Translations under genes and position numbers: made by a program | In this document: positions 1-64,000 of the stretch, in pieces | Numbering within the stretch: position 1 is the first letter of the stretch | Layout of the letters: every line of letters begins with the position of its first letter | Notes under the pieces: generated by a model | What the model was told of the DNA's origin: nothing | Seen by the model: only the letters and a program-made list of their open reading frames with translations | Database searches by the model: none | Source: a bacterium | GTDB lineage: Bacteria; Bacillota_I; Bacilli_A; RF39; UBA660 | NCBI GenBank assembly: GCA_963645945.1 | Contig: CAVIUA010000048.1 | Span: 9,827 to 73,826, forward strand | Direction of reading: 5' to 3' | Length of the DNA stretch: 64,000 nt

Positions 1-256
1 CCATATTTTCTATCTCAACAAAACCAAAACCTTTTTTATTGGTTCTCATTACACCTTTTCTTAAATGACTCTTTTCAAGCATCATATATTTATCTTTATT
101 AGAATGATATACAACAACCTCATCTTCTAACTTTCTAAGTTCATCACTAAGTTCTTTAGCCTGATTAACATCATTTATGTGTAACATATCTTGTAACTCA
201 TAAATATCAAGAGCTCTATCACTATTCTTTAAAATATTTAAAATATCATCTTTCAT
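1..256 (-). CDS. rnr: Ribonuclease R, N-terminal fragment (gene continues past the left edge)
   Basis: Not in the ORF track because it is truncated. Manual minus-strand translation from ATG at 256 gives MKDDILNILKNSDRALDIYELQDMLHINDVNQAKELSDELRKLEDEVVVYHSNKDKYMMLEKSHLRKGVMRTNKKGFGFVEIENM. This is a winged-helix N-domain followed by the KGFGF start of the cold-shock/OB domain, as in RNase R. RBS AAGAGGGTGA lies just upstream. secG-rnr adjacency is common in Bacillota. Confidence 0.6.
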   Translation of the reverse strand, partial: MKDDILNILKNSDRALDIYELQDMLHINDVNQAKELSDELRKLEDEVVVYHSNKDKYMMLEKSHLRKGVMRTNKKGFGFVEIENM

Positions 257-304
257 TAAATCACCCTCTTATTCATCTTATCATTATTATACTTCATAAT
301 CTCC

Positions 305-335
305 AAAAAAAAAAGACATATACAAAATATATGTC
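305..335 (-). terminator. Intrinsic terminator after secG
   Basis: Minus strand reads GACATATA-TTTTG-TATATGTC followed by a run of ten T. Confidence 0.55.
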
Positions 336-347
336 AAATCACATTAC

Positions 348-563
348 TTATATAAACATAGAAACTAAGCAAATAATAAAGAAACTTAATCCTAAAATTA
401 AAGTAATACGACTAATAACTAACTCTGAACCACGTTCTTTTCTCTTACTGAATAAGTCTGAACTACTACCAGATAAAATTTGAGCAGCACTTTCAGCTTT
501 ACCAGATTGAAGAAGAACTATAATAATTAATAAAATGGAAATAATTAAAAGTACCTTTTCCAT
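348..563 (-). CDS. secG: Preprotein translocase subunit SecG
   Basis: Track ORF 348..584 trimmed to ATG 563 (MEKVLLIISILL...), which has a GGAGGTG RBS upstream. 71 aa with two hydrophobic segments separated by a G/S-rich loop (LQSGKAESAAQILSGSSS), typical of SecG. Confidence 0.75.
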   Translation of the reverse strand: MEKVLLIISILLIIIVLLQSGKAESAAQILSGSSSDLFSKRKERGSELVISRITLILGLSFFIICLVSMFI

Positions 564-618
564 AAAACACCTCCGTTTTAACAATACTTATAATACCATA
601 AATATCCTTTAGTTGCAA

Positions 619-1368
619 CTAATGAAGAATCTTTTTTACTTTAACATTAATAAATTCACCAATAGATTCATCTCTTTTTTCATATACTTCTTCTGATAAA
701 GTACTTAAAAACTCTGGCGAATTAGTACAATTCTTAACCCAGGCAGATAACTGTTTCTTATCTTGTGACGAAAAATCATTATCATACTGCATCATAAAAA
801 ACAACATCTTAGAAATAACAAAATTAAAAGTAGTATTATTTTTAGAAGCTAAATCTCCTGCAGAATATATCTGATATTTATCCATATCACACAAATGTAA
901 AAAGTCATCTGTATATATATAACTACCTCTATTAACATCACTAACAAGTATTTTATTATTAGTTAAATTTTCAAAGTCTAAAGCAAGTTCAAGTATTGAA
1001 TCAAACAAGTCTGAACAAGTAAATTCCGTAGGTCTTTTATATAATGATGTTCCTTCTTTTTTAGGACTATTAACAGCATCTAAATAATTCATAACATACC
1101 CAATAAAATTTCCATCAACATCCGAAAAAGTATCAATTGGATTAGTTATTCTTCTTAAATATAAGTTTTCTAAAAAAGCAATTGCCTTATCATAAGTCAT
1201 TAATCCTTTTTTTCTACGCAATGTAACATCATACTTTAACACTTTTAATGCTTTATCGCCATGTCTAAAAACAATACCATCATGACCAGCGCCAATTTTT
1301 TCTAATACATGAATATTAGGAATGACCTCATGAGAACTATCTAAAATAATACTCTTAGCATTAGTCAT
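619..1368 (-). CDS. Protein-kinase-like fold protein, function unknown
   Basis: 249 aa. Gly-rich loop EKIGAGHDGIVF, lysine in KALKVLK, catalytic-loop-like VSDVNRGSYIY and DFG-like LCDMDKY occur in the order expected for a protein-kinase-like/APH fold. The ATG overlaps the stop of the upstream proS by 8 nt. Confidence 0.55.
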   Translation of the reverse strand: MTNAKSIILDSSHEVIPNIHVLEKIGAGHDGIVFRHGDKALKVLKYDVTLRRKKGLMTYDKAIAFLENLYLRRITNPIDTFSDVDGNFIGYVMNYLDAVNSPKKEGTSLYKRPTEFTCSDLFDSILELALDFENLTNNKILVSDVNRGSYIYTDDFLHLCDMDKYQIYSAGDLASKNNTTFNFVISKMLFFMMQYDNDFSSQDKKQLSAWVKNCTNSPEFLSTLSEEVYEKRDESIGEFINVKVKKILH

Positions 1369-3034
1369 TAAGTTTTTCTACTACCTCATCAAAACTTAAA
1401 TTAATACTTTCATTATCTGTTCTCTTTTTATATTCAACCATTCCCGCAACAGCACCCTTACCTACAACAATTCGATAAGGTATACCAATTAAATCGGTAT
1501 CTTTAAACTTAACACCAGCTCTTAAATCTCTATCATCCAACATAACTTCTACACCTAATGAAGTTAATTTATCATACAATTCATTAGCGACCTTAACTTG
1601 TACTTCATCTTTCATATTTACTATAATAATAGATGCTTTATATGGTGCAATTTCTTCTGGGAAAATAATACCATTATCATCATTGTTCTGTTCAACAATT
1701 GCAGCCATTATTCTACCTACTCCTATACCATAAGAACCCATAGTAACAACACATTCTTTATTATTCTCATCCAAATATGTTAAACCTAACTTTTCAGCAT
1801 ACTTAGTACCAAGTTTAAATAAATTACCAACTTCGATTCCTTTTTTGAAATATAATTTACCAGAACAACATGGACAAGTATCACCTTCTACAACATTACT
1901 AATATCTTCTGCCATATCATATTTAATATCAGAAACATTAGCGTTTATATAATGATATCCTCCTTTGTTAGCTCCACAACAGAAATTTTTCATAGTTAAA
2001 ATTTCTTTATCCACAACTACTTTACAATTTAAATCTACAGGACCAGTATAACCAGGAACAGCATTACTCTTACTAATTAACTCATCATCAGCAAATCCAA
2101 ACTCACTAACACCAAATAATTTACAAACTTTATTTTCATTTAATGATCTATCACCTCTTACAAAGAAAGCTACTAACTCTCCAGAAACATTCATAAGTAA
2201 AGCTTTAACAGACTTTTTAACATCAAGTTTCAAGTAATTACATACATCTTCTATTGTTTCTTGATGAGGAGTTTCTACCATTTCCATTTTCTTTTCTTCT
2301 TCTTCACTAGGAATAATTGTATTACCAGCAACTTCCATATTAACAGCATAATCACATTTATCACATAAAACTAAAGTATCTTCACCAATATCAGTAACAG
2401 CTTGATATTCTTCAGACAAAGTACCACCCATAGCACCAGTATCAGCTTTAACAATTCTATATTCAAGACCAAGTCTATCATAAATATTATTATAAGCTTT
2501 CTTCATAACAGCGTAACTTTCATCAAGTCCAGCTTCATCTTTATCAAAAGAATAAGCATCTTTCATAATAAATTCTCTAACTCTAATAAGTCCAAATCTT
2601 GGTCTAGTCTCATCTCTAAACTTATCAGCTTGTTGATACAAAGTAAAATGTAAATCTTTGTAACTTTGTACCATACTCTTAGCCGCAATAGTAAATAACT
2701 CTTCATGAGTAGGTCCAAGTACATATGGTTTCTCATATCTATCATTTAAATTAAACATATCATTACCAAATGCTTCAGTTCTACCGCATGTATCATATAC
2801 TTCTCTAGGTATCAAAGAAGGCATTAATAACTCTTGAGCACCAGCTTTATCCATTTCATCTTTTACAATATAACGAATCTTATCAAGAACTCTAAGTCCC
2901 AAAGGTAAAAACATATAAATACCAGAACTAACCTTCTTAATCATCCCAGAACGAACTAGCAAATTACCAGATTTACTATCCTCATCTTTTACATCTTCAC
3001 GTAATGTAAAAAAATAACTTTTACTTAATTTCAT
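1361..3034 (-). CDS. proS: Prolyl-tRNA synthetase, bacterial type with insertion (editing) domain
   Basis: 557 aa. Class II aaRS core with a long insertion between motifs 2 and 3 and a C-terminal anticodon-binding domain. Length and layout match bacterial-type ProRS. Confidence 0.92.
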   Translation of the reverse strand: MKLSKSYFFTLREDVKDEDSKSGNLLVRSGMIKKVSSGIYMFLPLGLRVLDKIRYIVKDEMDKAGAQELLMPSLIPREVYDTCGRTEAFGNDMFNLNDRYEKPYVLGPTHEELFTIAAKSMVQSYKDLHFTLYQQADKFRDETRPRFGLIRVREFIMKDAYSFDKDEAGLDESYAVMKKAYNNIYDRLGLEYRIVKADTGAMGGTLSEEYQAVTDIGEDTLVLCDKCDYAVNMEVAGNTIIPSEEEEKKMEMVETPHQETIEDVCNYLKLDVKKSVKALLMNVSGELVAFFVRGDRSLNENKVCKLFGVSEFGFADDELISKSNAVPGYTGPVDLNCKVVVDKEILTMKNFCCGANKGGYHYINANVSDIKYDMAEDISNVVEGDTCPCCSGKLYFKKGIEVGNLFKLGTKYAEKLGLTYLDENNKECVVTMGSYGIGVGRIMAAIVEQNNDDNGIIFPEEIAPYKASIIIVNMKDEVQVKVANELYDKLTSLGVEVMLDDRDLRAGVKFKDTDLIGIPYRIVVGKGAVAGMVEYKKRTDNESINLSFDEVVEKLND

Positions 3035-3046
3035 AAAAACACTTCC

Positions 3047-4468
3047 TTAATATTGAATTCCCCAAATAACATGATGTTTTGCTTCAGCACCACAAACAAC
3101 ACATTTTCCATCAATTAAATCATCATCAACAATACAACGAGACTTACAACCTTTTATTTCTTTTACTTTAAGTTCACACTCTTTTTTACCACACCAATCA
3201 GCATGAATAAATCCTGGTTGAGTATTAAGAATATTTTCCATCTCATTCAAATTATGTGCCTCAAATGTTAATCTATCTCTTCTCTCTACCGCTCTATTAT
3301 ACATATCTTTCTGAATTGTTTCTAATAATTCTTTAACGTACGAAAGAAGATTAATATCACTAGATTCTACTATTTTTTCCCTAGTATCTCTTCTAACAAA
3401 TGTAATATTATTATTTGAAAAATCTCTCTTACCAATTTCAATTCTCAATGGTATTCCATTAACTTCTGCTTCTGCAAATTTAAAACCTGGACTTCTATCA
3501 GTTTTATCCATATAAGAAGTAATAAAATTATCATTTAATATTTTATTGTATTCTTCACATTTCTTAAGTACTTCTTCATCGTTTCCAACTGGTATAATAA
3601 CTACCTGTTTAGGAGCAATTCTAGGTGGCAAAACTAAACCATAATCATCACCATGAACCATTATCAAACATCCTATCATTCTAGTAGTACTACCCCATGA
3701 AGTTTGATATACATATTCCTGTTTATTTTCTTTATTTAAAAACTTAACGTCATAAGCCTCTGCAAATTTTTGTCCAAAATAATGTGAAGTACCATCTTGT
3801 AAAACAACACCATTATACATTAAAGCTTCATTAGTTAAAGTATACTCCGCTCCAGCGAATTTTTCTTTTTCAGTTTTTCTGCCGACTATCGAAGGAACTG
3901 CTAATACTTCATGATGAAACCATTTATATACCTCAACCATTCTTTTTGTTTCTTCTTCAGCCTCACTACTTGTACTATGAATTGTATGACCTTCTTGCCA
4001 TAATATTTCTCTATCTCTCAAAAAAGGTCTAGTTTCCTTTTCCCAACGAACAATATTACACCATTGATTATAAAGTTTAGGTAAATCTCTATATGATTTA
4101 ACATGAGTTCTATAATAATCACAAAATAAAGTCTCACTGGTTGGTCTAACACATAATCTCTCTTCTAATTGTTTTTCTCCTCCATGTGTAACCCAGGCAA
4201 CTTCTGGCGCAAATCCTTCAACAAGTTCAGTTTCTTTTCTCAATAAATTTTCTGGTATCAATAAAGGCAACTTAACATTAGTATGACCAAGTTCTTTAAA
4301 TTTTTTATCAAGAATTTCTTCTATCTTCTCCCATATTGCATAACCATTAGGTTCTAAAACAGGACAACCCTTAACAGAAGAATAATCAATTAATTTAGCT
4401 GCTCTTAAAATATCAGTATACCATTTAGCAAAATCAACATTTCTACTAGTAATAGCTTCATTTTTCAT
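3047..4468 (-). CDS. proS: Prolyl-tRNA synthetase, archaeal/eukaryote-like type (no insertion domain)
   Basis: Start trimmed to ATG 4468 (MKNEAITSRNVDFAKWY...) with an AGGAGG RBS. 473 aa, no INS domain, and a Cys-rich C-terminal extension ending VIWGIQY as in the archaeal-like ProRS class. The 18 extra N-terminal codons in the track are the translated T-box terminator. Confidence 0.9.
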   Translation of the reverse strand: MKNEAITSRNVDFAKWYTDILRAAKLIDYSSVKGCPVLEPNGYAIWEKIEEILDKKFKELGHTNVKLPLLIPENLLRKETELVEGFAPEVAWVTHGGEKQLEERLCVRPTSETLFCDYYRTHVKSYRDLPKLYNQWCNIVRWEKETRPFLRDREILWQEGHTIHSTSSEAEEETKRMVEVYKWFHHEVLAVPSIVGRKTEKEKFAGAEYTLTNEALMYNGVVLQDGTSHYFGQKFAEAYDVKFLNKENKQEYVYQTSWGSTTRMIGCLIMVHGDDYGLVLPPRIAPKQVVIIPVGNDEEVLKKCEEYNKILNDNFITSYMDKTDRSPGFKFAEAEVNGIPLRIEIGKRDFSNNNITFVRRDTREKIVESSDINLLSYVKELLETIQKDMYNRAVERRDRLTFEAHNLNEMENILNTQPGFIHADWCGKKECELKVKEIKGCKSRCIVDDDLIDGKCVVCGAEAKHHVIWGIQY

Positions 4469-4482
4469 AAAAACTCCTCCTA

Positions 4483-4690
4483 AAATAAAAAGGATGATAC
4501 CTATAAGGAGTGCTAGTAGCACGGTACCATCCTTTATTTAACTCAAAATTTATAACGGTGCATAACACCGGAAGTAAAAACTTCTTCAAGAAAGGTAGGA
4601 ATTATATTAGATTATAATTAAGTTCACACTATCCTTAACTCACTATCTATAAGAGCTAATATAATTATGGTCTTTCCAATGAATTTAAAA
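4483..4690 (-). promoter_or_regulatory. T-box leader (probable proline specifier CCU) with terminator/antiterminator
   Basis: Minus strand reads AAATAAAGGATGGTACCGTGCTACTAGCACTCCTTATAGGTATCATCCTTTTTATTTT. The T-box core is GGATGGTACCGTG (consensus GGGTGGTACCGCG). An alternative terminator stem AAAGGATGGTACC / GGTATCATCCTTT is followed by a T-run. The upstream stem-I-like segment (AGCTCTTATAGATAGTGAG ... AATTCCTACC) contains CCU followed by A as candidate specifier. Confidence 0.8.
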
Positions 4691-4698
4691 CTGATAAT

Positions 4699-4727
4699 AT
4701 TCTATTATTTTTTTATAAAAATGTCAA
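4699..4727 (-). promoter_or_regulatory. Sigma-A type promoter for the T-box/proS operon
   Basis: Minus strand TTGACA - 17 nt - TAGAAT, ending a few nt before the leader begins. Confidence 0.5.
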
Positions 4728-4849
4728 TAATAACTAGCTAAGTTCTAAAATAAATATAGGAGCTAAAACAATCATACATTTATCATAATACAGCATTGAA
4801 AATTATTACATAATTATAAGTGAAAAAACTCAGTCCACCTAAACTCAAA

Positions 4850-5611
4850 CTATTTAAAATTCAATCCAATTTCATACGGAAATAAAATTGATAAGTTAAC
4901 TGGTTCCTCTGTGAAAATTATTCTTTTTGAATGAGCTATCATAAAGCCAAATTCAAACATTGTACCTCTACCAACAATTCCTTTAGGATTACAGACTACA
5001 ATAGCATCTGCTTTTTTAAATTTGTTCATATGATCCAACTTATGACGCCACGCATCTCTTTCGTTTTCAAGTTCTTGTCCTTCTAACAAAATGAAGTCCG
5101 TCCCAAGTGTTTCTTCGACAATTTTTTCAGTCCATGGGCTTAACACCTCAATATTATGTTTTTTCATAATATTCATAACTTCACCGATTTCCTTCATATA
5201 TTGTTGAAAACTACCACAAACAACTACTGATCTAAACTCTTGTTTCACCAAACCTTCAATTATATTATTATTAACACTATTTTTTAAATAAAAATCTTCA
5301 AGACTTTTTTCTAAAACATTAAGATATAAACCAAAAGTAGTATAAAATCGTATTATCAATTGTTGTTTTTCTTCCAAAGAAAAACTCTCAAACACACCAG
5401 TTGCAAACAATCTAGTATTTTTGTTATTGATTTCATATCCATTATCCTTAAGGCTATTAATTATTCTATCAATCTTTCTAAACAACTCATCATTGACATA
5501 TGTCTCATTAAAAAATATATCACATGTTTTCAACAATGTTAATTTAGTAGACAAGGCATAGATAACTGTTTTATTTGTATCGAAGTGAATTAGTATTTTT
5601 TCATCTTGCAT
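4850..5611 (-). CDS. Two-domain protein with a C-terminal nucleoside 2-deoxyribosyltransferase-like domain
   Basis: Start set to ATG 5611, with RBS AGGAAGG 9 nt upstream. The C-terminal ~125 aa (VVVCGSF...DAIVVCNPKGIVGRGTMFEFGFMIAHSKRIIF) fit the Rossmann-like deoxyribosyltransferase/LOG-like fold, including the G-T-x-x-E motif. The N-terminal ~125 aa are unassigned. Confidence 0.5.
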   Translation of the reverse strand: MQDEKILIHFDTNKTVIYALSTKLTLLKTCDIFFNETYVNDELFRKIDRIINSLKDNGYEINNKNTRLFATGVFESFSLEEKQQLIIRFYTTFGLYLNVLEKSLEDFYLKNSVNNNIIEGLVKQEFRSVVVCGSFQQYMKEIGEVMNIMKKHNIEVLSPWTEKIVEETLGTDFILLEGQELENERDAWRHKLDHMNKFKKADAIVVCNPKGIVGRGTMFEFGFMIAHSKRIIFTEEPVNLSILFPYEIGLNFK

Positions 5612-6329
5612 ATATAACATCCTTCCTATTTTTTTTCAAAGCATCAAGATATTTTTTTAAATATAAATCTTTATTTTTAGAATTATATTGCATTATAAAT
5701 CTTGGATGTTCCAAAGGAATAATTTCTTCAAAAAAATTATATTTCCTATTTAGTTTTAATAAATATTCATAGTTTTTGCCAGAGCCAATGCAATAACACA
5801 CAGAAGTATCTATATCAAATTTTAGTATTTCATTAATAGATTCAAGTATATATTTATCAAATTTTTCTTCATAATGTTTTATTTCATAATAATTACAGTT
5901 TACCAGATTACCTTTAGAATTGACTTTTGCTATTCCCAAAGGAAATACAAAATTCATATAAAAATCATTATAAAATTTTTCACATCCACCATATTGCTCT
6001 ATAACATCATAAAGAAAATTTGAAGATGATTTATTAACATAAAAATCATCTATAAATATACCCGTTTCTTTTTGCAAATGAACTGCATCTTCAAAGGGAA
6101 TTCCTGTAACGGCGGATGCTCTCCTAGCTGGATTACTTCCTAGTATTAATCTCCTTTTATTATTGTCATTATAAAACCTATCATAAAATTTCTTAGTAAT
6201 AAGTTGGACTTGCTCTTTATGTTCATCATTATAAGGATTTAATATTTTATAATCATCAAATGGTTCAATTTCGATTTTAGCTAAGTTATCACAATAATTT
6301 AAAATTTTATCTGAGTTTACTGTATTCAA
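5601..6329 (-). CDS. Uracil-DNA-glycosylase-superfamily-like protein (DUF4918-like)
   Basis: 242 aa. LILGSNPARRASAVTGIPFED and PLEHPRF resemble UDG-superfamily motif A (G-x-x-P-G type) and motif B (H-P-S type). The assignment is from memory of the family, not searched. The stop overlaps the next gene's start by 11 nt. Confidence 0.45.
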   Translation of the reverse strand: MNTVNSDKILNYCDNLAKIEIEPFDDYKILNPYNDEHKEQVQLITKKFYDRFYNDNNKRRLILGSNPARRASAVTGIPFEDAVHLQKETGIFIDDFYVNKSSSNFLYDVIEQYGGCEKFYNDFYMNFVFPLGIAKVNSKGNLVNCNYYEIKHYEEKFDKYILESINEILKFDIDTSVCYCIGSGKNYEYLLKLNRKYNFFEEIIPLEHPRFIMQYNSKNKDLYLKKYLDALKKNRKDVIYAR

Positions 6330-6331
6330 TA

Positions 6332-7597
6332 TTATACCACCTTACTGTTTTGATTCTTATTAACTTTTGCACTAATATATATTTCTCCATTTGTCGGAGT
6401 TAATTCAATATCAACAAAATTCAAATCTAGCAATATATCTAATAAATTTCTAAACATATCTAACCCACGATACAAATCAACAAAATCCAATCCAGGAATT
6501 ATAATACCAGGAATAATTTTTTTCTCTTTTGTATCTAAAAAACCATTTGATATTGATATTATTATAACAGCATTATTCTTTAGAACTCTATAGGCTTCTT
6601 TAAGAGCTTGTTTTACATCAAAAAATGATGAGTTATATGTTCTTAGAGATACATATAAATCATAACTGTTATCTGTTAGTTCATGTAAATTTTCAGCTCT
6701 CTCCTGAATTATTTGAGAAGCCGGAATTGCTTTTTTAACTTTCTTTAATCCATTAGGTGCGATATCAACAAATGTTATATTGGCACAATTAAAAAACAAT
6801 TCACGTGCTTCATTGCCACCACCAACACCAACATTCAATATATTAATTTCATTCAGCGATTTATTATTTGTTTTATTATAAATATCATTAAATACTTTAC
6901 TCCAATTTGTATTAACAGATCTAATATCATTAGCGTAATTATATGCGGAGTATTTATGATCAAATGCATCAGATAATATACTAGTTATTAATTTGTAAAG
7001 CTTTGTCCCTGATATATTAAATTTTTTTGATATATAAGCAGATAGTTTTTCAACCTGTTTTTGTTGTAAAATTTCTTCAAATTCTAGTTTTATTCCATAT
7101 AAATCTAACTTTTCTTTTAAAAAGCGACTTATTCTATTACTATAATAATATTCACTATATTTTATATTTTGTTTACTTTCTTTATACAAATTATAGTTTT
7201 GCTTAAATATATTTTCTTGTAATTCATCATTAAATCTAAAAATATTTTTGTTATTTAAAACTGGATCATTATCCAAATAGCAATTCAATTTAGGATCAGG
7301 AAGTCCTATAAAAATATTTTCAACTTCAATTGTACTTAATAACTTATTTAAGTCAAATTCTTCTTTATCATTTAATGTATTAATTGTTAAATATAAATTT
7401 TCGATTTTTGTAATTTTTTTATTTTTTAATTTTATTATTAAATTATCTGCCCAAGCGCAATCTCCATTATTAGTACTAGAATGTTCTATTAATTGATCAT
7501 TATTTACAACTAACGCTGAAACTCTAATTAATTCACTATCTATTTTATCTGCAATTTTAATAGCATACTTCATCCAATAGTAATTATTATTTGTCAT
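6332..7597 (-). CDS. Fusion of a degenerate RibD/CMP-deaminase-like domain and a class I SAM-dependent methyltransferase
   Basis: 421 aa. The N-terminal ~140 aa follow the deaminase-fold pattern (YWMKYAIKIADK, LYLTINT, IFIGLPDP), but the H-x-E and C-x-x-C zinc ligands are missing. The C-terminal half has methyltransferase motif I ILNVGVGGGNEA and post-I FVDIAP. Confidence 0.55.
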   Translation of the reverse strand: MTNNNYYWMKYAIKIADKIDSELIRVSALVVNNDQLIEHSSTNNGDCAWADNLIIKLKNKKITKIENLYLTINTLNDKEEFDLNKLLSTIEVENIFIGLPDPKLNCYLDNDPVLNNKNIFRFNDELQENIFKQNYNLYKESKQNIKYSEYYYSNRISRFLKEKLDLYGIKLEFEEILQQKQVEKLSAYISKKFNISGTKLYKLITSILSDAFDHKYSAYNYANDIRSVNTNWSKVFNDIYNKTNNKSLNEINILNVGVGGGNEARELFFNCANITFVDIAPNGLKKVKKAIPASQIIQERAENLHELTDNSYDLYVSLRTYNSSFFDVKQALKEAYRVLKNNAVIIISISNGFLDTKEKKIIPGIIIPGLDFVDLYRGLDMFRNLLDILLDLNFVDIELTPTNGEIYISAKVNKNQNSKVV

Positions 7598-7620
7598 TTT
7601 TAAATGTCACCTTTCTTTTT

Positions 7621-8265
7621 CTAACCTAAGTCGTCAAAACTGTTGGACAATGCCCCTTTTGATATCGCTTCCCAAAAATAAACTGAAACTATAGTAGAAT
7701 ATGGCATCCAATCAGAAAAATATTTTTCTACGTCTTGGTTAGAAGGCAAGTCTTCAAGATCATACATCCATTTTAATACTCTTTTAATAGTATAATCACC
7801 TTTAGAAAGAACATTTTCACGGCCTAATGAAAATATTAAATACATTTCTACTGTCCAATTACCAATTCCTTTTATTTTTGTTAGCTCATTTCTGATTTCT
7901 TGATTAGTGAGCTTTTTAACAGCATTAAGATCAAATTGATTATTTAATATAGCACAAGAGAAATTTTTAATATATGTAATTTTTTGTTTACAAATACCAA
8001 AAGATCTTAATTCATCCTCATTAATAATATTCAATGTTTCAGGTGAAATATCTTGATATTTTTCACATAATTTTTTCCAAATAGATTCACGGGTTTTATC
8101 ACTTATCTGTTGTCCTATAATATATTTTACAATGCATTTAAAGTCATCATCCTCAATTGGTATAGAACAAGATCTAATATACTTTATTAGTTTACCTAAT
8201 TTTTCATCAGAATTTATTAAAAATTGAACTTGTTTATTATTTAAATTATATTTTTTTACTTTCAT
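7621..8265 (-). CDS. HhH-GPD DNA glycosylase (AlkA / 3-methyladenine DNA glycosylase II-like)
   Basis: 214 aa. IIGQQIS, helix-hairpin-helix LTKIKGIGNWTVEMYLIF, and the downstream Asp region SKGDYTIKRV. Confidence 0.75.
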   Translation of the reverse strand: MKVKKYNLNNKQVQFLINSDEKLGKLIKYIRSCSIPIEDDDFKCIVKYIIGQQISDKTRESIWKKLCEKYQDISPETLNIINEDELRSFGICKQKITYIKNFSCAILNNQFDLNAVKKLTNQEIRNELTKIKGIGNWTVEMYLIFSLGRENVLSKGDYTIKRVLKWMYDLEDLPSNQDVEKYFSDWMPYSTIVSVYFWEAISKGALSNSFDDLG

Positions 8266-8268
8266 AAA

Positions 8269-8826
8269 TTATTTATTATTAATCTGTTCTAATACGATAC
8301 TTTCTAATATTCTCTTAAAAATAGACCAAGAAACTTCTTTTTCTGTCAACCCATCATAATTATTATTAATTCTTGTTATTATTTCATCTTTAGAAAAATA
8401 TTTTGCATCAGATACTTCTTCTTTCTGTAATACTAAATCATTTATATTAACATCTTTTGTAATTAAATAACATTCGTCATAGTGATTATTAATATAACCA
8501 TTTTTATTATATCGTGATGTAGTACCTACAAGATATTTTATATCATCATCACTTATATCAATTCCTAGTTCTTCCCTGCATTCTCTTATTAGTGCTTGAC
8601 GGCCAAATTCTCCTGCATTAACATGTCCTCCTATAGTAACATCCCATTTATTTGGCCACAGTTTTTTATTTGCACTTCTTTTTTGTAATAAGACATTAAA
8701 ATCTTTATCAACTATAAAAGCATAAACAGCCCTATGCCATAATCCATTTGTATGACATTCATCTCTAGTAGCAACTTTACCAGTAAATTCTCCTAATTCA
8801 TTAAGAACATCAAATTTTTCGTCCAT
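8269..8826 (-). CDS. Nudix hydrolase
   Basis: 185 aa with Nudix box GGHVNAGEFGRQALIRECREELGI. The ATG overlaps the LysR stop (TAATG). Confidence 0.8.
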   Translation of the reverse strand: MDEKFDVLNELGEFTGKVATRDECHTNGLWHRAVYAFIVDKDFNVLLQKRSANKKLWPNKWDVTIGGHVNAGEFGRQALIRECREELGIDISDDDIKYLVGTTSRYNKNGYINNHYDECYLITKDVNINDLVLQKEEVSDAKYFSKDEIITRINNNYDGLTEKEVSWSIFKRILESIVLEQINNK

Positions 8827-9725
8827 TATTTACCTCCATCTTTCCCGTTATTTAGTAATTCATTTTCTATAAATAGTTTTGCTATACTTGTCATATATTT
8901 ACGTCTACAAATTAAATTAATCTCTATTTTAGGTAATTCCTCCGCTATCTCAATTATTTGAATATTATCTTCATCAGATAGACTTGAATTGGTCTTTACA
9001 ACATAACCTATACCAGCATTATTTTTGATTGCATTAATAATTAATTCTTCTGTCGTAAATTCTATCATAGGTTCAAACTCTAGACTATGTTCAATAAAAC
9101 AAGTATTAAGATTTTTTCTTAAAGAACTTCTGGCAGAGGGAAGAATCAAAAATTGATCTTTTAAATCTTCCAAACAACAAAATTTTTCCTTATTTTTAGT
9201 AGATTTTATGAAGCACGTATCCAAATTTACTATAGGCGTTATTTCAATATTGTTGTAGATATTTTCTATAGGAGACGTATCAATTACAAAATCTAAGTTA
9301 CCCTTAACTAGTTCATCTATAAGATCTCTAGTAGGCATATCAACAAATTTCATTTTAACATTTGGATGTTGCTGTCTAAAATTAATTATTTTTTTCATAA
9401 GATAATTCATAACAATATGTGACTGTGCTCCAATAACAATATTTGTATCTTCTACATTACTCATCGATTTAAGCATTCTTTGACATGCTGCTAACAAATC
9501 GCTAGATTCTTTAATATATTTATATAAAACTTGACCATAGGGAGTCAATGAAACCCCATTATTTGCTCTATTAAATAAAACGACCCCCAACTCTTCCTCT
9601 AGTTTTGCAATACTTCGACTTATGGCAGGTTGTGTTATATAGAGTTTATTGGCGGCTTTTAAAAAACTGTTACAATTAGCAACCTCATAAAAAATTTTCA
9701 AAAAATTTAGGTTCAAATTGTCCAC
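8826..9725 (-). CDS. LysR-family transcriptional regulator
   Basis: N-terminal HTH (FLKAANKLYITQPAISRSIAKLEEELGVVLF) plus a LysR substrate-binding domain. The track start 9734 (GTG) lies inside the RBS AGAGGTGG, so GTG at 9725 is the more likely start. Confidence 0.85.
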   Translation of the reverse strand: MDNLNLNFLKIFYEVANCNSFLKAANKLYITQPAISRSIAKLEEELGVVLFNRANNGVSLTPYGQVLYKYIKESSDLLAACQRMLKSMSNVEDTNIVIGAQSHIVMNYLMKKIINFRQQHPNVKMKFVDMPTRDLIDELVKGNLDFVIDTSPIENIYNNIEITPIVNLDTCFIKSTKNKEKFCCLEDLKDQFLILPSARSSLRKNLNTCFIEHSLEFEPMIEFTTEELIINAIKNNAGIGYVVKTNSSLSDEDNIQIIEIAEELPKIEINLICRRKYMTSIAKLFIENELLNNGKDGGK

Positions 9726-9804
9726 AACAACCACCTCTAATTAATATTATATATAATATTATCTATAAAAACAATTAATAAATTAAGTGTCAGTTATAAC
9801 TTTT

Positions 9805-9822
9805 AGTAATAGCATTATTACT
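9805..9822. promoter_or_regulatory. Inverted repeat in the divergent control region, candidate LysR operator
   Basis: AGTAATA-gcat-TATTACT perfect 7-bp inverted repeat inside the 230-nt intergenic region between the lysR gene and the plus-strand operon. It has T-N(11-12)-A-like geometry. Confidence 0.3.
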
Positions 9823-9964
9823 TTTAAAACTAATTATAAAATTAAGTAATATCTGTATAAATAAATTTAACACGTATAACTTCTGATTATACATAATATT
9901 AAAAAAAGCATTTCCAATTTTAAGAGAAAAATATTAAATTGTTATTAGAAAGGAGAAAATTTAT

Positions 9965-10606
9965 ATGGCAATAACGACAATTTTTGGAATCAATGGTGTT
10001 GGTAAAGACACTGTTGCTAATTCATTAAGAACTAATAATCCAGATTTATTAGTTACAAGCATTTCTAGAATGCTTATGTATATTTTAGGTATAACAAAAA
10101 CCTATGATGTTAACGAAAAGGTTTGTGAGGAGCAATATAAAATGCTTGAAAGTGTTCCTCAGGAAAAAATGATAAAGATTGAAAATACTGATTACAAAGA
10201 TATGTTAGATGAAATCGCTTCATCTAAAGAAGACTTAATAATGTTATCTCACTTAATATCAGCTTTAAGGCATGGAGATAAAATTCAATATTTAACTGAT
10301 AGAACTACACCAGATTGGTATGTCAAGCTAAATCAAGCACTAATTCAATTGGTTGCACCTTCAGATACAGTGAGTTATCGAAGAAAAAATGATGTAAACA
10401 GAAAAAGGGAAACTAGTATAGAAGAAATTGAATATCATCAATCATTATGTACTAATGAGTGGGAAAGAATCAAACGTGTAAATCCGGATACTGCAAATAG
10501 AATGTTTATAGTTAACAATATTAACTTAAGTGATGCAACAAACGAAATCGAACAAATAATGCATGATCAAGCCAAGGTATTAAGAAAGATTAGAAGTGAT
10601 AAGTAA
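9965..10606 (+). CDS. P-loop NTPase, nucleoside/nucleotide-kinase-like
   Basis: 213 aa. Walker A at the extreme N-terminus (IFGINGVGKDTV) and small size, as in NMP/nucleoside kinases. RBS AAAGGAGAAA upstream. Confidence 0.5.
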   Translation: MAITTIFGINGVGKDTVANSLRTNNPDLLVTSISRMLMYILGITKTYDVNEKVCEEQYKMLESVPQEKMIKIENTDYKDMLDEIASSKEDLIMLSHLISALRHGDKIQYLTDRTTPDWYVKLNQALIQLVAPSDTVSYRRKNDVNRKRETSIEEIEYHQSLCTNEWERIKRVNPDTANRMFIVNNINLSDATNEIEQIMHDQAKVLRKIRSDK

Positions 10607-11211
10607 TGAAAAAGATAGCAGAACATTTAGTAAAGACAGGTTGCTATATAAGAACAGCCGATAGCAAATTCGATACAACTCATGGTAATCAAGTGCTTGC
10701 ATATTTATGCTGTAGACTAGCCATAAGCAATGTAGAAGTTAGAGAAGAAATAATAGAAGAGCTAACCAGAACCATATATGATAATTATGGTTCCAATATA
10801 ACTGTAGCTGGAATGGCTACAGCTGGTATTCCTTGGGCAGCCGGTGTAGCTGAAAAATTAAGTATTCCATTACTATATATAAGAAGCAAACCAAAAGAAT
10901 ATGGATTAAAAAGTTTAATAGAAGGCAACTTACAATATGCTACAGAACAAATTATTGTTATGGATGATGTCTTATATACAGGACAAACAGCGCAAATAGG
11001 AATTGATGCTTTACAAGAAAAAGGATTAGAGGTTGTTGGAATTTCAACATTAGCTAAACTTTCAGAAAAAGCAGAAAAAAAATTTAAAAATAACAGTATT
11101 GATGTTAGTTATTTAACTGACTATGATGAAATTCTAGATGTTGCAACAGAAGAAAAAATAATAAATGACAAAGAAAAAGTTAAAATGTTAAGTTTTTATA
11201 GAAGTAATTAG
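10606..11211 (+). CDS. Type I phosphoribosyltransferase (orotate-PRTase-like)
   Basis: 201 aa. PRPP-binding motif IIVMDDVLYTGQTA and upstream GMATAGIPWAAGVAEKLSIPLLYIRSKPKEYG, as in PyrE-like PRTases. The start overlaps the previous stop (TAATG). Confidence 0.75.
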   Translation: MKKIAEHLVKTGCYIRTADSKFDTTHGNQVLAYLCCRLAISNVEVREEIIEELTRTIYDNYGSNITVAGMATAGIPWAAGVAEKLSIPLLYIRSKPKEYGLKSLIEGNLQYATEQIIVMDDVLYTGQTAQIGIDALQEKGLEVVGISTLAKLSEKAEKKFKNNSIDVSYLTDYDEILDVATEEKIINDKEKVKMLSFYRSN

Positions 11212-11227
11212 AAAGAGGTGAAAAAAT

Positions 11228-11872
11228 ATGAACGAAAAAATAGTAATTACTACTACAAATAAAAATAAAGTTGGACGAATACAAAAACTGCTGAAAAATG
11301 CAAACTTTGAAGTAGTTGGATTATCTGAAATAGTTAAGGGAAAAATAGAAGAACCAGAAGAAACAGCTGAAAGCGGAATAGATAACGCAATTGAAAAGGC
11401 CATTTATTACGTCAACTATCTACCAGAAGACACAATAGTTTTATCCCAAGATGATACAATTGAGTTAATTGGAGTTCACGAAGAAGATGAACCAAAAGGG
11501 CACATAAAAGAACCAGTTATTAAAAAATATGGTAAATTTACCGACGAACTGGCAGCTAAATACTATTCTGAACTAGCCAGTAAATATGGTGGAACAATCC
11601 CCATGATATTTAAATATGGACACGCTGTGGCGGTTATTGAAACAACAGATAGAATGAGAAAAAGAGTTTTATCAGCTGAATCAAAACTAGAGGCAAGACT
11701 AGTTAATAAAATATACCAACTTAATAAATGTCCTGGATATTTTCTCGCAGCATTAATGGAAGTACAAGTAAATAATGAATGGCTTCCATATAATGATTTA
11801 ACAGAAACTCAATTAATTGATTTGGACATAGATTTGAAAAAATCAATAATATCACTATTAAAAGAAATATAG
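11228..11872 (+). CDS. Ham1/ITPase-like (non-canonical NTP pyrophosphatase-like) protein
   Basis: 214 aa. KIVITTTNKNKVGRIQKLL (T-x-N-x-x-K), EEPEETAESGIDNAIEKA and VLSQDDTIEL parallel the conserved Ham1 blocks. The C-terminal part is divergent. Confidence 0.5.
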   Translation: MNEKIVITTTNKNKVGRIQKLLKNANFEVVGLSEIVKGKIEEPEETAESGIDNAIEKAIYYVNYLPEDTIVLSQDDTIELIGVHEEDEPKGHIKEPVIKKYGKFTDELAAKYYSELASKYGGTIPMIFKYGHAVAVIETTDRMRKRVLSAESKLEARLVNKIYQLNKCPGYFLAALMEVQVNNEWLPYNDLTETQLIDLDIDLKKSIISLLKEI

Positions 11873-11884
11873 GAGAAATGAATT

Positions 11885-12862
11885 GTGAAAGAAAAGAAAA
11901 AAATAATTGTTGGATTAATAATCTTAATTATCGCAGTAATTGCATTTTTTATGATTTTTAATTCTAAGTCTAAAAATAAATTAGAAAAAACATCATTAAG
12001 ATTGAAATGGGTATGTCAGGCCCAGTTTGCTGGATATTATTCAGCACTAAAAGAAGGATATTACAAAGATGTAGGTTTATCAGTAACAATCGATCCAGCA
12101 GGGCCTAATATTTCACCAATTCAATCGGTTACTAGTGGAGTAAATGAATTTGGTATAGCTGGAGCAGAACAGATAATTACTGCGATTGATAACAAGGTTC
12201 CAATTGTTGCTATTGCAGTAATCTACAGAGAAACACCTGAGGCACTTGTTTCAAAAAAAGAATTAAATATTAAAACGCCAAAAGATCTAGAAGGGAAAAC
12301 AGTTGGAGTAGTTTATGAAAATGATGAAAACTTATATAGACTATTTTTAAAGAAAAACAAAGTTGATGAAAATAACATAAAGGAAGTTCCAGCAATAACA
12401 GGAATCAGTCAAGTAATGACTGATCAAGTTGATGCAAAAATGGCATATGAAATGAACGATGCTATTTTACTTGAACTTGAGGGAGAAAAAGTCAACCTAT
12501 TAAGATTTAGAGATTATGGTGTTAAAGTATATGCGGACACAATATTTACCACAAAAGAAATGGTAGAAAAACATCCAGATAAAGTTAAAAAATTCCTTAA
12601 AGCCTCCTTAAAAGGATGGAATTATGCAATTGAAAACCCTGAAAAGTCAGTTTCACAACTAATAGAAATAAATCCAACATTAAAATATGAACATCAATTA
12701 GGATATTTAAAAGGAAGTATTCCATTAATTATGACGGATGAAAAAATAGGAGTATCCGATTCTAAAATATGGGAAAATATGATAGATAATTTATATGAAA
12801 ATAAAATGATTAAGAAAAAAATCAAAGCATCTGAAGTATATACAAACGAGTTTTTGAAATAA
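11885..12862 (+). CDS. ABC transporter substrate-binding protein, NMT1/THI5-like (NitT/TauT family), N-terminally membrane anchored
   Basis: 325 aa. GTG start with an AGGAGA RBS. One N-terminal TM segment with no lipobox Cys. LRLKWVCQAQFAGYYSALKEGYYKDVGL is typical of NMT1/THI5-type binding proteins. Confidence 0.8.
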   Translation: MKEKKKIIVGLIILIIAVIAFFMIFNSKSKNKLEKTSLRLKWVCQAQFAGYYSALKEGYYKDVGLSVTIDPAGPNISPIQSVTSGVNEFGIAGAEQIITAIDNKVPIVAIAVIYRETPEALVSKKELNIKTPKDLEGKTVGVVYENDENLYRLFLKKNKVDENNIKEVPAITGISQVMTDQVDAKMAYEMNDAILLELEGEKVNLLRFRDYGVKVYADTIFTTKEMVEKHPDKVKKFLKASLKGWNYAIENPEKSVSQLIEINPTLKYEHQLGYLKGSIPLIMTDEKIGVSDSKIWENMIDNLYENKMIKKKIKASEVYTNEFLK

Positions 12863-12863
12863 T

Positions 12864-13604
12864 ATGAGTTATATTAAAATAGAAAAATTATCTAAATCAT
12901 ACAAAGAAAAGAATATATTTCAAGAATTTTCTTTAAATATAGAAAAGGGAAGTTTTATTTCTTTTGTTGGACCATTTGGATGCGGGAAAACAACTTTACT
13001 AAAACTACTAGCAGGTATAGAAAACATTGATACTGGCCAAATACTTATAAATAATCAAACTCCAGAAACTTTAAAAAAAGATAAAAAAATGGGGTATGTA
13101 TTTCAAGAACCGTTATTATTACCATGGAAAAATGTTGAAGAAAATATTCGGTTACCTTTGGAATTATCACATAAGAATAATTTTAAAAAAGTTGATCAAT
13201 TATTAAAAACGGTCGGCCTAGACGAAAAGAAAAATAATTATCCTAGAGAATTATCTGGTGGTATGCAACAAATAGTTTCTATCTTAAGAGCTGTTATTAA
13301 TAATCCTGCAGTACTATTACTAGACGAGCCCTTATCAGCAATTGATGAAATTAATAGAAATAAACTACAAGATATTTTAATCAACTTACATAAAGCAAAT
13401 AAGCAAACAACTATCCTTGTAACACACTCTATTCATGAAGCCGTTTATTTATCTGATAAAGTATATATTTTGGGAGACTCTCCAGTACAAATAATTGATT
13501 GTATAAAGCCAAAATATCCTAGAATGAAAAGATACAAAAACAGTTTGGAAACACTAAAAACAGTAACAAAAATTAGAAAAAAACTAGAAAAAGCGGTGAA
13601 ATAA
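12864..13604 (+). CDS. ABC transporter ATP-binding protein
   Basis: Walker A GPFGCGKTT, signature LSGGMQQ, Walker B LLLDEP. Confidence 0.9.
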   Translation: MSYIKIEKLSKSYKEKNIFQEFSLNIEKGSFISFVGPFGCGKTTLLKLLAGIENIDTGQILINNQTPETLKKDKKMGYVFQEPLLLPWKNVEENIRLPLELSHKNNFKKVDQLLKTVGLDEKKNNYPRELSGGMQQIVSILRAVINNPAVLLLDEPLSAIDEINRNKLQDILINLHKANKQTTILVTHSIHEAVYLSDKVYILGDSPVQIIDCIKPKYPRMKRYKNSLETLKTVTKIRKKLEKAVK

Positions 13605-13606
13605 TT

Positions 13607-14329
13607 ATGAAAAAGAATCTCATTGGTCTTCTAACAATTATAATCTTTTGGTTATTAATAACATTTATTTTTAATCCGCCTTCTTACTTGTTTCCAAGTT
13701 TAATTAATACTGTAGCCGACTTTATCTCAAATTATCAATTATATATACATCATACTTTTATTACCGTAATAGAAATAGTTCTTGGATTTATAGTTGCGTT
13801 ATTTATAGGATTATCATTATCACTAGTGGCATTATATTATCAAAAAACTGAAACCATTTTTACATTTATATCAATTATACTAAAAACCGTTCCCATAATT
13901 GCAATAGCTCCATTATTAGTATTATGGTTTGGAAATGGTTTAGGATCTAAAGTAGCAGCAGTAGCTATCACAAGTTTTATTCCGATTTTTGTAAATACAT
14001 TATCAGGAGCCAAAATTATTCTAAATAGATATAAAAATATTATTGGAATATATTCCTTAAATAAATTACAAATCAATAAAATAATTTTATTGCATGGAAT
14101 ATCAGAGTATATTATTACATCCTTAAAAATCACTAGTTCACTAGCTGTTGTCGGTGCACTAGTTAGTGAATTCATTAGTGCAAATAAAGGTTTAGGATAC
14201 TTAATAATTTCAAATTATTATTCAATGAATATTGCAGGTGTATTTGTATGTATCATGATATCAGGTCTATTGGGAATATTAATATATTCAGGATGTAACT
14301 ATTTAGAACAGCGCTATAGTTATCAATAA
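13607..14329 (+). CDS. ABC transporter permease (BPD/NitT-TauT type)
   Basis: 240 aa with about six hydrophobic segments. It directly follows the ATPase. Confidence 0.85.
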   Translation: MKKNLIGLLTIIIFWLLITFIFNPPSYLFPSLINTVADFISNYQLYIHHTFITVIEIVLGFIVALFIGLSLSLVALYYQKTETIFTFISIILKTVPIIAIAPLLVLWFGNGLGSKVAAVAITSFIPIFVNTLSGAKIILNRYKNIIGIYSLNKLQINKIILLHGISEYIITSLKITSSLAVVGALVSEFISANKGLGYLIISNYYSMNIAGVFVCIMISGLLGILIYSGCNYLEQRYSYQ

Positions 14330-14370
14330 ATAAATGTAATAAAAACATTAGAAAGAGTATATACAGCTTT

Positions 14371-14422
14371 AAGCGAGTAAGCATTCACAACAAATGCTAT
14401 CATTACTCGCTTCTTTTATTTT
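14371..14422 (+). terminator. Terminator of the plus-strand operon
   Basis: AAGCGAGTAAGCATT...AATGCTATCATTACTCGCTT imperfect long hairpin followed by CTTTTATTTT. Confidence 0.5.
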
Positions 14423-14484
14423 GAAAATACCAAATAATATAATGACAAAAAAATCTAGATCATCAACATACAAAATATAACATT

Positions 14485-14513
14485 TAAAAACCTCTAGAAA
14501 TATCTAAAGGTTT
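14485..14513 (-). terminator. Terminator after eno
   Basis: Minus strand AAACCTTTAGA-tattt-CTAGAGGTTT followed by TTAAA. The stem is imperfect. Confidence 0.4.
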
Positions 14514-14556
14514 ATCTATATTTAAATTATGATAGTTTTGAATTTATCTGATTATG

Positions 14557-17119
<2,563 letters not shown>

Positions 17120-17227
17120 TTTATCACCAATATAATTATACTACGAAAAATGCCTTTTAACTACTATAAATTATTGATAAAAACTAAAAATATATGCTAT
17201 AATAAATAAAAGATGGAGAGGGAAAAT

Positions 17228-18469
17228 ATGAAATTAGTAACATTAAATCAACAACAATTTAATAAGTACACTAGTAGTCATAGATATAGAAGCTATTATC
17301 AAACATCAGCATATGGTCTTTCTATGTTAAAACTAGGATATAATGTTCACTATTTTGGTATAGTTGATGAAACAAACTCTCTAATAGGCGCAACCATGAT
17401 ACTTTATAAAGAAGTATTTATGAATAATAAAATAGCCTATGCACCAAGAGGAATATTATTTGATTACTCTGATTCTAAAAAAGTAAAAGAACTTGCTGAA
17501 TGCTTAAGAAATTTGTTAGGAAAACAAGGATTTATGTTACTAAGAATGGACCCGTATATTCCAATAAGTATCCATAGTAATGATGGAAACTTAATAAATA
17601 TGAACAATCAAGAAAGTATAATTTTAGAAAATCTTGCTACTGCAAAATTTGAATATAAAGGAAAAAATTTATATTTTGAAAATGAAAAACCTAGATGGGA
17701 AGCACTAGTACTTTTAAATAAAAATGAAGAAGTATTATTTGAAAGCTTTGATAAAAGGACTAGAAACAAAATTAGAAGAGCCAGAAATATTGGTATTGAA
17801 GTATATAATGATACAACAAAAGATATAAAAGATCTTTATGAATTTATCGGTAAGAAAGATAAAAAACCAATAAAATATTATGAAGCTTTAGTTAAAAACT
17901 TTGGTGAAAATATTGATATATATTATGCAAAAATAAATACTGAAACTTTCATTATAAATAGTAGAAAAATGTATGAAAACGAACTACTAAACAATGAACA
18001 ACTAGCAGAAAGAATTCAACAGTATGCACCAAATGATAAAGAAAGACAAAATACTTTAAATAAAAAAATGGAGTCTGACAAATTAGTCAGTTCATACAAA
18101 AACAATATGTTACTAGCAACAGAATTATTAAAAAAGCATCCTGAAGGAATTTTAATTGGCGGAGCTCTTGTTATTAAATATGATAACGCCGCATATATTG
18201 TTAGCGATGGCTACAATGAAAAATTTTCTTCACTTAACGCTAGCTATCTAATAAAATGGCAAATGATTTCAGACTATAATCGACAAGGACTAAAATATTT
18301 AAATATGAACGCCGTTGTTGGAGAGTTTGAGAAAAAAAATCAATACTCTGGATTAAATGAAATGAAACTTGGCTTTAACACGATAGTAACTGAGTATATA
18401 GGTGAATTTGATTTAATACTAAATAATTTTACATATAATTTATTTAAAAGTTTTAATAAAGGAAAATAA
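17228..18469 (+). CDS. FemAB-family peptidoglycan interpeptide-bridge peptidyltransferase
   Basis: Start trimmed to ATG 17228 (MKLVTLNQQQF), with RBS GGAGAGG. Two GNAT-like halves with a helical insertion (NELLNNEQLAERIQQ...), and the YAPRG and RFK-like regions typical of FemX/MurM. Confidence 0.8.
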   Translation: MKLVTLNQQQFNKYTSSHRYRSYYQTSAYGLSMLKLGYNVHYFGIVDETNSLIGATMILYKEVFMNNKIAYAPRGILFDYSDSKKVKELAECLRNLLGKQGFMLLRMDPYIPISIHSNDGNLINMNNQESIILENLATAKFEYKGKNLYFENEKPRWEALVLLNKNEEVLFESFDKRTRNKIRRARNIGIEVYNDTTKDIKDLYEFIGKKDKKPIKYYEALVKNFGENIDIYYAKINTETFIINSRKMYENELLNNEQLAERIQQYAPNDKERQNTLNKKMESDKLVSSYKNNMLLATELLKKHPEGILIGGALVIKYDNAAYIVSDGYNEKFSSLNASYLIKWQMISDYNRQGLKYLNMNAVVGEFEKKNQYSGLNEMKLGFNTIVTEYIGEFDLILNNFTYNLFKSFNKGK

Positions 18470-18493
18470 GTGACTATAAAGTCGCTTATTTTT

Positions 18494-18526
18494 TTACAAA
18501 AAAAGCAGAAGCAATAACTTCTACTT
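18494..18526 (-). terminator. Terminator after tuf
   Basis: Minus strand AGTAGAAG-ttattg-CTTCTGCT (one G-U pair) followed by TTTTTTT. A second hairpin at about 18467-18497 (AAGTGAC-tataaa-GTCGCTT + T-run) serves the convergent Fem gene. Confidence 0.6.
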
Positions 18527-18541
18527 TTAATTATTTTATCA

Positions 18542-19726
18542 TTAACCAATGATTTCAGTAACATTACCAGCACCAACAGTACGTCCACCTTCACGGATAG
18601 AGAATTTAGTACCTTGTTCAAGTGCGATAGGGTGAATTAATTCAACCTCAATGTTAACATTATCACCTGGCATAACCATTTCTACACCTTCTGGTAAAGT
18701 AATTACACCAGTAACGTCTGTAGTTCTAAAATAGAATTGAGGACGATAGTTTGTGAAGAATGGAGTATGACGTCCACCTTCTTCTTTACTTAAAACATAA
18801 ACTGTAGCTTTGAATTTATGATGAGGTGTAACACTTCCTGGTTTAGCAAGAACTTGTCCACGTTCAACTTCTTCACGAGAAATACCACGTAATAATACAC
18901 CAGCATTGTCTCCAGCTTCAGCATAGTCTAATTGTTTTTTAAACATTTCAATTCCAGTAACAACTGTTTTCTTAGTATCCTTAATACCAACGATTTCAAC
19001 TTCATCGTTAAGTTTTAATTGTCCACGTTCAACACGTCCAGTAACAACAGTACCACGACCTGTGATAGTGAATACATCTTCAATACTCATTAAGAAAGGT
19101 TTAGCATTATCTCTTTCTGGAGTAGGAATCCAAGTATCAACAGCATCCATTAATTCATCAATTTTTCCAACCCAGTCAGGATCTCCTTCAAGAGCCTTAA
19201 GAGCAGAACCACGAATAATTGGAGTTTCATCGCCTTCATATCCATATACGTTTAATAAATCACGAACTTCCATTTCTACTAAGTCTAATAATTCTGGATC
19301 ATCTACCATATCACATTTATTCATGAATACAACCATTTTAGGTACTCCAACTTGACGAGCAAGTAAGATATGTTCACGAGTTTGTGCCATAGGTCCGTCT
19401 GTAGCAGCAATAACTAAGATTGCTCCATCCATTTGAGCAGCACCTGTAATCATGTTTTTAACATAATCAGCATGTCCTGGACAGTCTACGTGAGCATAAT
19501 GTCTCTTATCAGTACTATATTCAACGTGAGCAGTATTGATAGTGATACCACGTTCTCTTTCTTCTGGTGCTTTATCGATGTTAGCAAAATCAACAGCTTG
19601 ATTTCCGTTTTTACCAGCTAAACACTTAGTAATAGCAGCAGTTAAAGTAGTTTTACCATGATCTACGTGTCCAATTGTACCAATGTTAACATGTGGTTTT
19701 GAACGATCAAATTTTTCTTTTGCCAT
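18542..19726 (-). CDS. tuf: Elongation factor Tu
   Basis: 394 aa. [22 protein letters not shown]. Confidence 0.97.
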
Positions 19727-19806
19727 ATTAATTTTTCCTCCTTATTTATACAACATCTATTTTATCTAATAATTGAAGTTTTTTCAACTATTTTGATACT
19801 AAATTA

Positions 19807-21876
19807 CTAATTTCCACTTTTTTTAATAATTTCATCAGCAATATTCTTTGGTACTTCTTCATAATGATCAGGGAACATTACAAATGTAGCTCTACCTTGT
19901 GTATTAGAACGTAAGTTAGTAGCATAACCAAACATTTCTGATAATGGAACCATAGCGCTTAATTTAACAGCATTACCTTGTGACTCTTGTCCTAATGGCT
20001 TACCACGACGAGATGTTAAATCACCCATAACGTTACCGAAGTATTCATCTGGTGTAGTAACATCAACTTTCATAATAGGCTCAAGTAATACTGGTTTACA
20101 TTTATTTTTAGCTTCTTTTAATGCAAAGCTAGCAGCAATTTTAAATGCCATTTCGTTAGAGTCAACATCATGGTAAGAACCATCGAATAATGTACATTTA
20201 ACATCGATCATAGGATATCCAGCAAGAACACCAGTTTGTAATGCTTCTTGTAATCCTTTATCAACAACTGGAATGTACTCTCTAGGTACTACACCACCAA
20301 CGATTTGATCAACGAATTCATAACCTTTATCTGGATTTGGCTCAAATTTAACCCAAACATGTCCATATTGTCCACGTCCACCAGATTGTTTAATATATTT
20401 ACCTTCACAATCAGCAGCTTGCTTAATTGTTTCACGGTAAGCAACTTGTGGAGCACCAACATTTGCTTCAACATTGAATTCACGTTTCATACGATCAACT
20501 AATACATCAAGGTGTAACTCACCCATACCAGCGATAACTGTTTGACCAGTTTCGTGATCAGTATGAACTTTAAATGTTGGATCCTCTTCTGCTAATTTTT
20601 GTAATGCTAATGACATTTTAGCTTGATCAGCTTTTGACTTAGGTTCAACAGCTAATTGAATAACTGGTTCTGGAACAACTAAGCTTTCCAAAATAATTGG
20701 TTTCTTTTCATCACATAATGTATCACCAGTAGTTGTATTCTTTAATCCAACTGCTGCAGCAATATCACCAGTGTAAACATCACTAATTTCATTACGAGTA
20801 TTAGCATGCATTTGTAGTATACGTCCAATTCTTTCTTTAACTTCTTTAGTAGAGTTTAATACATAACTACCAGAAGCTAAATGTCCAGAGTAAACTCTGA
20901 AGAATGTTAAACGTCCAACAAATGGATCAGTCATAACCTTAAATGCTAAAGAACTAAATGGTTCATTATCATTAGGATGACGAACTTCTTCTTCTCCCTT
21001 TAAATTACGTCCCTTAATTGCTGGAGTATCAACAGGACTTGGTAGATAATCAATAACCGCATCAAGTAATAATCTAATACCTTTATTACCTAAAGCATCT
21101 CCACACATAACAGGGAAAAATTCTGCTTTTAAACATCCTTTACGGATAGCACTTTTTATCATATCTATAGAGATTTCTTCTCCCTCAAGATATTTTTCCA
21201 TCATATCATCATCAAATTCAGCAACTGCTTCTAATAATTCAGAATGCTTTTCAGTTACTAAATCCTTTAAGTCATTTGGAATTTCAATTTCCTTAAGATT
21301 CTCTTCTTCAGTACCATCAAACTCATAAGCTTTTTGAGTAATGATATCAACAACACCAAGGAAATTATCTTCGGCACCTATTGGCCATTCAATTGGAGCA
21401 GCATTAACACCTAATCTGTTCTTAATGCTCTTTAAACTGTATGCAAAATCAGCTCCCATTTTCCCCATTTTATTAGCGAAAATAATTCTAGGAACACTAA
21501 ATTCATCAGCTTGACGCCATACTGTTTCCATTTGAGGCTCAACACCAGCTTGTGCATCAAGTAAAGCTACAGAACCATCAAGTACTCTTAAACTACGACT
21601 AACTTCAATAGTAAAGTCTACATGTCCAGGAGTATCGATTATATTACAACGGTATCCATTCCAATATGCAGTTGTTGCTGCAGAAGTAATAGTAATACCA
21701 CGTTCTTTTTCTTGCTCCATCCAGTCCATTTGGCTAGCTCCATCATGAGTTTCACCAATTTTATGGATTTTACCAGCAAGATATAAAATACGCTCAGTAG
21801 TTGTAGTTTTACCAGCATCAATATGAGCCATAATTCCAAAATTTCTTGTCTTATCTAAAGACGTATCTCTTGCCAT
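19807..21876 (-). CDS. fusA: Elongation factor G
   Basis: 689 aa. [24 protein letters not shown]. Sits in the str operon. Confidence 0.97.
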
Positions 21877-21889
21877 AAATTACCCTTTC

Positions 21890-22357
21890 CTACCATCTAT
21901 AATGAGCAAAAGCCTTATTAGCTTCAGCCATTCTATGAGTATCTTCACGTTTCTTAACTGCTGCACCTGTACCATTAGATGCATCTAAAATTTCATTAGC
22001 TAAATTATCAGCCATTCCTTTTCCACCACGTTCACGAGAATACTTAGTTAACCATCTTAACGCTAAAGCTTGACTTCTCGCAGGTGTAACTTCTATAGGC
22101 ACTTGATAGTTAGATCCACCAACACGGCGACTTTTAACTTCAAGAGCTGGTTTAATATTTTCCATAGCAGCATTAAATACTTCTAATGGATCTTTACCAG
22201 ATTTTGCCTTAACTTGATCAAATGCTTCATAAACTATTGTTTGAGCTGTTCCCTTTTTACCGTCTAACATAATAGTATTGATTAGTTTAGCAACTACTTT
22301 TGACTTATATATTGGATCTGGTAAAATGTCTCTTTTAACTGCACGTCTCTTACGCAT
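21890..22357 (-). CDS. rpsG: 30S ribosomal protein S7
   Basis: 155 aa. [17 protein letters not shown] ... HYRW. Confidence 0.95.
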
Positions 22358-22387
22358 TTTAATTTCCTCCCTTCAAAAATTTAAATT

Positions 22388-22798
22388 TTACTTTGGTCTC
22401 TTAGCACCGTATTTACTACGTCCTTGCTTACGATCCTTAACACCAGCAGTATCTAAAGTACCACGAATAATATGATAACGAACACCGATTAAGTCCTTAA
22501 CACGACCACCACGAATTAATACAACACTATGCTCTTGTAAATTGTGTCCAATTCCTGGTATATAAGTATCAACTTCCTTACCATTAGATAAACGAACACG
22601 CGCATATTTACGTAATGCTGAGTTTGGCTTTTTAGGTGTTTTAGTACCAACACGAGTACAAACTCCACGTTTTTGAGGTGAATGAACTTCAGTTGCCTTC
22701 TTTTGAATAGTATTGATTCCAACTCCAAGAACTGGTGCTTTACTCTTTCTAACCTTATCCTTACGATTTTTATGAACTAATTGGTTAATTGTAGGCAT
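22388..22798 (-). CDS. rpsL: 30S ribosomal protein S12
   Basis: 136 aa. MPTINQL ... [10 protein letters not shown] ... RGGRVKDL. Confidence 0.95.
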
Positions 22799-22893
22799 AA
22801 AATATATCTCCTTTCTTTACACATATCCAGGTGTATCATTTTACCCTTTAAATAAAACTTTGCACAAAGCAAAGATATTTAATCAGCAAAAAT

Positions 22894-22922
22894 AATATAA
22901 CACTAACTTAAATCAAAGTCAA
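22894..22922 (-). promoter_or_regulatory. Sigma-A type promoter of the str operon
   Basis: Minus strand TTGACT - 17 nt - TATATT, about 95 nt upstream of rpsL. Confidence 0.55.
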
Positions 22923-22965
22923 CAAATTATTTATATATTATGCTAAAATTTCCAAAAAAATACCT

Positions 22966-22995
22966 CAAAAGAAAAAAACTGAATTTATCAGTTTT
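22966..22995 (-). terminator. Terminator after the membrane-protein gene
   Basis: Minus strand AAAACTGA-taaat-TCAGTTTT followed by TTTCTTTT. Confidence 0.55.
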
Positions 22996-23003
22996 CTCAA
23001 TGC

Positions 23004-23738
23004 TTATTTTCTTCTTTTTTTATTAATCAATAAGTTACCATAATAATCAAGTAAAGTTCCAACTACTGCAACAATAGAAAATGAAACAGATATGAATATG
23101 ATAAACTTAGGATTCCAAATAATCTCTAAAAGAAAGTCTTTAGGTAAATCTATTACAAATATATAAATAAATATATAAGTAGCAGCAATAAAACACAACA
23201 TCATAAATACGTTAGATAAACACATTTCATTAACAGATAATTTTCTACCATAAAAGTCCTCATCGAAAATATCATGACTAATTTTAGTAAATCTACTCCA
23301 TTTATATGAATTACTTAAACCAATATATGGAAAAGCAATAACTGGTACAAATGTAAGTGAAAATGCAGTCATATAACCCTTTTTAAATTTTTTACTAAAA
23401 TAATAATTAACTTTCCAAGATAGTAATACGTAAAATATCAAACAAATAGAAGTAAAAAAGATACATATACCATTTAAAGAATCAGAGCCAGAACAAGCAA
23501 ATGATAATAAATAAAATGAAAATCCAAATACCAATAAAAGTACTGCACTCCATGGATTAACATTGGCTTTCTTGAAATACAAATATTCAGAGTAAATAGG
23601 AACCAAACCTTTCCATGCTGTCTCCCCTATTTTTTCAAAGAAATAATATCTTCCCAATAAATAATACAATAAAAATACTAACAATATAATCCAAACAACG
23701 ATAACATTTGGCGTCAAACTAAATAAAAAATTATACAT
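23004..23738 (-). CDS. Polytopic membrane protein with an N-terminal DUF5684-like motif
   Basis: Start trimmed to ATG 23738, with RBS AAGGAG 9 nt upstream. Several hydrophobic segments. EKIGETAWKGLVPIYSEYLYFKKANVNPW resembles the W-x-x-L-I-P-I-Y-N motif of the DUF5684 family, recalled from memory. Confidence 0.6.
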   Translation of the reverse strand: MYNFLFSLTPNVIVVWIILLVFLLYYLLGRYYFFEKIGETAWKGLVPIYSEYLYFKKANVNPWSAVLLLVFGFSFYLLSFACSGSDSLNGICIFFTSICLIFYVLLSWKVNYYFSKKFKKGYMTAFSLTFVPVIAFPYIGLSNSYKWSRFTKISHDIFDEDFYGRKLSVNEMCLSNVFMMLCFIAATYIFIYIFVIDLPKDFLLEIIWNPKFIIFISVSFSIVAVVGTLLDYYGNLLINKKRRK

Positions 23739-23767
23739 CACTAACAACTCCTTACTACTTTAAGATA

Positions 23768-23796
23768 ATTATAAACTTAATTGGAAAACTTTTCAA
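23768..23796 (-). promoter_or_regulatory. Sigma-A type promoter of the membrane-protein gene
   Basis: Minus strand TTGAAA - 17 nt - TATAAT, immediately after the rpoC terminator. Confidence 0.55.
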
Positions 23797-23827
23797 GAAA
23801 AAAGCAGAACACAATTCGTGTTCTGCT
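23797..23827 (-). terminator. Strong intrinsic terminator after rpoC
   Basis: Minus strand AGCAGAACAC-gaatt-GTGTTCTGCT followed by TTTTTT. Confidence 0.75.
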
Positions 23828-23835
23828 AGAAAATA

Positions 23836-26800
23836 TTATTCCATAAATTGGTCTTCTAATTTTTCAAGAGGTTCATCATCCATGAATTCAGTTTTTAATT
23901 CATAATCAACATCTCTATATGATTTACTACCAGTACCAGCAGGTATTAGTTTACCAATAATAACATTTTCTTTTAATCCAGATAATGGATCAACTTTTCC
24001 TCTTATAGCAGCATCAGTTAAGATACGTGTAGTCTCTTGGAATGAAGCAGCTGATAAGAATGAATCAGTCTCCAAAGCTGCCTTTGTAATACCAAGAAGT
24101 ATTGGAATACCTCTAGCTGGTTTTTTACCTTTAATAACAGCATCTTTATTACCATCTGTAAATTCACGGAAATTAACTAGACTACCAGGTAAGAACTTAG
24201 TATCTCCAGATTCAACAATTCTAATCTTAGAAATCATACGTCTTGCAATGATCTCAATATGTTTATCAGATATATCAACACCTTGAGAACGATAAGTATT
24301 TTGAACTTCTTTTAAGATATATTCTTGTGTTGTAATTGGATCTGTTACAGCAAGTAACTCTTTTGGATTAACTGCACCTTCTGTAAGTCTATCTCCACAA
24401 TGTACTTCAGTACCTTTTTCAACACATAATTTAGCACCATAATTAGTAACATGTTCTTTTGTTTCTAATTTATTTGTGATACTAATCTTATATTTACCAT
24501 GATCTTCTTTGATTTTAGAAACTATACCATCAATTTCAGCAATAGTTGCTTTAGCTTTTGGATTACGAGCTTCAAATAATTCTTGAACACGAGGAAGACC
24601 TTGAGTGATATCAGCATCACCACCATGAGCAACTCCACCTGAATGGAATGTACGCATTGTAAGCTGTGTACCAGGTTCACCAATTGACTGAGCAGCCATA
24701 ACACCAACTGCTTCACCAATTTCAACTAAGTTTCCTGTAGCTAAGTTACGACCATAACATTTTTGACATACTCCATTAACAGTACCACAAGTTAAAATTG
24801 TACGTATTTCCACCTCAGTTATACCAGCATCAATAACTTTATCAGCTAATGACTCAGTAATCATTTGTAATTTATCAACAATAACTTCTTTTGTTTCTGG
24901 ATTAATAATCTTCTTATTAGCAAATCTACCAACAATACGATCACGTAATCCTTCAATTACAGAGCCAGTTTTTTCATTAATAAATGCATGAACAACAACA
25001 CCTTGATCTGTTCCACAATCTTCTTCACGAACTATCATGTCTTGACTAACATCAACTAAACGACGAGTCAAATATCCAGAGTCAGCAGTTTTTAAAGCTG
25101 TATCTGCTAAACCTTTACGAGTACCATGAGTAGATAAGAAGAATTCAGCAACTGACAAACCTTCAATGAAGTTTGAAAGAATTGGAATTTCAACAGATGT
25201 ACCATCTGGTTTAGCCATAATACCACGCATACCAGCAACTTGAGTAAAGTTTGAAATGTTACCACGAGCTTTAGAGTTCATCATTATGAATATTGGATTA
25301 TCAACATCTGTATGAGAAACCTCTTCAAGTTCTGCTTTTACTTGGTCAGTAGCATTATTCCAAGTACTAATAACATTATTATATCTTTCTTCATCTGTTA
25401 TTAAACCTCTCTTATACTGTTTATTAATCTTATCAACAGTCTTTTGAGCTTCAGCAACAATTTCAGGTTTTTTCTTACTAGTTTCAACATCAGCCATACT
25501 AACAGTAATACCTGATATAGTAGAATACTTAAATCCTAAGTCTTTAAGATTATCAAGCATTGTAGAAGTTTCAGTTGTTTTATATCTTTTAAATACTTGG
25601 GCAATTATTTTTTCTAATGTTCCTTTAGCAAAAGGTTTAACTAATGGCATTTCTTTAATAGCCTCTGGAATATTAGTACCTTTTTCTAAGAAATATTTAT
25701 TAGGTGTAATATTTTGAATGTTATCATCAGTTGGTTCATTAATAAATGCAAATGAATCAGGTAGGATTTCATTAAATTTAATTTTTCCAACTGTAGTAAC
25801 TAAATATTTACCTTTTTGATTTTCCGTAAATAATTTATATTTAAATGAATCAACAGGTATCGCAACACGAGCATGAAGAGTTAATTCCCTACGTTCATAA
25901 GCCATCAAAGCTTCATTAGTGTTTTTAAATACTCTACCTTCTCCTTCTTCTCCAGCTTTTTCCATAGTTATGTAATAATTACCTAAAACCATGTCTTGTG
26001 AAGGTGTAACAATCGGATCACCTGATTTTGGATGAAGGATGTTATTTGAACCTAGCATTAATAATCTAGCTTCTGCTTGTGCTTCCTCTGATAAAGGTAC
26101 GTGAACAGCCATCTGATCACCATCGAAGTCTGCATTGAAAGCAGGACATACTAATGGATGTAAACGAATAGCTTTTCCACCAACTAAGATAGGTTCAAAT
26201 GCTTGAATACCTAATCTATGCAATGTAGGAGCACGGTTTAACATTACTGGATGTTCTTTAATAACCTCTTCTACAATATCCCAAACAACAGGATCTTGAT
26301 TATCTATTAATCTTTTAGCAGCTTTAATATTATGAGCTATATCTTTTTCAACTAAACCATGAATAACATGAGGTTTAAATAACTCTAAAGCCATTTCTTT
26401 AGGTATACCACATTGATACATCTTTAAGCTTGGTCCAACAACAATAACTGAACGTCCAGAATAATCAACACGTTTACCTAATAAGTTTTGACGGAAACGA
26501 CCTTGTTTACCCTTTAACATACTAGATAAAGATTTTAAAGGTCTATTTCCAGCACCTGTTACACTTCTACCACGACGTCCATTATCAAGTAATGAGTCAA
26601 CCGCTTCTTGTAACATACGTTTTTCATTTTGAATAATGATAGTAGGAGCCCCTAAATCAATAAGTTTCTTTAAACGATTATTACGATTAATAACACGTCT
26701 ATATAAATCATTTAAATCAGAAGTAGCAAATCTACCACCATCTAATTGAATCATAGGTCTTAACTCTGGTGGAATAACGGGAATACAATCCATAATCATC

Positions 26801-27474
26801 CATTCAGGCTTATTACCAGAAGAATAGAATGCATCTAATACATCAAGTCTTTTAAGTAATCTTGTTCTCTTTTGACCTTGTGCATTTTCTAATTCTTTAG
26901 TGATTTCATCTATTTCTTTCTTTAAATCAACCTTTTTCAAAAGTTCTTTAATAGCTTCAGCACCCATACCAACTCTAAAGCCAGTACCATACTTTTCATA
27001 ATAAGCTCTATATTCTTTTTCAGATAATGTTTGTTTATTTTCTAATGGTGCATTACCTTTATCAATAACAACATAACTAACAAAGTATAAAACTTCTTCC
27101 AAATCTCTAGGACTCATATCAAGTACAAGACCCATACGAGAAGGAACACCTTTAAAGAACCAGATATGTGATACAGGGGTAGCAAGTTCAATATGACCCA
27201 TACGTTCACGGCGAACTTTTGAACGAGTAACCTCAACACCACAACGATCACATACTATATTTTTATAACGAACTCTTTTATATTTTCCACAGGCACATTC
27301 AAAATCCTTAGTAGGTCCAAAGATTTTTTCACAGAACAAACCATCTCTTTCAGGTCTAAGAGTACGATAGTTAATAGTCTCTGGTTTTTTTACTTCACCG
27401 TAAGACCATTCACGAATTTTTTCAGGAGAAGCGATACCAATTTTTAATGCATCAAACTTATTAACTTCTATCAT
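23836..27474 (-). CDS. rpoC: DNA-directed RNA polymerase subunit beta'
   Basis: 1212 aa. NADFDGDQM active site and zinc-finger CACGKY...CDRCG. Confidence 0.97.
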
Positions 27475-30400
27475 TAAAGATCAGCTCCTTCCTCAAAATC
27501 TTCATCTTCATTGAATTCATCATTCATGAAGTCTTCATAATCTTCTTCAAATTCTTTCTCTTCATCTTCGAACTCATCATCTCCATCATCATATGGCTCC
27601 TCTTCACCATCAGGTTCAGATACAACCTCTGCAACTGGAGAGTTTTCAAATTCTTCAATTGATGAATTATTATCATCTCTATCTTCTGCTTCTTCTATTT
27701 CTTTAAGTTGTAACGTTTCTCCATCATCATTAATTATCGAAATATCAAGTCCAAGTGCTTGGAATTCTTTCATCAATACTCTAAATGATTCAGGAACACC
27801 AGCTTGATTAATTTCTTGTCCCTTAATTATTGATTCATAAACTTTAACACGGCCAATAACATCATCTGATTTAACCGTTAAGATTTCTTGTAATGTGTGT
27901 GCAGCACCATATGCATATAATGCCCAAACTTCCATTTCACCAAATCTCTGACCACCAAATTGAGCTTTTCCACCTAAAGGTTGTTGAGTGACTAATGAGT
28001 AAGGTCCAGTAGAACGAGCATGTAATTTATCATCAACCATGTGATGTAATTTGATCATGTACATTACACCAACAGCAATTCTATGATCAAATGCCTCACC
28101 AGTACGACCATCATATAAAACAGTCTTACCATCTTCATCCATTCCAGCTTCTTTCATCATAGCTTTAATGTCATCAATATGAGCTCCATCAAATACTGGA
28201 GTTGCTATATGAACACCAAGTTTCTTACATGCCATACCCATATGAATTTCAAGAATCTGTCCAAAGTTCATACGAGAAGGAACACCTTGTGGATTTAACA
28301 TAATATCAACTGGAGTACCATCTGGTAAGTATGGCATATCTTCTTGTGGAAGAATAAGTGAAATAACACCCTTATTACCATGACGTCCAGACATCTTATC
28401 TCCAACTTGAATCTTACGTTTTTGAATTATATAAACACGAATCACTTTACTAACACCAGCAGGTAATTCATCATTATCTTTACGAGAATAAATTTTTATA
28501 TCGTGAACGATACCATCTCCACCATGTGGAACACGTAAAGAAGTATCACGAACTTCACGAGTTTTTTCACCAAAGATAGCATGTAAAAGTTTTTCTTCTG
28601 AAGTAAGTTCAGCCATACCCTTAGGAGTAACTTTACCAACTAAGATATCTCCTTCTTTTACTTCAGTACCAATAGTAATGATACCATTTTCATCCAAATT
28701 ACGACGTGCTTCTTCTGAAACATTAGGAATATCTCTTGTGATTTCTTCAGGTCCTAATTTAGTTTCACGACATTGCATTTCATAATCTTCAAGATGTAAT
28801 GAAGTATATTTATCATCTTTTACTAAGTTTTCATTTAAGATAACAGCATCCTCATAGTTATAACCATTAAATGTCATGAAAGCAACAGTCATATTTTTAC
28901 CTAACGCTAATTCACCTTTATCAGTAGAGTTACCATCAGCAAGAATAGTCTTATCAGCTTTTACTTTATCGCCAACATGAACAATAGGTCTTTGATGAGA
29001 ACAAATACTAGAGTTTGCTAATTCAAAATTAGCTAATCTATATGTATCTTTTCCTTCTTTTGTTTTAACTACAACTTTCTTAGCATCAACATATTCAACA
29101 ATACCATCGTTTTTAGCAATTACTTCAACACCTGAATCTTTTGCTGCAATAAACTCAACACCAGTTCCAACATAAGGAGCCTCAGTTTTAATTAATGGCA
29201 TAGCTTGACGTTGCATGTTTGCACCCATTGAAGCACGAGTAGCATCATCATGCTCTAAGAATGGAATACAACTAGTCGTAACAGAAACAACCTGTTGTGG
29301 ACTAACATCTATATAATCAACTTGTTCTGGTTTAGCTAAAATATTTTCACCACGGAAACGAGCATTAACAAGTTCACTAATAATTGTATTAGATTCATCA
29401 GTATCAACGGTAGATTGAGAAATTATATAATCTAATTCTTCATCTGCTGTTAAATATTGAACATCATCAGTAATTTGACAATTAACAACCTTACGATATG
29501 GAGTCATAATAAATCCATATTCATCTATTTTTGCATAACTTGCTAAAGAAGTAATTAATCCAATATTTGGTCCTTCTGGAGATTCAATTGGACAAATACG
29601 ACCATAGTGTGAACTATTAACGTCACGTACCTCAACACCAGCACGATCACGAGAAAGTCCTCCAGGTCCTAGTGCAGAAAGACGACGTTTATTAGTAAGT
29701 TCAGCAATTGGATTTGTTTGATCCATGAATTGAGATAATTGTGAACTACCAAAGAATTCTTTCATAGCAGCAGTTACCGGACGTATATTAATTAATGTTT
29801 TAGGAGTTACTTCTTCCATTTCTTGAGTAGTCATTCTTTCACGAACAACTCTTTCCATTCTAGAAACACCAATTCTAAATTGATTTTGTAAAAGTTCTCC
29901 AACTTGACGAATACGTCTATTTCCTAAATGATCGATTTCATCAAAATTACCAACACCTTGTAATAAGTTTAAGTAATATGAAACAGAAGCATATACGTCA
30001 GATATAGTTAAACGCTTAACATCAATGCTTTGATCATTACCAATAACATCTATTTTCTTTTTCTTATCAGTAGGATTAACAATCTTAACTATTTGAACTT
30101 TGTTATATTGATCTAATTCATCATTAACTTTAACTTCTTTTAATCCAAATCCATTAGCTAAAGCACCCTTTAATACATCAATATTAGCCTTAGTAATTTG
30201 TGTACCTTTTTCTAGAACAACTTCACCATTATTAGTAATATCTTCAGCCAAAACTTGGTCAAGCATACGATCAAGTACATTTAATTTACGATTAAATTTA
30301 TAACGACCTACTCTAGCTAAATCATATCTGAATTCATCAAAGAATCTTGTAATAATTTGGTTCTTAGATGAATCAAGAGTAACAGGTTCACCTGGTCTTA

Positions 30401-31127
30401 ATTTTTCATAAATTTCAATTAAAGCTTCATCAGTATTCTTAGTAGAGTCTTTAGCAATAGTATTCTTCAAATACTCATCTTCACCAAACATCTTAAAGAT
30501 ATCTTCATCACTAGATAAACCAAATGCTCTAAGTAATGTAGTTAATGTAACTTTTCTAGTACGATCAATACGTACATATAAAACATCTCTAGCATCAGTT
30601 TCAAACTCTAACCAAGTACCACGTGTAGGTATAATTTGTGAAGTAATTAACTCACGACCAGATTTATCAATTTCGCGATTATAATATACGCTTGGAGAAC
30701 GAACTAATTGTGAAACAATAACACGTTCAGCACCATTGATTACGAATGTCCCTGAATCAGTCATCATAGGCATATCACCCATGAAAATTTCTTGTTCTTT
30801 TACTTCACCTGACTCACGGTTAAATAAACGAACCTCAACTCTTAATGGAGCAGCATAAGTACTTTCGCGATCTTTACTTTCTTTTATTGAATATCTAGGC
30901 TCATCAAAATGATAATCCCCAAATTCAAGCGATAAAGTTCCAGAGAAATTTTCTACTGGAAATAGATCTTCGAATACTTCTTTTATACCTGTATCTAAAA
31001 ACCATTTATAAGATTTCTTTTGAACCTCTAATAAATCTTTTAGTTCATAGGTATTTCTAATTTTAGAGAAATTTCTTCTCTCACGATAGTCACCAGATTT
31101 TACAATTTTGTATGACACTAATTTCAC
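27474..31127 (-). CDS. rpoB: DNA-directed RNA polymerase subunit beta
   Basis: 1217 aa with conserved beta-subunit blocks throughout. The start is either GTG 31127 or GTG 31118 behind RBS AGGTGG. The last ~73 residues are an acidic tail. Confidence 0.97.
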
Positions 31128-31221
31128 CCACCTAACATAAACAAAAGCATAACTTGTAGATTTTTTATTACTAAAAAAGTCAGCAACTTATATTATCGCC
31201 ACAAAATTAACGAAAAGTCAA

Positions 31222-31806
31222 TCATAAACTACATTTAATTATAAAAAACCCTTTACTCTTTTTTAATATATCAACAGTATATATTTTTTCCAAGTCGACA
31301 ATTAGCGATTTTGCACCCTGCTCCTTACGAATAACCAAGAAAAGCTTTCCATCATCTTCTAAGTAATTCTTTGCATTCATCACTATATCATAGACTACTT
31401 TTTTACCAGCCCTTATCGGAGGGTTAGTAATAATAGAAGAGTATTTAGAAGACACATTTTGATAAACATCGCTTTCAAATATAGATACATCTGAAACACC
31501 ATTTTCTTTAGCGTTTCTAGTAGCCAAATGCAAAGCACGTAAGTTAACATCCACCATATCAACATGTGCCGAAGTAAGTTTACTAATTACAATACCAAAT
31601 ACTCCATAACCGCAACCCATATCAAGAATTTTGCCTCCAACCTCTTCAAGCGGGATTGATTCAAGAAGAAGTCTACTGCCAAAATCCAAACCGTCCTTTG
31701 AAAAAACACCATTATCGGTTAAAAATGTAAATTTATTACCAAGTACCATACATGTCGTTTTCTTTACATTACTAGGTAATTTATCATTAGTAAAATATTG
31801 TCCCAT
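31222..31806 (-). CDS. Class I SAM-dependent methyltransferase, RsmC/YbxB-like
   Basis: Start trimmed to ATG 31806 (MGQYFTNDKL), with RBS TAGGAGA. Motif I ILDMGCGYGVFG and the NPP motif IITNPPIRAGK. It occupies the ybxB position between rplL and rpoB. Confidence 0.75.
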   Translation of the reverse strand: MGQYFTNDKLPSNVKKTTCMVLGNKFTFLTDNGVFSKDGLDFGSRLLLESIPLEEVGGKILDMGCGYGVFGIVISKLTSAHVDMVDVNLRALHLATRNAKENGVSDVSIFESDVYQNVSSKYSSIITNPPIRAGKKVVYDIVMNAKNYLEDDGKLFLVIRKEQGAKSLIVDLEKIYTVDILKKSKGFFIIKCSL

Positions 31807-31821
31807 GTAATATCTCCTACG

Positions 31822-31867
31822 AAAAAAAAAGAAGAAGAAAACCTCCATAAAAATATTAGTTTTCTTC
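31822..31867 (-). terminator. Terminator-like hairpin between rplL and the methyltransferase gene
   Basis: Minus strand GAAGAAAAC - 16-nt loop - GTTTTCTTC followed by TTCTTTTTTTTT. It lies downstream of the promoter at 31880-31908. Confidence 0.45.
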
Positions 31868-31879
31868 CTTTCGAAACAT

Positions 31880-31908
31880 ATATTACAACAAAAATACATA
31901 TATGTCAA
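31880..31908 (-). promoter_or_regulatory. Sigma-A type promoter upstream of the methyltransferase-rpoBC unit
   Basis: Minus strand TTGACA - 17 nt - TAATAT. Confidence 0.55.
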
Positions 31909-31973
31909 ACATTTTTTATACTTTTTTACAACATTTTTACACACTAGTTGTTTAAAAAGAAAAAAGAAGTTAA

Positions 31974-32342
31974 TTACTTAACTTCTACAGTAGCTCCAGC
32001 TTCTTCTAACTTAGCTTTAATTTCATCAGCTTCAGCTTTAGCAATGTTTTCTTTAACAACACCGTTTGAATCAACGATATCTTTAGATTCTTTTAATCCT
32101 AAACCAGTAATTTCTTTAACAACTTTAATAACAGCAACTTTAGCAGCTCCAGCATCAGCTATTGAAACAGTAACTGTACTTGGACCTTCTTCAGCAGCAG
32201 CTCCAGCAGCTGGTGCAGCAACAGCAACAGCACTTGGATCTACACCAAATTCTTCCTTCATTGCATCTACTAATTCTTTAATTTCTAATAAGTTCATTTC
32301 TTTTAAACTACTGATAAATTCATCTCTTGTTAATTTAGCCAT
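31974..32342 (-). CDS. rplL: 50S ribosomal protein L7/L12
   Basis: 122 aa. Ala-rich hinge and C-terminal [16 protein letters not shown]. Confidence 0.95.
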
Positions 32343-32374
32343 TTTTCTTTTCCTCCCTATATTTTATATTTTAA

Positions 32375-32866
32375 TTAATTTTCTTTTTGTTGACTATATA
32401 AGTCTAAGCAGATAGATAAGTCTCTTGCGATACCCATCATACCACCAGCAAGCATAGTAAGTAATCCTTCTCTTGAAGGTATAGTAGCATATTCAGCTAA
32501 TTTTGCTTGATCAGCCTTTTCTCCATCTACAATCCCTACTTTTAAAACTAATGCTGGATGACTTTTAGCAAATTCAGCCAAAGTCTTTATTGGCGCGATT
32601 TGATCTTCACCATATGCAAAAGCACTAGGACCAGTTAATGATTCATTTAAATCAATTCCTAAATCATTGAAAGCACGAGCCATTAGAGTATTTTTATATA
32701 CTTTATAATCTGAATTAGACTCTCTTAACTTAATACGTAATTCCTTAGCTTCACTATCAGTAATACCACGATAATCGAATAAAACTATAGTTTTAGCAGT
32801 TTGAACACGATCTTTAATTTCATCAATAACACCTTGTTTTTGCTTTAAGATTGCTTCACTTGCCAT
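32375..32866 (-). CDS. rplJ: 50S ribosomal protein L10
   Basis: 163 aa, immediately upstream of rplL, with typical L10 sequence. Confidence 0.95.
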   Translation of the reverse strand: MASEAILKQKQGVIDEIKDRVQTAKTIVLFDYRGITDSEAKELRIKLRESNSDYKVYKNTLMARAFNDLGIDLNESLTGPSAFAYGEDQIAPIKTLAEFAKSHPALVLKVGIVDGEKADQAKLAEYATIPSREGLLTMLAGGMMGIARDLSICLDLYSQQKEN

Positions 32867-33010
32867 AAAACACCTCCTTATTTTATTGTAAGGATGCCAT
32901 AAAAAAGTTTCTTAACTATATAGACAGCCAAGAAACTTTTAATACTCTATAAAGTCCTCGGTAGGATTTATTTGTATACCTACTGTCTATGGCACCAACA
33001 AATTGTCTTT
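32867..33010 (-). promoter_or_regulatory. rplJ (L10) leader with attenuator
   Basis: Minus strand contains the hairpin AAGTTTCTT-(16 nt)-AAGAAACTT followed by TTTT. An upstream segment ATAGACAG can pair with CTGTCTAT in that hairpin's loop, giving alternative structures. Position and architecture match the Bacillota L10 leader. Confidence 0.55.
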
Positions 33011-33039
33011 ATTATAACCTATAAAATCCTATTTGTCAA
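33011..33039 (-). promoter_or_regulatory. Sigma-A type promoter for rplJL
   Basis: Minus strand TTGACA - 17 nt - TATAAT. The -35 box overlaps the end of rplA. Confidence 0.6.
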
Positions 33040-33724
33040 AATTATTTTCAACTTTTATTCCAGGACCCATTGTAGAAGCTATAGAAATGTTTTTAACATA
33101 ATCACCTTTTACAGTTGCAGGTCTTAATTTAATTATATGAGTAACAAATGCATCAAGGTTAGCAAGTAAATCTTCATCTGAGAAAGAAACTTTACCAATG
33201 ATACCATGAATGTTACCATAACTATCAGTTCTATATTCAACACGACCAGCTTTTACTTCTTCAATAGCTTTAACTACGTCTAAAGTAACTGTACCAGTTT
33301 TAGGATTTGGCATTAAACCTTTAGGTCCTAAAACCTTACCTAATTTACCTAATAAAGGCATCATATCAGGTGTAGCTATCATAGTATCGAAATCAAACCA
33401 ATTTTCTTTTTCGATTTTTTCAAGCATATCAACATCACCAACATAGTCAGCTCCTGCCTCTTTAGCTTGATTAGCTTTTTCACCTCTTGCAATTACTAAA
33501 ACTTTCTTAGTCTTACCAGTTCCTTTAGGAAGTACTATAGCACCTCTTAATTGTTGATCTGCTTTCTTAGTATCAAGATTTAATCTCATTGCTACTTCAA
33601 CAGAACCATCAAAAGAACTAGTAGAAGTCATTTTTACTAACTTAATAGCTTCTTCTTTTGTATATACTTTATTCTTTTCTATTTTTGAAAGAGCTTCAGT
33701 ATATTTCTTACTTCTTCTTTTCAT
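33029..33724 (-). CDS. rplA: 50S ribosomal protein L1
   Basis: 231 aa with typical L1 sequence and operon position. Confidence 0.95.
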
Positions 33725-33812
33725 TTTCTTTCCTCCTTATGTGGTAAAAGCGGATATTAATTTTAATTTTCCTTCCACATAGGTAAACCCTATATGATCA
33801 ATTACTTAAGAA

Positions 33813-34244
33813 TTACTCTTGACCTTCAACAGCAATTCCCATATTTTTAGCAGTTCCTGCTACGATTTTCATAGCTTCTTCTACAGAATATGCATTTAAA
33901 TCAGGTAATTTGATTTCTGCAATTTCTCTTAATTGAGCTTCTGTAATTGTACCAACAACTTCTTTAGAACCCTTAACGGAACCTTTATTGATTTTTGCAT
34001 ATTTCTTCAATAAGAAACTAGCTGGTGGAGTTTTAATAACAAAATCAAAACTTCTATCATCATATACAGAGATTTCTACTGGTAAGATGTCACCCATTTT
34101 GTCTCTAGTTGCATCATTATATTTAGTACAAAAATCTTGAAGATTGATTCCTGCTGGACCTAAAACAGTTCCTACTGGTGGAGCTGGTGTAGCTTTTCCT
34201 GCTGGAATTTGTAATTTAATTTTCTTTATTGCTTCCTTTGCCAC
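33813..34244 (-). CDS. rplK: 50S ribosomal protein L11
   Basis: Start set to GTG 34244 ([24 protein letters not shown]), with a GGAGG RBS 8 nt upstream. The track start 34253 lies inside the RBS. Confidence 0.95.
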
Positions 34245-34374
34245 GAAAAACACCTCCTATAATTTTTCTCACGTGTTACGTGCACTATTACTGATAAATT
34301 CTATTCTCATCCCGCTTCATAAATGAAAACATCACTTATCAATAACATCTATATTAAATAAATATAGCCATTAA

Positions 34375-34403
34375 ATAATATCATAAAGATCTATATATTT
34401 CAA
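34375..34403 (-). promoter_or_regulatory. Sigma-A type promoter upstream of rplKA
   Basis: Minus strand TTGAAA - 17 nt - TATTAT, just after the nusG stop. It leaves a ~125-nt leader before rplK. Confidence 0.5.
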
Positions 34404-34408
34404 GAACT

Positions 34409-34942
34409 TTACGCTTTTTCTATCTGTCCAAGTTCAACTTCAACAGAAGTTTCTTGTCCAAACAAATCAACAAGTAACATAACTTTTTGATTAGGTAAAT
34501 CTACAGAATCAACTTTTCCATACATACCGTTGAATGGTCCAGATATTATCTTAACTTTAGCACCAACAGTAAGTTCTTTATCAACATCAAGTCTACTAAT
34601 ACCCATATTACCTAAAATCTTATCAACTTCAGCTGGTTGTAATGGTGTTGGCTTAGCTCCTTTTCCAGAAGATCCAATGAAACCAGTAACTCCAGGAGTA
34701 TTACGTACAACATACCAAGCCTCATCTGTCATAACCATTTCAACTAAAATGTATCCAGGAAACATTTTCTTAATTTTTTCTTTTGTTACACCATCTTTTA
34801 CTTCAACAACTTTTTCTTCAGGTATAACAACTCTAAATATATAATCTTGCATATCCATTGATTCGGAACGCATTTCTAACTTTTCTTTAACTTTATTCTC
34901 ATGTCCAGAATAAGTATTAACTACATACCATTGTTTTTCCAT
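34409..34942 (-). CDS. nusG: Transcription termination/antitermination protein NusG
   Basis: 177 aa. MEKQWYVVNTYSGHENKV (NGN domain) and a C-terminal KOW domain. Confidence 0.95.
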   Translation of the reverse strand: MEKQWYVVNTYSGHENKVKEKLEMRSESMDMQDYIFRVVIPEEKVVEVKDGVTKEKIKKMFPGYILVEMVMTDEAWYVVRNTPGVTGFIGSSGKGAKPTPLQPAEVDKILGNMGISRLDVDKELTVGAKVKIISGPFNGMYGKVDSVDLPNQKVMLLVDLFGQETSVEVELGQIEKA

Positions 34943-34952
34943 AATTTACCTC

Positions 34953-35234
34953 CTATATTAATGATTGAATTAAAGCAAATATAACTTCAATTAAATAAAA
35001 GAATAAAGAACAAAATATGATGAAAACAATTGTTGCTATGGAATATCTAACCATGTCTTCTTTACTTGGCCAATGAACTTTAGAAATTTCACTTTTTACA
35101 CCATGGCAAAATATTCTAAATCTAACCCAGAGACTTTTTTTACTTTCAGAACTTTTATTACTCTTCTTAGTATCTTTTTTTATTTCCTTTTTATTCTTAT
35201 TCTCAGTAGACTTTTTAGTTTTTTCTGTAGCCAT
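34953..35234 (-). CDS. secE: Preprotein translocase subunit SecE with a Lys-rich N-terminal extension
   Basis: 93 aa. The C-terminal ~55 aa (VKSEISKVHWPSKEDMVRYSIATIVFIIF...) are SecE-like, and the gene sits upstream of nusG. The first ~35 aa are K/S/T-rich low complexity. Confidence 0.7.
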   Translation of the reverse strand: MATEKTKKSTENKNKKEIKKDTKKSNKSSESKKSLWVRFRIFCHGVKSEISKVHWPSKEDMVRYSIATIVFIIFCSLFFYLIEVIFALIQSLI

Positions 35235-35333
35235 ATTTAATCATTCTCCTTAGATTAATTATTCAAAATAAAAACACTTCCAAGTGCTCATCTATAAAAT
35301 AGCATAAACACCAAGAAATGTCAAACAATTTAT

Positions 35334-36074
35334 CTAAAATTGTGTTATTAAAACCAAAATAGCAAAAATAACACCTATCATTGCGACAATAAATGGTACT
35401 ATAAAGAAGCTAACATATGCTGAATTATCATTTCTTCTACCTAGTTGACCATAAATACCATCATTTATTTTTCTATTGGCTGGATCAGGCTTACCTAAAA
35501 GACTATGTCCATTAGATTTAACCAAGGCATTTCCCATACCAAGAGAATTACCATTAGAATAATCTGTTGAAGTACCATTTACTTCTTTTTCTAATTCTTC
35601 TAAATCTCTTCTTCTCTTCTCCATGATATAGTCATTATAATAAACTCCAGCGCCACGTTCAAAAATACCTCTATAATAAGGAACATCACCTTCAGGTAAA
35701 TATATTTCAAACATGTCAAAATTATCTCTCAAAAAAGCTTTATTAATATAAATTTGATCAGGAAAATGACAGTGAATGCCAACACCAATATCACTAAGAT
35801 CAGAAATATTTTCTCTAACAATGTCCCTCTTTTGCATACCATTAGATCCATCAGCAATTGCTAAATTATCAAATTTTATTTGCTGATAAGAACCATTTAA
35901 GATATGAATATTGTTAGGATCAAATGAAGTTATGTAGCAACCCTTTTCATGAATGTATCTCATAGCACTATCCATGCCTAACTTTAATGGCAAGATACTG
36001 TCTTCATCATAATGAAGTTCATACCATTCGCTTAGAGTAATACTATTAGAATCATCAATTCTATTCATACGCAC
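35334..36074 (-). CDS. C-terminally membrane-anchored protein with a kinase C-lobe-like domain that lacks the N-lobe
   Basis: 246 aa. AMRYIHEKGCYITSFDPNNIHI resembles the H-R-D-x-K-x-x-N catalytic loop and IKFDNLAIA the DFG region. There is no Gly-rich loop and no VAIK lysine. One C-terminal TM segment (VSFFIVPFIVAMIGVIFAILVLI). Confidence 0.5.
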   Translation of the reverse strand: MRMNRIDDSNSITLSEWYELHYDEDSILPLKLGMDSAMRYIHEKGCYITSFDPNNIHILNGSYQQIKFDNLAIADGSNGMQKRDIVRENISDLSDIGVGIHCHFPDQIYINKAFLRDNFDMFEIYLPEGDVPYYRGIFERGAGVYYNDYIMEKRRRDLEELEKEVNGTSTDYSNGNSLGMGNALVKSNGHSLLGKPDPANRKINDGIYGQLGRRNDNSAYVSFFIVPFIVAMIGVIFAILVLITQF

Positions 36075-36119
36075 TCACCCTACTATAATTGTAAAGCAAA
36101 ATTTTCAAAAATACAAACA

Positions 36120-36701
36120 TTAATAAACATTTTTAAATCTTTCATGTAAAACTTTTCTTATTTTATAAAGTCTACCATCAACAGTAGTAATAGGTATATC
36201 AAGTAACCTACTAATTTCTTTATAACTAAAACCATTATACCTAAGTTCAAAAATAGAACTATCTCCAATATTAAATAAAGATTTATAATAAATAAACTGT
36301 CTTTCTAACAACTCTTCATCAAAATAATAATCTAAGTTTTTATCATCTTTAATATTACAGTAAAATTCTTCACCTAAAGAAGTATTTAAATAATAATGTT
36401 TATTGCTACTCATCTTTCTACAAAAAGATAAGATTCTTCGCTCAACACAAATACAAGCAAAAGTATAAAATAAAGCTCCAGACTTTTCATCATACTTATC
36501 AATTGCGTCATTCAAAGCAATTAAACCTTCTTGTACTAAATCATCAAAGTCTACTCTTGCCCATTTAGCTGACATAGAATACTTTGATGCTAACTTTTTA
36601 ACTATAGGAATATACTTATTAAACATAATTTTCCTAGCTTCTTCATCATTTTCTTTAACTAAATAAACAACTTCATAATCATTTATTTTTTTATAATCCA
36701 T
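36120..36701 (-). CDS. sigH: Sigma-70 family sigma factor, SigH-like by position and layout
   Basis: 193 aa. Region 2 is DDLVQEGLIALNDAIDKYD and region 4 HTH is SYKEISRLLDIPITTVDGRLYKIRKVL. It lies after rlmB, as sigH does in Bacilli and Clostridia. Confidence 0.7.
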   Translation of the reverse strand: MDYKKINDYEVVYLVKENDEEARKIMFNKYIPIVKKLASKYSMSAKWARVDFDDLVQEGLIALNDAIDKYDEKSGALFYTFACICVERRILSFCRKMSSNKHYYLNTSLGEEFYCNIKDDKNLDYYFDEELLERQFIYYKSLFNIGDSSIFELRYNGFSYKEISRLLDIPITTVDGRLYKIRKVLHERFKNVY

Positions 36702-36708
36702 AAACCCT

Positions 36709-37407
36709 CTACTTTCTATTACGGATTACTTCGTATATCATAATACCAGATGCTACAGATGCATTTAAACTATTTGTAGTTCCATACATTGGTATTTTAG
36801 CAATAAAGTCACAGGCATTTTTAACAAGTTTAGACATACCAGATCCTTCATTACCAATTACTAATGCAATTTTTGATGAATAATCTATACTTCTATAATC
36901 AACACTATCCTCTAAAGCTGTACCAACTATCCAAAAACCATTTTTCTTAAGTTCATCTATTGCCGAAACCAAATTAGTAACAGTAACAATATTAACATTA
37001 TCCAAAGTACCTGCACTAGTTTTCATTACAGTAGAATTAACTTGAGTTTGACGATCCTTTGGCATGATAATAGCATCAACTTTAGCGGCCTCGCAAGTTC
37101 TTATTATAGCTCCAAGATTATGTGGATCTTCTAAATGATCTAATATTACAAAAAAACAAGCATCTTCATTTAATACATCAGATATATCTTTATACTTATA
37201 ATCCGGAATAAATAGTATTATACCTTGATGAACTCCTGATGCCAAATGATCAATTTCTTTTTTTGACTTGTATTGAATAGGTACTTTTCTCTTTTCTATT
37301 AAGGATTTTATTTCTTTATCACTAAAACCGTCTTGTAAAATAATTTTTTGAATTATTTTTCCATTTTCTAATAATTCTTTTGCAACATTTCTACCATAAA
37401 CCAACAT
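36709..37407 (-). CDS. rlmB: 23S rRNA 2'-O-methyltransferase, SpoU/TrmH family (RlmB-like)
   Basis: Start trimmed to ATG 37407, with RBS AGGTGA. LDHLEDPHNLGAIIRT, LVIGNEGSGMS and SLNASVASGIMIYE are the SpoU motifs. Confidence 0.85.
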   Translation of the reverse strand: MLVYGRNVAKELLENGKIIQKIILQDGFSDKEIKSLIEKRKVPIQYKSKKEIDHLASGVHQGIILFIPDYKYKDISDVLNEDACFFVILDHLEDPHNLGAIIRTCEAAKVDAIIMPKDRQTQVNSTVMKTSAGTLDNVNIVTVTNLVSAIDELKKNGFWIVGTALEDSVDYRSIDYSSKIALVIGNEGSGMSKLVKNACDFIAKIPMYGTTNSLNASVASGIMIYEVIRNRK

Positions 37408-37408
37408 A

Positions 37409-37792
37409 TTAATCACCTAAAATAAATTTCATTATCTCATTTATTCTTTCTTTTTTATTTTGAAGTTCTAAATAACCAATGATAGCTTCTAATCCAGTTG
37501 CATACTTATAAGTAATAATATCGCAACTTTTGGGGTGAGAAGTAGTCTTATAATTCCTAGCTCTCTTAAATACACTAATTTCATCTTCATATAAGAAATT
37601 ATCATCAATCATTTTCGTTAAATATTTAGCTTGATTATTAGCACTAACATAAGAAATAGCTTCTTTCTGTAAGTCATTTACATTACCAATACCAGATAAA
37701 ACTAAATGCTTTCTAACATAATTTTCATAAATAGTATCACCTAAATACGCTAAAACCAATACATTAATTTCATTAACATTCATATACTTCAC
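37409..37792 (-). CDS. mrnC: Mini-ribonuclease 3
   Basis: 127 aa. LAYLGDTIYENYVR is an RNase III-like signature. It sits between cysS and rlmB. Confidence 0.8.
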   Translation of the reverse strand: MKYMNVNEINVLVLAYLGDTIYENYVRKHLVLSGIGNVNDLQKEAISYVSANNQAKYLTKMIDDNFLYEDEISVFKRARNYKTTSHPKSCDIITYKYATGLEAIIGYLELQNKKERINEIMKFILGD

Positions 37793-37817
37793 GTCCTCAA
37801 AAACAATTTTATCACAA

Positions 37818-37851
37818 TAATAAAAATCTACACAGAAAAATTGTGTAGATT
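37818..37851 (-). terminator. Intrinsic terminator after cysS
   Basis: Minus strand AATCTACACA-atttttc-TGTGTAGATT followed by TTTATT. Confidence 0.6.
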
Positions 37852-37856
37852 AATTA

Positions 37857-39251
37857 TTAAATTAACTCGTAAGTTGTTCCTTCCCTAGTATCAATTAAAC
37901 GAACACCTTGTTCTAACAATTCATCTCTTATCGCATCAGCCGTAACAAAATCTTTATTTTTCTTTGCTTCATTACGTAACTCTATCTTCTTTAAGATTTC
38001 TTCATCATCAAGTTCACTACTTACTTCATCTACTTTTAATAAGTCAAGAGATAAAACTTCATCAAACTTCTCTATTAATTTTCTCTTAGTACCATCATTA
38101 ACCGAATTATCCTTTAAAATATCGTATACTAAAGTAATCATATTAGAAGTATTTAAATCATCTTCTATATAGTTTTTAAACTTACTTAAATATTCTTCAT
38201 ATTTACTATCATCTACTTCTGAAGAACCTAATTTTGAAATACGTGATTTTAATTTTAAATAGGCTTTCTCTGCACCAGATAATATATCAAAGTCAAATGT
38301 TAATTGATTATGATAATAAGAATTTAAACATAAATAACGATAACTTAAAGGATTATAACCTTTTTCTTCTAATAAAGAAACTGTTAAGAATTCACCAGAT
38401 GATTTACTCATTTTACCATTTTTATTATTTAAAAAACCATAGTGAACCCAGTAATTACACCAAGGATGAAGCCCTAAATAAGCTTCACTTTGAGCAATTT
38501 CATTAGTATGATGTGGAAAAACAGCATCTTCAGCACCACAGTGTATATCTAACTTTTCACCTAAATATTTTATTGAAATACCAGAACATTCTATATGCCA
38601 TCCAGGATAACCTCGTCCCCAAGGAGAATCCCATTGTAACTCTTGATTATTAAATTTTGAATTAGTAAACCATAAACCAAAGTCAAATGGATTACGTTTT
38701 GCTTCATCTACATCTATATCACTTCTAACAGCAACTAATAAGTCATCACTATTACGTCCAGATAACTCATAGTAATTAGAAAATTTAGAAGTATCATAAT
38801 AAACATTACCATTAGAAATATAAGCATAACCAGTTTCTAATAATTTAGTAATTATTTTTATATACATATCAATATTATCTGTAGCATTAGATACTACATC
38901 AGGCTTTCTAATATTTAATTTACAACAGTCATCAAAAAAACAATCAGTATAATACTTGGCAATTTCCAAAGATGATTTATGCTCCCTTTTAGCAGCAACC
39001 AACATCTTGTCTTCACCTGTATCACCATCACCTACTAAATGACCTACATCAGTAATATTCATAACTCTTTCAACATCATAACCAAGAAATTTTAAACTTT
39101 TCTCTAAAATATCCTCAGAAATATATGTACGTAAGTTACCAATATGTGCATAACTATACACAGTAGGACCACAGGTATACATTTTAACCTTTCCTTCTTC
39201 ATTAGGAATAAATTCTTCTACTTTTTTTGACAACGTATTAAATATTTTCAT
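37857..39251 (-). CDS. cysS: Cysteinyl-tRNA synthetase
   Basis: 464 aa. The HIGN motif (YSYAHIGNLR) and KMSKS are both present. Confidence 0.95.
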   Translation of the reverse strand: MKIFNTLSKKVEEFIPNEEGKVKMYTCGPTVYSYAHIGNLRTYISEDILEKSLKFLGYDVERVMNITDVGHLVGDGDTGEDKMLVAAKREHKSSLEIAKYYTDCFFDDCCKLNIRKPDVVSNATDNIDMYIKIITKLLETGYAYISNGNVYYDTSKFSNYYELSGRNSDDLLVAVRSDIDVDEAKRNPFDFGLWFTNSKFNNQELQWDSPWGRGYPGWHIECSGISIKYLGEKLDIHCGAEDAVFPHHTNEIAQSEAYLGLHPWCNYWVHYGFLNNKNGKMSKSSGEFLTVSLLEEKGYNPLSYRYLCLNSYYHNQLTFDFDILSGAEKAYLKLKSRISKLGSSEVDDSKYEEYLSKFKNYIEDDLNTSNMITLVYDILKDNSVNDGTKRKLIEKFDEVLSLDLLKVDEVSSELDDEEILKKIELRNEAKKNKDFVTADAIRDELLEQGVRLIDTREGTTYELI

Positions 39252-39299
39252 TTTTTCACCTCGTAAAGTTAGTATAACATATTATTTATAAGAAATAAA

Positions 39300-41522
39300 C
39301 TAATGTTTAACAGTTAAAGTATCTACATATTTTCTTAATACTTTATCTACATGTCTTGCACCAAATACCTTATAATTACATTCATTTTTAATTTTATTCA
39401 CAAGTTCTGGGGAAAAGTCCTTTTCAAATCCTAAATCATTAGCCCTCTTACAAATAATTTTACCTATAGTATTACTATCAATATCATCAAAATATATAAT
39501 TTTATCAATTCTGTTTACAAATTCAACTCCCAAAAACTCTTTAAACTTTTCATATACCAAACTATTATCTGAAGAAAAACCTATTTTTTTATTAGTAGTG
39601 CCCAAATTAGATGTCATAAAAATAACTACATTACTAAAGTCTATTTGTTCACCATAGGAATTAGTCATACAACCAGTATCAAAAACTTGTAAAAAAAGTC
39701 GTAATACATCTGGATGTGCTTTTTCTATTTCATCAATTAAAAAAACCGAATATGGATTATCTTTAACTTTCTCTAATATACAATTATTATCATTATATCC
39801 AACATAGCCAGCTGGCGCTCCTATTATCTTACTAATAGAATGACCTTCTTTATATTCACTCATATCAAGTCTAATAAAAGCCGTCTTCGAATATAACAAT
39901 CTAGCATACTCTTTTACCAATAATGTCTTTCCAATACCAGTTTTACCAACTAATAATAGTGATACAGGTACATTTTTATTAATTTTACGTGAAAGTGTAA
40001 TCTCTAATATCTCATCAATTGCCTTTTTCTGTCCAAACACAGTTTTATTTAAACTTAAAGTAATACTACTTTTATTATATTTTAAAATTTTATTAACAGG
40101 TATTTTAGTCTTCTCATAAATAACATCGTGTAAAGTCTCTTTATTAATACTTTTTACACTTTTACACTTAGTACTTCTCATAAAGTTTTTATTAATCAGC
40201 GTCTCTAACTCCTCTTGTTCTTCTTTTAATTGTCTAGCTAATTTATAATCATGATCAATAATAGCTTTATTCCTTTTATTTCTAACTTCATTCATTGAAA
40301 TAGTAAGTAATCTATTTTTCTTTTCATAAGTATTATCAATTATAGCTGTCTTACTACAAGCTTCATCTAATATATCAATAGCTTTATCTGGAAATCTACC
40401 TGTTGTAATATATCTATCAGAAAGTTCAACTATTAATTTAATAATCTCATCACTAATTTTTACACCATGATAATTTTCATAAATATCTCTAAGTTGAAAT
40501 AAAATCTTTTCTGTTTCAGAAGCTGTAGGCTCTTCTACATATATTTTCTGAAATCTTCTATCTAAAGCTTTATCTTTTTCTAAATACTTTTTATATTCTG
40601 TCAGAGTTGTTGCTCCTATAATTTTAATTTTTCCACGAGCTAAATATGGTTTTAAGATATTAGAAGCATCAATTGCCCCTTCCGCACCACCGGCACCTAC
40701 TAAAGTATGTATTTCATCAATAAATAAAATTATATTTCTTTCATTTTCTAATTCACTAATTATTTTATTAATTCTTTCTTCAAACTCTCCACGATATTTA
40801 GTTCCAGATATTAAACTAGCCATAGAAACACTAAAAATTTTACTATTTTCTAAGTTTTTAGGAACACTTCCAACTACTATTCTCCTAACTAATTCTTCAA
40901 CTATTGCAGTCTTACCAACACCAGCTTCCCCTATTAATAATGGATTATTTTTTGTACGTCTTAGTAATATTTCTATCATTCTATTTACTTTAACATCTCT
41001 GCCAACAACCGGATCAAAACCTTCTTCTTCACATTTTTTATTTAAATCAATTGCGTACTCTTCTAATAATAAATTTCTTCCCTTTTTACAAGAATGATAC
41101 ACCATCCTATTAGAAAACTTTTCATATAACAAATCAATATCAATATTCATTCCCAATAATATTCTATTCGCAACACCATCACCTTCTTCTAGTAATGAAA
41201 TAAATAATTTATCCACAGTAACTGTGGAATCATCATTCTTACAGTCCAAAATAGTATTCTCAATAATTCGTTTCAATAATGGTGTATATAAAAACCAGTC
41301 ATTATTCTTCTTACCTATTCCTATTACTTTAATTATTTCATCCTTATATTTCTTATAAGTAATTTTATATTCACTCAAAACTTGAGTAATAGCTAAATCA
41401 GTGTTATGTAAAATAGCTAACAATAAATGCTCACTACCAACATAAGGATGTTTCAAATCCATCATTTCTTTTTTTGCCATTAATAATACTTTTTGTGAAT
41501 CTTCATCAAATTTTGAAAACAT
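39300..41522 (-). CDS. clpC: ATP-dependent Clp protease ATP-binding subunit ClpC-like
   Basis: Start trimmed to ATG 41522 (MFSKFDEDSQKVL), with RBS AAGGAG. Clp_N repeats and two AAA+ modules (GEAGVGKTA; GKTGIGKTL). It is shorter than typical ClpC. Confidence 0.85.
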   Translation of the reverse strand: MFSKFDEDSQKVLLMAKKEMMDLKHPYVGSEHLLLAILHNTDLAITQVLSEYKITYKKYKDEIIKVIGIGKKNNDWFLYTPLLKRIIENTILDCKNDDSTVTVDKLFISLLEEGDGVANRILLGMNIDIDLLYEKFSNRMVYHSCKKGRNLLLEEYAIDLNKKCEEEGFDPVVGRDVKVNRMIEILLRRTKNNPLLIGEAGVGKTAIVEELVRRIVVGSVPKNLENSKIFSVSMASLISGTKYRGEFEERINKIISELENERNIILFIDEIHTLVGAGGAEGAIDASNILKPYLARGKIKIIGATTLTEYKKYLEKDKALDRRFQKIYVEEPTASETEKILFQLRDIYENYHGVKISDEIIKLIVELSDRYITTGRFPDKAIDILDEACSKTAIIDNTYEKKNRLLTISMNEVRNKRNKAIIDHDYKLARQLKEEQEELETLINKNFMRSTKCKSVKSINKETLHDVIYEKTKIPVNKILKYNKSSITLSLNKTVFGQKKAIDEILEITLSRKINKNVPVSLLLVGKTGIGKTLLVKEYARLLYSKTAFIRLDMSEYKEGHSISKIIGAPAGYVGYNDNNCILEKVKDNPYSVFLIDEIEKAHPDVLRLFLQVFDTGCMTNSYGEQIDFSNVVIFMTSNLGTTNKKIGFSSDNSLVYEKFKEFLGVEFVNRIDKIIYFDDIDSNTIGKIICKRANDLGFEKDFSPELVNKIKNECNYKVFGARHVDKVLRKYVDTLTVKH

Positions 41523-41607
41523 ACAAATCATCTCCTTAAGATAATTTTATTTCTAGTATGTCCAGAAATGCAATAAATTACATCCACAAAAAAAAGACAA
41601 AAATCGC

Positions 41608-41635
41608 AAAAAAAAGAGGCTCATCAGAACCTCTT
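41608..41635 (-). terminator. Terminator after the YfcC-like gene
   Basis: Minus strand AAGAGG-ttctgatgag-CCTCTT followed by TTTTTT. Confidence 0.45.
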
Positions 41636-41650
41636 TGTTATTACTAAGTA

Positions 41651-43453
41651 CTATACTAATAACACAATAATGAATGCTATTAATAATACTGCTAATAATT
41701 CTAATAAGAATTTCCAAATAGCTTTAATCCAAGAAGTATAAGGAATATCTAAGTACTCTAATACTATCATTAAAATGAAACTAGTAGGAGCAAAGATAAC
41801 TCCAAATCCATACATAGCTTGGAAAATAACACCTATTGTAGAATAACTAGCTGAATCAGTTACAACACTAGTTAAATATAATAGTACACTTTGGAATGCA
41901 TATGAAGGATCAACATTGAATATACCAGCTAAAAGTGCTGCTAATGATGATAATAATGCACCAAAGACATTGAATTTATCAATTCCAGAAAGTAATGCTT
42001 TATAGATTACTAATTGGAATGGATGATAAGTAACAATTACTAAACAAGAATAAATTAAAATTACAATTAATCCTAATGGTAATGCTCTCTTAATTCCATC
42101 AATAAATCCTTTTAAGATATCATTAAATTTAACTTTGTAAACGATTGCTAGGAATAGTATTAATAATGCCATTGGTAATAATAGATCAATTATAGTCCAG
42201 AAACCAAATGCATTAATAGTACCAAAAAGCTTAGAGAATATAGCAAAGCCACCTATCTCAAAAGATAAAACATTAGTAGTTACATCTGAGAATAAAGTAA
42301 CTCCAAATCCATTTGACCAAGGAATGAATGCTAATATAACTAATATGAATAATAAAACAAATGCTGTTACTAATGGCCAAGTAGTATGATAACTATTATC
42401 AGATTCTTGAACATATTTACTCATATCAGAAGAGCTATCAACAGACTCCTTAACAACAATAACTTCTTCATCTTTTAAAGCTGCTTTAATATTTTTCTTT
42501 GAAGAAGATTTTGTATTCTTTTTTCCAGTAGATTTAGAAGCATTAGCTTTAGTAGTTTTAGTAGTTTTAGCCTTACTATCTTTAGTAGACTTAGTTGCAG
42601 TTTTCTTTGTCTTTTTAACTTCAACTTCTTTAACTTCAGCTTTTACTTCTTTTACTGAAGATTTCTTACTATCCTTCTTAATTACTTTAGTAACAGTATT
42701 AGTCTTTTTAATATATAATAATACATTTAAAACTAACAATGCTAAACCTAATAATAAAATTACTAATTTAGCTATTACCTCAGAAGTAATATCAAGTGAT
42801 AATACAGTCATGATAATATTAGTATTACCATAAGCATAAGTAGATCCTATTAAACCAACAGCTGTAGAACCAACTAATACCATAGCTGCAACAATTTTAT
42901 CATATCCTAATAATAAAATTACTGAAACTAACATAGGGAAAAATACAAGTAATGGAATTTGCATTCCTCCTAATGAAACTAAAGCTGCGATTAGTAGCAT
43001 GGTAACTACAAAGAATCTTACTTCATGTCCTTGTACACGTCCTACAAAATTATCTAGGAATGTACGATAAGCAGGTATCTTATTTAGTATTCCGTAGAAG
43101 CCACCAATAGCTAAAACGAAAAATGCAATATAACCAAAATAAGAAAGTGCTGTAACTGGATAATTGAATAAATCAAATAATCCCATTTGAACTCGTCCTT
43201 GATCTATATACTGTTCTGAATAATAAGCAGCTGGTAATATCCAAGTCATTAGCATAAGAGCTAACACAGTAAGAAGAACTATTTTAAGTACATTACTTTT
43301 ATCGCGTAAAGCAATAATAATTAAAACAAACTCTGCAATCCATAAAGCAGTTTTAATTAAAGTACAAACATCATTATCTGGTAAGAAAAATGATATAAGC
43401 ATTAAAACAGTTACTATACAAAGAACAAGCTTTGAAATATTGTGTTTTTTCAT
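41651..43453 (-). CDS. YfcC/DcuC-superfamily membrane transporter with a long K/T/S-rich insert
   Basis: 600 aa. FVLAIGGFYGILNKIPAYRTF...LVSLGGMQIPLLVFFPMLVSVILLLGYD parallels E. coli YfcC as I recall it. Residues ~250-345 are low-complexity lysine-rich sequence. Confidence 0.7.
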   Translation of the reverse strand: MKKHNISKLVLCIVTVLMLISFFLPDNDVCTLIKTALWIAEFVLIIIALRDKSNVLKIVLLTVLALMLMTWILPAAYYSEQYIDQGRVQMGLFDLFNYPVTALSYFGYIAFFVLAIGGFYGILNKIPAYRTFLDNFVGRVQGHEVRFFVVTMLLIAALVSLGGMQIPLLVFFPMLVSVILLLGYDKIVAAMVLVGSTAVGLIGSTYAYGNTNIIMTVLSLDITSEVIAKLVILLLGLALLVLNVLLYIKKTNTVTKVIKKDSKKSSVKEVKAEVKEVEVKKTKKTATKSTKDSKAKTTKTTKANASKSTGKKNTKSSSKKNIKAALKDEEVIVVKESVDSSSDMSKYVQESDNSYHTTWPLVTAFVLLFILVILAFIPWSNGFGVTLFSDVTTNVLSFEIGGFAIFSKLFGTINAFGFWTIIDLLLPMALLILFLAIVYKVKFNDILKGFIDGIKRALPLGLIVILIYSCLVIVTYHPFQLVIYKALLSGIDKFNVFGALLSSLAALLAGIFNVDPSYAFQSVLLYLTSVVTDSASYSTIGVIFQAMYGFGVIFAPTSFILMIVLEYLDIPYTSWIKAIWKFLLELLAVLLIAFIIVLLV

Positions 43454-43589
43454 AATTAACCTCCCACTATAATTATACTTATATAAAATTGATTTTACAA
43501 GTATTTACACTATTTTTTACCAAAAAAAAGCAATTTTAATTGACTTTTAAATATTAATATAATATTTAGTCATATCAAAATTGCCTAAA

Positions 43590-45071
43590 TTATTTTTGTT
43601 TCATTGTTGGGAACAACAATACATCACGAATTGATTCTTGTTCTAAGAAAAACATACAAAGTCTATCTATTCCATAACCAATTCCACCAGCTGGAGGCAT
43701 ACCATATTCTAATGCTTCTATAAAGTCCATATCAATATCATTTGCTTCATCATTACCAAGGTCTCTTTCCTTAATTTGATCTTCAAATCTTTCTAATTGA
43801 TCAATTGGATCATTTAACTCTGTATACGCATTAGCAAATTCATTACCAGCGATAAACAATTCAAATCTATCAACAAATCTTGGATCATCAGGATTTTTCT
43901 TTGTTAATGGACTAATCTCAATTGGATGTCCATATAAGAATGTAGGTTGAATTAAAGTTTCTTCTACATATTTTTCAAAGAACAAATTAACAATATGTCC
44001 AAAACTCTTTTGATGTTCTTCAACTGATATATTATGTTCCTCAGCTAATTTTAAAGCCTCTTCTAAACTCATATCTTTTTTAAAATCAACACCAGTTTTT
44101 TCTTTAATAGCATCAACCATACTAATTCTCTTCCATGGTCCAGATAAATCTATATCATGATCATGCCAAGTAAATGTAGTACGACCAAACACTTCTTTAC
44201 CTATTGTTTGAAACATTGCCTCAGTCATATCCATCATACCTTGTAAATCACTATATGCTAAATATGCTTCCATTAAAGTAAATTCTGGATTATGTTTAGG
44301 ATCCATTCCTTCATTTCTAAAAACTCTACCTATTTCATAAACTGCTTCCATACCACCAACAAGTAATCTTTTTAATGGTAACTCTAAAGCAATTCTTAAA
44401 TACATATCTAAATCTTGTGTATTATGATGTGTAACAAAAGGTCTAGCACTAGCACCTGTTAATAAAGTAGATAAAATAGGTGTTTCAACTTCTGTAAATC
44501 CTCTATTATCCATAAAGTTTTGAATGCATCTAATAATCTTAGGTCTAGTAAAAGCAACTTTCTTAGATTCTTCATTCATAATTAAGTCAACATAACGTCT
44601 TCTATATCTTTCTTCAATATCAGTAAGACCATGAAATTTTTCTGGTAAAGGTTTTAAAGCCTTAACTAAATGAACATATTTTTTTGCTCTAACACTAAGT
44701 TCACCAGTGTCAGTTCTAAACACAGTACCCTCAATTCCAACTATATCTCCAATATCTGATTTTTTAAATAAATCATATACGTCTTCGCCAACAGCATCTT
44801 CCCTAATATATATTTGTAACTTTCCATACTTATCTTGTATATGGAAAAATCCAGCTCTACCTTTACGACGTTTAGTCATAATTCTACCCGCAACAATAAC
44901 AATTTTTTCATTACCTTCTAAGTCTTCCTTAGAACAAGTTTGATACATTTCATTTATTTCCATAGAATTAGTATTAGTATCAAATCTATGACCAAATGGG
45001 TCAATACCTTTTTCTCTAATTTCTTCAGCCTTAGCTCTTCTAACTAATTCTTGTTCAGTAAATTCTCTCAT
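43590..45071 (-). CDS. lysS: Lysyl-tRNA synthetase (class II)
   Basis: 493 aa. N-terminal OB domain and class II motifs (FRNEG, GIGIDRL-type GYGIDRL). Confidence 0.95.
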
Positions 45072-45085
45072 AATATCCTCCTTCT

Positions 45086-45688
45086 TTAAGCTTTAACAAC
45101 AGTAGTATGAGCAATTTTATCATGTAATCCCATACCTGATTTATTCCACATAACCATAAAGCCACAAATTAATAATAAAGTATAATTGATAATTCCACAA
45201 ATTGCAACCCCATAAAAATATGCTGTTTCATTTCCAAAAATAACAATTGCAAAAGAAATCATATCTACTAAAATCGAATTAACAATTAAAGATCTAAAAA
45301 TAAAACTGTTAATAGTTATTTCTTTATCTGTAGAACTAACAACTTTTATTTTCATTAATTTCTTCCCAATAGTTTGTCCATTATTATAATACTGATAAAC
45401 TATGAAATATAAAACAGATAAAAACAAAGTCATCAATGATACAATACCTTGTTTTTTAGAAAGTTGATAACTTATACCCTTAACCTCAGCAACATAAGTA
45501 TCCATATCAATTTTTCCAGAATTATATTTCTCTATAACCTCAGTACTATTTTTATTTAATTTGTCAATAGATTTAGTATCCAAAAATGGATAAGAAATTA
45601 GAGACGCTATACTAGATAAAATAAAAATATCAAGTAAAAACGCAATAAATCTTTGTACAAATAACGCTTTCTCATCTTTAGCTTTCAT
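45086..45688 (-). CDS. RDD family membrane protein
   Basis: Start trimmed to ATG 45688, with an [22 protein letters not shown] and [14 protein letters not shown] are typical RDD-domain features. Confidence 0.7.
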
Positions 45689-46667
45689 ATAATAATACCT
45701 CCTTAAACTCACTAAGTATCTTGATTATATCACAAACTTTAGTAGTTTTATAGACCTTATTTTTAACATCACTAGCACCAGTAACGCCTTTTAAATACCA
45801 AGAAATATGATTCCTTATCTCTAAACAAGCTAATTTTTCATCTTTGAAATCAGTTAAATATTTCAAATGTTTAAGTGCCATATCTACTTTTTCAATATCA
45901 GTTACACTAGTTATTTTTCTGTTCTCTAAATAAGCAATGCTATCTCTAATTAACCAAGGATTACCAAGTAATCCTCTACCTATCATAACTGCATCACATA
46001 AAGTTTCATCTAACATTCTTTTAGCATCCTCTGGCTTTTTAATATCACCATTACCAATAATAGGAATAGAGACACATCTTTTTACCTCTTTTATAATATT
46101 CCAATCCGCTTTACCAGAATAACCTTGACTACGAGTTCTAGCATGAATACAAATAGCTTTAGCTCCAGCTTTTTCAATTACCTGAGAAACTAAAGGTGCA
46201 TTAATACTATTACTATCCCATCCAGATCTAATTTTAACAGTAACGGGTACTGAAACACTAGCAACTACTTTACTAACTATTTCATATATTTTATCAGGAT
46301 CTCGTAATAAAGATGATCCGGCACCAGATTTAACTGCAACTTTAGGAACAGGACATCCCATATTAATATCAATAAAAACATTATCATATAAATTTGTTAT
46401 TATTTTAGCAGCCTTAGCCATTGTATCAGGATTAGAACCAAATATTTGAACTGCAACTGGTATTTTCAAAGTATCAATACCTTTTAACATATCAAATGTC
46501 TTTTTATTATCCCTAACAATAGCCTCAGAACTAATTAATTCTGTAACTGCATATCCAACACCAAACTCTTCTAATATCTTCATATAAGAAGGATTAGATA
46601 TTCCAGCCATTGGCGCCATCGCAATTTTATTTTTAATAAATATATCACCTATATACCAACCTTGCAT
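45678..46667 (-). CDS. dusB: tRNA-dihydrouridine synthase B
   Basis: 329 aa. MAPMAGISN, DINMGCP, and a TIM-barrel Dus pattern. Confidence 0.9.
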   Translation of the reverse strand: MQGWYIGDIFIKNKIAMAPMAGISNPSYMKILEEFGVGYAVTELISSEAIVRDNKKTFDMLKGIDTLKIPVAVQIFGSNPDTMAKAAKIITNLYDNVFIDINMGCPVPKVAVKSGAGSSLLRDPDKIYEIVSKVVASVSVPVTVKIRSGWDSNSINAPLVSQVIEKAGAKAICIHARTRSQGYSGKADWNIIKEVKRCVSIPIIGNGDIKKPEDAKRMLDETLCDAVMIGRGLLGNPWLIRDSIAYLENRKITSVTDIEKVDMALKHLKYLTDFKDEKLACLEIRNHISWYLKGVTGASDVKNKVYKTTKVCDIIKILSEFKEVLLYES

Positions 46668-46682
46668 ATATATCCCATACCT

Positions 46683-47102
46683 TTACTTTTTCTTTAATAA
46701 ATCTCTAATTTCCTCTAATAATAAAACTTCATCACTCTTCTTAGGAGTTTCCTCAATCTCTTCTTCTTTCTTCTTTTTAAAACTTTCAAATAATTTAACT
46801 ATCATAAATATACAGAAAGCAACAATTAAAAAGTCAACAATAGTTTGAATAAAAGAACCATATTTAATAGTTGCATCTCCTACTTTGATACTTAAATCAG
46901 AAAAATCAAGTCCACCTAAGAAAACACCTATAATAGGCATCAATACATCATTTACTAAACTAGTAACAATTTTACCAAAAGCACTACCAATGATAACACC
47001 AACAGCCATATCAACAACATTACCACGTGAAATAAATGTTTTAAATTCTGATGCTCCCTTACTAATTTTCTTAATATTTTTACTTGCTAAATCTTTTTTC
47101 AT
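46683..47102 (-). CDS. mscL: Large-conductance mechanosensitive channel
   Basis: Start trimmed to ATG 47102, with [43 protein letters not shown] is the MscL signature. Confidence 0.9.
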
Positions 47103-47173
47103 AAATATCCCTCCAACAAACATAATGATATTATAATATGAATTTAAATAATTTCAAGAAAAAAGAGTTAAAT

Positions 47174-49141
47174 TTAAACATCCAACTCTTTTAATAATTC
47201 TGCTTTATTCATTTTTGAATAGTTTTTAATACCCTTTTCTTTAGCTATTTCTCTAAGTCTAGTAATTGACATAGATTCATAACTAGTTTCTTCATCTTCT
47301 ATAGGCATTTTCCCATTTTCAACTAAGTAATCAATTTGTTCCTTAGTCAATGTTTCATATTCTAATAATGCATCAGCTATTAATTTTAATAAATCTTTAT
47401 TTTCTTTAATAATAGTAGTAGCTTTATCATGACAATTATTAATGATTTTTCTCATTTCCATATCAATTTCATTTGCTACTTCATTAGAAAAATGTTGACT
47501 TTTATTATAATCTCTTCCTAAGAAAACACTACCTTCTTTTTGTTCAAATTGTAATGGTCCTAAATCACTCATACCATATTCAGTAACCATTGCACGAGCT
47601 ATTTTAGTTGCCTTTTCAAAGTCATTATGAGCACCAGTAGTAATTTCTCCAAAAACAACTTCTTCAGCTGTACGTCCACCTAATAAACCAGTTATTTCTT
47701 CTAATAAATCAGTTTTAGTTGAACATAATTTTTCAACAGATGGAACCATCATATTATATCCACCAGCCGAACCTCTAGGAATAATAGTAACTTTTTGAAC
47801 ATCATTAGCATTATCAAGTTTTAAACCTATAACAGCATGTCCAGCTTCATGATAAGCAACAAGCTTACGATCTTCTTCACTATATTTATGTGAAGTCTTA
47901 GCAGGACCCATTAAAACTCTATCAGTAGCCTCATCAATTTCACTCATTGTAATCTTTGCTTTATTACGTCTAACTGCAAGTAAAGCAGCTTCATTTAATA
48001 AATTTTCCAAATCAGCTCCAGAAAAACCAGGAGTTCTTTTAGCTAAATTTTCTAATGTAAGTCCATCAGCTAACTTTTTATTCTTAGCATGCACTGCTAA
48101 AATCTCTTCTCTTTCTCTAACATCAGGTAAATTAACAGTAACTTGTCTATCAAATCTACCAGGTCTTAAAAGTGCTGGATCTAAAACATCAGGTCTATTA
48201 GTTGCAGCCATAATTATAATACCTTCATTAGCACCAAAACCATCCATTTCAGTAAGTAATTGGTTTAATGTTTGCTCTCTTTCATCATGTCCACCACCAA
48301 GTCCAGTACCTCTTTGGCGACCAACAGCATCTATTTCATCAATAAATATTAAACATGGAGCATTACGTTTAGCTTGTTGGAACATATCACGAACACGACT
48401 AGCACCAACACCAACGAATAATTCAACAAAGTCAGATCCAGAAATGAAATAAAATGGAACATTTGCCTCTCCTGCAACAGCTTTAGCAAGTAAAGTTTTA
48501 CCTGTTCCTGGAGGACCAAATAATAATATACCCTTAGGAATTCTAGCTCCTAAACTTTGAAATTTCTTTGGATTCTTTAAGAAATCAATTATTTCTTTAA
48601 CTTCTTCTTTTTCCTCTTTTAAACCAGCTACATCTTTAAAAGTAACTTTATTATTATCACTACTTAAACGAGCTTTACTCTTACCAAAATCCAATGAACT
48701 CTTATTTCCTGCTAATTGTCTATTTAAGAACCAAAAAGCAATACCTACTAATAAAAGTATCGGTAAAACATTAACAACAATTAAAAGTAATGATGATGAA
48801 TCAGGATCAGGTTCAACATTTAATTCAATATTTTGATTATCACTGGCTTCAACAATCTTTTTCATTACCTCTTCACTTAAAGGTAATCTAGCAAAGAAAG
48901 TTTCATTATCAGCATAATCTTTTAATTTTCCACTAGCCTCATATGTATAACCATTAGTTCTAGCAACTAACTCTAACTTAGTTATTTCCTTATTATCTAA
49001 TTTTTCAATAAACTCATTATACGTTAATACTTTTACTTTTTTATTAGCAACATTCATGAAAAAGAACATTCCAAGAACAACTAATGCCAAAAGTAAATAT
49101 GGTAACAAGCTTCTTTTTACAGTTTTTTTATCAATATTCAC
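47174..49141 (-). CDS. ftsH: ATP-dependent zinc metalloprotease FtsH
   Basis: 655 aa. [13 protein letters not shown], the SRH region, and the HEAGHA zinc site. GTG start with a GGAGG RBS. Confidence 0.97.
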
Positions 49142-49152
49142 AATATTCCTCC

Positions 49153-50466
49153 TTAACTATATTTTAATATTATATCATAACTATCTACTTTTTTCTTATC
49201 AAATTTAGATTTTTTAACACCAGGTATCCATACTACTTTACCTTTTGAATCAACAACAATTGGCCATGAATCCCTTTCTGTTAAATTAATCTTACTATCA
49301 ATGAATATATCTTTAATTTTTTTAGTACCATCCATGCCTTTAACAGCCATTTTATCTCCAAGTCTTCTAGTTCTAACAATTAATGGCAAAGTAATTTCTG
49401 AACTATTAAGTCTACAAATACTATTACTATTGTCAGAAGTATCTAATACTCTTTCAATAACATGCCCATTAGGTAATGTAGCATATTCATCAAATTCAAT
49501 TTCATAGTTAGTTATTTCCAAAACATCACGTTTTAATTCTAACATATTATAGCACTTATTAGCAATAACATCATTTGGTAAATTAACAAAACTATTTGCT
49601 TTCTTACTATATATTAAATCCAATATCAAATCTATATGCTTATCTCCAACAAGTATCAAATCATCTTGATAAAATTCACTAAGTAAATAATACAGGATTT
49701 CTCTTTGAATATAAGGATCTTCTAATATAAATTTATCAATAACTAATGCATCTGCTAATAAAACTCTTCTCAAAGCCTTATCTCTTTCTTTATTAATAAA
49801 ATTACAAGCAGCAGACAAATTATCACTAAAACGCAAAAACTTCAAATGAACGTTTTCTTCTTCACTTTTCAAAAATGGCAATAAATACTTTCTATATCTA
49901 TTTCTAGTATATTTATCTGAAGAATTAGATTTATCAACAAAGTATTTAACATTATTCATCTCATCATATTCTTCTAATTCTTTCTTTGTATAATAAATCA
50001 ACGGTCTAACTATTTTATAATCATTCATATCAACTATCATCTTAAAACCAGAATAACCCTTCAAATTAGTTCCTCTAACAATTCTCATCATTATAGTTTC
50101 AACTAAGTCATCTCCATGATGTGCTGTCATTAAATAATTAGCTCCATATTTATAAACTACATTTTCAAAAAAGTTATATCTAATATTACGAGCTTCATTT
50201 TCAAAATTATCATCACCATATTTTTCAATAATCATAGTCTCAAATAATATTGAATTCTTAACACAATATTCTTTTATATATATTGCCTCATCAATACTTT
50301 CTACTCTAACGTTATGATTAACATGTGCAACGATTAATGAAAGATCATATTTTTCACGTATCTTTAATAACATATCTACTAAAGCCATTGAATCAGGTCC
50401 AGCTGAACATCCAATAACTATAACATCACCAGTATTAAATTTAAAATTATCCTCAATACTAATCAT
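49153..50466 (-). CDS. tilS: tRNA(Ile)-lysidine synthetase
   Basis: 437 aa. The PP-loop is divergent (GCSAGPDSMAL, S-x-G-x-D-S), and the C-terminal TilS domain is present. Confidence 0.9.
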   Translation of the reverse strand: MISIEDNFKFNTGDVIVIGCSAGPDSMALVDMLLKIREKYDLSLIVAHVNHNVRVESIDEAIYIKEYCVKNSILFETMIIEKYGDDNFENEARNIRYNFFENVVYKYGANYLMTAHHGDDLVETIMMRIVRGTNLKGYSGFKMIVDMNDYKIVRPLIYYTKKELEEYDEMNNVKYFVDKSNSSDKYTRNRYRKYLLPFLKSEEENVHLKFLRFSDNLSAACNFINKERDKALRRVLLADALVIDKFILEDPYIQREILYYLLSEFYQDDLILVGDKHIDLILDLIYSKKANSFVNLPNDVIANKCYNMLELKRDVLEITNYEIEFDEYATLPNGHVIERVLDTSDNSNSICRLNSSEITLPLIVRTRRLGDKMAVKGMDGTKKIKDIFIDSKINLTERDSWPIVVDSKGKVVWIPGVKKSKFDKKKVDSYDIILKYS

Positions 50467-50521
50467 AATTCCTCCATAACAAACAATGATATTATATCAC
50501 AAGTACAAATGAAAAAAGAAT

Positions 50522-50830
50522 TTATTTTTCCGGTATTTTAATAATAAATTCCCCATCTTTTGAATATAAATATTTTTCTCTAGCATATCTAGCAATATAA
50601 TCAGGATCTTGTAATTTATTAACATCTACTCGTAACTCTTCTTCCTTCTCTTTTAGACTTGCTAGTTTTTCATCTAATTCATTTTTTTCACGATATTTAT
50701 CATATATTTCAACCCAGTAGTGTCCTATTGTAAAAGTAGTTACGATAATAATAGCTAAAGAACCTAATCCAAAAATAACAAGTCTTCTTTTTGTTTTTTT
50801 AACTGTACTAGAAGATTTTCTTTTTGCCAT
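50522..50830 (-). CDS. divIC: Septum formation initiator (DivIC/FtsB family)
   Basis: 102 aa. One TM segment then a coiled coil (EKLASLKEKEEELRVDVNKLQDPDYI). It follows yabQ. Confidence 0.7.
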   Translation of the reverse strand: MAKRKSSSTVKKTKRRLVIFGLGSLAIIIVTTFTIGHYWVEIYDKYREKNELDEKLASLKEKEEELRVDVNKLQDPDYIARYAREKYLYSKDGEFIIKIPEK

Positions 50831-50920
50831 ATTTACGTCACCTACCTTATCACCATATATTATAATCCTATAATAATAAAAGATTCAATAAACAAAAGAA
50901 AAAAAGGACTCACTTTACAG

Positions 50921-51196
50921 TCACTTTTTACGTAAAAATCTAAAAAATGTATAACTTAAAAGAAATCCCAAAATTAAAAGTAATAAAAAATAAATATGTA
51001 AAATACCATTATTAATTAATTTAATACCTAAAAAATATATTAAAGAAAAATCAAATAAAAACAAAAAGTTACCCAGTATTTTAATTTTCTTATTTTTATT
51101 GAATAATAACCCATAATTTAAATTAGTAAAAACACTAAGAATAATTCCAAATAAAAATGAAAATACAAAACTATATGTTTGTAGTTTTAAATTCAC
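50921..51196 (-). CDS. yabQ: Spore cortex biosynthesis protein YabQ-like
   Basis: 91-aa small polytopic membrane protein. Its GTG start overlaps the yabP stop (TAGTG). The call rests mainly on position. Confidence 0.55.
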   Translation of the reverse strand: MNLKLQTYSFVFSFLFGIILSVFTNLNYGLLFNKNKKIKILGNFLFLFDFSLIYFLGIKLINNGILHIYFLLLLILGFLLSYTFFRFLRKK

Positions 51197-51489
51197 TACT
51201 TAAATAACCTATTAAAAATACTTTCTTCTTTATTTTTCTTAGTATTTTCTTCTACATAATTAATACCAGAAACATTTCCTTTTATTGAAACATTCCCTTG
51301 CAAAGTATCAAGTTTAACTAACTCTAATTCACTACCCTTAATAACTATAAAACCCATAATTGTTTCTAATAGAAATTGCTCACTATCAAAATTCTCTATT
51401 TTTTTAACTCCTGTAATTATCAAATTCTTTCTCTCAAACAAATTAATACCATGATTATAACTATTAATACTATTTTCTTGTTTATCCAT
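51196..51489 (-). CDS. yabP: Sporulation protein YabP
   Basis: Start trimmed to ATG 51489, with an AGGAGG RBS. ITGVKKIENFDSEQFLLETIMG closely matches B. subtilis YabP (ITGVKHVESFDNEEFLLETVMG, recalled). Confidence 0.8.
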   Translation of the reverse strand: MDKQENSINSYNHGINLFERKNLIITGVKKIENFDSEQFLLETIMGFIVIKGSELELVKLDTLQGNVSIKGNVSGINYVEENTKKNKEESIFNRLFK

Positions 51490-51548
51490 ACAATTCCTCC
51501 TAACAAAGTATATGACAAAAAGAAAATAATAGAACAAAAAAAGATGCC

Positions 51549-51830
51549 TTAAGCATCTTCCTCTTCTGAATCATCCTCAGCATTTTTATAAGCTTCTAAA
51601 ATAGCCTCTTCAAACATAGCACGAACTTCTGGATTTATAGGATGTGCTATATCACGATAACCACCAGTAGCAGTCTTTCGGCTAGGCATTGCTATAAATA
51701 GTCCGTTGTCTCCTTCAATAATACGAATATCATGTACTGCAAAACTGTCATCTAATAATACAGAAGCAATACCCTTCATACGAGATCCTTCTTTTTCAAT
51801 TTTACGTACATTTACAGATGTAATTTTCAT
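51549..51830 (-). CDS. spoVG: Septation/sporulation protein SpoVG
   Basis: 93 aa. [11 protein letters not shown]...[23 protein letters not shown]...YRDIAHPIN. Confidence 0.92.
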
Positions 51831-52075
51831 ATGAATTTTCCTCCCTCATAAAGTATAATCACTTTATATAATTATTTTATAATATAAAACTATAAAAATC
51901 AAGCATTTTATAGCGAGTAAATATAGTAAAATCAATAAAAAGAACAATAAATAATAACATTATCCAAACTAGCATCAAAAGATGTATTATATTTAATATT
52001 TTTTAAAATCTTATCTAACAAATACTTATAATTATCTACTCCATCACCATAACAATTATAGCAAAACCGTTTTTA

Positions 52076-52288
52076 CTAATCAATTATTTCTAAACTATCA
52101 ACAATTAAATCACTATAACTAAATGACTTAACTTTACTATTATCTAATGTAATAATAAAAATAGCTGGATATAAATCAGTTATAATACCTTGAAACTCAT
52201 CAATTTGATTCCTAGTACCCTTAAATCTAAATGAATGAACAATACCCTTATTACTAGCTACATACTCCTTTATTTTATCAAGTGTCAT
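52076..52288 (-). CDS. veg: Veg protein
   Basis: 70 aa. The GIITDLYPAIFIITLD...SFSYSDL pattern matches Veg. It lies next to yabG. Confidence 0.85.
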   Translation of the reverse strand: MTLDKIKEYVASNKGIVHSFRFKGTRNQIDEFQGIITDLYPAIFIITLDNSKVKSFSYSDLIVDSLEIID

Positions 52289-53067
52289 CTTGGATACCCT
52301 ACATACATAGTACCATTAGTTATAATACCACCTATGCCATCCTTACCATATTTTGTTTTTTCTATTAAATGAATCAAATCAATACTTTTATTTCTATCTG
52401 ACAATGCCAAAGAAGACGCAATAATAGCCGGATCAAGTGCATGAATATTAATTCTTTTCGGACTAGAAGCAAAGTTAGCACCAGCTTTTATCAATTCTTC
52501 ATAATTAGACTGACAAGCACCAGCTATTATAATTAATTTATCATGACTTTTCTCATATTTTCTAGCAACCTTAACAGCGTCTATAAAATTAATAGTATTT
52601 TGATAATTATTATTATCTTTCATATCATCTTTTTTAGAATAGTATGCATCATGTCCTGTAACTACAACAATATCCGGTTGAAACTCTTCAAGTAAAACTA
52701 AAATTTTATTAGGCATTTCTATTTCTTTCAATGTAATACCATTAGCTTTAACATTCATATCCTCATAAAACTTCATACATCTTTCTAAATAATCATTATC
52801 CCCATCTATATGAAGTATTTTACCAGGTAAATAAAAATACTGACTTCTATCAATATTTAAATCTCTTACATTATTTTCTATAATACTTTTATCATCATTA
52901 TCTTTATAATCTAAAACTTTAACCAAGTCATCAACATAAGAATCAGCAACTAGTCTTAAATCAACACCTTTTAAAAATACAATATCTCTTTCAAAACCAA
53001 CAATTTTAAATAAGATATCATGTTCATGTGATATTCTAGTTACCTGGTCACCTATTTTTAAATTCAA
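52285..53067 (-). CDS. yabG: Sporulation-specific protease YabG
   Basis: 260 aa. LPGKILHIDGD, VVTGHDAY and IIAGACQSNYEELIKAGANFASSPKRINIHALDP closely match B. subtilis YabG (recalled). Confidence 0.9.
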   Translation of the reverse strand: MNLKIGDQVTRISHEHDILFKIVGFERDIVFLKGVDLRLVADSYVDDLVKVLDYKDNDDKSIIENNVRDLNIDRSQYFYLPGKILHIDGDNDYLERCMKFYEDMNVKANGITLKEIEMPNKILVLLEEFQPDIVVVTGHDAYYSKKDDMKDNNNYQNTINFIDAVKVARKYEKSHDKLIIIAGACQSNYEELIKAGANFASSPKRINIHALDPAIIASSLALSDRNKSIDLIHLIEKTKYGKDGIGGIITNGTMYVGYPR

Positions 53068-53110
53068 AATATCCCTCCCAATTAAGTATATAAAAAAAAG
53101 AGCACCAATA

Positions 53111-54466
53111 TTACTCTTTCTGTTTTGAATATTCTACAATATTATACCAAGTAACCGGATCTATAACACCCGTCATCTCTTGATTAAATATTGACTGTAT
53201 TTTCATTACTGACCTTTCCATTAAGTCATCAAATATTCCAGATACTCTAACTCCAGGAATATTACCAGTCTGTTGACAAATTTTTAACAAAAAGTTTTGT
53301 ATAATTCTAACATCATCACCTGACATACCAAGAGCTAATAATCTACCTTGAAACAACTCATCTTCATACTGAGCATACTCTTCTGGAATATTACGTATTA
53401 TCTCTTTATACACCGTAACCAATTCATTCCAAGTATCAGCGTCAACTACACCAATAGCTGGCAAACCATATTTTTTCTGAAAGTTTATTACCATTGCCTT
53501 AGTATTATCATTAAAGACACTATTAAGTCTTAAACTTGGTAAATCTGGATCAAAATAAGCAATTGTTAATAAAACATAATGTAATACTTGAACTCCTAAA
53601 CCAACATCTGAATACTTAAGTTCATTACCATAATCATAAATAGCCTCTTCTTCACCTATTCCTTCAGAATAAATATCATTAACTCTTTTAACTGCATTAT
53701 AAATATACTTTATTTTATACCAAGTAGAATAATCAACAATACCAGTAGGATTCAAGTTAAATATTTCTTGAAACTTTTTTACACTATTTTGTGTATAAAC
53801 ACCAAAGACGCCATTAACTCTAGGAATCTTAGGAATAGCTGGATAATTATTTGATATTCTATTTAATTCTCTCTGTATTATTCTTACCTTATCACCAGCA
53901 TTACCAAGTTCAATAGGATAACCAGGATAAGCACCAAACACTTCCCCAGTTGGAGCATTTTCTTTTATATTAACATCATTACCATAATAATATTTTAATA
54001 TTTCTAAAGGAGTTTTATTTTGTCTTGCCAAAGAAACACTTCCCCATTGTGATAACCCGTTACAAGTAGTAACTTTTCCATCACAATAAACAGCATTTAA
54101 AGGTTGTATTTGACCAGTACGATAAATATAATTGTTAAATATTTGATCAACTTTTTTAGAAATAGTATCAAACACTTGTCTATTCTTAACAAATGACTGA
54201 TCATATGCTGGCAATGACGTAATATCAAATGTATAACTTTTACTAGGATACCATTCATTATAAATACGATTTAACGCAAATGATATTTGTGCAAGTATAT
54301 TTGCCTCTATCGCACTATCAGGCCAAGTAGGATAAATTTCATTAGAAGCTACATTTTTAATATAATCAACAAAAGGTAAACTTAAATTTTCAGCGGCCTC
54401 ATCAGGAGCCCCTAAATGTACTACAATCTCAGTTGGAATAGTAGGATAATTAATAACATCATTCAT
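53111..54466 (-). CDS. SleC-like spore cortex-lytic enzyme body: catalytic region plus three PG_binding_1-like repeats
   Basis: 451 aa. EIVVHLGAPDEAAENLSLPFVDYIKNVASNEIYPTWPDSAIEANILAQISFALNRIYNEWY matches the conserved block of clostridial SleC as I recall it. Three repeats follow of the type G..G..V..IQ..L....P.....G.FG..T...V..FQ....L...G.VD..TW. Confidence 0.55.
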   Translation of the reverse strand: MNDVINYPTIPTEIVVHLGAPDEAAENLSLPFVDYIKNVASNEIYPTWPDSAIEANILAQISFALNRIYNEWYPSKSYTFDITSLPAYDQSFVKNRQVFDTISKKVDQIFNNYIYRTGQIQPLNAVYCDGKVTTCNGLSQWGSVSLARQNKTPLEILKYYYGNDVNIKENAPTGEVFGAYPGYPIELGNAGDKVRIIQRELNRISNNYPAIPKIPRVNGVFGVYTQNSVKKFQEIFNLNPTGIVDYSTWYKIKYIYNAVKRVNDIYSEGIGEEEAIYDYGNELKYSDVGLGVQVLHYVLLTIAYFDPDLPSLRLNSVFNDNTKAMVINFQKKYGLPAIGVVDADTWNELVTVYKEIIRNIPEEYAQYEDELFQGRLLALGMSGDDVRIIQNFLLKICQQTGNIPGVRVSGIFDDLMERSVMKIQSIFNQEMTGVIDPVTWYNIVEYSKQKE

Positions 54467-54468
54467 AA

Positions 54469-54873
54469 TTATTCACCTGCACCTTCAAATGAAGAACTTG
54501 TTATTGGAAACTGTATTGGCTGAATAATTTTTACATCATCAAAAATATATATAACATAATCTTTAGTCTCATTAGTATTTATATTTTTAGCAACAATATT
54601 ATAAGTAGTAGAAACGATATCATCAGCAGACTCTACATCGCTCTTCATTTCCTTTGTCGGTAAACTAATATTATCAATAATACCAGAAGAATCAGTAACA
54701 CCTTCGTAAAAAACAACTCTTTTACCATCAATATCTTTATAAATAGTAATATCAACATCTTTCAAAGGAAAAGCCTGATTAGCAGTAAATACTTGAACTT
54801 TTAAAAGTCCAGAACCAATATTTTGACTAGCAAAATCTATAAAATTTTTACTATCATACAAAGTATCATTCAT
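54469..54873 (-). CDS. Small beta-sandwich (carboxypeptidase-regulatory-like) protein resembling the SleC pre-region
   Basis: Start trimmed to ATG 54873, with RBS AAAGGGTG. GLLKVQVFTANQAFPLKDVDITIYKD...GVTDSSGIIDNISLP is the pattern of a CarboxypepD_reg-like domain. The stop lies 2 nt before the next gene's start, whose RBS AGGTGA is inside this ORF. Confidence 0.4.
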   Translation of the reverse strand: MNDTLYDSKNFIDFASQNIGSGLLKVQVFTANQAFPLKDVDITIYKDIDGKRVVFYEGVTDSSGIIDNISLPTKEMKSDVESADDIVSTTYNIVAKNINTNETKDYVIYIFDDVKIIQPIQFPITSSSFEGAGE

Positions 54874-54889
54874 ATAAAACACCCTTTCT

Positions 54890-55720
54890 TTATATTATTA
54901 ATTTTTGACCAAGTGAAAGTAAATTACTAGTCAAATTATTTTTTTTTTTAATGACATCTACTGTCGTATCAAACTTTCTTGCTATAGAATAAAGACTATC
55001 TCCAGCTTGAACAATATAATAAGTATCACCAGTACTTGGAATTTTTAAAACTTGTCCTATTGATAAATTATTAGTACTAAGATTATTAAGAGATTTTATT
55101 TCTGAAACACTAGTATTATATTTTCTAGCTATTGAATAAAGATTATCACCTGACTTAACAGTATAAGTAATATAATCCTCCGGAACAACAAAGTCTTCTC
55201 CATAACACTCTTCAACTGATGAAACACTTTTATTGTCCTTTACTATCAAAATCTGACCTATTGATAATACATCAGTCTTTAAATTATTATCTTTTTTTAT
55301 TTTATCTACTGTAGTTCCAAATTTATTTGCAATACTATATAAATTATCTCCAGCTTGAACAGTATAATTTACATAGTCTGGCATTGATGTATTATCACTC
55401 TTATTCATATAACAAGGTATTCTAATTCTTTGTCCTATTGAAAGATTATTACTAGTTAAATTATTATATCTCTTAATAGCGTCTACTGTAGTATCATATT
55501 TTTTCGCTATTGAATATAAATTATCCCTTTTAACAACAGTATAAATAACACATTCAGATGGATTATTTTCATCTCCTCCAGAAATAATAAGCACTTGTAA
55601 TGGAACAATATTATCATCAGATAAATTATTCAATTCCCTTAATTTCTGTACACTAGTGTTAAACTGTCTAGATATTCCATACAACGTATCACCTTTCTGA
55701 ACTACATACGTATTATTCAT
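54890..55720 (-). CDS. Protein made of five LysM repeats
   Basis: Start trimmed to ATG 55720, with RBS AAAGGAG. Five copies of Y.V..GD.LY.IA..F/Y.T.V..I...NNL....L..GQ.L.I. Confidence 0.8.
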   Translation of the reverse strand: MNNTYVVQKGDTLYGISRQFNTSVQKLRELNNLSDDNIVPLQVLIISGGDENNPSECVIYTVVKRDNLYSIAKKYDTTVDAIKRYNNLTSNNLSIGQRIRIPCYMNKSDNTSMPDYVNYTVQAGDNLYSIANKFGTTVDKIKKDNNLKTDVLSIGQILIVKDNKSVSSVEECYGEDFVVPEDYITYTVKSGDNLYSIARKYNTSVSEIKSLNNLSTNNLSIGQVLKIPSTGDTYYIVQAGDSLYSIARKFDTTVDVIKKKNNLTSNLLSLGQKLII

Positions 55721-55756
55721 AGAATTACTCCTTTCATTAATATATATGAAAAAAGT

Positions 55757-55782
55757 CAAAAAAAAACCCGTATTTTTCGGGT
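55757..55782 (-). terminator. Intrinsic terminator after rsmA
   Basis: Minus strand ACCCG-aaaaata-CGGGT followed by nine T. Confidence 0.7.
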
Positions 55783-55788
55783 AAATAA

Positions 55789-56592
55789 CTATTTAGTACA
55801 CAATTCATTAGCTAAATCAACAAATACTTTAACGGGCAAAGCCTCAGCTCTTACAGATAAATCATATCCAAACTTCTGTAAAACCATATTAACTTTTTCT
55901 AAATCATAACCTACTAAATTATTCTTAATAGTCTTTCTTTTTTGTTGAAAACTATCTCTAACTAATTTCTCAAAAAGTTGACTATCTAAAAGTTCATACT
56001 TATTTTCTTTTTCTTTAAAAGAAATAATAACACTATCTACATTAGGCACTGGAACAAATTCATTCCTAGAAACCAAGAACTCTTTACGAGCATCAAAATA
56101 ATACTGTAATAAGACAGATATTGAACCATATGACTTATTACCAGGACCAGTTGTAAATCTATCACCAACTTCTTTTTGAACCATCATAACTATTCTTTTA
56201 AATTTTAACTTACTATCTATAAGCTTCAAAATAATTGGCGTTGTTATATAATAAGGAACATTACTAACAAAATACAAATTTTCATAATCATATTTTGAAA
56301 TATCACCACATAAATCAGAAGTTAAAAAGTCTTTAAACAAAACTTCTACGTTATTTAGACCCTCTAATCTACTATAAAGTTCATCTTTTAAATCTTCATC
56401 TATTTCATAAGCTAGCACATTATCAGCTTTTTTAGCAAGTTCTCTAGTCATAATTGCGCCACCTGGACCAACTTCAATAACTAAAGATTTTTCTTTAATA
56501 TCCGCAACATCTACAATTCTTTTAACTACACTTATATTCTTCAAAAAGTTTTGTCCAAACTTTTTCTTAAAATCAACATTATATCTTTCCAT
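55789..56592 (-). CDS. rsmA: 16S rRNA (adenine1518/1519-N6)-dimethyltransferase
   Basis: 267 aa. KKKFGQNFL, VIEVGPGGGAMT-type motif I, and SNVPYYITTPI. Confidence 0.93.
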   Translation of the reverse strand: MERYNVDFKKKFGQNFLKNISVVKRIVDVADIKEKSLVIEVGPGGAIMTRELAKKADNVLAYEIDEDLKDELYSRLEGLNNVEVLFKDFLTSDLCGDISKYDYENLYFVSNVPYYITTPIILKLIDSKLKFKRIVMMVQKEVGDRFTTGPGNKSYGSISVLLQYYFDARKEFLVSRNEFVPVPNVDSVIISFKEKENKYELLDSQLFEKLVRDSFQQKRKTIKNNLVGYDLEKVNMVLQKFGYDLSVRAEALPVKVFVDLANELCTK

Positions 56593-56620
56593 TCAACATC
56601 ACCCTTATACATGTTAAAAA

Positions 56621-57274
56621 CTAAATAATTTCCAATTCTTCTTCCTTTGCTTTACTCTTCCATTTAGAAACTATTTTTAAAATATCAAATATTAAAATCG
56701 CAATAGCTGGTACTACTATTCCTAACATAAATCCATATGAAGTAGTTAAAAACCTTCTAACAGCACCAAGCTTAGGTATTTTTAAAATTACTTTTCCAAA
56801 TATCCTATCTTCCGCAACTATTGAAGGATCCATAATACTATTATTATCACCCTTAGTTCTAAATAAATATGCACCAGAACTAGATTTTTCTTTACTAACT
56901 ATTCTATGTGTAACAGTTAAATCTGGATAAGACGGATCAATAGATGAGAATGTTATTATATCACCTAATTCCAAATTTTTACCAGTTTCTCTTCTAATAA
57001 CAATAGCGTCATCAACATTAATTGTTGGTACCATACTTTGAGAAACAATAATATAAGCATCAAATAAAGGTGTTTTATTATTACCTTTACTTAAGTTATA
57101 AACTAAATCTCCAAAGTATAAAGCCATTACTAAACCAAAGCCTACAAAGAAGACAAAAACTGCATATAAAAATGCCCGAGCTATAAAATGAAAAATATAC
57201 TTTATCTTTTCAAAAGTACTTAACTCAGTCTGAAAATTATGCACTTTACCATTTAAATCAGCATGAATTCTCAT
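56621..57274 (-). CDS. sipW: Signal peptidase I, SipW (ER/archaeal) type
   Basis: 217 aa. Ser box VSQSMVPTI, His box LTVTHRIV, TKGDNN, DPSIVAEDRIFGKV, and both N- and C-terminal TM segments. It parallels B. subtilis SipW (SGSMEPTF, ITHRII, TKGDNN, recalled). Confidence 0.85.
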   Translation of the reverse strand: MRIHADLNGKVHNFQTELSTFEKIKYIFHFIARAFLYAVFVFFVGFGLVMALYFGDLVYNLSKGNNKTPLFDAYIIVSQSMVPTINVDDAIVIRRETGKNLELGDIITFSSIDPSYPDLTVTHRIVSKEKSSSGAYLFRTKGDNNSIMDPSIVAEDRIFGKVILKIPKLGAVRRFLTTSYGFMLGIVVPAIAILIFDILKIVSKWKSKAKEEELEII

Positions 57275-57354
57275 GAAATTGCCTCCTAATCTATAACAAT
57301 TATAATACTTATCAAAGTTAAAAATCTATATTTTTACAAATAAAAAAGAACGCT

Positions 57355-57966
57355 TTACACGTCCAAATTATAATTAACTTTCACAATAGCCTTAAAATTT
57401 TTAGAAGAACTACCTATAACAGTCTCTTCATCGGTCCATATTTTAAGTCTATAATTATCACAAAATTGCTTAGTATCTTCAGTTGTATTTCTAAAAATAC
57501 CAGAATATAAAATCATACTATTACTTAAATTATCAGTCTCATAAATATTATTTTCTAAAGTAAAAGTAAAATAACTAGGATAATTATCAACAGGAACATA
57601 TCTTCCATTAACAAGTTTTTCTAAATATATTCTAACTTCGTTATCACCAAGTAAAGCATAATCATCATCTTTAACTCTTTCTAACAACACTTCATAATTA
57701 ATAGTATTATTTGAAGACACATTAGAAATAATTTTAAAGTCTAAATAACTATTCATAGCTATTCCTTCTGAGTCATTCATTGGTAAAGTTCCAATTAAAA
57801 AAATACCATCAGCATCAGTATCATAATCAATATAAACAATGTCTTTAGAATTTAAATTAGAATTAGGTTCAACTAAAACAGCATAACTAACACCAACTAT
57901 CGCAACTATTAAAATAGCCAATCCAAGTATTGACAATAATAATTGTTTTGACAAAGTATTATCCAT
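57355..57966 (-). CDS. Paralog 3 of an N-terminally anchored ~200-aa family, candidate SipW substrate
   Basis: 203 aa. One N-terminal hydrophobic segment ending VGVSYAVL. Shares motifs with the two upstream genes: LPMNDSEG, NYEVLLE, VRIYLEK, NYRLKIWTDEE, IVKVN. Confidence 0.6.
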   Translation of the reverse strand: MDNTLSKQLLLSILGLAILIVAIVGVSYAVLVEPNSNLNSKDIVYIDYDTDADGIFLIGTLPMNDSEGIAMNSYLDFKIISNVSSNNTINYEVLLERVKDDDYALLGDNEVRIYLEKLVNGRYVPVDNYPSYFTFTLENNIYETDNLSNSMILYSGIFRNTTEDTKQFCDNYRLKIWTDEETVIGSSSKNFKAIVKVNYNLDV

Positions 57967-57984
57967 AATACCACCGCCTCAAAA

Positions 57985-58572
57985 CTACTTATCTTTTCCA
58001 AATACATCTACTTTTACAGAAACATAATAAACACTATCAGGAACAACAGAACTCTTTTCATCTAAAAATACTCTAAGACGGTAATTATCAACTGAGTCAC
58101 GTTTCTTAGTATCTTCTAATAGTACCATAGAACCAGCTGGAGTTGAAAGTTTACTACTCTTATTAAGACCTTTAAAAACAGAAGGTCCAAATACTTTACT
58201 AAAAGATCCGGAATTTTGTTTTTCTAAATAAAACTTAATCATATCACCAGTAACATTAGATTCATCTTCAATAATAGAAACAGCAATTTCATAATTAATT
58301 TCATCAGAATCTTCCAACTTAGTATTAACAACAAAATCAAAATATTGTTCACTAGTTTTACCAAGTGAATCTGTTAAAGGGATTAAATTAGTAAACTTAA
58401 ATGTATTACTATCAGTATAACTCATAGTAATTACACCAGGATTATATTCATCAACAGTATCATCTTTTTTATTACTTAAAAGACCAAATGCTAATACAAC
58501 TATCAAAATAACTAAAACACTAATTAATATAATCCAACAAATAACTTTTTTTGATACACCCTTTTTATCCAT
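57985..58572 (-). CDS. Paralog 2 of the same family
   Basis: 195 aa with an N-terminal TM segment. Motifs IPLTDSLG, NYEIAVS, IKFYLEK, NYRLRVFLDEK, VKVD. AGGAGG RBS. Confidence 0.6.
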   Translation of the reverse strand: MDKKGVSKKVICWIILISVLVILIVVLAFGLLSNKKDDTVDEYNPGVITMSYTDSNTFKFTNLIPLTDSLGKTSEQYFDFVVNTKLEDSDEINYEIAVSIIEDESNVTGDMIKFYLEKQNSGSFSKVFGPSVFKGLNKSSKLSTPAGSMVLLEDTKKRDSVDNYRLRVFLDEKSSVVPDSVYYVSVKVDVFGKDK

Positions 58573-58586
58573 ATAAGTTAATCCTC

Positions 58587-59174
58587 CTAAGATAATTTCT
58601 TAACTTTTATTATACCATTAAATTCTTTTTTTGTATCACTTAAAAAATAAGTTTCATCTAACCAAAGACGTAATTTGAATTCTTGCTTCTGATTTCCAAA
58701 AATTGTACCAGAATATAATAACTTACCAGATGCACTACTCTTTGAAACTCTTAAATTTCGATATGTCATAACTTCATTACCAGAATAATCTTTAAAAGCT
58801 TTTCCATCTCCATCAGTCAAATAAACTTTTACATAGTTTGGATCAATAGTATTATCATTTTCTTCACTCTCCAAATAAACTTCATAATTACTAGAAATAT
58901 TCTTATCACCAGTACTTTCTACTGAAAAAGATATTTCATTTAGAATATCATCATCCACATTAGAAGCATCAAGAGTTCTACCAGATTCATCTGTTAATGG
59001 TAATTTATTAGATATATGAATACTATTAGTACCAGTTAAACTAACACTATTAGAATTAGAATTAAATTCATCCTTTGTTAAAGCAATTACAATTATAACC
59101 AAAAAGAAAAAAACAATAGACATTACAAATAAAAACGTATTTTTATTAAAATATCTAGACATCTTATAGTTCAT
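58587..59174 (-). CDS. Paralog 1 of the same family
   Basis: 195 aa with an N-terminal TM segment. Motifs LPLTDESG, NYEVYLE, VKVYLTD, FKLRLWLDET, IKVK. Confidence 0.6.
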   Translation of the reverse strand: MNYKMSRYFNKNTFLFVMSIVFFFLVIIVIALTKDEFNSNSNSVSLTGTNSIHISNKLPLTDESGRTLDASNVDDDILNEISFSVESTGDKNISSNYEVYLESEENDNTIDPNYVKVYLTDGDGKAFKDYSGNEVMTYRNLRVSKSSASGKLLYSGTIFGNQKQEFKLRLWLDETYFLSDTKKEFNGIIKVKKLS

Positions 59175-59217
59175 ACACCATCAACCCTTATCTAAAATAA
59201 GATTAACATAAAGGTAA

Positions 59218-59964
59218 TTACAAGTCAAATAAATTACTAGCAGTCTTAGTAGTCTTTTCTTCTACTTCAGATAAAGAAACATTTAATATATCCGCTATTT
59301 TTGTTGCAATAACAGGTATATACTTTGAACTGTTCTGCTTACCACGAAAAGGTTCAGGTGCTAAATAAGGAGCATCTGTCTCTAACACTATATTATCAAG
59401 TCCAACATGTTCAACAACTTTATATAAATTACTATTTTTAAAAGTAACTACTCCACCAATACCAAGCTTATAACCAAGCTTAATATAAATATCAGCAGTT
59501 TCTACACTACCAGAAAAACAATGTATAACACCTTTTACATTATGTTTCTTTAAAGTCTCAATAGTATCATTAACAGCATCTCTACTATGTATAACAACAG
59601 GTAAATTTAATTTTTCAGCTATTATTAATTGCTTCTCAAATAATTCTTTTTGTATATCAATATCTTCTTTTCCATAATGATAATCAAGGCCTATTTCACC
59701 AACACCAACAACTTTATCAGTATTCAATAACTCTTCAAGTAACTCTAAATCAGCATCAGTAGTATCAACTTCTGAAGGATGGAATCCTAAAGTAACATAT
59801 ATTGAATCATATTTTTTAGCTAGAGACAAAGCTTCCTCAAAAGTATTTTTAGTACAAGCAGAAACAATAAGTAATTTAACTCCAGATTCTAAATTTTCTT
59901 TTATTACTTTATCTACATCTTCATAATCTTCAATAGATAAATGACAATGTGTATCAATAAACAT
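59218..59964 (-). CDS. tatD: TatD-family metal-dependent DNase/hydrolase (YabD-like)
   Basis: Start trimmed to ATG 59964 (MFIDTHCHL), with a GGAGG RBS. GEIGLDYHY, VIHSRDA, GVIHCFSG, ETDAPYL. Confidence 0.9.
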   Translation of the reverse strand: MFIDTHCHLSIEDYEDVDKVIKENLESGVKLLIVSACTKNTFEEALSLAKKYDSIYVTLGFHPSEVDTTDADLELLEELLNTDKVVGVGEIGLDYHYGKEDIDIQKELFEKQLIIAEKLNLPVVIHSRDAVNDTIETLKKHNVKGVIHCFSGSVETADIYIKLGYKLGIGGVVTFKNSNLYKVVEHVGLDNIVLETDAPYLAPEPFRGKQNSSKYIPVIATKIADILNVSLSEVEEKTTKTASNLFDL

Positions 59965-59993
59965 AAAAATACCTCCAAAATAAAAATACCATA

Positions 59994-60158
59994 TTAATGG
60001 CATTTTTTCCATCTATATATTTTTAAACTAATATAGGAATACAACATAAAACAAAAATAAACAATATCTAACATATTAAAATTCATCAAAATATTATACA
60101 ACAGTACTACCTGAGATAACACAAAAATTAAATCAGAAACAATAAAACGATTATTCAT
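59994..60158 (-). CDS. Possible small hydrophobic protein (54 aa)
   Basis: Below the track's size cutoff. Manual translation gives MNNRFIVSDLIFVLSQVVLLYNILMNFNMLDIVYFCFMLYSYISLKIYRWKKCH. RBS AAGGAGA lies 6 nt before the ATG at 60158. There is no homology evidence. Confidence 0.3.
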   Translation of the reverse strand: MNNRFIVSDLIFVLSQVVLLYNILMNFNMLDIVYFCFMLYSYISLKIYRWKKCH

Positions 60159-60265
60159 AACAATCTCCTTAAATTATATTTGTACTGCGAAACAATATAA
60201 ATATAACACAAAAAAGAGAAAATTAATTTCTAACCTTCTCTTTTCTTATAATTATACACTATATT

Positions 60266-61801
60266 TTACATCTCTTGAAGAAATTTATCTTTATCTATTC
60301 TTTGGAATAAAACCTCAGGTTGTCCTAATTTGTATTCATTATCTTCTACATATTTAAATTCAGGAACATCATTATTTATTTGTTTTAAAATTTCCTTACT
60401 TGTATTAGTAATAAATGGCTCTAACAGAATAGCACATACTCTAATAGATTCTAATAAGTTATAAATAACTGTTTCTAATCTATCTTTCTTAGCCTCATCT
60501 TTAGCTAATATCCAAGGAGTAGTATCATCTATATATTTATTACTAGCTCTTAAAACATTCATAATTTCAGTTAAAGCATCACTTACTTGATAATCATCCA
60601 TTTTAGAAACTAATTTACTATCTAATTCATTGATACTTTCAATAAAAGACTTATCTATATCATCATATACTTTCTTGTTACAAATAGCACCTGAAAAATA
60701 CTTATTACCCATCGAAATAGTTCTTTGAACTAAGTTACCTAAAATATTTGCTAAATCACTATTAATCTTTTCAATAAGAAGCTCATAAGTAATATTACCA
60801 TCATTAGCAAAAGGAATTTCATGCAATAAATAATATCTAACAGCATCAACACCAAATTTCTCTACTAATTCATCAGCATAAATAACATTACCTTTAGATT
60901 TACTCATCTTATCATTATTCATTAATAACCAAGGATGTCCAAAAATTTTCTCTGGTATTTCTAAACCTAATGACCATAAGAAGCAAGGCCAATAAATTGA
61001 ATGAAAACGTACAATATCTTTACCAATTAAATGTAAGTTAGCTGGCCATAATTTTTTAAATTGCTCTGTCTGACTATCAACATCATATCCAATATTAGTA
61101 ATATAATTAGTTAATGCATCAAGCCAAACATAAACAACATGTCCTTCATCAAAAGTAACTGGAATACCCCAAGTTAATGATGTTCTTGAAACACATAAAT
61201 CTTGTAAACCAGGTTTAATAAAGTTATTTAACATTTCATTTTTTCTAGAAACAGGCTGAATAAAATCAGGATGTTCTTCTATATATTTTTCTAACTTATC
61301 TTGATATTTACTTAATTTAAAGAAATATGCCTCTTCTCTTGCTTCATGAACTTCTCTATTACAGTCTGGACATTTTCCATCAACTAACTGAGACTCAGTC
61401 CAAAAAGACTCACAAGGAGTACAATATAATCCTTTGTATTCACCTTTATAAATATCTCCTGAATCATACATTTTTTTAAAGATATGTTGAACAACTTCTT
61501 TATGATGAGAATCTGTAGTTCTTACAAACTTATCATAACTAGTATTCATTAAATCCCAAATACCTTGAATTTGTTTAGCTATACCATCAACAAATTCCTT
61601 TGGTGATATACCAGCATCTCTAGCTTTTTCTTCAATTTTAATACCATGTTCATCAGTACCAGTCTGAAAATAAACATCATATCCATGTTGTCTTTTAAAT
61701 CTAGCAATTGAATCTGCCAAAACGATTTCATATGTATTACCTATATGTGGCTTACCAGAAGTATAAGCAATAGCAGTAGCAATATAAAACTTTTTACCCA
61801 T
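60266..61801 (-). CDS. metG: Methionyl-tRNA synthetase (short form, no C-terminal tRNA-binding domain)
   Basis: Start trimmed to ATG 61801 (MGKKFYIATAIAYTSGKPHIGN), with RBS GAAGGAGG. HIGN and KMSKS motifs and a CPDC zinc knuckle. Confidence 0.95.
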   Translation of the reverse strand: MGKKFYIATAIAYTSGKPHIGNTYEIVLADSIARFKRQHGYDVYFQTGTDEHGIKIEEKARDAGISPKEFVDGIAKQIQGIWDLMNTSYDKFVRTTDSHHKEVVQHIFKKMYDSGDIYKGEYKGLYCTPCESFWTESQLVDGKCPDCNREVHEAREEAYFFKLSKYQDKLEKYIEEHPDFIQPVSRKNEMLNNFIKPGLQDLCVSRTSLTWGIPVTFDEGHVVYVWLDALTNYITNIGYDVDSQTEQFKKLWPANLHLIGKDIVRFHSIYWPCFLWSLGLEIPEKIFGHPWLLMNNDKMSKSKGNVIYADELVEKFGVDAVRYYLLHEIPFANDGNITYELLIEKINSDLANILGNLVQRTISMGNKYFSGAICNKKVYDDIDKSFIESINELDSKLVSKMDDYQVSDALTEIMNVLRASNKYIDDTTPWILAKDEAKKDRLETVIYNLLESIRVCAILLEPFITNTSKEILKQINNDVPEFKYVEDNEYKLGQPEVLFQRIDKDKFLQEM

Positions 61802-61834
61802 AATATCATCCTCCTTCAAATTTAATACCAAAAA

Positions 61835-62045
61835 AAAATATTATAAACATAAGGACGAGAAGTTTCTCGCGGTACCACCTTATTTTATAATATTTCTGAT
61901 ATTATACACTCGAGTAGTTAACGCCTACCTACGATTATACCTACATATCGATATAATAGTTCAAAAGCCATACTTAAATTAATTTTTATACTCATTCCCA
62001 CCAAACAGAGTTCTCTTAATAAAAATTTAATTAAAGCTCTTCATC
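61835..62045 (-). promoter_or_regulatory. T-box leader upstream of metG
   Basis: Minus strand contains AAGGTGGTACCGCGAGAAACTTCTCGTCCTTAT (T-box core GGTGGTACCGCG) with an alternative helix ATAAGG...CCTTAT and a downstream T8 run. Upstream stem-I-like AAGAGAACTCTGTTTGGTGGGAATGAG and AGTATGG / GATATGT provide AUG candidates for the specifier. A possible promoter TTGTGT-17-TTAAAT lies at 62051-62079. Confidence 0.75.
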
Positions 62046-62085
62046 ACAACATTTAAGATATGCATGAAGTATAACACAATTTTCT

Positions 62086-62616
62086 TTATTCTTCAATATG
62101 TTTTCCTAAAAATTGTGCAACTACGCAAATTAATTTCTCATCTAGTTTTGTTATATCAGCTTTATCAGATATAACCAAGACTAATCCTATGGCATCACCA
62201 TTCATAATTATAGGTTGAATTACATAAGATAATTTCTCCTTTTCATTTTCAATTAATTCCACATTATGAAGACTAGATTCAAATAAAGTTTTCCTATCAT
62301 TCATAACACTTTCTAAATATCTAGAAATATTAGAATCAATATATTTTTTCTTTAAATTGCCAGATCCGGCAACGAATTTATCTCTATCAGTAATTAATAC
62401 TGTTTTTTTAATATTAGCATTAATTATTTCAACCAACTCTTTTGAAACATCATCCATATCAGACATTTTTGAAAATTTTTTTAAAGCAATCATTTCTCTA
62501 TCAACAAATATTTCTAAAGATTCTCCATCACGAATTCTAAGAGTACGTCGAATTTCTTTGGGAATAACAATTCTTCCTAAATCATCTACTCTTCTCACTA
62601 CACCAGTTGACTTCAT
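62086..62616 (-). CDS. spoVT: Stage V sporulation protein T (AbrB-family regulator)
   Basis: Start trimmed to ATG 62616 (MKSTGVVRRVDDLGRIVIPKEIRRTLRIRDGESLEIFVD), nearly identical in pattern to the B. subtilis SpoVT N-terminus. The C-terminal domain is GAF-like. Confidence 0.88.
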   Translation of the reverse strand: MKSTGVVRRVDDLGRIVIPKEIRRTLRIRDGESLEIFVDREMIALKKFSKMSDMDDVSKELVEIINANIKKTVLITDRDKFVAGSGNLKKKYIDSNISRYLESVMNDRKTLFESSLHNVELIENEKEKLSYVIQPIIMNGDAIGLVLVISDKADITKLDEKLICVVAQFLGKHIEE

Positions 62617-62787
62617 AAAATTATTCCTCACTTTCTTCATACTAATATTTTCTCTAGAACTACACTTTTTATACAAAATATTTGTTTCTCACATATATTA
62701 TAATAAATATTTCCAAAAATTCCCTTGGTAAATATTTCCATAGAAATGTTAATTAATTAATATTTAAAAGTATTTTTCATCAAGCAT

Positions 62788-62811
62788 AAAAAAAAGACTG
62801 AAACATCAGTC
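62788..62811 (-). terminator. Terminator after the orphan 218-aa gene
   Basis: Minus strand GACTGA-tgtt-TCAGTC followed by eight T. Confidence 0.55.
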
Positions 62812-62812
62812 A

Positions 62813-63469
62813 TTATTGCACATCAAATAATCTAGAGTTTTCAAGAGTAAATAAATATCTTTCACCTTGTTCTTTAATACTATTAGTTAATATTGTATCT
62901 TTAACCAAAATTTTAAAGTCAATATTTTCAAGTAACTGCTTTAAATAATTATTATTAATATATTTAGTAACATCAGTAGTTATACGTTTTTTTATAGTTA
63001 AATCAATATCATTATCAAACAATAAATCCATTTTTTCAAATATTTCAGTATTTAATGTATCTTTAATAAAACTCTTAATTTCTGATTTTACTATTTTATT
63101 AACACTCGAAAAGTCCTTTTTCATTAATTTGATAGTATCATTATTATTTATTAATTTAAAATCATTTATTATTTTAGACAAAGTATTAATTCTAATATCT
63201 TTCAATGTCTTACAAAATTCTAAACATTTACTACGATAATTATCTAAAATGTTATCCAATTTTTCAGCTTTCAAAATTATTTTATTTTTCTTAGCCAAAT
63301 CCAAAAATCTACTTTTAATAACATCCATCGAGTCTAATGGAGGTTTTTTTAACAAAGAAGTAATATCTTCATCAAATAAAGCATTAGTATTATTAACTAA
63401 AGTATCAACTAATGCTCTTCTATAATTATCTAAATGAGTCTTTTTAAAATCTTCAATATTATTTGTCAC
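62813..63469 (-). CDS. Hypothetical protein, predicted all-helical, no recognisable motif
   Basis: 218 aa. GTG start with an AGGAG RBS 7 nt upstream. K/N/D/L-rich heptad-like sequence. I recognise no family. Confidence 0.6.
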   Translation of the reverse strand: MTNNIEDFKKTHLDNYRRALVDTLVNNTNALFDEDITSLLKKPPLDSMDVIKSRFLDLAKKNKIILKAEKLDNILDNYRSKCLEFCKTLKDIRINTLSKIINDFKLINNNDTIKLMKKDFSSVNKIVKSEIKSFIKDTLNTEIFEKMDLLFDNDIDLTIKKRITTDVTKYINNNYLKQLLENIDFKILVKDTILTNSIKEQGERYLFTLENSRLFDVQ

Positions 63470-63512
63470 ATCATCACTCCTAGTATAATAAATTTAACCA
63501 GTATAAATCAAT

Positions 63513-64000
63513 TTAGTCAATACTATTTTTGTATCTAGAATAAATTTTATCCAAAAGAGAAACCAAATAATAAACAGGATGTTTTTCCAATTTAATTATG
63601 TCTAATACAATAACCAAATTTGTTCCTTTACTTATAAATCTAAACATATTTGAAATATAAAAAGCGTCCATAAAAATATCATCAACACTAACCTTACTAA
63701 TTAATTCTTCAGATAAAACAATTTCTATTGAATTTTTATTTTGATGAACATTTTTAATCTTTAGTTTTTGTGCTAATTTTTCAAACCATTCTTCATACAT
63801 ATAAATAGAAATATCTTCATTAATTTTACCAAATCTATCTTCTAACTCTAATTTTATAGCGTTAAATTTCTCCAATGAATCAACTTCATTAATTTTGCGA
63901 TGAATTTCGATTTTTAAATCATCATCACTAACATAACTATCATCGATATGAGTAGAAACATTAATCAATGGTTTAGTATCAACTTCTTCTGCCTCTTCTA
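63513..64000 (-). CDS. mfd: Transcription-repair coupling factor Mfd, C-terminal end (gene enters from the right edge)
   Basis: The reading frame is open to the window edge; the track's TTG start at 63968 is internal. KIEIHRKINEVDSLEKFNAIKLELEDRFGKINEDISIYMYEEWFEKLAQKLKI matches the TRCF C-terminal domain. It lies upstream of spoVT. Confidence 0.8.
   Translation of the reverse strand, partial: EEAEEVDTKPLINVSTHIDDSYVSDDDLKIEIHRKINEVDSLEKFNAIKLELEDRFGKINEDISIYMYEEWFEKLAQKLKIKNVHQNKNSIEIVLSEELISKVSVDDIFMDAFYISNMFRFISKGTNLVIVLDIIKLEKHPVYYLVSLLDKIYSRYKNSID

Follow-up and report, generated by a model that had tools for sequence, protein, structure and literature searches.

A block of 12 genes in a 64-kb stretch of Bacilli DNA (hereafter the window) was found to join, in one lineage, two modules that already existed and not to be one co-evolved 12-gene pathway, since its two arms are separately conserved and the minus-strand cassette faces a different importer in a related locus (L043). 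We put at roughly one in two the probability that the block is a LysR divergon of two modules that exist independently elsewhere, a base import-to-nucleotide operon on the plus strand (module A) and a sanitation cassette on the minus strand (module B).

Organization of the divergent locus

The analysis recovered all 12 open reading frames of the original prediction at their positions within 4850–14329 of the window, together with the 230-nt divergent control region and a plus-arm terminator (Table 1) whose hairpin has a dG of −15.6 kcal/mol and a z of −3.84. The predicted spacing was also borne out: lysR shares 1 nt (TAATG) with the Nudix gene, as does the kinase gene with the PRTase gene, and gaps of 3, 23 and 2 nt separate the Nudix/AlkA-type, AlkA-type/fusion and fusion/UDG pairs, respectively. 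An 11-nt overlap claimed for the NDT-like and UDG genes holds when the former is read from its second ATG (5611), which is the likely start because homologues favour it; from the first ATG the overlap is 20 nt. Apart from one ORF inside the permease gene, no ORF of at least 80 aa was found in the cluster besides the 12 typed genes. The block lies between two ProRS genes on one side and eno/murD on the other, as predicted for a position between proS and eno. The plus arm was also correctly called one of two exceptions to the minus-strand orientation of the window when ORFs of at least 150 aa are considered; the only other such plus-strand ORFs are 17213–18469 and 31948–32415, and the latter, of 155 aa, overlaps a minus-strand ORF.

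Within the control region are two 25-nt direct repeats, 40 nt apart, and a palindrome that lies about 75 nt upstream of the kinase ATG and occurs once in the window. The palindrome is conserved in the window's own Bacilli lineage, being perfect in L043 and degenerate in L001, where the LysR proteins are 84% and 78% identical to that of the window. From its sequence, the palindrome may be the site from which LysR regulates the locus.

Table 1. Positions of the genes and control elements in the window
Feature	Position	Strand	Basis or remark
Minus arm, 5′ to 3′: lysR, Nudix, AlkA-type, deaminase-like/methyltransferase fusion, SMUG2-type, NDT-like	9734–4850	−	
LysR-type regulator	8826–9734	−	First gene of operon; Pfam HTH_1 76 bits, LysR_substrate 67 bits
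Nudix hydrolase	8269–8826	−	Start overlaps lysR stop codon; Pfam NUDIX 65 bits
AlkA-type monofunctional HhH-GPD DNA glycosylase	7621–8265	−	Pfam HhH-GPD 60.7 bits
Inactive cytidine/dCMP-deaminase-like domain, helical linker and class I SAM methyltransferase	6332–7597	−	Fusion protein
SMUG2-type UDG-superfamily DNA glycosylase	5601–6329	−	Pfam UDG 50.3 bits
Two-domain protein, Ppx/GppA domain-I-like N-domain and NDT/DNPH1-fold C-domain	4850–5620	−	Likely start 5611
Divergent control region, 230 nt	9735–9964		Aligned among window, L001 and L043
Palindrome GTATAA-N7-TTATAC	9874–9892		Contains T-N11-A; candidate LysR recognition site
Plus arm: kinase, PRTase, Ham1-like, binding protein, ABC ATPase, permease	9965–14329	+	
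NMP-kinase-like P-loop protein	9965–10606	+	GINGVGKDT; related to archaeal adenylate kinases
Type I PRTase, OPRT clade	10606–11211	+	Altered base-binding hood; Pfam Pribosyltran 53.4 bits
Ham1/ITPase-fold NTP pyrophosphatase-like protein	11228–11872	+	Diverged C-terminal half
Membrane-anchored NMT1/THI5-type substrate-binding protein	11885–12862	+	Pfam NMT1 187 bits
ABC transporter ATPase	12864–13604	+	ABC_tran 113.9 bits
ABC transporter permease	13607–14329	+	BPD_transp_1 62.1 bits
Intrinsic terminator hairpin, then U-tract	14371–14412	+	Ends plus arm

Protein families of the two arms

Profile searches, with AF2 models and Foldseek for the two weak calls, confirmed or sharpened every family that had been proposed, and all 12 proteins fall into families that handle bases, nucleotides or the bases of DNA, as predicted. 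In the plus arm, the binding protein had 4NMY (E 1.4e-37), a thiamin-bound structure (PMC10586155), as its top PDB match and also matched ThiY (3IX1, E 3e-18); in most of the loci that were compared, no other plus-arm protein was as well conserved (65–81%). The kinase matched only weak AAA_17/18 Pfam models; its family profile (A1) matched 6pjw (E 5e-4), with an RRxxDxxRxR...HQ motif in common, and the P-loop, Arg35 and lid arginines were invariant, the NMP-kinase arginines being kept. The PRTase resembled B. anthracis OPRT (E 6e-26) and scored 96 bits against the PyrE model (cut-off 245); its PRPP motif and loop lysines are kept whereas the OPRT hood is not, P-AYLSCR in its family standing against SG-K-SP-Y..DNR in OPRT. 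For the Ham1-like protein, Ham1p_like (32.8 bits) covered the N-terminal 75 residues only (residues 5–78), and the family profile (A2) matched RdgB-type structures over the first ~60–79 positions only; the ITPase catalytic core was kept, with T9, T10, N11, K14, E45, K57, D75 and D76 invariant. This protein may be a general housekeeping enzyme, since its family is also found on its own. With a kinase and an NTP pyrophosphatase encoded by the same operon, a futile cycle would result if the two enzymes had the same specificity.

In the minus arm, the catalytic Asp, His and Glu residues of the cassette enzymes were invariant. The Nudix box GX5EX7REUXEEXGU was intact, and the closest NCBIfam models, IDI and YfcD, were both below cut-offs. 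The AlkA-type protein gave weak NCBIfam matches to AlkA and MagIII, and its family has an invariant GIGxWT hairpin and Asp157. The SMUG2-type protein, which carries the motifs GSNPARR and EHPRF, matched 5H0J/5H0K over residues 7–235 (E 1.6e-53), entries that we take to be Pedobacter heparinus SMUG2, wild type and G65Y.

The fusion protein proved to be a methyltransferase in its C-terminal half only (Methyltransf_11, 55.7 bits, residues 254–347), and Foldseek returned generic methyltransferases only. Its N-terminus, about residues 1–135, has the secondary-structure order of the cytidine-deaminase type (AF2 model, pLDDT 88), and 12 of the 22 family members matched dCMP_cyt_deam_1; the zinc ligands (HAE, PCxxC) are replaced, and this inactive domain may bind a base or nucleotide. 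One homologue (P0322) is joined to HhH-GPD, a fusion that speaks for the cassette as a unit.

The NDT-like protein scored just under the Nuc_deoxyrib_tr cut-off (25.7 against 28.8 bits, Pfam). In its AF2 model (pLDDT 91), Foldseek aligned the N-domain with Ppx/GppA (rmsd 3–4 Å, about 120 columns) and the C-domain with DNPH1 4kxl (rmsd 2.4 Å, 112 columns). The family profile had the CMP N-glycosidase 4JEN as its top PDB match (E 0.0026) and Glu223 in GTxFExG was invariant; the protein is probably a nucleotide N-glycosidase.

The families give conflicting hints to the type of base: the ThiY/thiamin-like binding protein, OPRT clade, dCMP-deaminase-like domain and CMP-N-glycosidase top match are of the pyrimidine type, whereas the ITPase fold and AlkA type are of the purine type. 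Hypoxanthine and xanthine are also among the substrates of SMUG2.

Conservation of the modules and competing explanations

Comparison with other genomes revealed that each module has a distribution of its own. The six-gene plus arm keeps its order in the window and in L001, L008, L012, L015 and L017, and several lineages of gut Firmicutes, at least four in number (L008, L012, L015 and L017), have it but lack the enzymes of the minus arm. There it usually lies beside a LysR gene, which precedes it at 33–52% identity in L008, L012 and L015, and beside varying NTP-acting enzymes. The trio of kinase, PRTase and Ham1 was also found without the transporter in distant genomes of 42–46% GC. The six-gene synteny, together with kinase-PRTase fusion proteins in other genomes (P0205 and a 418-aa ORF in L008), reinforced the predicted chain of importer, PRTase and NMP kinase.

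The five cassette enzymes occur in the same order in Clostridia (44–73% identity) without module A, on mobile elements that carry no LysR, importer, kinase, PRTase or Ham1 gene. There the cassette is carried by elements with an integrase or a serine recombinase, close to a T4SS and ParE, and a 6.3-kb segment (integrase, cassette and hydrolase) was found with 99.9% identity between three different flanks. Only in the window's own Bacilli lineage is lysR joined to the cassette. This operon was found in three genomes, of which two have the full 12-gene layout, and since all three are close relatives they may reflect one ancestral event. In L043 the LysR-cassette operon faces an SsuA/TauA-type (sulfonate-type) importer, without a kinase, PRTase or Ham1 gene. 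With such an unrelated neighbour, module B may be no more than a general repair load that came to lie behind lysR.

These distributions make it unlikely that the locus is a single dedicated regulon that co-evolved for the import, activation and sanitation of one non-canonical base, even though the whole layout is repeated in L001 with different flanks (~62–84% protein identity) and lysR overlaps the first cassette gene. The original prediction had taken co-conservation of the arms as its own test, and co-conservation largely failed, each arm occurring without the other. Its proposal of a single regulon stands in so far as both arms flank one control region with a conserved LysR-type palindrome, and falls in that the arms travel separately.

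A decidedly unlikely explanation is that the arms are unrelated neighbours, with thiamin/HMP-type vitamin-precursor uptake and salvage in the plus arm and general alkylation and deamination repair in the minus arm. The nearest solved relatives of the binding protein do bind thiamin (4NMY) and the thiamin pyrimidine FAMP (ThiY), CYTH-domain genes (named after CyaB and thiamine triphosphatase) adjoin the plus arm in other genomes, and the cassette holds AlkA-type and SMUG2-type glycosylases. However, no TPP riboswitch or other Rfam match was found upstream of the plus arm in the window and five other plus-arm loci, thiD, thiE, thiM and tenA were absent from every locus examined, and known thiamin pathways have no role for a PRTase, NMP kinase or ITPase. 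Furthermore, NMT1-annotated genes of proteobacteria are known to be purine-linked, not thiamin-linked (PMC7373994).

Conflict is an improbable function, whether as production or policing of antiviral nucleotides by the modules or as an attack by the cassette on modified phage DNA, as in glycosylase-based defences. A viperin-like radical SAM enzyme (PADLOC pVip model 156 bits; NCBIfam model 151.9, cut-off 180) adjoins the LysR gene and plus arm in L012, LysR is fused to a MoaA-like radical SAM domain in L008, and the mobile carriers of the cassette also favour this idea. Yet no gene for a viperin or an effector lies in the window cluster, no window protein gave a meaningful PADLOC match (top, PDC-S07 with the Nudix protein, 40.3 bits, and mad2 with the methyltransferase domain, 28.8 bits), neither module was found on viral contigs, and a metabolite-type LysR regulator with a nutrient-type ABC importer is atypical for defence.

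The original prediction also named installation of a modified base as an alternative. Taken as a base exchange that would put the imported base into DNA or RNA, it gained no support and is highly improbable. True base-exchanging transferases do belong to the NDT fold and free-base import would suit exchange. But among the 12 genes, besides which the cluster has no ORF of at least 80 aa except the one inside the permease gene, there is none for a base-exchange or dedicated insertion enzyme, a polymerase or a transglycosylase of the TGT/DpdA type. The residues for hydrolytic excision are retained in both glycosylases, the nearest relatives of the NDT-like domain are hydrolases (DNPH1 and CMP N-glycosidase), and Nudix and Ham1-type enzymes remove nucleotides and do not supply them.

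A predicted route for the base

We found no published description of this gene set. In the two-module divergon that we favour, a small N-heterocyclic base would enter through the ThiY/thiamin-type binding protein and ABC transporter, and the OPRT-clade PRTase, with its changed base pocket, would join it to PRPP to give a ribonucleoside 5′-monophosphate. A dedicated NMP kinase would convert this to the diphosphate, and the ITPase-fold pyrophosphatase would take a triphosphate form, possibly that with deoxyribose, back to the monophosphate. LysR, sensing the base or its nucleotide, may activate the import operon from the palindrome and also drive its own operon, the cassette included. Module B would be a pre-assembled five-enzyme sanitation cassette, co-transcribed with lysR, that removes the (d)NTP, dNMP and DNA forms of the base: its Nudix and NDT/DNPH1-fold N-glycosidase members would clear forms in the nucleotide pool, the AlkA-type and SMUG2-type glycosylases would excise bases from DNA, and the methyltransferase, fused to the inactive deaminase-like domain, would modify a base or nucleotide. 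Humans offer a precedent for removal of one base from both pool and DNA: pool hmdUMP is hydrolysed by DNPH1, a protein with the NDT fold, and the same base, hmU, is excised from DNA by SMUG1 (PMC10603095). In this model, the base would be wanted at the ribonucleotide level and kept out of DNA, a logic parallel to that of uracil.

Layout and control region of the cluster

An ORF check recovered all 12 genes of the original prediction at their positions, confirming the observation as such. Pfam and NCBIfam were used for the family calls, which were LysR, NUDIX, HhH-GPD, Methyltransf_11, UDG, Pribosyltran, Ham1p_like, NMT1, ABC_tran and BPD_transp_1; none of the window proteins reached an NCBIfam equivalog-level cut-off for a characterised enzyme. 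The start of the NDT-like gene preferred by homologues was the ATG at 5611. The window has a G+C content of 28.6%, and only two further plus-strand ORFs of at least 150 amino acids were found in it, the shorter of which overlaps a minus-strand ORF. On one side of the cluster lie two prolyl-tRNA synthetase genes, and on the other eno/murD. The tandem synthetases differ in type, one being bacterial with an editing domain and the other archaeal/eukaryotic with a ProRS-C_1 domain. No T-box or other Rfam family was found near them within 4000-15000, a range that takes in the second gene's leader.

Coordinates of features in the window and in homologous loci of other genomes (L numbers)
Feature	Sequence	Position	Strand	Remark
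lysR	window	8826-9734	minus	first gene of minus arm from control region
Nudix	window	8269-8826	minus	1-nt overlap with lysR
HhH-GPD	window	7621-8265	minus	3-nt gap from Nudix
methyltransferase fusion	window	6332-7597	minus	421 aa; 23-nt gap from HhH-GPD
UDG-like	window	5601-6329	minus	2-nt gap from methyltransferase fusion
NDT-like	window	4850-5620	minus	256 aa; overlap with UDG-like 20 nt, or 11 nt from the alternative ATG
kinase-like	window	9965-10606	plus
PRTase	window	10606-11211	plus
Ham1-like	window	11228-11872	plus
binding protein	window	11885-12862	plus
ABC ATPase	window	12864-13604	plus
permease	window	13607-14329	plus
terminator hairpin, then U-tract	window	14371-14412		end of plus arm; dG -15.6 kcal/mol, z -3.8
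palindrome	window	9874-9892
prolyl-tRNA synthetase genes	window	1361-3034, 3047-4522	minus	tandem
ORF antisense within permease gene	window	13840-14175	minus	111 aa; probably spurious
further ORF	window	17213-18469	plus
further ORF	window	31948-32415	plus	155 aa
solitary Ham1-like gene	L003	10001-10645		57% identity
solitary Ham1-like gene	L005	10001-10627		45% identity
kinase, PRTase, methyltransferase, Ham1	L006	6949-11025
kinase, PRTase, methyltransferase, Ham1	L030	4986-9049
LysR/MoaA-like radical SAM fusion	L008	8069-9865		598-aa ORF
kinase-PRTase fusion	L008	10001-11257		418 aa
CYTH-like and viperin-like genes	L012	7331-9858
pncA-pncB-Nudix-nadD/nadE block	L017	4954-8945
NrtR-like Nudix/winged-helix regulator	L017	14769-15590
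Nudix and kinase-family gene	L026	7749-9022		between spoIIIAA and spoIIIAB
mobile UDG-like copy	L036	9277-10032
mobile UDG-like copy	L039	9340-10095
mobile UDG-like copy	L041	9386-10093
6.3-kb segment	L036/L037/L038	about 5512-11802
SsuA/TauA-type ABC importer	L043	5288-7655

When the intergenic regions of the window, L001 and L043 were aligned, conserved blocks were observed. The palindrome GTATAA-N7-TTATAC contains T-N11-A and is unique in the 64-kb window; L043 has a perfect copy of it and L001 a degenerate one. Its position, about 75 nt before the kinase start codon, is approximately that expected of a LysR recognition site at an activated promoter. The features expected of a LysR-type divergon are present, namely a regulator with HTH_1 and LysR_substrate domains, a divergent operon and the T-N11-A dyad. 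Judged from these sequence features, co-regulation of both arms in the window's lineage is plausible.

Enzymes of the two arms

The plus-arm importer consists of a binding protein matching NMT1 (187 bits), an ABC_tran ATPase and a BPD_transp_1 permease in Pfam. The nearest solved relatives of the binding protein were 4NMY (E 1.4e-37) and ThiY (3IX1, E 3e-18), the ligand of which is FAMP, the thiamin pyrimidine. 4NMY, a C. difficile binding protein, was deposited thiamin-bound (PMC10586155). As in ThiXYZ, the HMP/FAMP importer, and in 4NMY, an NMT1/THI5 binding-protein fold occurs in the window with its cognate ABC ATPase and permease, but unlike these the window importer has neither a TPP riboswitch nor thi genes. 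No thi gene was found in any neighbourhood examined, and Rfam gave no match at E up to 1 in window positions 4000-15000 or in six loci, which speaks against a system controlled by a TPP or xanthine riboswitch. Moreover, the importer shares its operon with genes for a PRTase, an NMP kinase and an ITPase-fold enzyme, none of which has a use in thiamin salvage.

For the kinase-like protein, Pfam gave only weak AAA_17/18 matches. The profile of its family matched the archaeal adenylate kinases 6pjw and 1kht in the PDB (E 5e-4 to 9e-4, with 5e-4 for 6pjw), the 6pjw match running through an RRxxDxxRxR...HQ segment, and the conserved residues included an adenylate-kinase-like P-loop (GINGVGKDT), R35 and R139/R140/D143. 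The protein is a predicted archaeal-type adenylate/NMP kinase, placed by this weak match at the superfamily level only. When genome contigs were searched with the kinase profile, four loci were recovered, three of which carried distant CPR kinases without context. Separately, L026 has a member of the kinase family next to a Nudix gene, both between spoIIIAA and spoIIIAB, with no PRTase or Ham1 gene.

The PRTase is an OPRT-clade enzyme and matches that of B. anthracis at E 6e-26. Like PyrE, Upp, Apt and Hpt it is a type I enzyme, and its family retains the PRPP motif VMDDVLYTGQT and the catalytic flexible-loop lysines (RSKPKEYG), with OPRTs as best matches. Unlike them, it scored below the PyrE equivalog cut-offs (NF001729, far below at 96 bits against 245; TIGR00336, 79 bits against 106.8), has no pyrF nearby, and is coupled to an NMP kinase of its own, in some cases by fusion. 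Furthermore, the orotate hood motif of Gram-positive OPRTs, SG-K-SP-Y..DNR, is absent and replaced by HGNQVLAYLCCR in the window PRTase and by P-AYLSCR in the family; the alignment included a row taken to be E. coli PyrE. Kinase-PRTase fusions were observed in two lineages, in the homologous protein P0205 (359 aa) and in L008.

The Ham1-like protein keeps the N-terminal catalytic core of RdgB and ITPA (TxNxxK, Glu, Lys, DD), and T9, T10, N11, K14, E45, K57, D75 and D76 were invariant in 21 sequences. Matches in Pfam, and of the profile to RdgB structures in the PDB, were limited to the first 60-79 or so positions, and NF011397 gave 31 bits against a cut-off of 234. Unlike in RdgB and ITPA, the C-terminal half, which is the base-binding half, aligned to neither, a family-specific insert is present, and the gene lies within an import/activation operon. 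An exact-sequence look-up returned no identical sequence. Solitary Ham1-like genes were found outside such operons in L003 and L005, indicating that the family is not confined to this system.

In the minus arm, the UDG-like protein aligned over its full length with 5H0J and 5H0K (E 1.6e-53), which we take to be wild-type and G65Y SMUG2 of Pedobacter heparinus; the sole difference between the two chains is Gly to Tyr in the NPGR motif. Like that enzyme, the window copy has the motif 1 Asn (GSNPARR) and the motif 2 His (EHPRF); unlike it, the window copy has Ala at the position equivalent to Gly65. Motif 1 reads GSSPARR in Clostridial mobile copies (L036, L039 and L041) against GSNPARR in the window lineage, so the Asn that usually positions water is not invariant. 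SMUG2-class enzymes are described as glycosylases of broad specificity (PMC8307549). The HhH-GPD protein (60.7 bits in Pfam) has a GIGNWT hairpin, with no catalytic Lys there, and Asp157, both invariant, and reached 25.6 bits against a cut-off of 229 for the AlkA equivalog; it is of the AlkA type, a member at family level only.

Residues 1-135 of the methyltransferase fusion have the secondary-structure order of a cytidine deaminase in the AF2 model (pLDDT 88), and dCMP_cyt_deam_1 (PF00383) was matched by 12 of 22 family members (best E 8e-4). At the zinc positions H/CAE and PCxxC the family has no conserved His or Cys and its consensus reads SW and LTINT, the positions being equated by eye in an alignment that includes no deaminase reference sequence. 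The original prediction of a degenerate deaminase-like domain was thus borne out by the fold, the PF00383 matches and the replaced zinc ligands, and by prediction the domain has lost its catalytic activity. Foldseek returned only generic class I methyltransferases for the fusion and gave no clue to its substrate. The homologous protein P0322 (633 aa) joins an HhH-GPD glycosylase and the deaminase-like methyltransferase in one chain.

The NDT-like protein scored 25.7 bits in Pfam, under the gathering score of 28.8. Its AF2 model (pLDDT 91) comprises an N-domain like Ppx/GppA domain I and an NDT/DNPH1-like C-domain, for which Foldseek found 4kxl (rmsd 2.4 A over 112 columns) and also 2a0k. The best PDB match of its profile was 4JEN, a CMP N-glycosidase (E 0.0026), which aligns at the Glu motif; Glu223 is invariant.

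Distribution of the two arms in other genomes

We found the complete 12-gene layout again in L001 and L002, with 62-84% protein identity and wholly different flanks. The six-gene plus arm without the minus-arm enzymes occurred in four further lineages. In Clostridiales UBA8271 (L008 and L021-24) the plus arm is followed by a CYTH gene, and LysR forms one protein with a MoaA-like radical SAM domain. CYTH-like, viperin-like radical SAM and LysR genes lie upstream of it in L012-14, and LysR, methyltransferase, CYTH and HAD genes in L015/16, where an HD/AAA_28 gene lies downstream. In L017/18/25 the plus arm has no LysR and stands between NAD-salvage genes and an NrtR-like gene, so that in this lineage it may be connected with NAD or niacin metabolism. 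The distant loci L006 and L030 (42-46% GC) carry the kinase, PRTase, methyltransferase and Ham1 genes with no transporter, together with a VioC/TauD-like dioxygenase in L006 and a DAO-family oxidoreductase in L030; this arrangement looks biosynthetic rather than salvage. A common methyltransferase theme of the plus-arm variants was rejected, as the L006 and L030 enzymes are orthologous to each other and not to the window fusion or the L015 enzyme.

Homologues of the methyltransferase fusion were widespread in gut Clostridia. There the same five enzymes occur in identical order (44-73% identity) without LysR, importer, kinase, PRTase or Ham1, the Nudix gene being a remnant or absent in L039-L042. 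These cassettes adjoin tyrosine integrases, large serine recombinases, T4SS genes and ParE. A 6.3-kb segment consisting of a tyrosine integrase, the five-gene cassette and an alpha/beta-hydrolase gene was 99.9% identical in three unrelated flanks, and looks like a recently mobile integrative element. Scans of viral contigs were essentially negative for either module, and on these scans neither is phage-borne. The closest relative recovered through the fusion homologues, L043 (methyltransferase fusion 71% and LysR 84% identical), has the same lysR-cassette operon, divergent from an ABC importer, and no kinase, PRTase or Ham1. That importer was rejected as an orthologue supporting cassette-importer coupling, since its binding protein is SsuA/TauA-like and unrelated.

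Because the plus arm and the cassette are each found alone elsewhere, the 12-gene block is a lineage-specific junction of two independently travelling modules. The original prediction of one regulon for a non-canonical base is therefore supported in part, and what lacks support is a single co-evolved regulon. The methodological lesson is that independent modules, once joined, can pass for a tidy functional super-operon.

Candidate pathway and its biological meaning

In the best-supported model of the plus arm, an N-heterocyclic base would be imported, converted to its ribonucleotide in a PRPP-dependent step and phosphorylated by the dedicated NMP kinase, and a triphosphate form would be pyrophosphohydrolysed by the Ham1-like enzyme. 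The dedicated kinase implies a demand for the nucleotide as its di- or triphosphate, and the NTP-acting neighbours in other genomes (viperin-like, MoaA-like, CYTH, HD and Nudix) also point to this. The viperin-like enzyme of L012 (pVip in PADLOC, 156 bits; 151.9 in NCBIfam against a cut-off of 180) adjoins a kinase-bearing operon, as in the viperin-CMPK2 pairing, where a nucleotide kinase accompanies an NTP-modifying radical SAM enzyme; unlike in that pairing, the window has no viperin-like gene and the L012 version is tied to LysR and an importer. For the window proteins, PADLOC 2.0 gave only weak generic matches, of which the strongest were PDC-S07 with the Nudix enzyme (40.3 bits) and mad2 with the methyltransferase domain (28.8 bits), and PHROGs nothing informative.

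The cassette may act at two levels, the Nudix enzyme and the NDT-fold N-glycosidase removing nucleotides from the pool and the AlkA-type and SMUG2-type glycosylases removing the base from DNA. Human DNPH1 and SMUG1 remove hydroxymethyl-dU at the pool and DNA levels (PMC10603095). By analogy with that axis and with the dUTPase/UDG logic for uracil, the cassette would pair an NDT-fold nucleotide N-glycosidase with a SMUG-type glycosylase. Unlike the human genes, the cassette genes are mobile and physically clustered with those for a Nudix enzyme, an AlkA-type glycosylase and the deaminase-like/methyltransferase fusion. Taken together, both arms suggest a uracil-like regime of ribonucleotide use and exclusion from DNA.

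The hints on the identity of the base conflict. A pyrimidine is hinted at by the ThiY- and thiamin-like binding protein, by the place of the PRTase in the OPRT clade, by the domain resembling a dCMP deaminase and by the match to a CMP N-glycosidase; a purine by the ITPase fold, the AlkA type and SMUG2, which also acts on hypoxanthine and xanthine. Proteobacterial NMT1-annotated genes under xanthine riboswitch control (PMC7373994) likewise hint at a purine. A joint reading, to which we give a chance of roughly one in eight, is a new PRPP-dependent salvage of a base for which no phosphoribosyltransferase is known (cytosine, say, or a 5-substituted form of it, or some other 4-aminopyrimidine), with its own NMP kinase and (d)NTP pyrophosphatase, and with a cassette that bars the base or its deaminated or methylated derivatives from DNA and dNTP pools. 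This would be a second case of the rule 'RNA yes, DNA no' that holds for uracil.

We found no description of either gene set or of the gene combination in the literature searched. As each component belongs to a known superfamily, the system comprises variants of base salvage, base excision and pool sanitation and not a new category. Moderately interesting points are a probably new base specificity, the dedicated PRTase-kinase pair and the mobile sanitation cassette. The plus-arm hosts are reduced-genome gut Bacilli and Clostridia that depend on scavenging. Should the base activated by the plus arm be one that standard salvage enzymes ignore, this would be a new nucleobase salvage pathway, and a large branch of the NMT1/THI5-type transporters that is poorly annotated would gain a ligand. 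The cassette forms a compact, horizontally mobile package that would remove bases at both the nucleotide-pool and the DNA level. Carried by mobile elements, tolerance of a base that is genotoxic or mutagenic, or of a base-analogue drug, may spread across the gut microbiota.

Follow-up and report, generated by a model that had tools for sequence, protein, structure and literature searches.

A candidate cell-surface module in uncultured gut Bacilli: a SipW-type signal peptidase gene beside tandem paralogs of a beta-sandwich family without a curated model

The window, by which we mean the whole 64,000-nucleotide stretch of DNA that was analysed, carries the gene order tatD-P1-P2-P3-peptidase-rsmA, all on the minus strand. 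The coordinates and lengths first given for the three paralogs (P1, P2 and P3) and the peptidase were confirmed, as were the gaps of 14, 18 and 80 nt that separate P1 from P2, P2 from P3 and P3 from the peptidase gene. In window coordinates, the features are:

60173-60201, minus strand: sigma-70-like promoter candidate TTTATA-17-TATAAT, 5' of tatD (consensus scan only, 10/12 matches)
59218-60012, minus strand: tatD (Pfam TatD_DNase, 2.7e-78), the conserved upstream flank of the module
58587-59174, minus strand: P1, o-type, 195 aa; membrane helix at about residues 11-33, then a beta-sandwich
57985-58572, minus strand: P2, o-type, 195 aa; membrane helix ending ...LAFGLL, polar linker, beta-sandwich
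57355-57966, minus strand: P3, S-type, 203 aa; signal peptide SKQLLLSILGLAILIVAIVGVSYA, then a beta-sandwich
57338-57364, minus strand: hairpin GGACGTGTAAAGCGTTC with T-run between P3 and the peptidase gene, a candidate attenuator or terminator
57288-57315, minus strand: weak promoter-like site TTGATA-16-TAGATT, 5' of the peptidase gene (consensus scan only, 9/12 matches)
56621-57274, minus strand: archaeal/ER-type (SipW-like) signal peptidase I, 217 aa (TIGR02228)
55789-56592, minus strand: rsmA (ksgA; Pfam RrnaAD, 4.3e-58), the conserved downstream flank
55766-55782, minus strand: intrinsic-terminator-like hairpin with T-run 3' of rsmA, closing the unit

The candidate promoter at 60173-60201 is a possible start for a tatD-P1-P2-P3 transcript; the upstream gene metG carries a T-box leader of its own (61848-62056). 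At the other end of the unit the peptidase and rsmA genes are 28 nt apart, and rsmA is probably co-transcribed with the peptidase gene. The original prediction saw no strong terminator until after rsmA and only a weak 5-bp hairpin between P3 and the peptidase gene. A terminator-like structure does follow rsmA (55782-55766), but there is also a conserved hairpin with a T-run 3' of P3, and this hairpin proved weightier than described, with a 6-bp stem (57364-57348, then the T-run; dG -6.3 kcal/mol, z = -2.0) that holds the P3 stop codon in its loop. Of 63 distinct related loci, 39 have a hairpin and T-run in this position; the stems are formed from different complementary sequences across loci, with a compensatory change in locus L017. 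This element probably divides or attenuates the operon, and transcripts of the structural genes would probably be more abundant than those of peptidase-rsmA.

That the peptidase is of the SipW type was borne out by its score against TIGR02228, the model for archaeal/ER-type signal peptidase I (83.8 bits, cut-off 51.85), and by its conserved Ser, His and Asp boxes. Against the bacterial-type model TIGR02227 it scored only 22.8 bits, below the cut-off of 47, and against the Bacillus SipW equivalog NF046067 it scored 65.8 bits, below the cut-off of 190; it is the same enzyme type as SipW, with no ortholog-level match. The protein has two hydrophobic segments, at residues 24-59 and 175-205, and its catalytic residues are Ser79 (SQSM), His123 (THR) and Asp143 (GDNN), not the Ser-Lys dyad of LepB-type enzymes. 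Across 67 orthologs each of the three boxes is conserved to at least 95%, and the catalytic triad reads as intact.

P1, P2 and P3 are true paralogs, with pairwise BLASTP E-values of 4e-11, 1e-10 and 4e-14 at 23-27% identity. The shared ordered motifs by which they were first recognised are visible in the alignment, except that P2 has IPLTD and not LPLTD, and each protein has the single N-terminal hydrophobic segment ascribed to it. Their family comprises at least 1,851 representatives of clusters at 50% identity with E <= 1e-3, and 733 with E <= 1e-10. Searches of P1-P3 and 99 family members against Pfam, NCBIfam, PHROGs and PDB sequences returned nothing meaningful, and the suggestion that the family may be new stands to the extent that no curated model covers it in Pfam, NCBIfam and PDB sequence scans. 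AlphaFold models were confident for P1 (pLDDT 92.3) and for mature P3 (pLDDT 88.1, pTM 0.84), supporting the beta-sandwich fold that had been anticipated.

The paralogs are of two kinds, the S-type (P3) and the o-type (P1 and P2). Ortholog alignments of P1 and P2 showed no conserved small-x-small (-3/-1) site; in P2 orthologs, LAF is followed by hydrophobic residues, and small residues at -3 and -1 are not conserved. From these alignments P1 and P2 are probably uncleaved signal-anchors that stay in the membrane. The proposal that all three proteins are dedicated substrates of the peptidase is probably wrong because the P1 and P2 orthologs have no conserved cleavage site, and only P3 resembles a peptidase substrate. 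A lipoprotein assignment was also considered for P1, since a G-C pair occurs within the helix of some orthologs, but was rejected: that Cys sits in the middle of the helix, position -1 shows no conservation, and the window P1 has no Cys at all.

The S-type signal peptide, by comparison, is highly conserved and ends in G-x-S-Y/F-A with x-F across the cut. Gly25 and Ala29 are invariant in the S-type alignment and Ser27 is at least 90% conserved; among 81 S-type representatives, position -3 is Ser or Thr in 79, position -2 is Tyr or Phe in 79, and P2' is Phe in 61, the window P3 having Leu and not Phe at P2'. Cleavage of P3 is predicted after Ala29, between nt 57880 and 57879, which would leave a mature protein beginning at Val30 with VLVEPNSNLNSK, and P3 is predicted to be a secreted or polymerising subunit. 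The likeness of its motif to that of TasA was upheld, with the same pattern of Gly at -5, Ser or Thr at -3, an aromatic residue at -2, Ala at -1 and Phe at +2. One study reports Phe at P2' of TasA and poor cleavage by LepB-type peptidases where the P2' residue is aromatic (PMC10269814). The TasA signal model TIGR04088 reached at best 9.3 bits (E = 1.3) on S-type N-termini, against a cut-off of 19 and 38 bits for the TasA control, and the likeness of S-type signals to SipW-dependent ones is at the level of pattern only.

In structure searches, the top Foldseek match of mature P3 was the TasA-like bundling pilin AbpA (7UEG; E = 3e-3, probability 0.75, TM 0.27), and the next were donor-strand pilins, namely the PapG pilin domain, EcpA, CS20, CS17, PapA, CfaB and FimG. 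Neither model had a match in the PDB at E <= 1e-3, TM-scores were about 0.27-0.35, and TasA was not among the top 50 Foldseek matches. When we compared the S-type with a 37-sequence TasA alignment by hhalign, the match (P = 6e-4, probability 22-28%) was local, covering the signal peptide and the first hairpin, which aligned in register, and the mature domains without the signal peptide gave P = 0.17. PF12389 (Peptidase_M73) had no match in P1-P3 and matched only one of the 99 family members (E = 0.0048). TIGR04089 and TIGR04090 were not among the 25 most-matched families of these 99 members, and neither matched any of seven full-length S-type proteins and two S-type N-terminal fragments, the TasA control itself being weak on both. 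Homology to TasA, of which the original prediction saw a loose N-terminal resemblance, is thus not established by the profile comparison, by these models, by TIGR04088, or by the fold search.

The family profile also matched archaeal type IV pilins in the PDB weakly (6NAV, E = 0.007; 8TIB, 0.038; 8FJS; 6W8X), which could suggest type IV pilin-like subunits whose retained N-terminal hydrophobic helix forms a filament core. An unusually well conserved S-type hydrophobic segment would fit this, as would a match of P2 to Pfam Pilin_N, at E = 0.22 only. Every PDB match was lost once the hydrophobic N-terminus was removed, and for this reason we rejected an archaeal type IV pilin identity. There is no prepilin-peptidase motif (a charged residue and a conserved Gly/Ala ahead of the helix), the neighbourhood has no gene for a pilus ATPase, platform protein or prepilin peptidase, and the adjacent enzyme is a signal peptidase I, which cuts after the helix; we consider pilin-like subunits highly improbable.

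We surveyed 82 loci, the window and 81 from MAGs of related gut Bacilli, with a search seeded on the S-type motif and subfamily that is uninformative on loci with only o-type genes. In 68 of the 82, one to seven tandem family genes adjoin the same peptidase, mostly in the tatD-to-rsmA slot, and the loci without this linkage are mostly extra copies in a single MAG. The proposed link between peptidase and paralogs was thereby maintained, and triplets were not commonly seen without the peptidase. A tatD homolog is present in 62 loci, upstream of the family genes where the module is present, and an rsmA homolog in 64, downstream of the peptidase where both occur. S-type and o-type genes occur together in 54 of 56 complete distinct loci, about 29 loci having the order o-o-S-peptidase; in other loci, accessory ORFs lie 3' of the peptidase gene and matched no family. 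Placement inside a housekeeping operon had been called unusual, yet the tatD-to-rsmA slot is a fixed position in this lineage. Because the linkage holds in most loci, and mostly in this slot, we take the placement to be ancestral for the lineage and not odd.

In nearly all relatives the locus lies between the sporulation genes spoVT and yabG, with yabG found in 58 of the 68 loci that bear the peptidase and spoVT in 53. This neighbourhood, together with the cleavage motif, could favour a reading in which P3 is a cleaved, secreted or wall-associated monomer, for instance an adhesin module or part of the coat or exosporium, that forms no fibre, may act at the spore surface and is functionally unrelated to P1 and P2. 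TasA was first known as spore-associated, several sources still calling it 'spore coat-associated protein N', and Foldseek found a further resemblance of the beta-sandwich to carbohydrate-binding modules. Bacilli generally have spoVT and yabG on either side of this region, as in the origin-proximal gene order of B. subtilis, so the neighbourhood is inherited and is no evidence of function. We identified no sporulation promoter, and a monomer would leave unexplained both the strict pairing of S-type with o-type genes and the retention on the cell of cleaved S-type adhesin fusions. We regard this reading as rather improbable.

These fusions are found among the long members of the family, of which 25 of 26 are S-type. 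Seven of ten long members scanned carry C-terminal Big_2, BspA-type LRR, Listeria-Bacteroides repeat or DUF6273 domains, and none of the 26 has an LPXTG motif or C-terminal membrane segment, so that the long S-type members have no anchor other than the N-terminal segment. Such adhesin-like proteins could stay attached simply through an N-terminal helix that is never cleaved. Extended to the whole family, this becomes a reading in which every member, P3 included, is N-terminally anchored, the beta-sandwich is a membrane-proximal stalk, there is neither cleavage nor polymer, and the peptidase is a general enzyme that is merely syntenic. The confidently predicted membrane helix, the absence of cleavage motifs from P1 and P2, the long members with no other anchor, the lack of significant TasA homology or fold match, and the housekeeping genes around the locus are all consistent with it. 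A plain anchor, however, has no need of a helix end that strictly obeys signal peptidase I rules (Ala at -1 and Gly at -5 invariant, Ser or Thr at -3 in 98%), nor would it account for a peptidase gene immediately adjoining the family genes in so many loci or for the pairing of the two types. It is an aromatic P2' residue, moreover, that renders TasA dependent on a SipW-type enzyme, as reported in PMC10269814. On balance we judge universal anchoring unlikely, though a serious alternative.

We instead favour, with a probability of about 0.5, cleavage of P3 by the adjacent peptidase and its assembly by donor-strand complementation onto P1 and P2 as uncleavable anchors. The N-termini of P1, P2 and P3 contain no twin-arginine RR, and all three would be exported by Sec. 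The peptidase would cleave P3 after the G-V-S-Y-A motif, and the freed N-terminal strand of P3 may then insert into the beta-sandwich of another family member, the mode of assembly shared with TasA, BsaA, archaeal bundling pili and tafi. P1 and P2 would keep their N-terminal membrane helix because they have no cleavage site; they could accept a strand and not donate one, so that the polymer would stop at them and be tethered to the membrane. Elsewhere in the lineage, S-type fusions with C-terminal adhesin domains may serve as tip subunits. That the locus as a whole encodes a cell-surface module found throughout a lineage of uncultured, spore-forming gut Bacilli, combining an undescribed beta-sandwich family of ~200 aa with a SipW-type signal peptidase I, we hold to be an even proposition. 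More tentatively, and with the balance somewhat against it, the system may be a bacterial, Sec-dependent and previously unrecognised counterpart of the archaeal tafi/thread filaments, sortase-independent and chaperone-free, in which the SipW-type peptidase gates growth, o-type proteins are terminators and anchors, and S-type LRR, Big_2 and Listeria-Bacteroides fusions are tips.

The Gram-positive biofilm fibres studied in most depth, those of TasA and BsaA, are built by operons in which a SipW-type peptidase is encoded together with its own substrates. If our favoured reading is true, it would extend this principle to a large family without a curated model (at least 1,851 clusters at 50% identity) and to abundant, uncultured gut Bacilli, and to a new design, where paralogs with one fold could serve as polymer if cleavable and as anchor if not. 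Should the module be a counterpart of tafi, a large group of uncultured gut Bacilli would have it as their main platform for displaying adhesins. The related orders RFN20 and ML615J-28 were reported to be without sortases, which was taken to mean few surface proteins (PMC10868615); if the host belongs with those orders, the module and its adhesin-fused relatives are a candidate route for adhesin display.

Among known systems, the tapA-sipW-tasA operon of B. subtilis likewise has a SipW-type signal peptidase I gene beside presumed substrates, and P3 resembles TasA in the pattern of its signal and in a first beta-hairpin that aligns in register. TasA polymerises by donor-strand exchange (PMC9674648, PMC10151520), and TapA is a paralog-like accessory partner tied to anchoring and nucleation. 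The mature domains, however, are not detectably homologous and have no PF12389 or TIGR04088 match, and the subunits here are smaller (about 170 aa mature versus about 230). The substrates here precede the peptidase, in a tatD-to-rsmA housekeeping slot, and the candidates for anchors are the subunit's own uncleavable paralogs.

The sipW-bsaA-bsaB-bsaC cluster of C. perfringens also sets a SipW-type peptidase beside tandem paralogs, in that case remotely TasA-like and with the peptidase first. BsaABC oligomers are membrane-anchored rather than on peptidoglycan, and in the published model monomers are held by the signal peptide until cleaved (PMC11580942). Our proteins differ in having no TIGR04090 match and no VWA protein, and in that we assign the anchor role to dedicated uncleavable paralogs. 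AbpA, of the TasA superfamily, is the best structural match to mature P3, with a beta-sandwich/jelly-roll fold and a similar size (180 aa), although the TM-score is only 0.27 and the match falls below the usual level of significance. It polymerises by donor-strand insertion, and abpA has no gene for a dedicated signal peptidase in its vicinity (PMC9245690).

The haloarchaeal tafi (tafA-G) have a major beta-sandwich subunit, paralogous minor subunits, a dedicated signal peptidase I (TafD), a tip protein, TafC, that joins a pilin-like domain at its N-terminus to an adhesin domain at its C-terminus, and a membrane-anchored paralog, TafF, that ends the filament (PMC11821415). Tafi are archaeal and their subunits use the Tat pathway, whereas P1-P3 have no twin-arginine motif, and TafF is anchored by a C-terminal helix, whereas the helix of P1 and P2 is N-terminal. 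Across these differences, the system described here has the same predicted parts list as tafi.

The three paralogous genes P1, P2 and P3, together with the signal peptidase gene that follows them, lie on the minus strand of the window in the following setting, listed in transcription order.

minus strand, mfd (3' end), first in transcription order
62813-63469, minus strand, ORF of 218 aa without a Pfam match, between mfd and spoVT
62086-62676, minus strand, spoVT
61848-62056, minus strand, T-box leader (RF00230, 102.5 bits), upstream of metG
60266-61831, minus strand, metG
60201-60173, minus strand, promoter-like site in the 253-nt gap between metG and tatD
59218-60012, minus strand, tatD
58587-59174, minus strand, P1, 195 aa
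57985-58572, minus strand, P2, 195 aa
57355-57966, minus strand, P3, 203 aa
57364-57338, minus strand, hairpin plus T-run between P3 and the peptidase gene
56621-57274, minus strand, signal peptidase, 217 aa
55789-56592, minus strand, rsmA
55782-55766, minus strand, terminator after rsmA
53111-55759, minus strand, downstream of the terminator and between rsmA and yabG: five-LysM-domain protein, then two further genes (137-aa ORF, 451-aa protein)
minus strand, yabG, following these

Intergenic gaps (14, 18 and 80 nt) and ribosome-binding sites match the layout described in the original prediction. G+C content is ~27% across the window, with no compositional break seen by this measure. The T-box leader shows that transcription of metG starts separately, under its own regulation; this leader is ordinary, as is a ribosomal protein L10 leader (RF00557) at 32892-33010 on the minus strand, upstream of the rplJ region. 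In the related locus L001 the position of the 218-aa ORF is taken by one of 217 aa, which likewise lacks a Pfam match. Downstream of rsmA, the 451-aa protein combines three PG_binding_1 domains with a weakly SpoIID-like N-terminus. Its gene and the 137-aa ORF were found in the 8 closest loci only and a LysM homolog was detected in 8 loci only; the stretch may have been inserted recently, with a role in the cell wall or spore cortex. Small ORFs of 70, 93, 113, 91 and 102 aa follow yabG (50522-52288, minus strand); the first has a Veg family match in L001, and the others may correspond to spoVG, yabP, yabQ and divIC.

The three genes had been read as divergent paralogs, and this is borne out by pairwise BLASTP (E = 4e-11, 1e-10 and 4e-14, identity 23-27%) and by the ordered motifs, which align across P1-P3. 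None of the three proteins has a meaningful match in Pfam, NCBIfam, PHROGs or any PDB sequence. Searching 1.84 billion cluster representatives with a profile of P1-P3 returned 1,851 proteins at E <= 1e-3, of which 733 reach E <= 1e-10. Most are ~200 aa long; in some, of 300-976 aa, the family domain is N-terminal. The TasA/camelysin Pfam model was matched by one of 99 members scanned individually (E = 0.0048).

The neighboring peptidase scored 83.8 bits against TIGR02228, the archaeal/ER-type signal peptidase I model (cut-off 51.85), and fell below the Bacillus SipW equivalog (65.8 versus 190) and below the cut-off of the bacterial LepB-type model. It has two hydrophobic segments, and its SM, THR and GDN boxes are >= 95% conserved among 67 distinct orthologs, in agreement with its proposed assignment as a SipW-type enzyme.

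We found that family members have two types of N-terminus. Members like P3, which we call S-type, share the consensus SKQILLSVLGVAILIVAVVGVS[YF]A-xF. Their alignment shows no variation at Gly -5 or Ala -1 and >= 90% conservation of Ser -3; among 81 representatives, S/T occurs at -3 and Y/F at -2 in 79 each, and Phe at P2' in 61. Judged as a sequence pattern, the -5/-3/-2/-1 arrangement obeys signal peptidase I rules, and it is the same, position for position, as that of the TasA and CalY signal (GGGTWA-AF). S-type and TasA signal peptides, with the hairpin that follows, also align in register in hhalign. The P2' Phe of TasA features in one account as making it a poor LepB substrate and a SipW substrate (PMC10269814). 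S-type N-termini nevertheless score 9.3 bits against the SipW-cognate model TIGR04088 (cut-off 19), versus 38 for TasA, and by their sequences form a distinct signal class. P3 is the sole ORF of the 64-kb window with the motif, and cleavage at the predicted site 29|30 would give the mature N-terminal semi-tryptic peptide VLVEPNSNLNSK. In P1, P2 and their orthologs (o-type), charged residues come directly after the membrane helix, and there is no conserved small-x-small motif. Both types are present in 54 of 56 complete distinct loci, and the order in the window's clade is o-o-S-peptidase (~29 loci).

The AlphaFold model of P1 (99-sequence alignment, pLDDT 92.3) predicts a helix (residues 11-33) joined by a short linker to a beta-sandwich of eight strands; that of mature P3 (29 sequences) reached pLDDT 88.1 and pTM 0.84. 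Foldseek against the PDB gave no match at E <= 1e-3 for either. The best matches of P1 were generic sandwiches (GOLD domain, carbohydrate-binding modules), plus FimG and PapA. Mature P3 best matched the archaeal bundling pilin AbpA (7UEG; E = 3e-3, probability 0.75, TM 0.27), which is regarded in the field as a TasA homolog (PMC9245690), followed by the donor-strand pilins PapG pilin domain, EcpA, CS20, CS17, PapA, CfaB and FimG. These model-based matches suggest a relationship to AbpA and donor-strand pilins, short of proof. Of the TasA/TapA-like module first envisaged, a confidently predicted beta-sandwich stands; TasA itself was absent from the top 50 matches. A type IV pilin identity was rejected, as matches to PDB archaeal pilins vanish without the hydrophobic N-terminus.

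Long family members are S-type in 25 of 26 cases, and LPXTG motifs and membrane segments at the C-terminus are absent from all 26; 7 of 10 scanned against Pfam end in Big_2, BspA-type LRR, Listeria-Bacteroides repeat or DUF6273 domains. If their signal is cleaved, they would have no attachment to the cell other than the family domain, which is how tip subunits of donor-strand fibres are arranged.

The survey of related loci took one genome per species and used the S-type subfamily as its seed (272 relatives found, 80 loci kept); ORFs were called and searched with the family HMM and with the proteins encoded in the window. All survey loci come from gut MAGs labeled mostly Bacilli, Tenericutes or Mycoplasmatota. 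Among the few other labels are Mycoplasma sp. CAG:877, Clostridium sp. CAG:451, Ca. Onthousia and Ca. Faecimonas, the last two being 'Bacilli incertae sedis' in NCBI taxonomy; some of these MAGs are probably mislabeled bins. One to seven tandem family genes are followed by the peptidase gene in 68 of 82 loci, most of them on one strand within the tatD-to-rsmA interval. The original prediction had named triplets commonly lacking a peptidase as the finding that would count against it. This was not seen in the 82 loci, because 12 of the 14 peptidase-less loci are dispersed extra copies in a single MAG and one lies at a contig end, the contig stopping directly after the family genes; one is unexplained. 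The placement, initially thought unusual, proved to be a fixed position in the lineage. Of the 68 loci with the peptidase, 58 carry yabG and 53 carry spoVT, so the hosts are probably spore-formers; a spore-surface role is neither supported nor excluded.

The MAG with the extra copies, rabbit-gut CANQWY01, has at least 12 dispersed S-type genes without an adjoining peptidase (L033, L035, L037, L039-L041, L045, L051, L060, L061, L069 and L075), which looks like family expansion in one genome. Some adjoin family members of 380-634 aa, and in L069 a 352-aa transposase-like ORF follows the tatD-linked copy. In many related loci, including L072 (9495-11203), L016, L029, L047 and L064, the peptidase gene is followed by a short ORF (160-190 aa) whose product has a membrane helix and, beyond it, a body rich in beta-structure. 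The L072 ORF includes a stretch, 'FQVKNNG', that resembles TasA, and between it and rsmA lie genes for two membrane proteins (233 and 172 aa). Neither these short ORFs nor the two membrane proteins have a Pfam or NCBIfam match, and such genes are absent from the window.

Taken alone, the hairpin after P3 is weak (dG -6.3 kcal/mol, z = -2.0). Among 63 distinct loci, 39 have a hairpin plus T-run at this place; their complementary stems differ, and there is one clean compensatory change (L017). In the window (57336-57372, minus strand) the P3 ORF runs into the stem and ends at the loop TAA; in L005, L007, L008, L009, L017 and L019 the P3-like stop (TAA), where visible in the alignment, lies just before the conserved hairpin GAACGTGTAAAGCGTTC. 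The hairpin probably acts as an attenuator or terminator splitting the structural genes from a peptidase-rsmA unit.

The most economical combination of these facts, we infer, is that the adjacent peptidase would cleave P3 and so free an N-terminal strand to dock into the beta-sandwich of another family member. P1 and P2 would end and anchor the assembly, because, being predicted to stay uncleaved, they could accept a strand and not donate one. The main rival holds that no member is cleaved and that the family consists of N-terminally anchored surface proteins, but it leaves both the invariant cleavage-site geometry and the tight peptidase linkage unexplained. For the cleavage and strand-docking model, the general kind of system, a SipW-type peptidase encoded with its own substrates, is already known. 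The substrate family and the class of its signal, the occurrence of cleavable alongside uncleavable paralogs, and the fixed tatD-to-rsmA position and spread through uncultured gut Bacilli appear undescribed; neither a curated model nor a description in the literature search was found for any of them. The proposed logic matches that published for TasA and TapA. It also matches that of BsaA, which forms oligomers anchored to the membrane and whose monomers the signal peptide retains until it is cleaved (PMC11580942), and that of tafi, in which TafD is a dedicated signal peptidase I, TafC an adhesin at the tip and TafF a terminator anchored to the membrane (PMC11821415).
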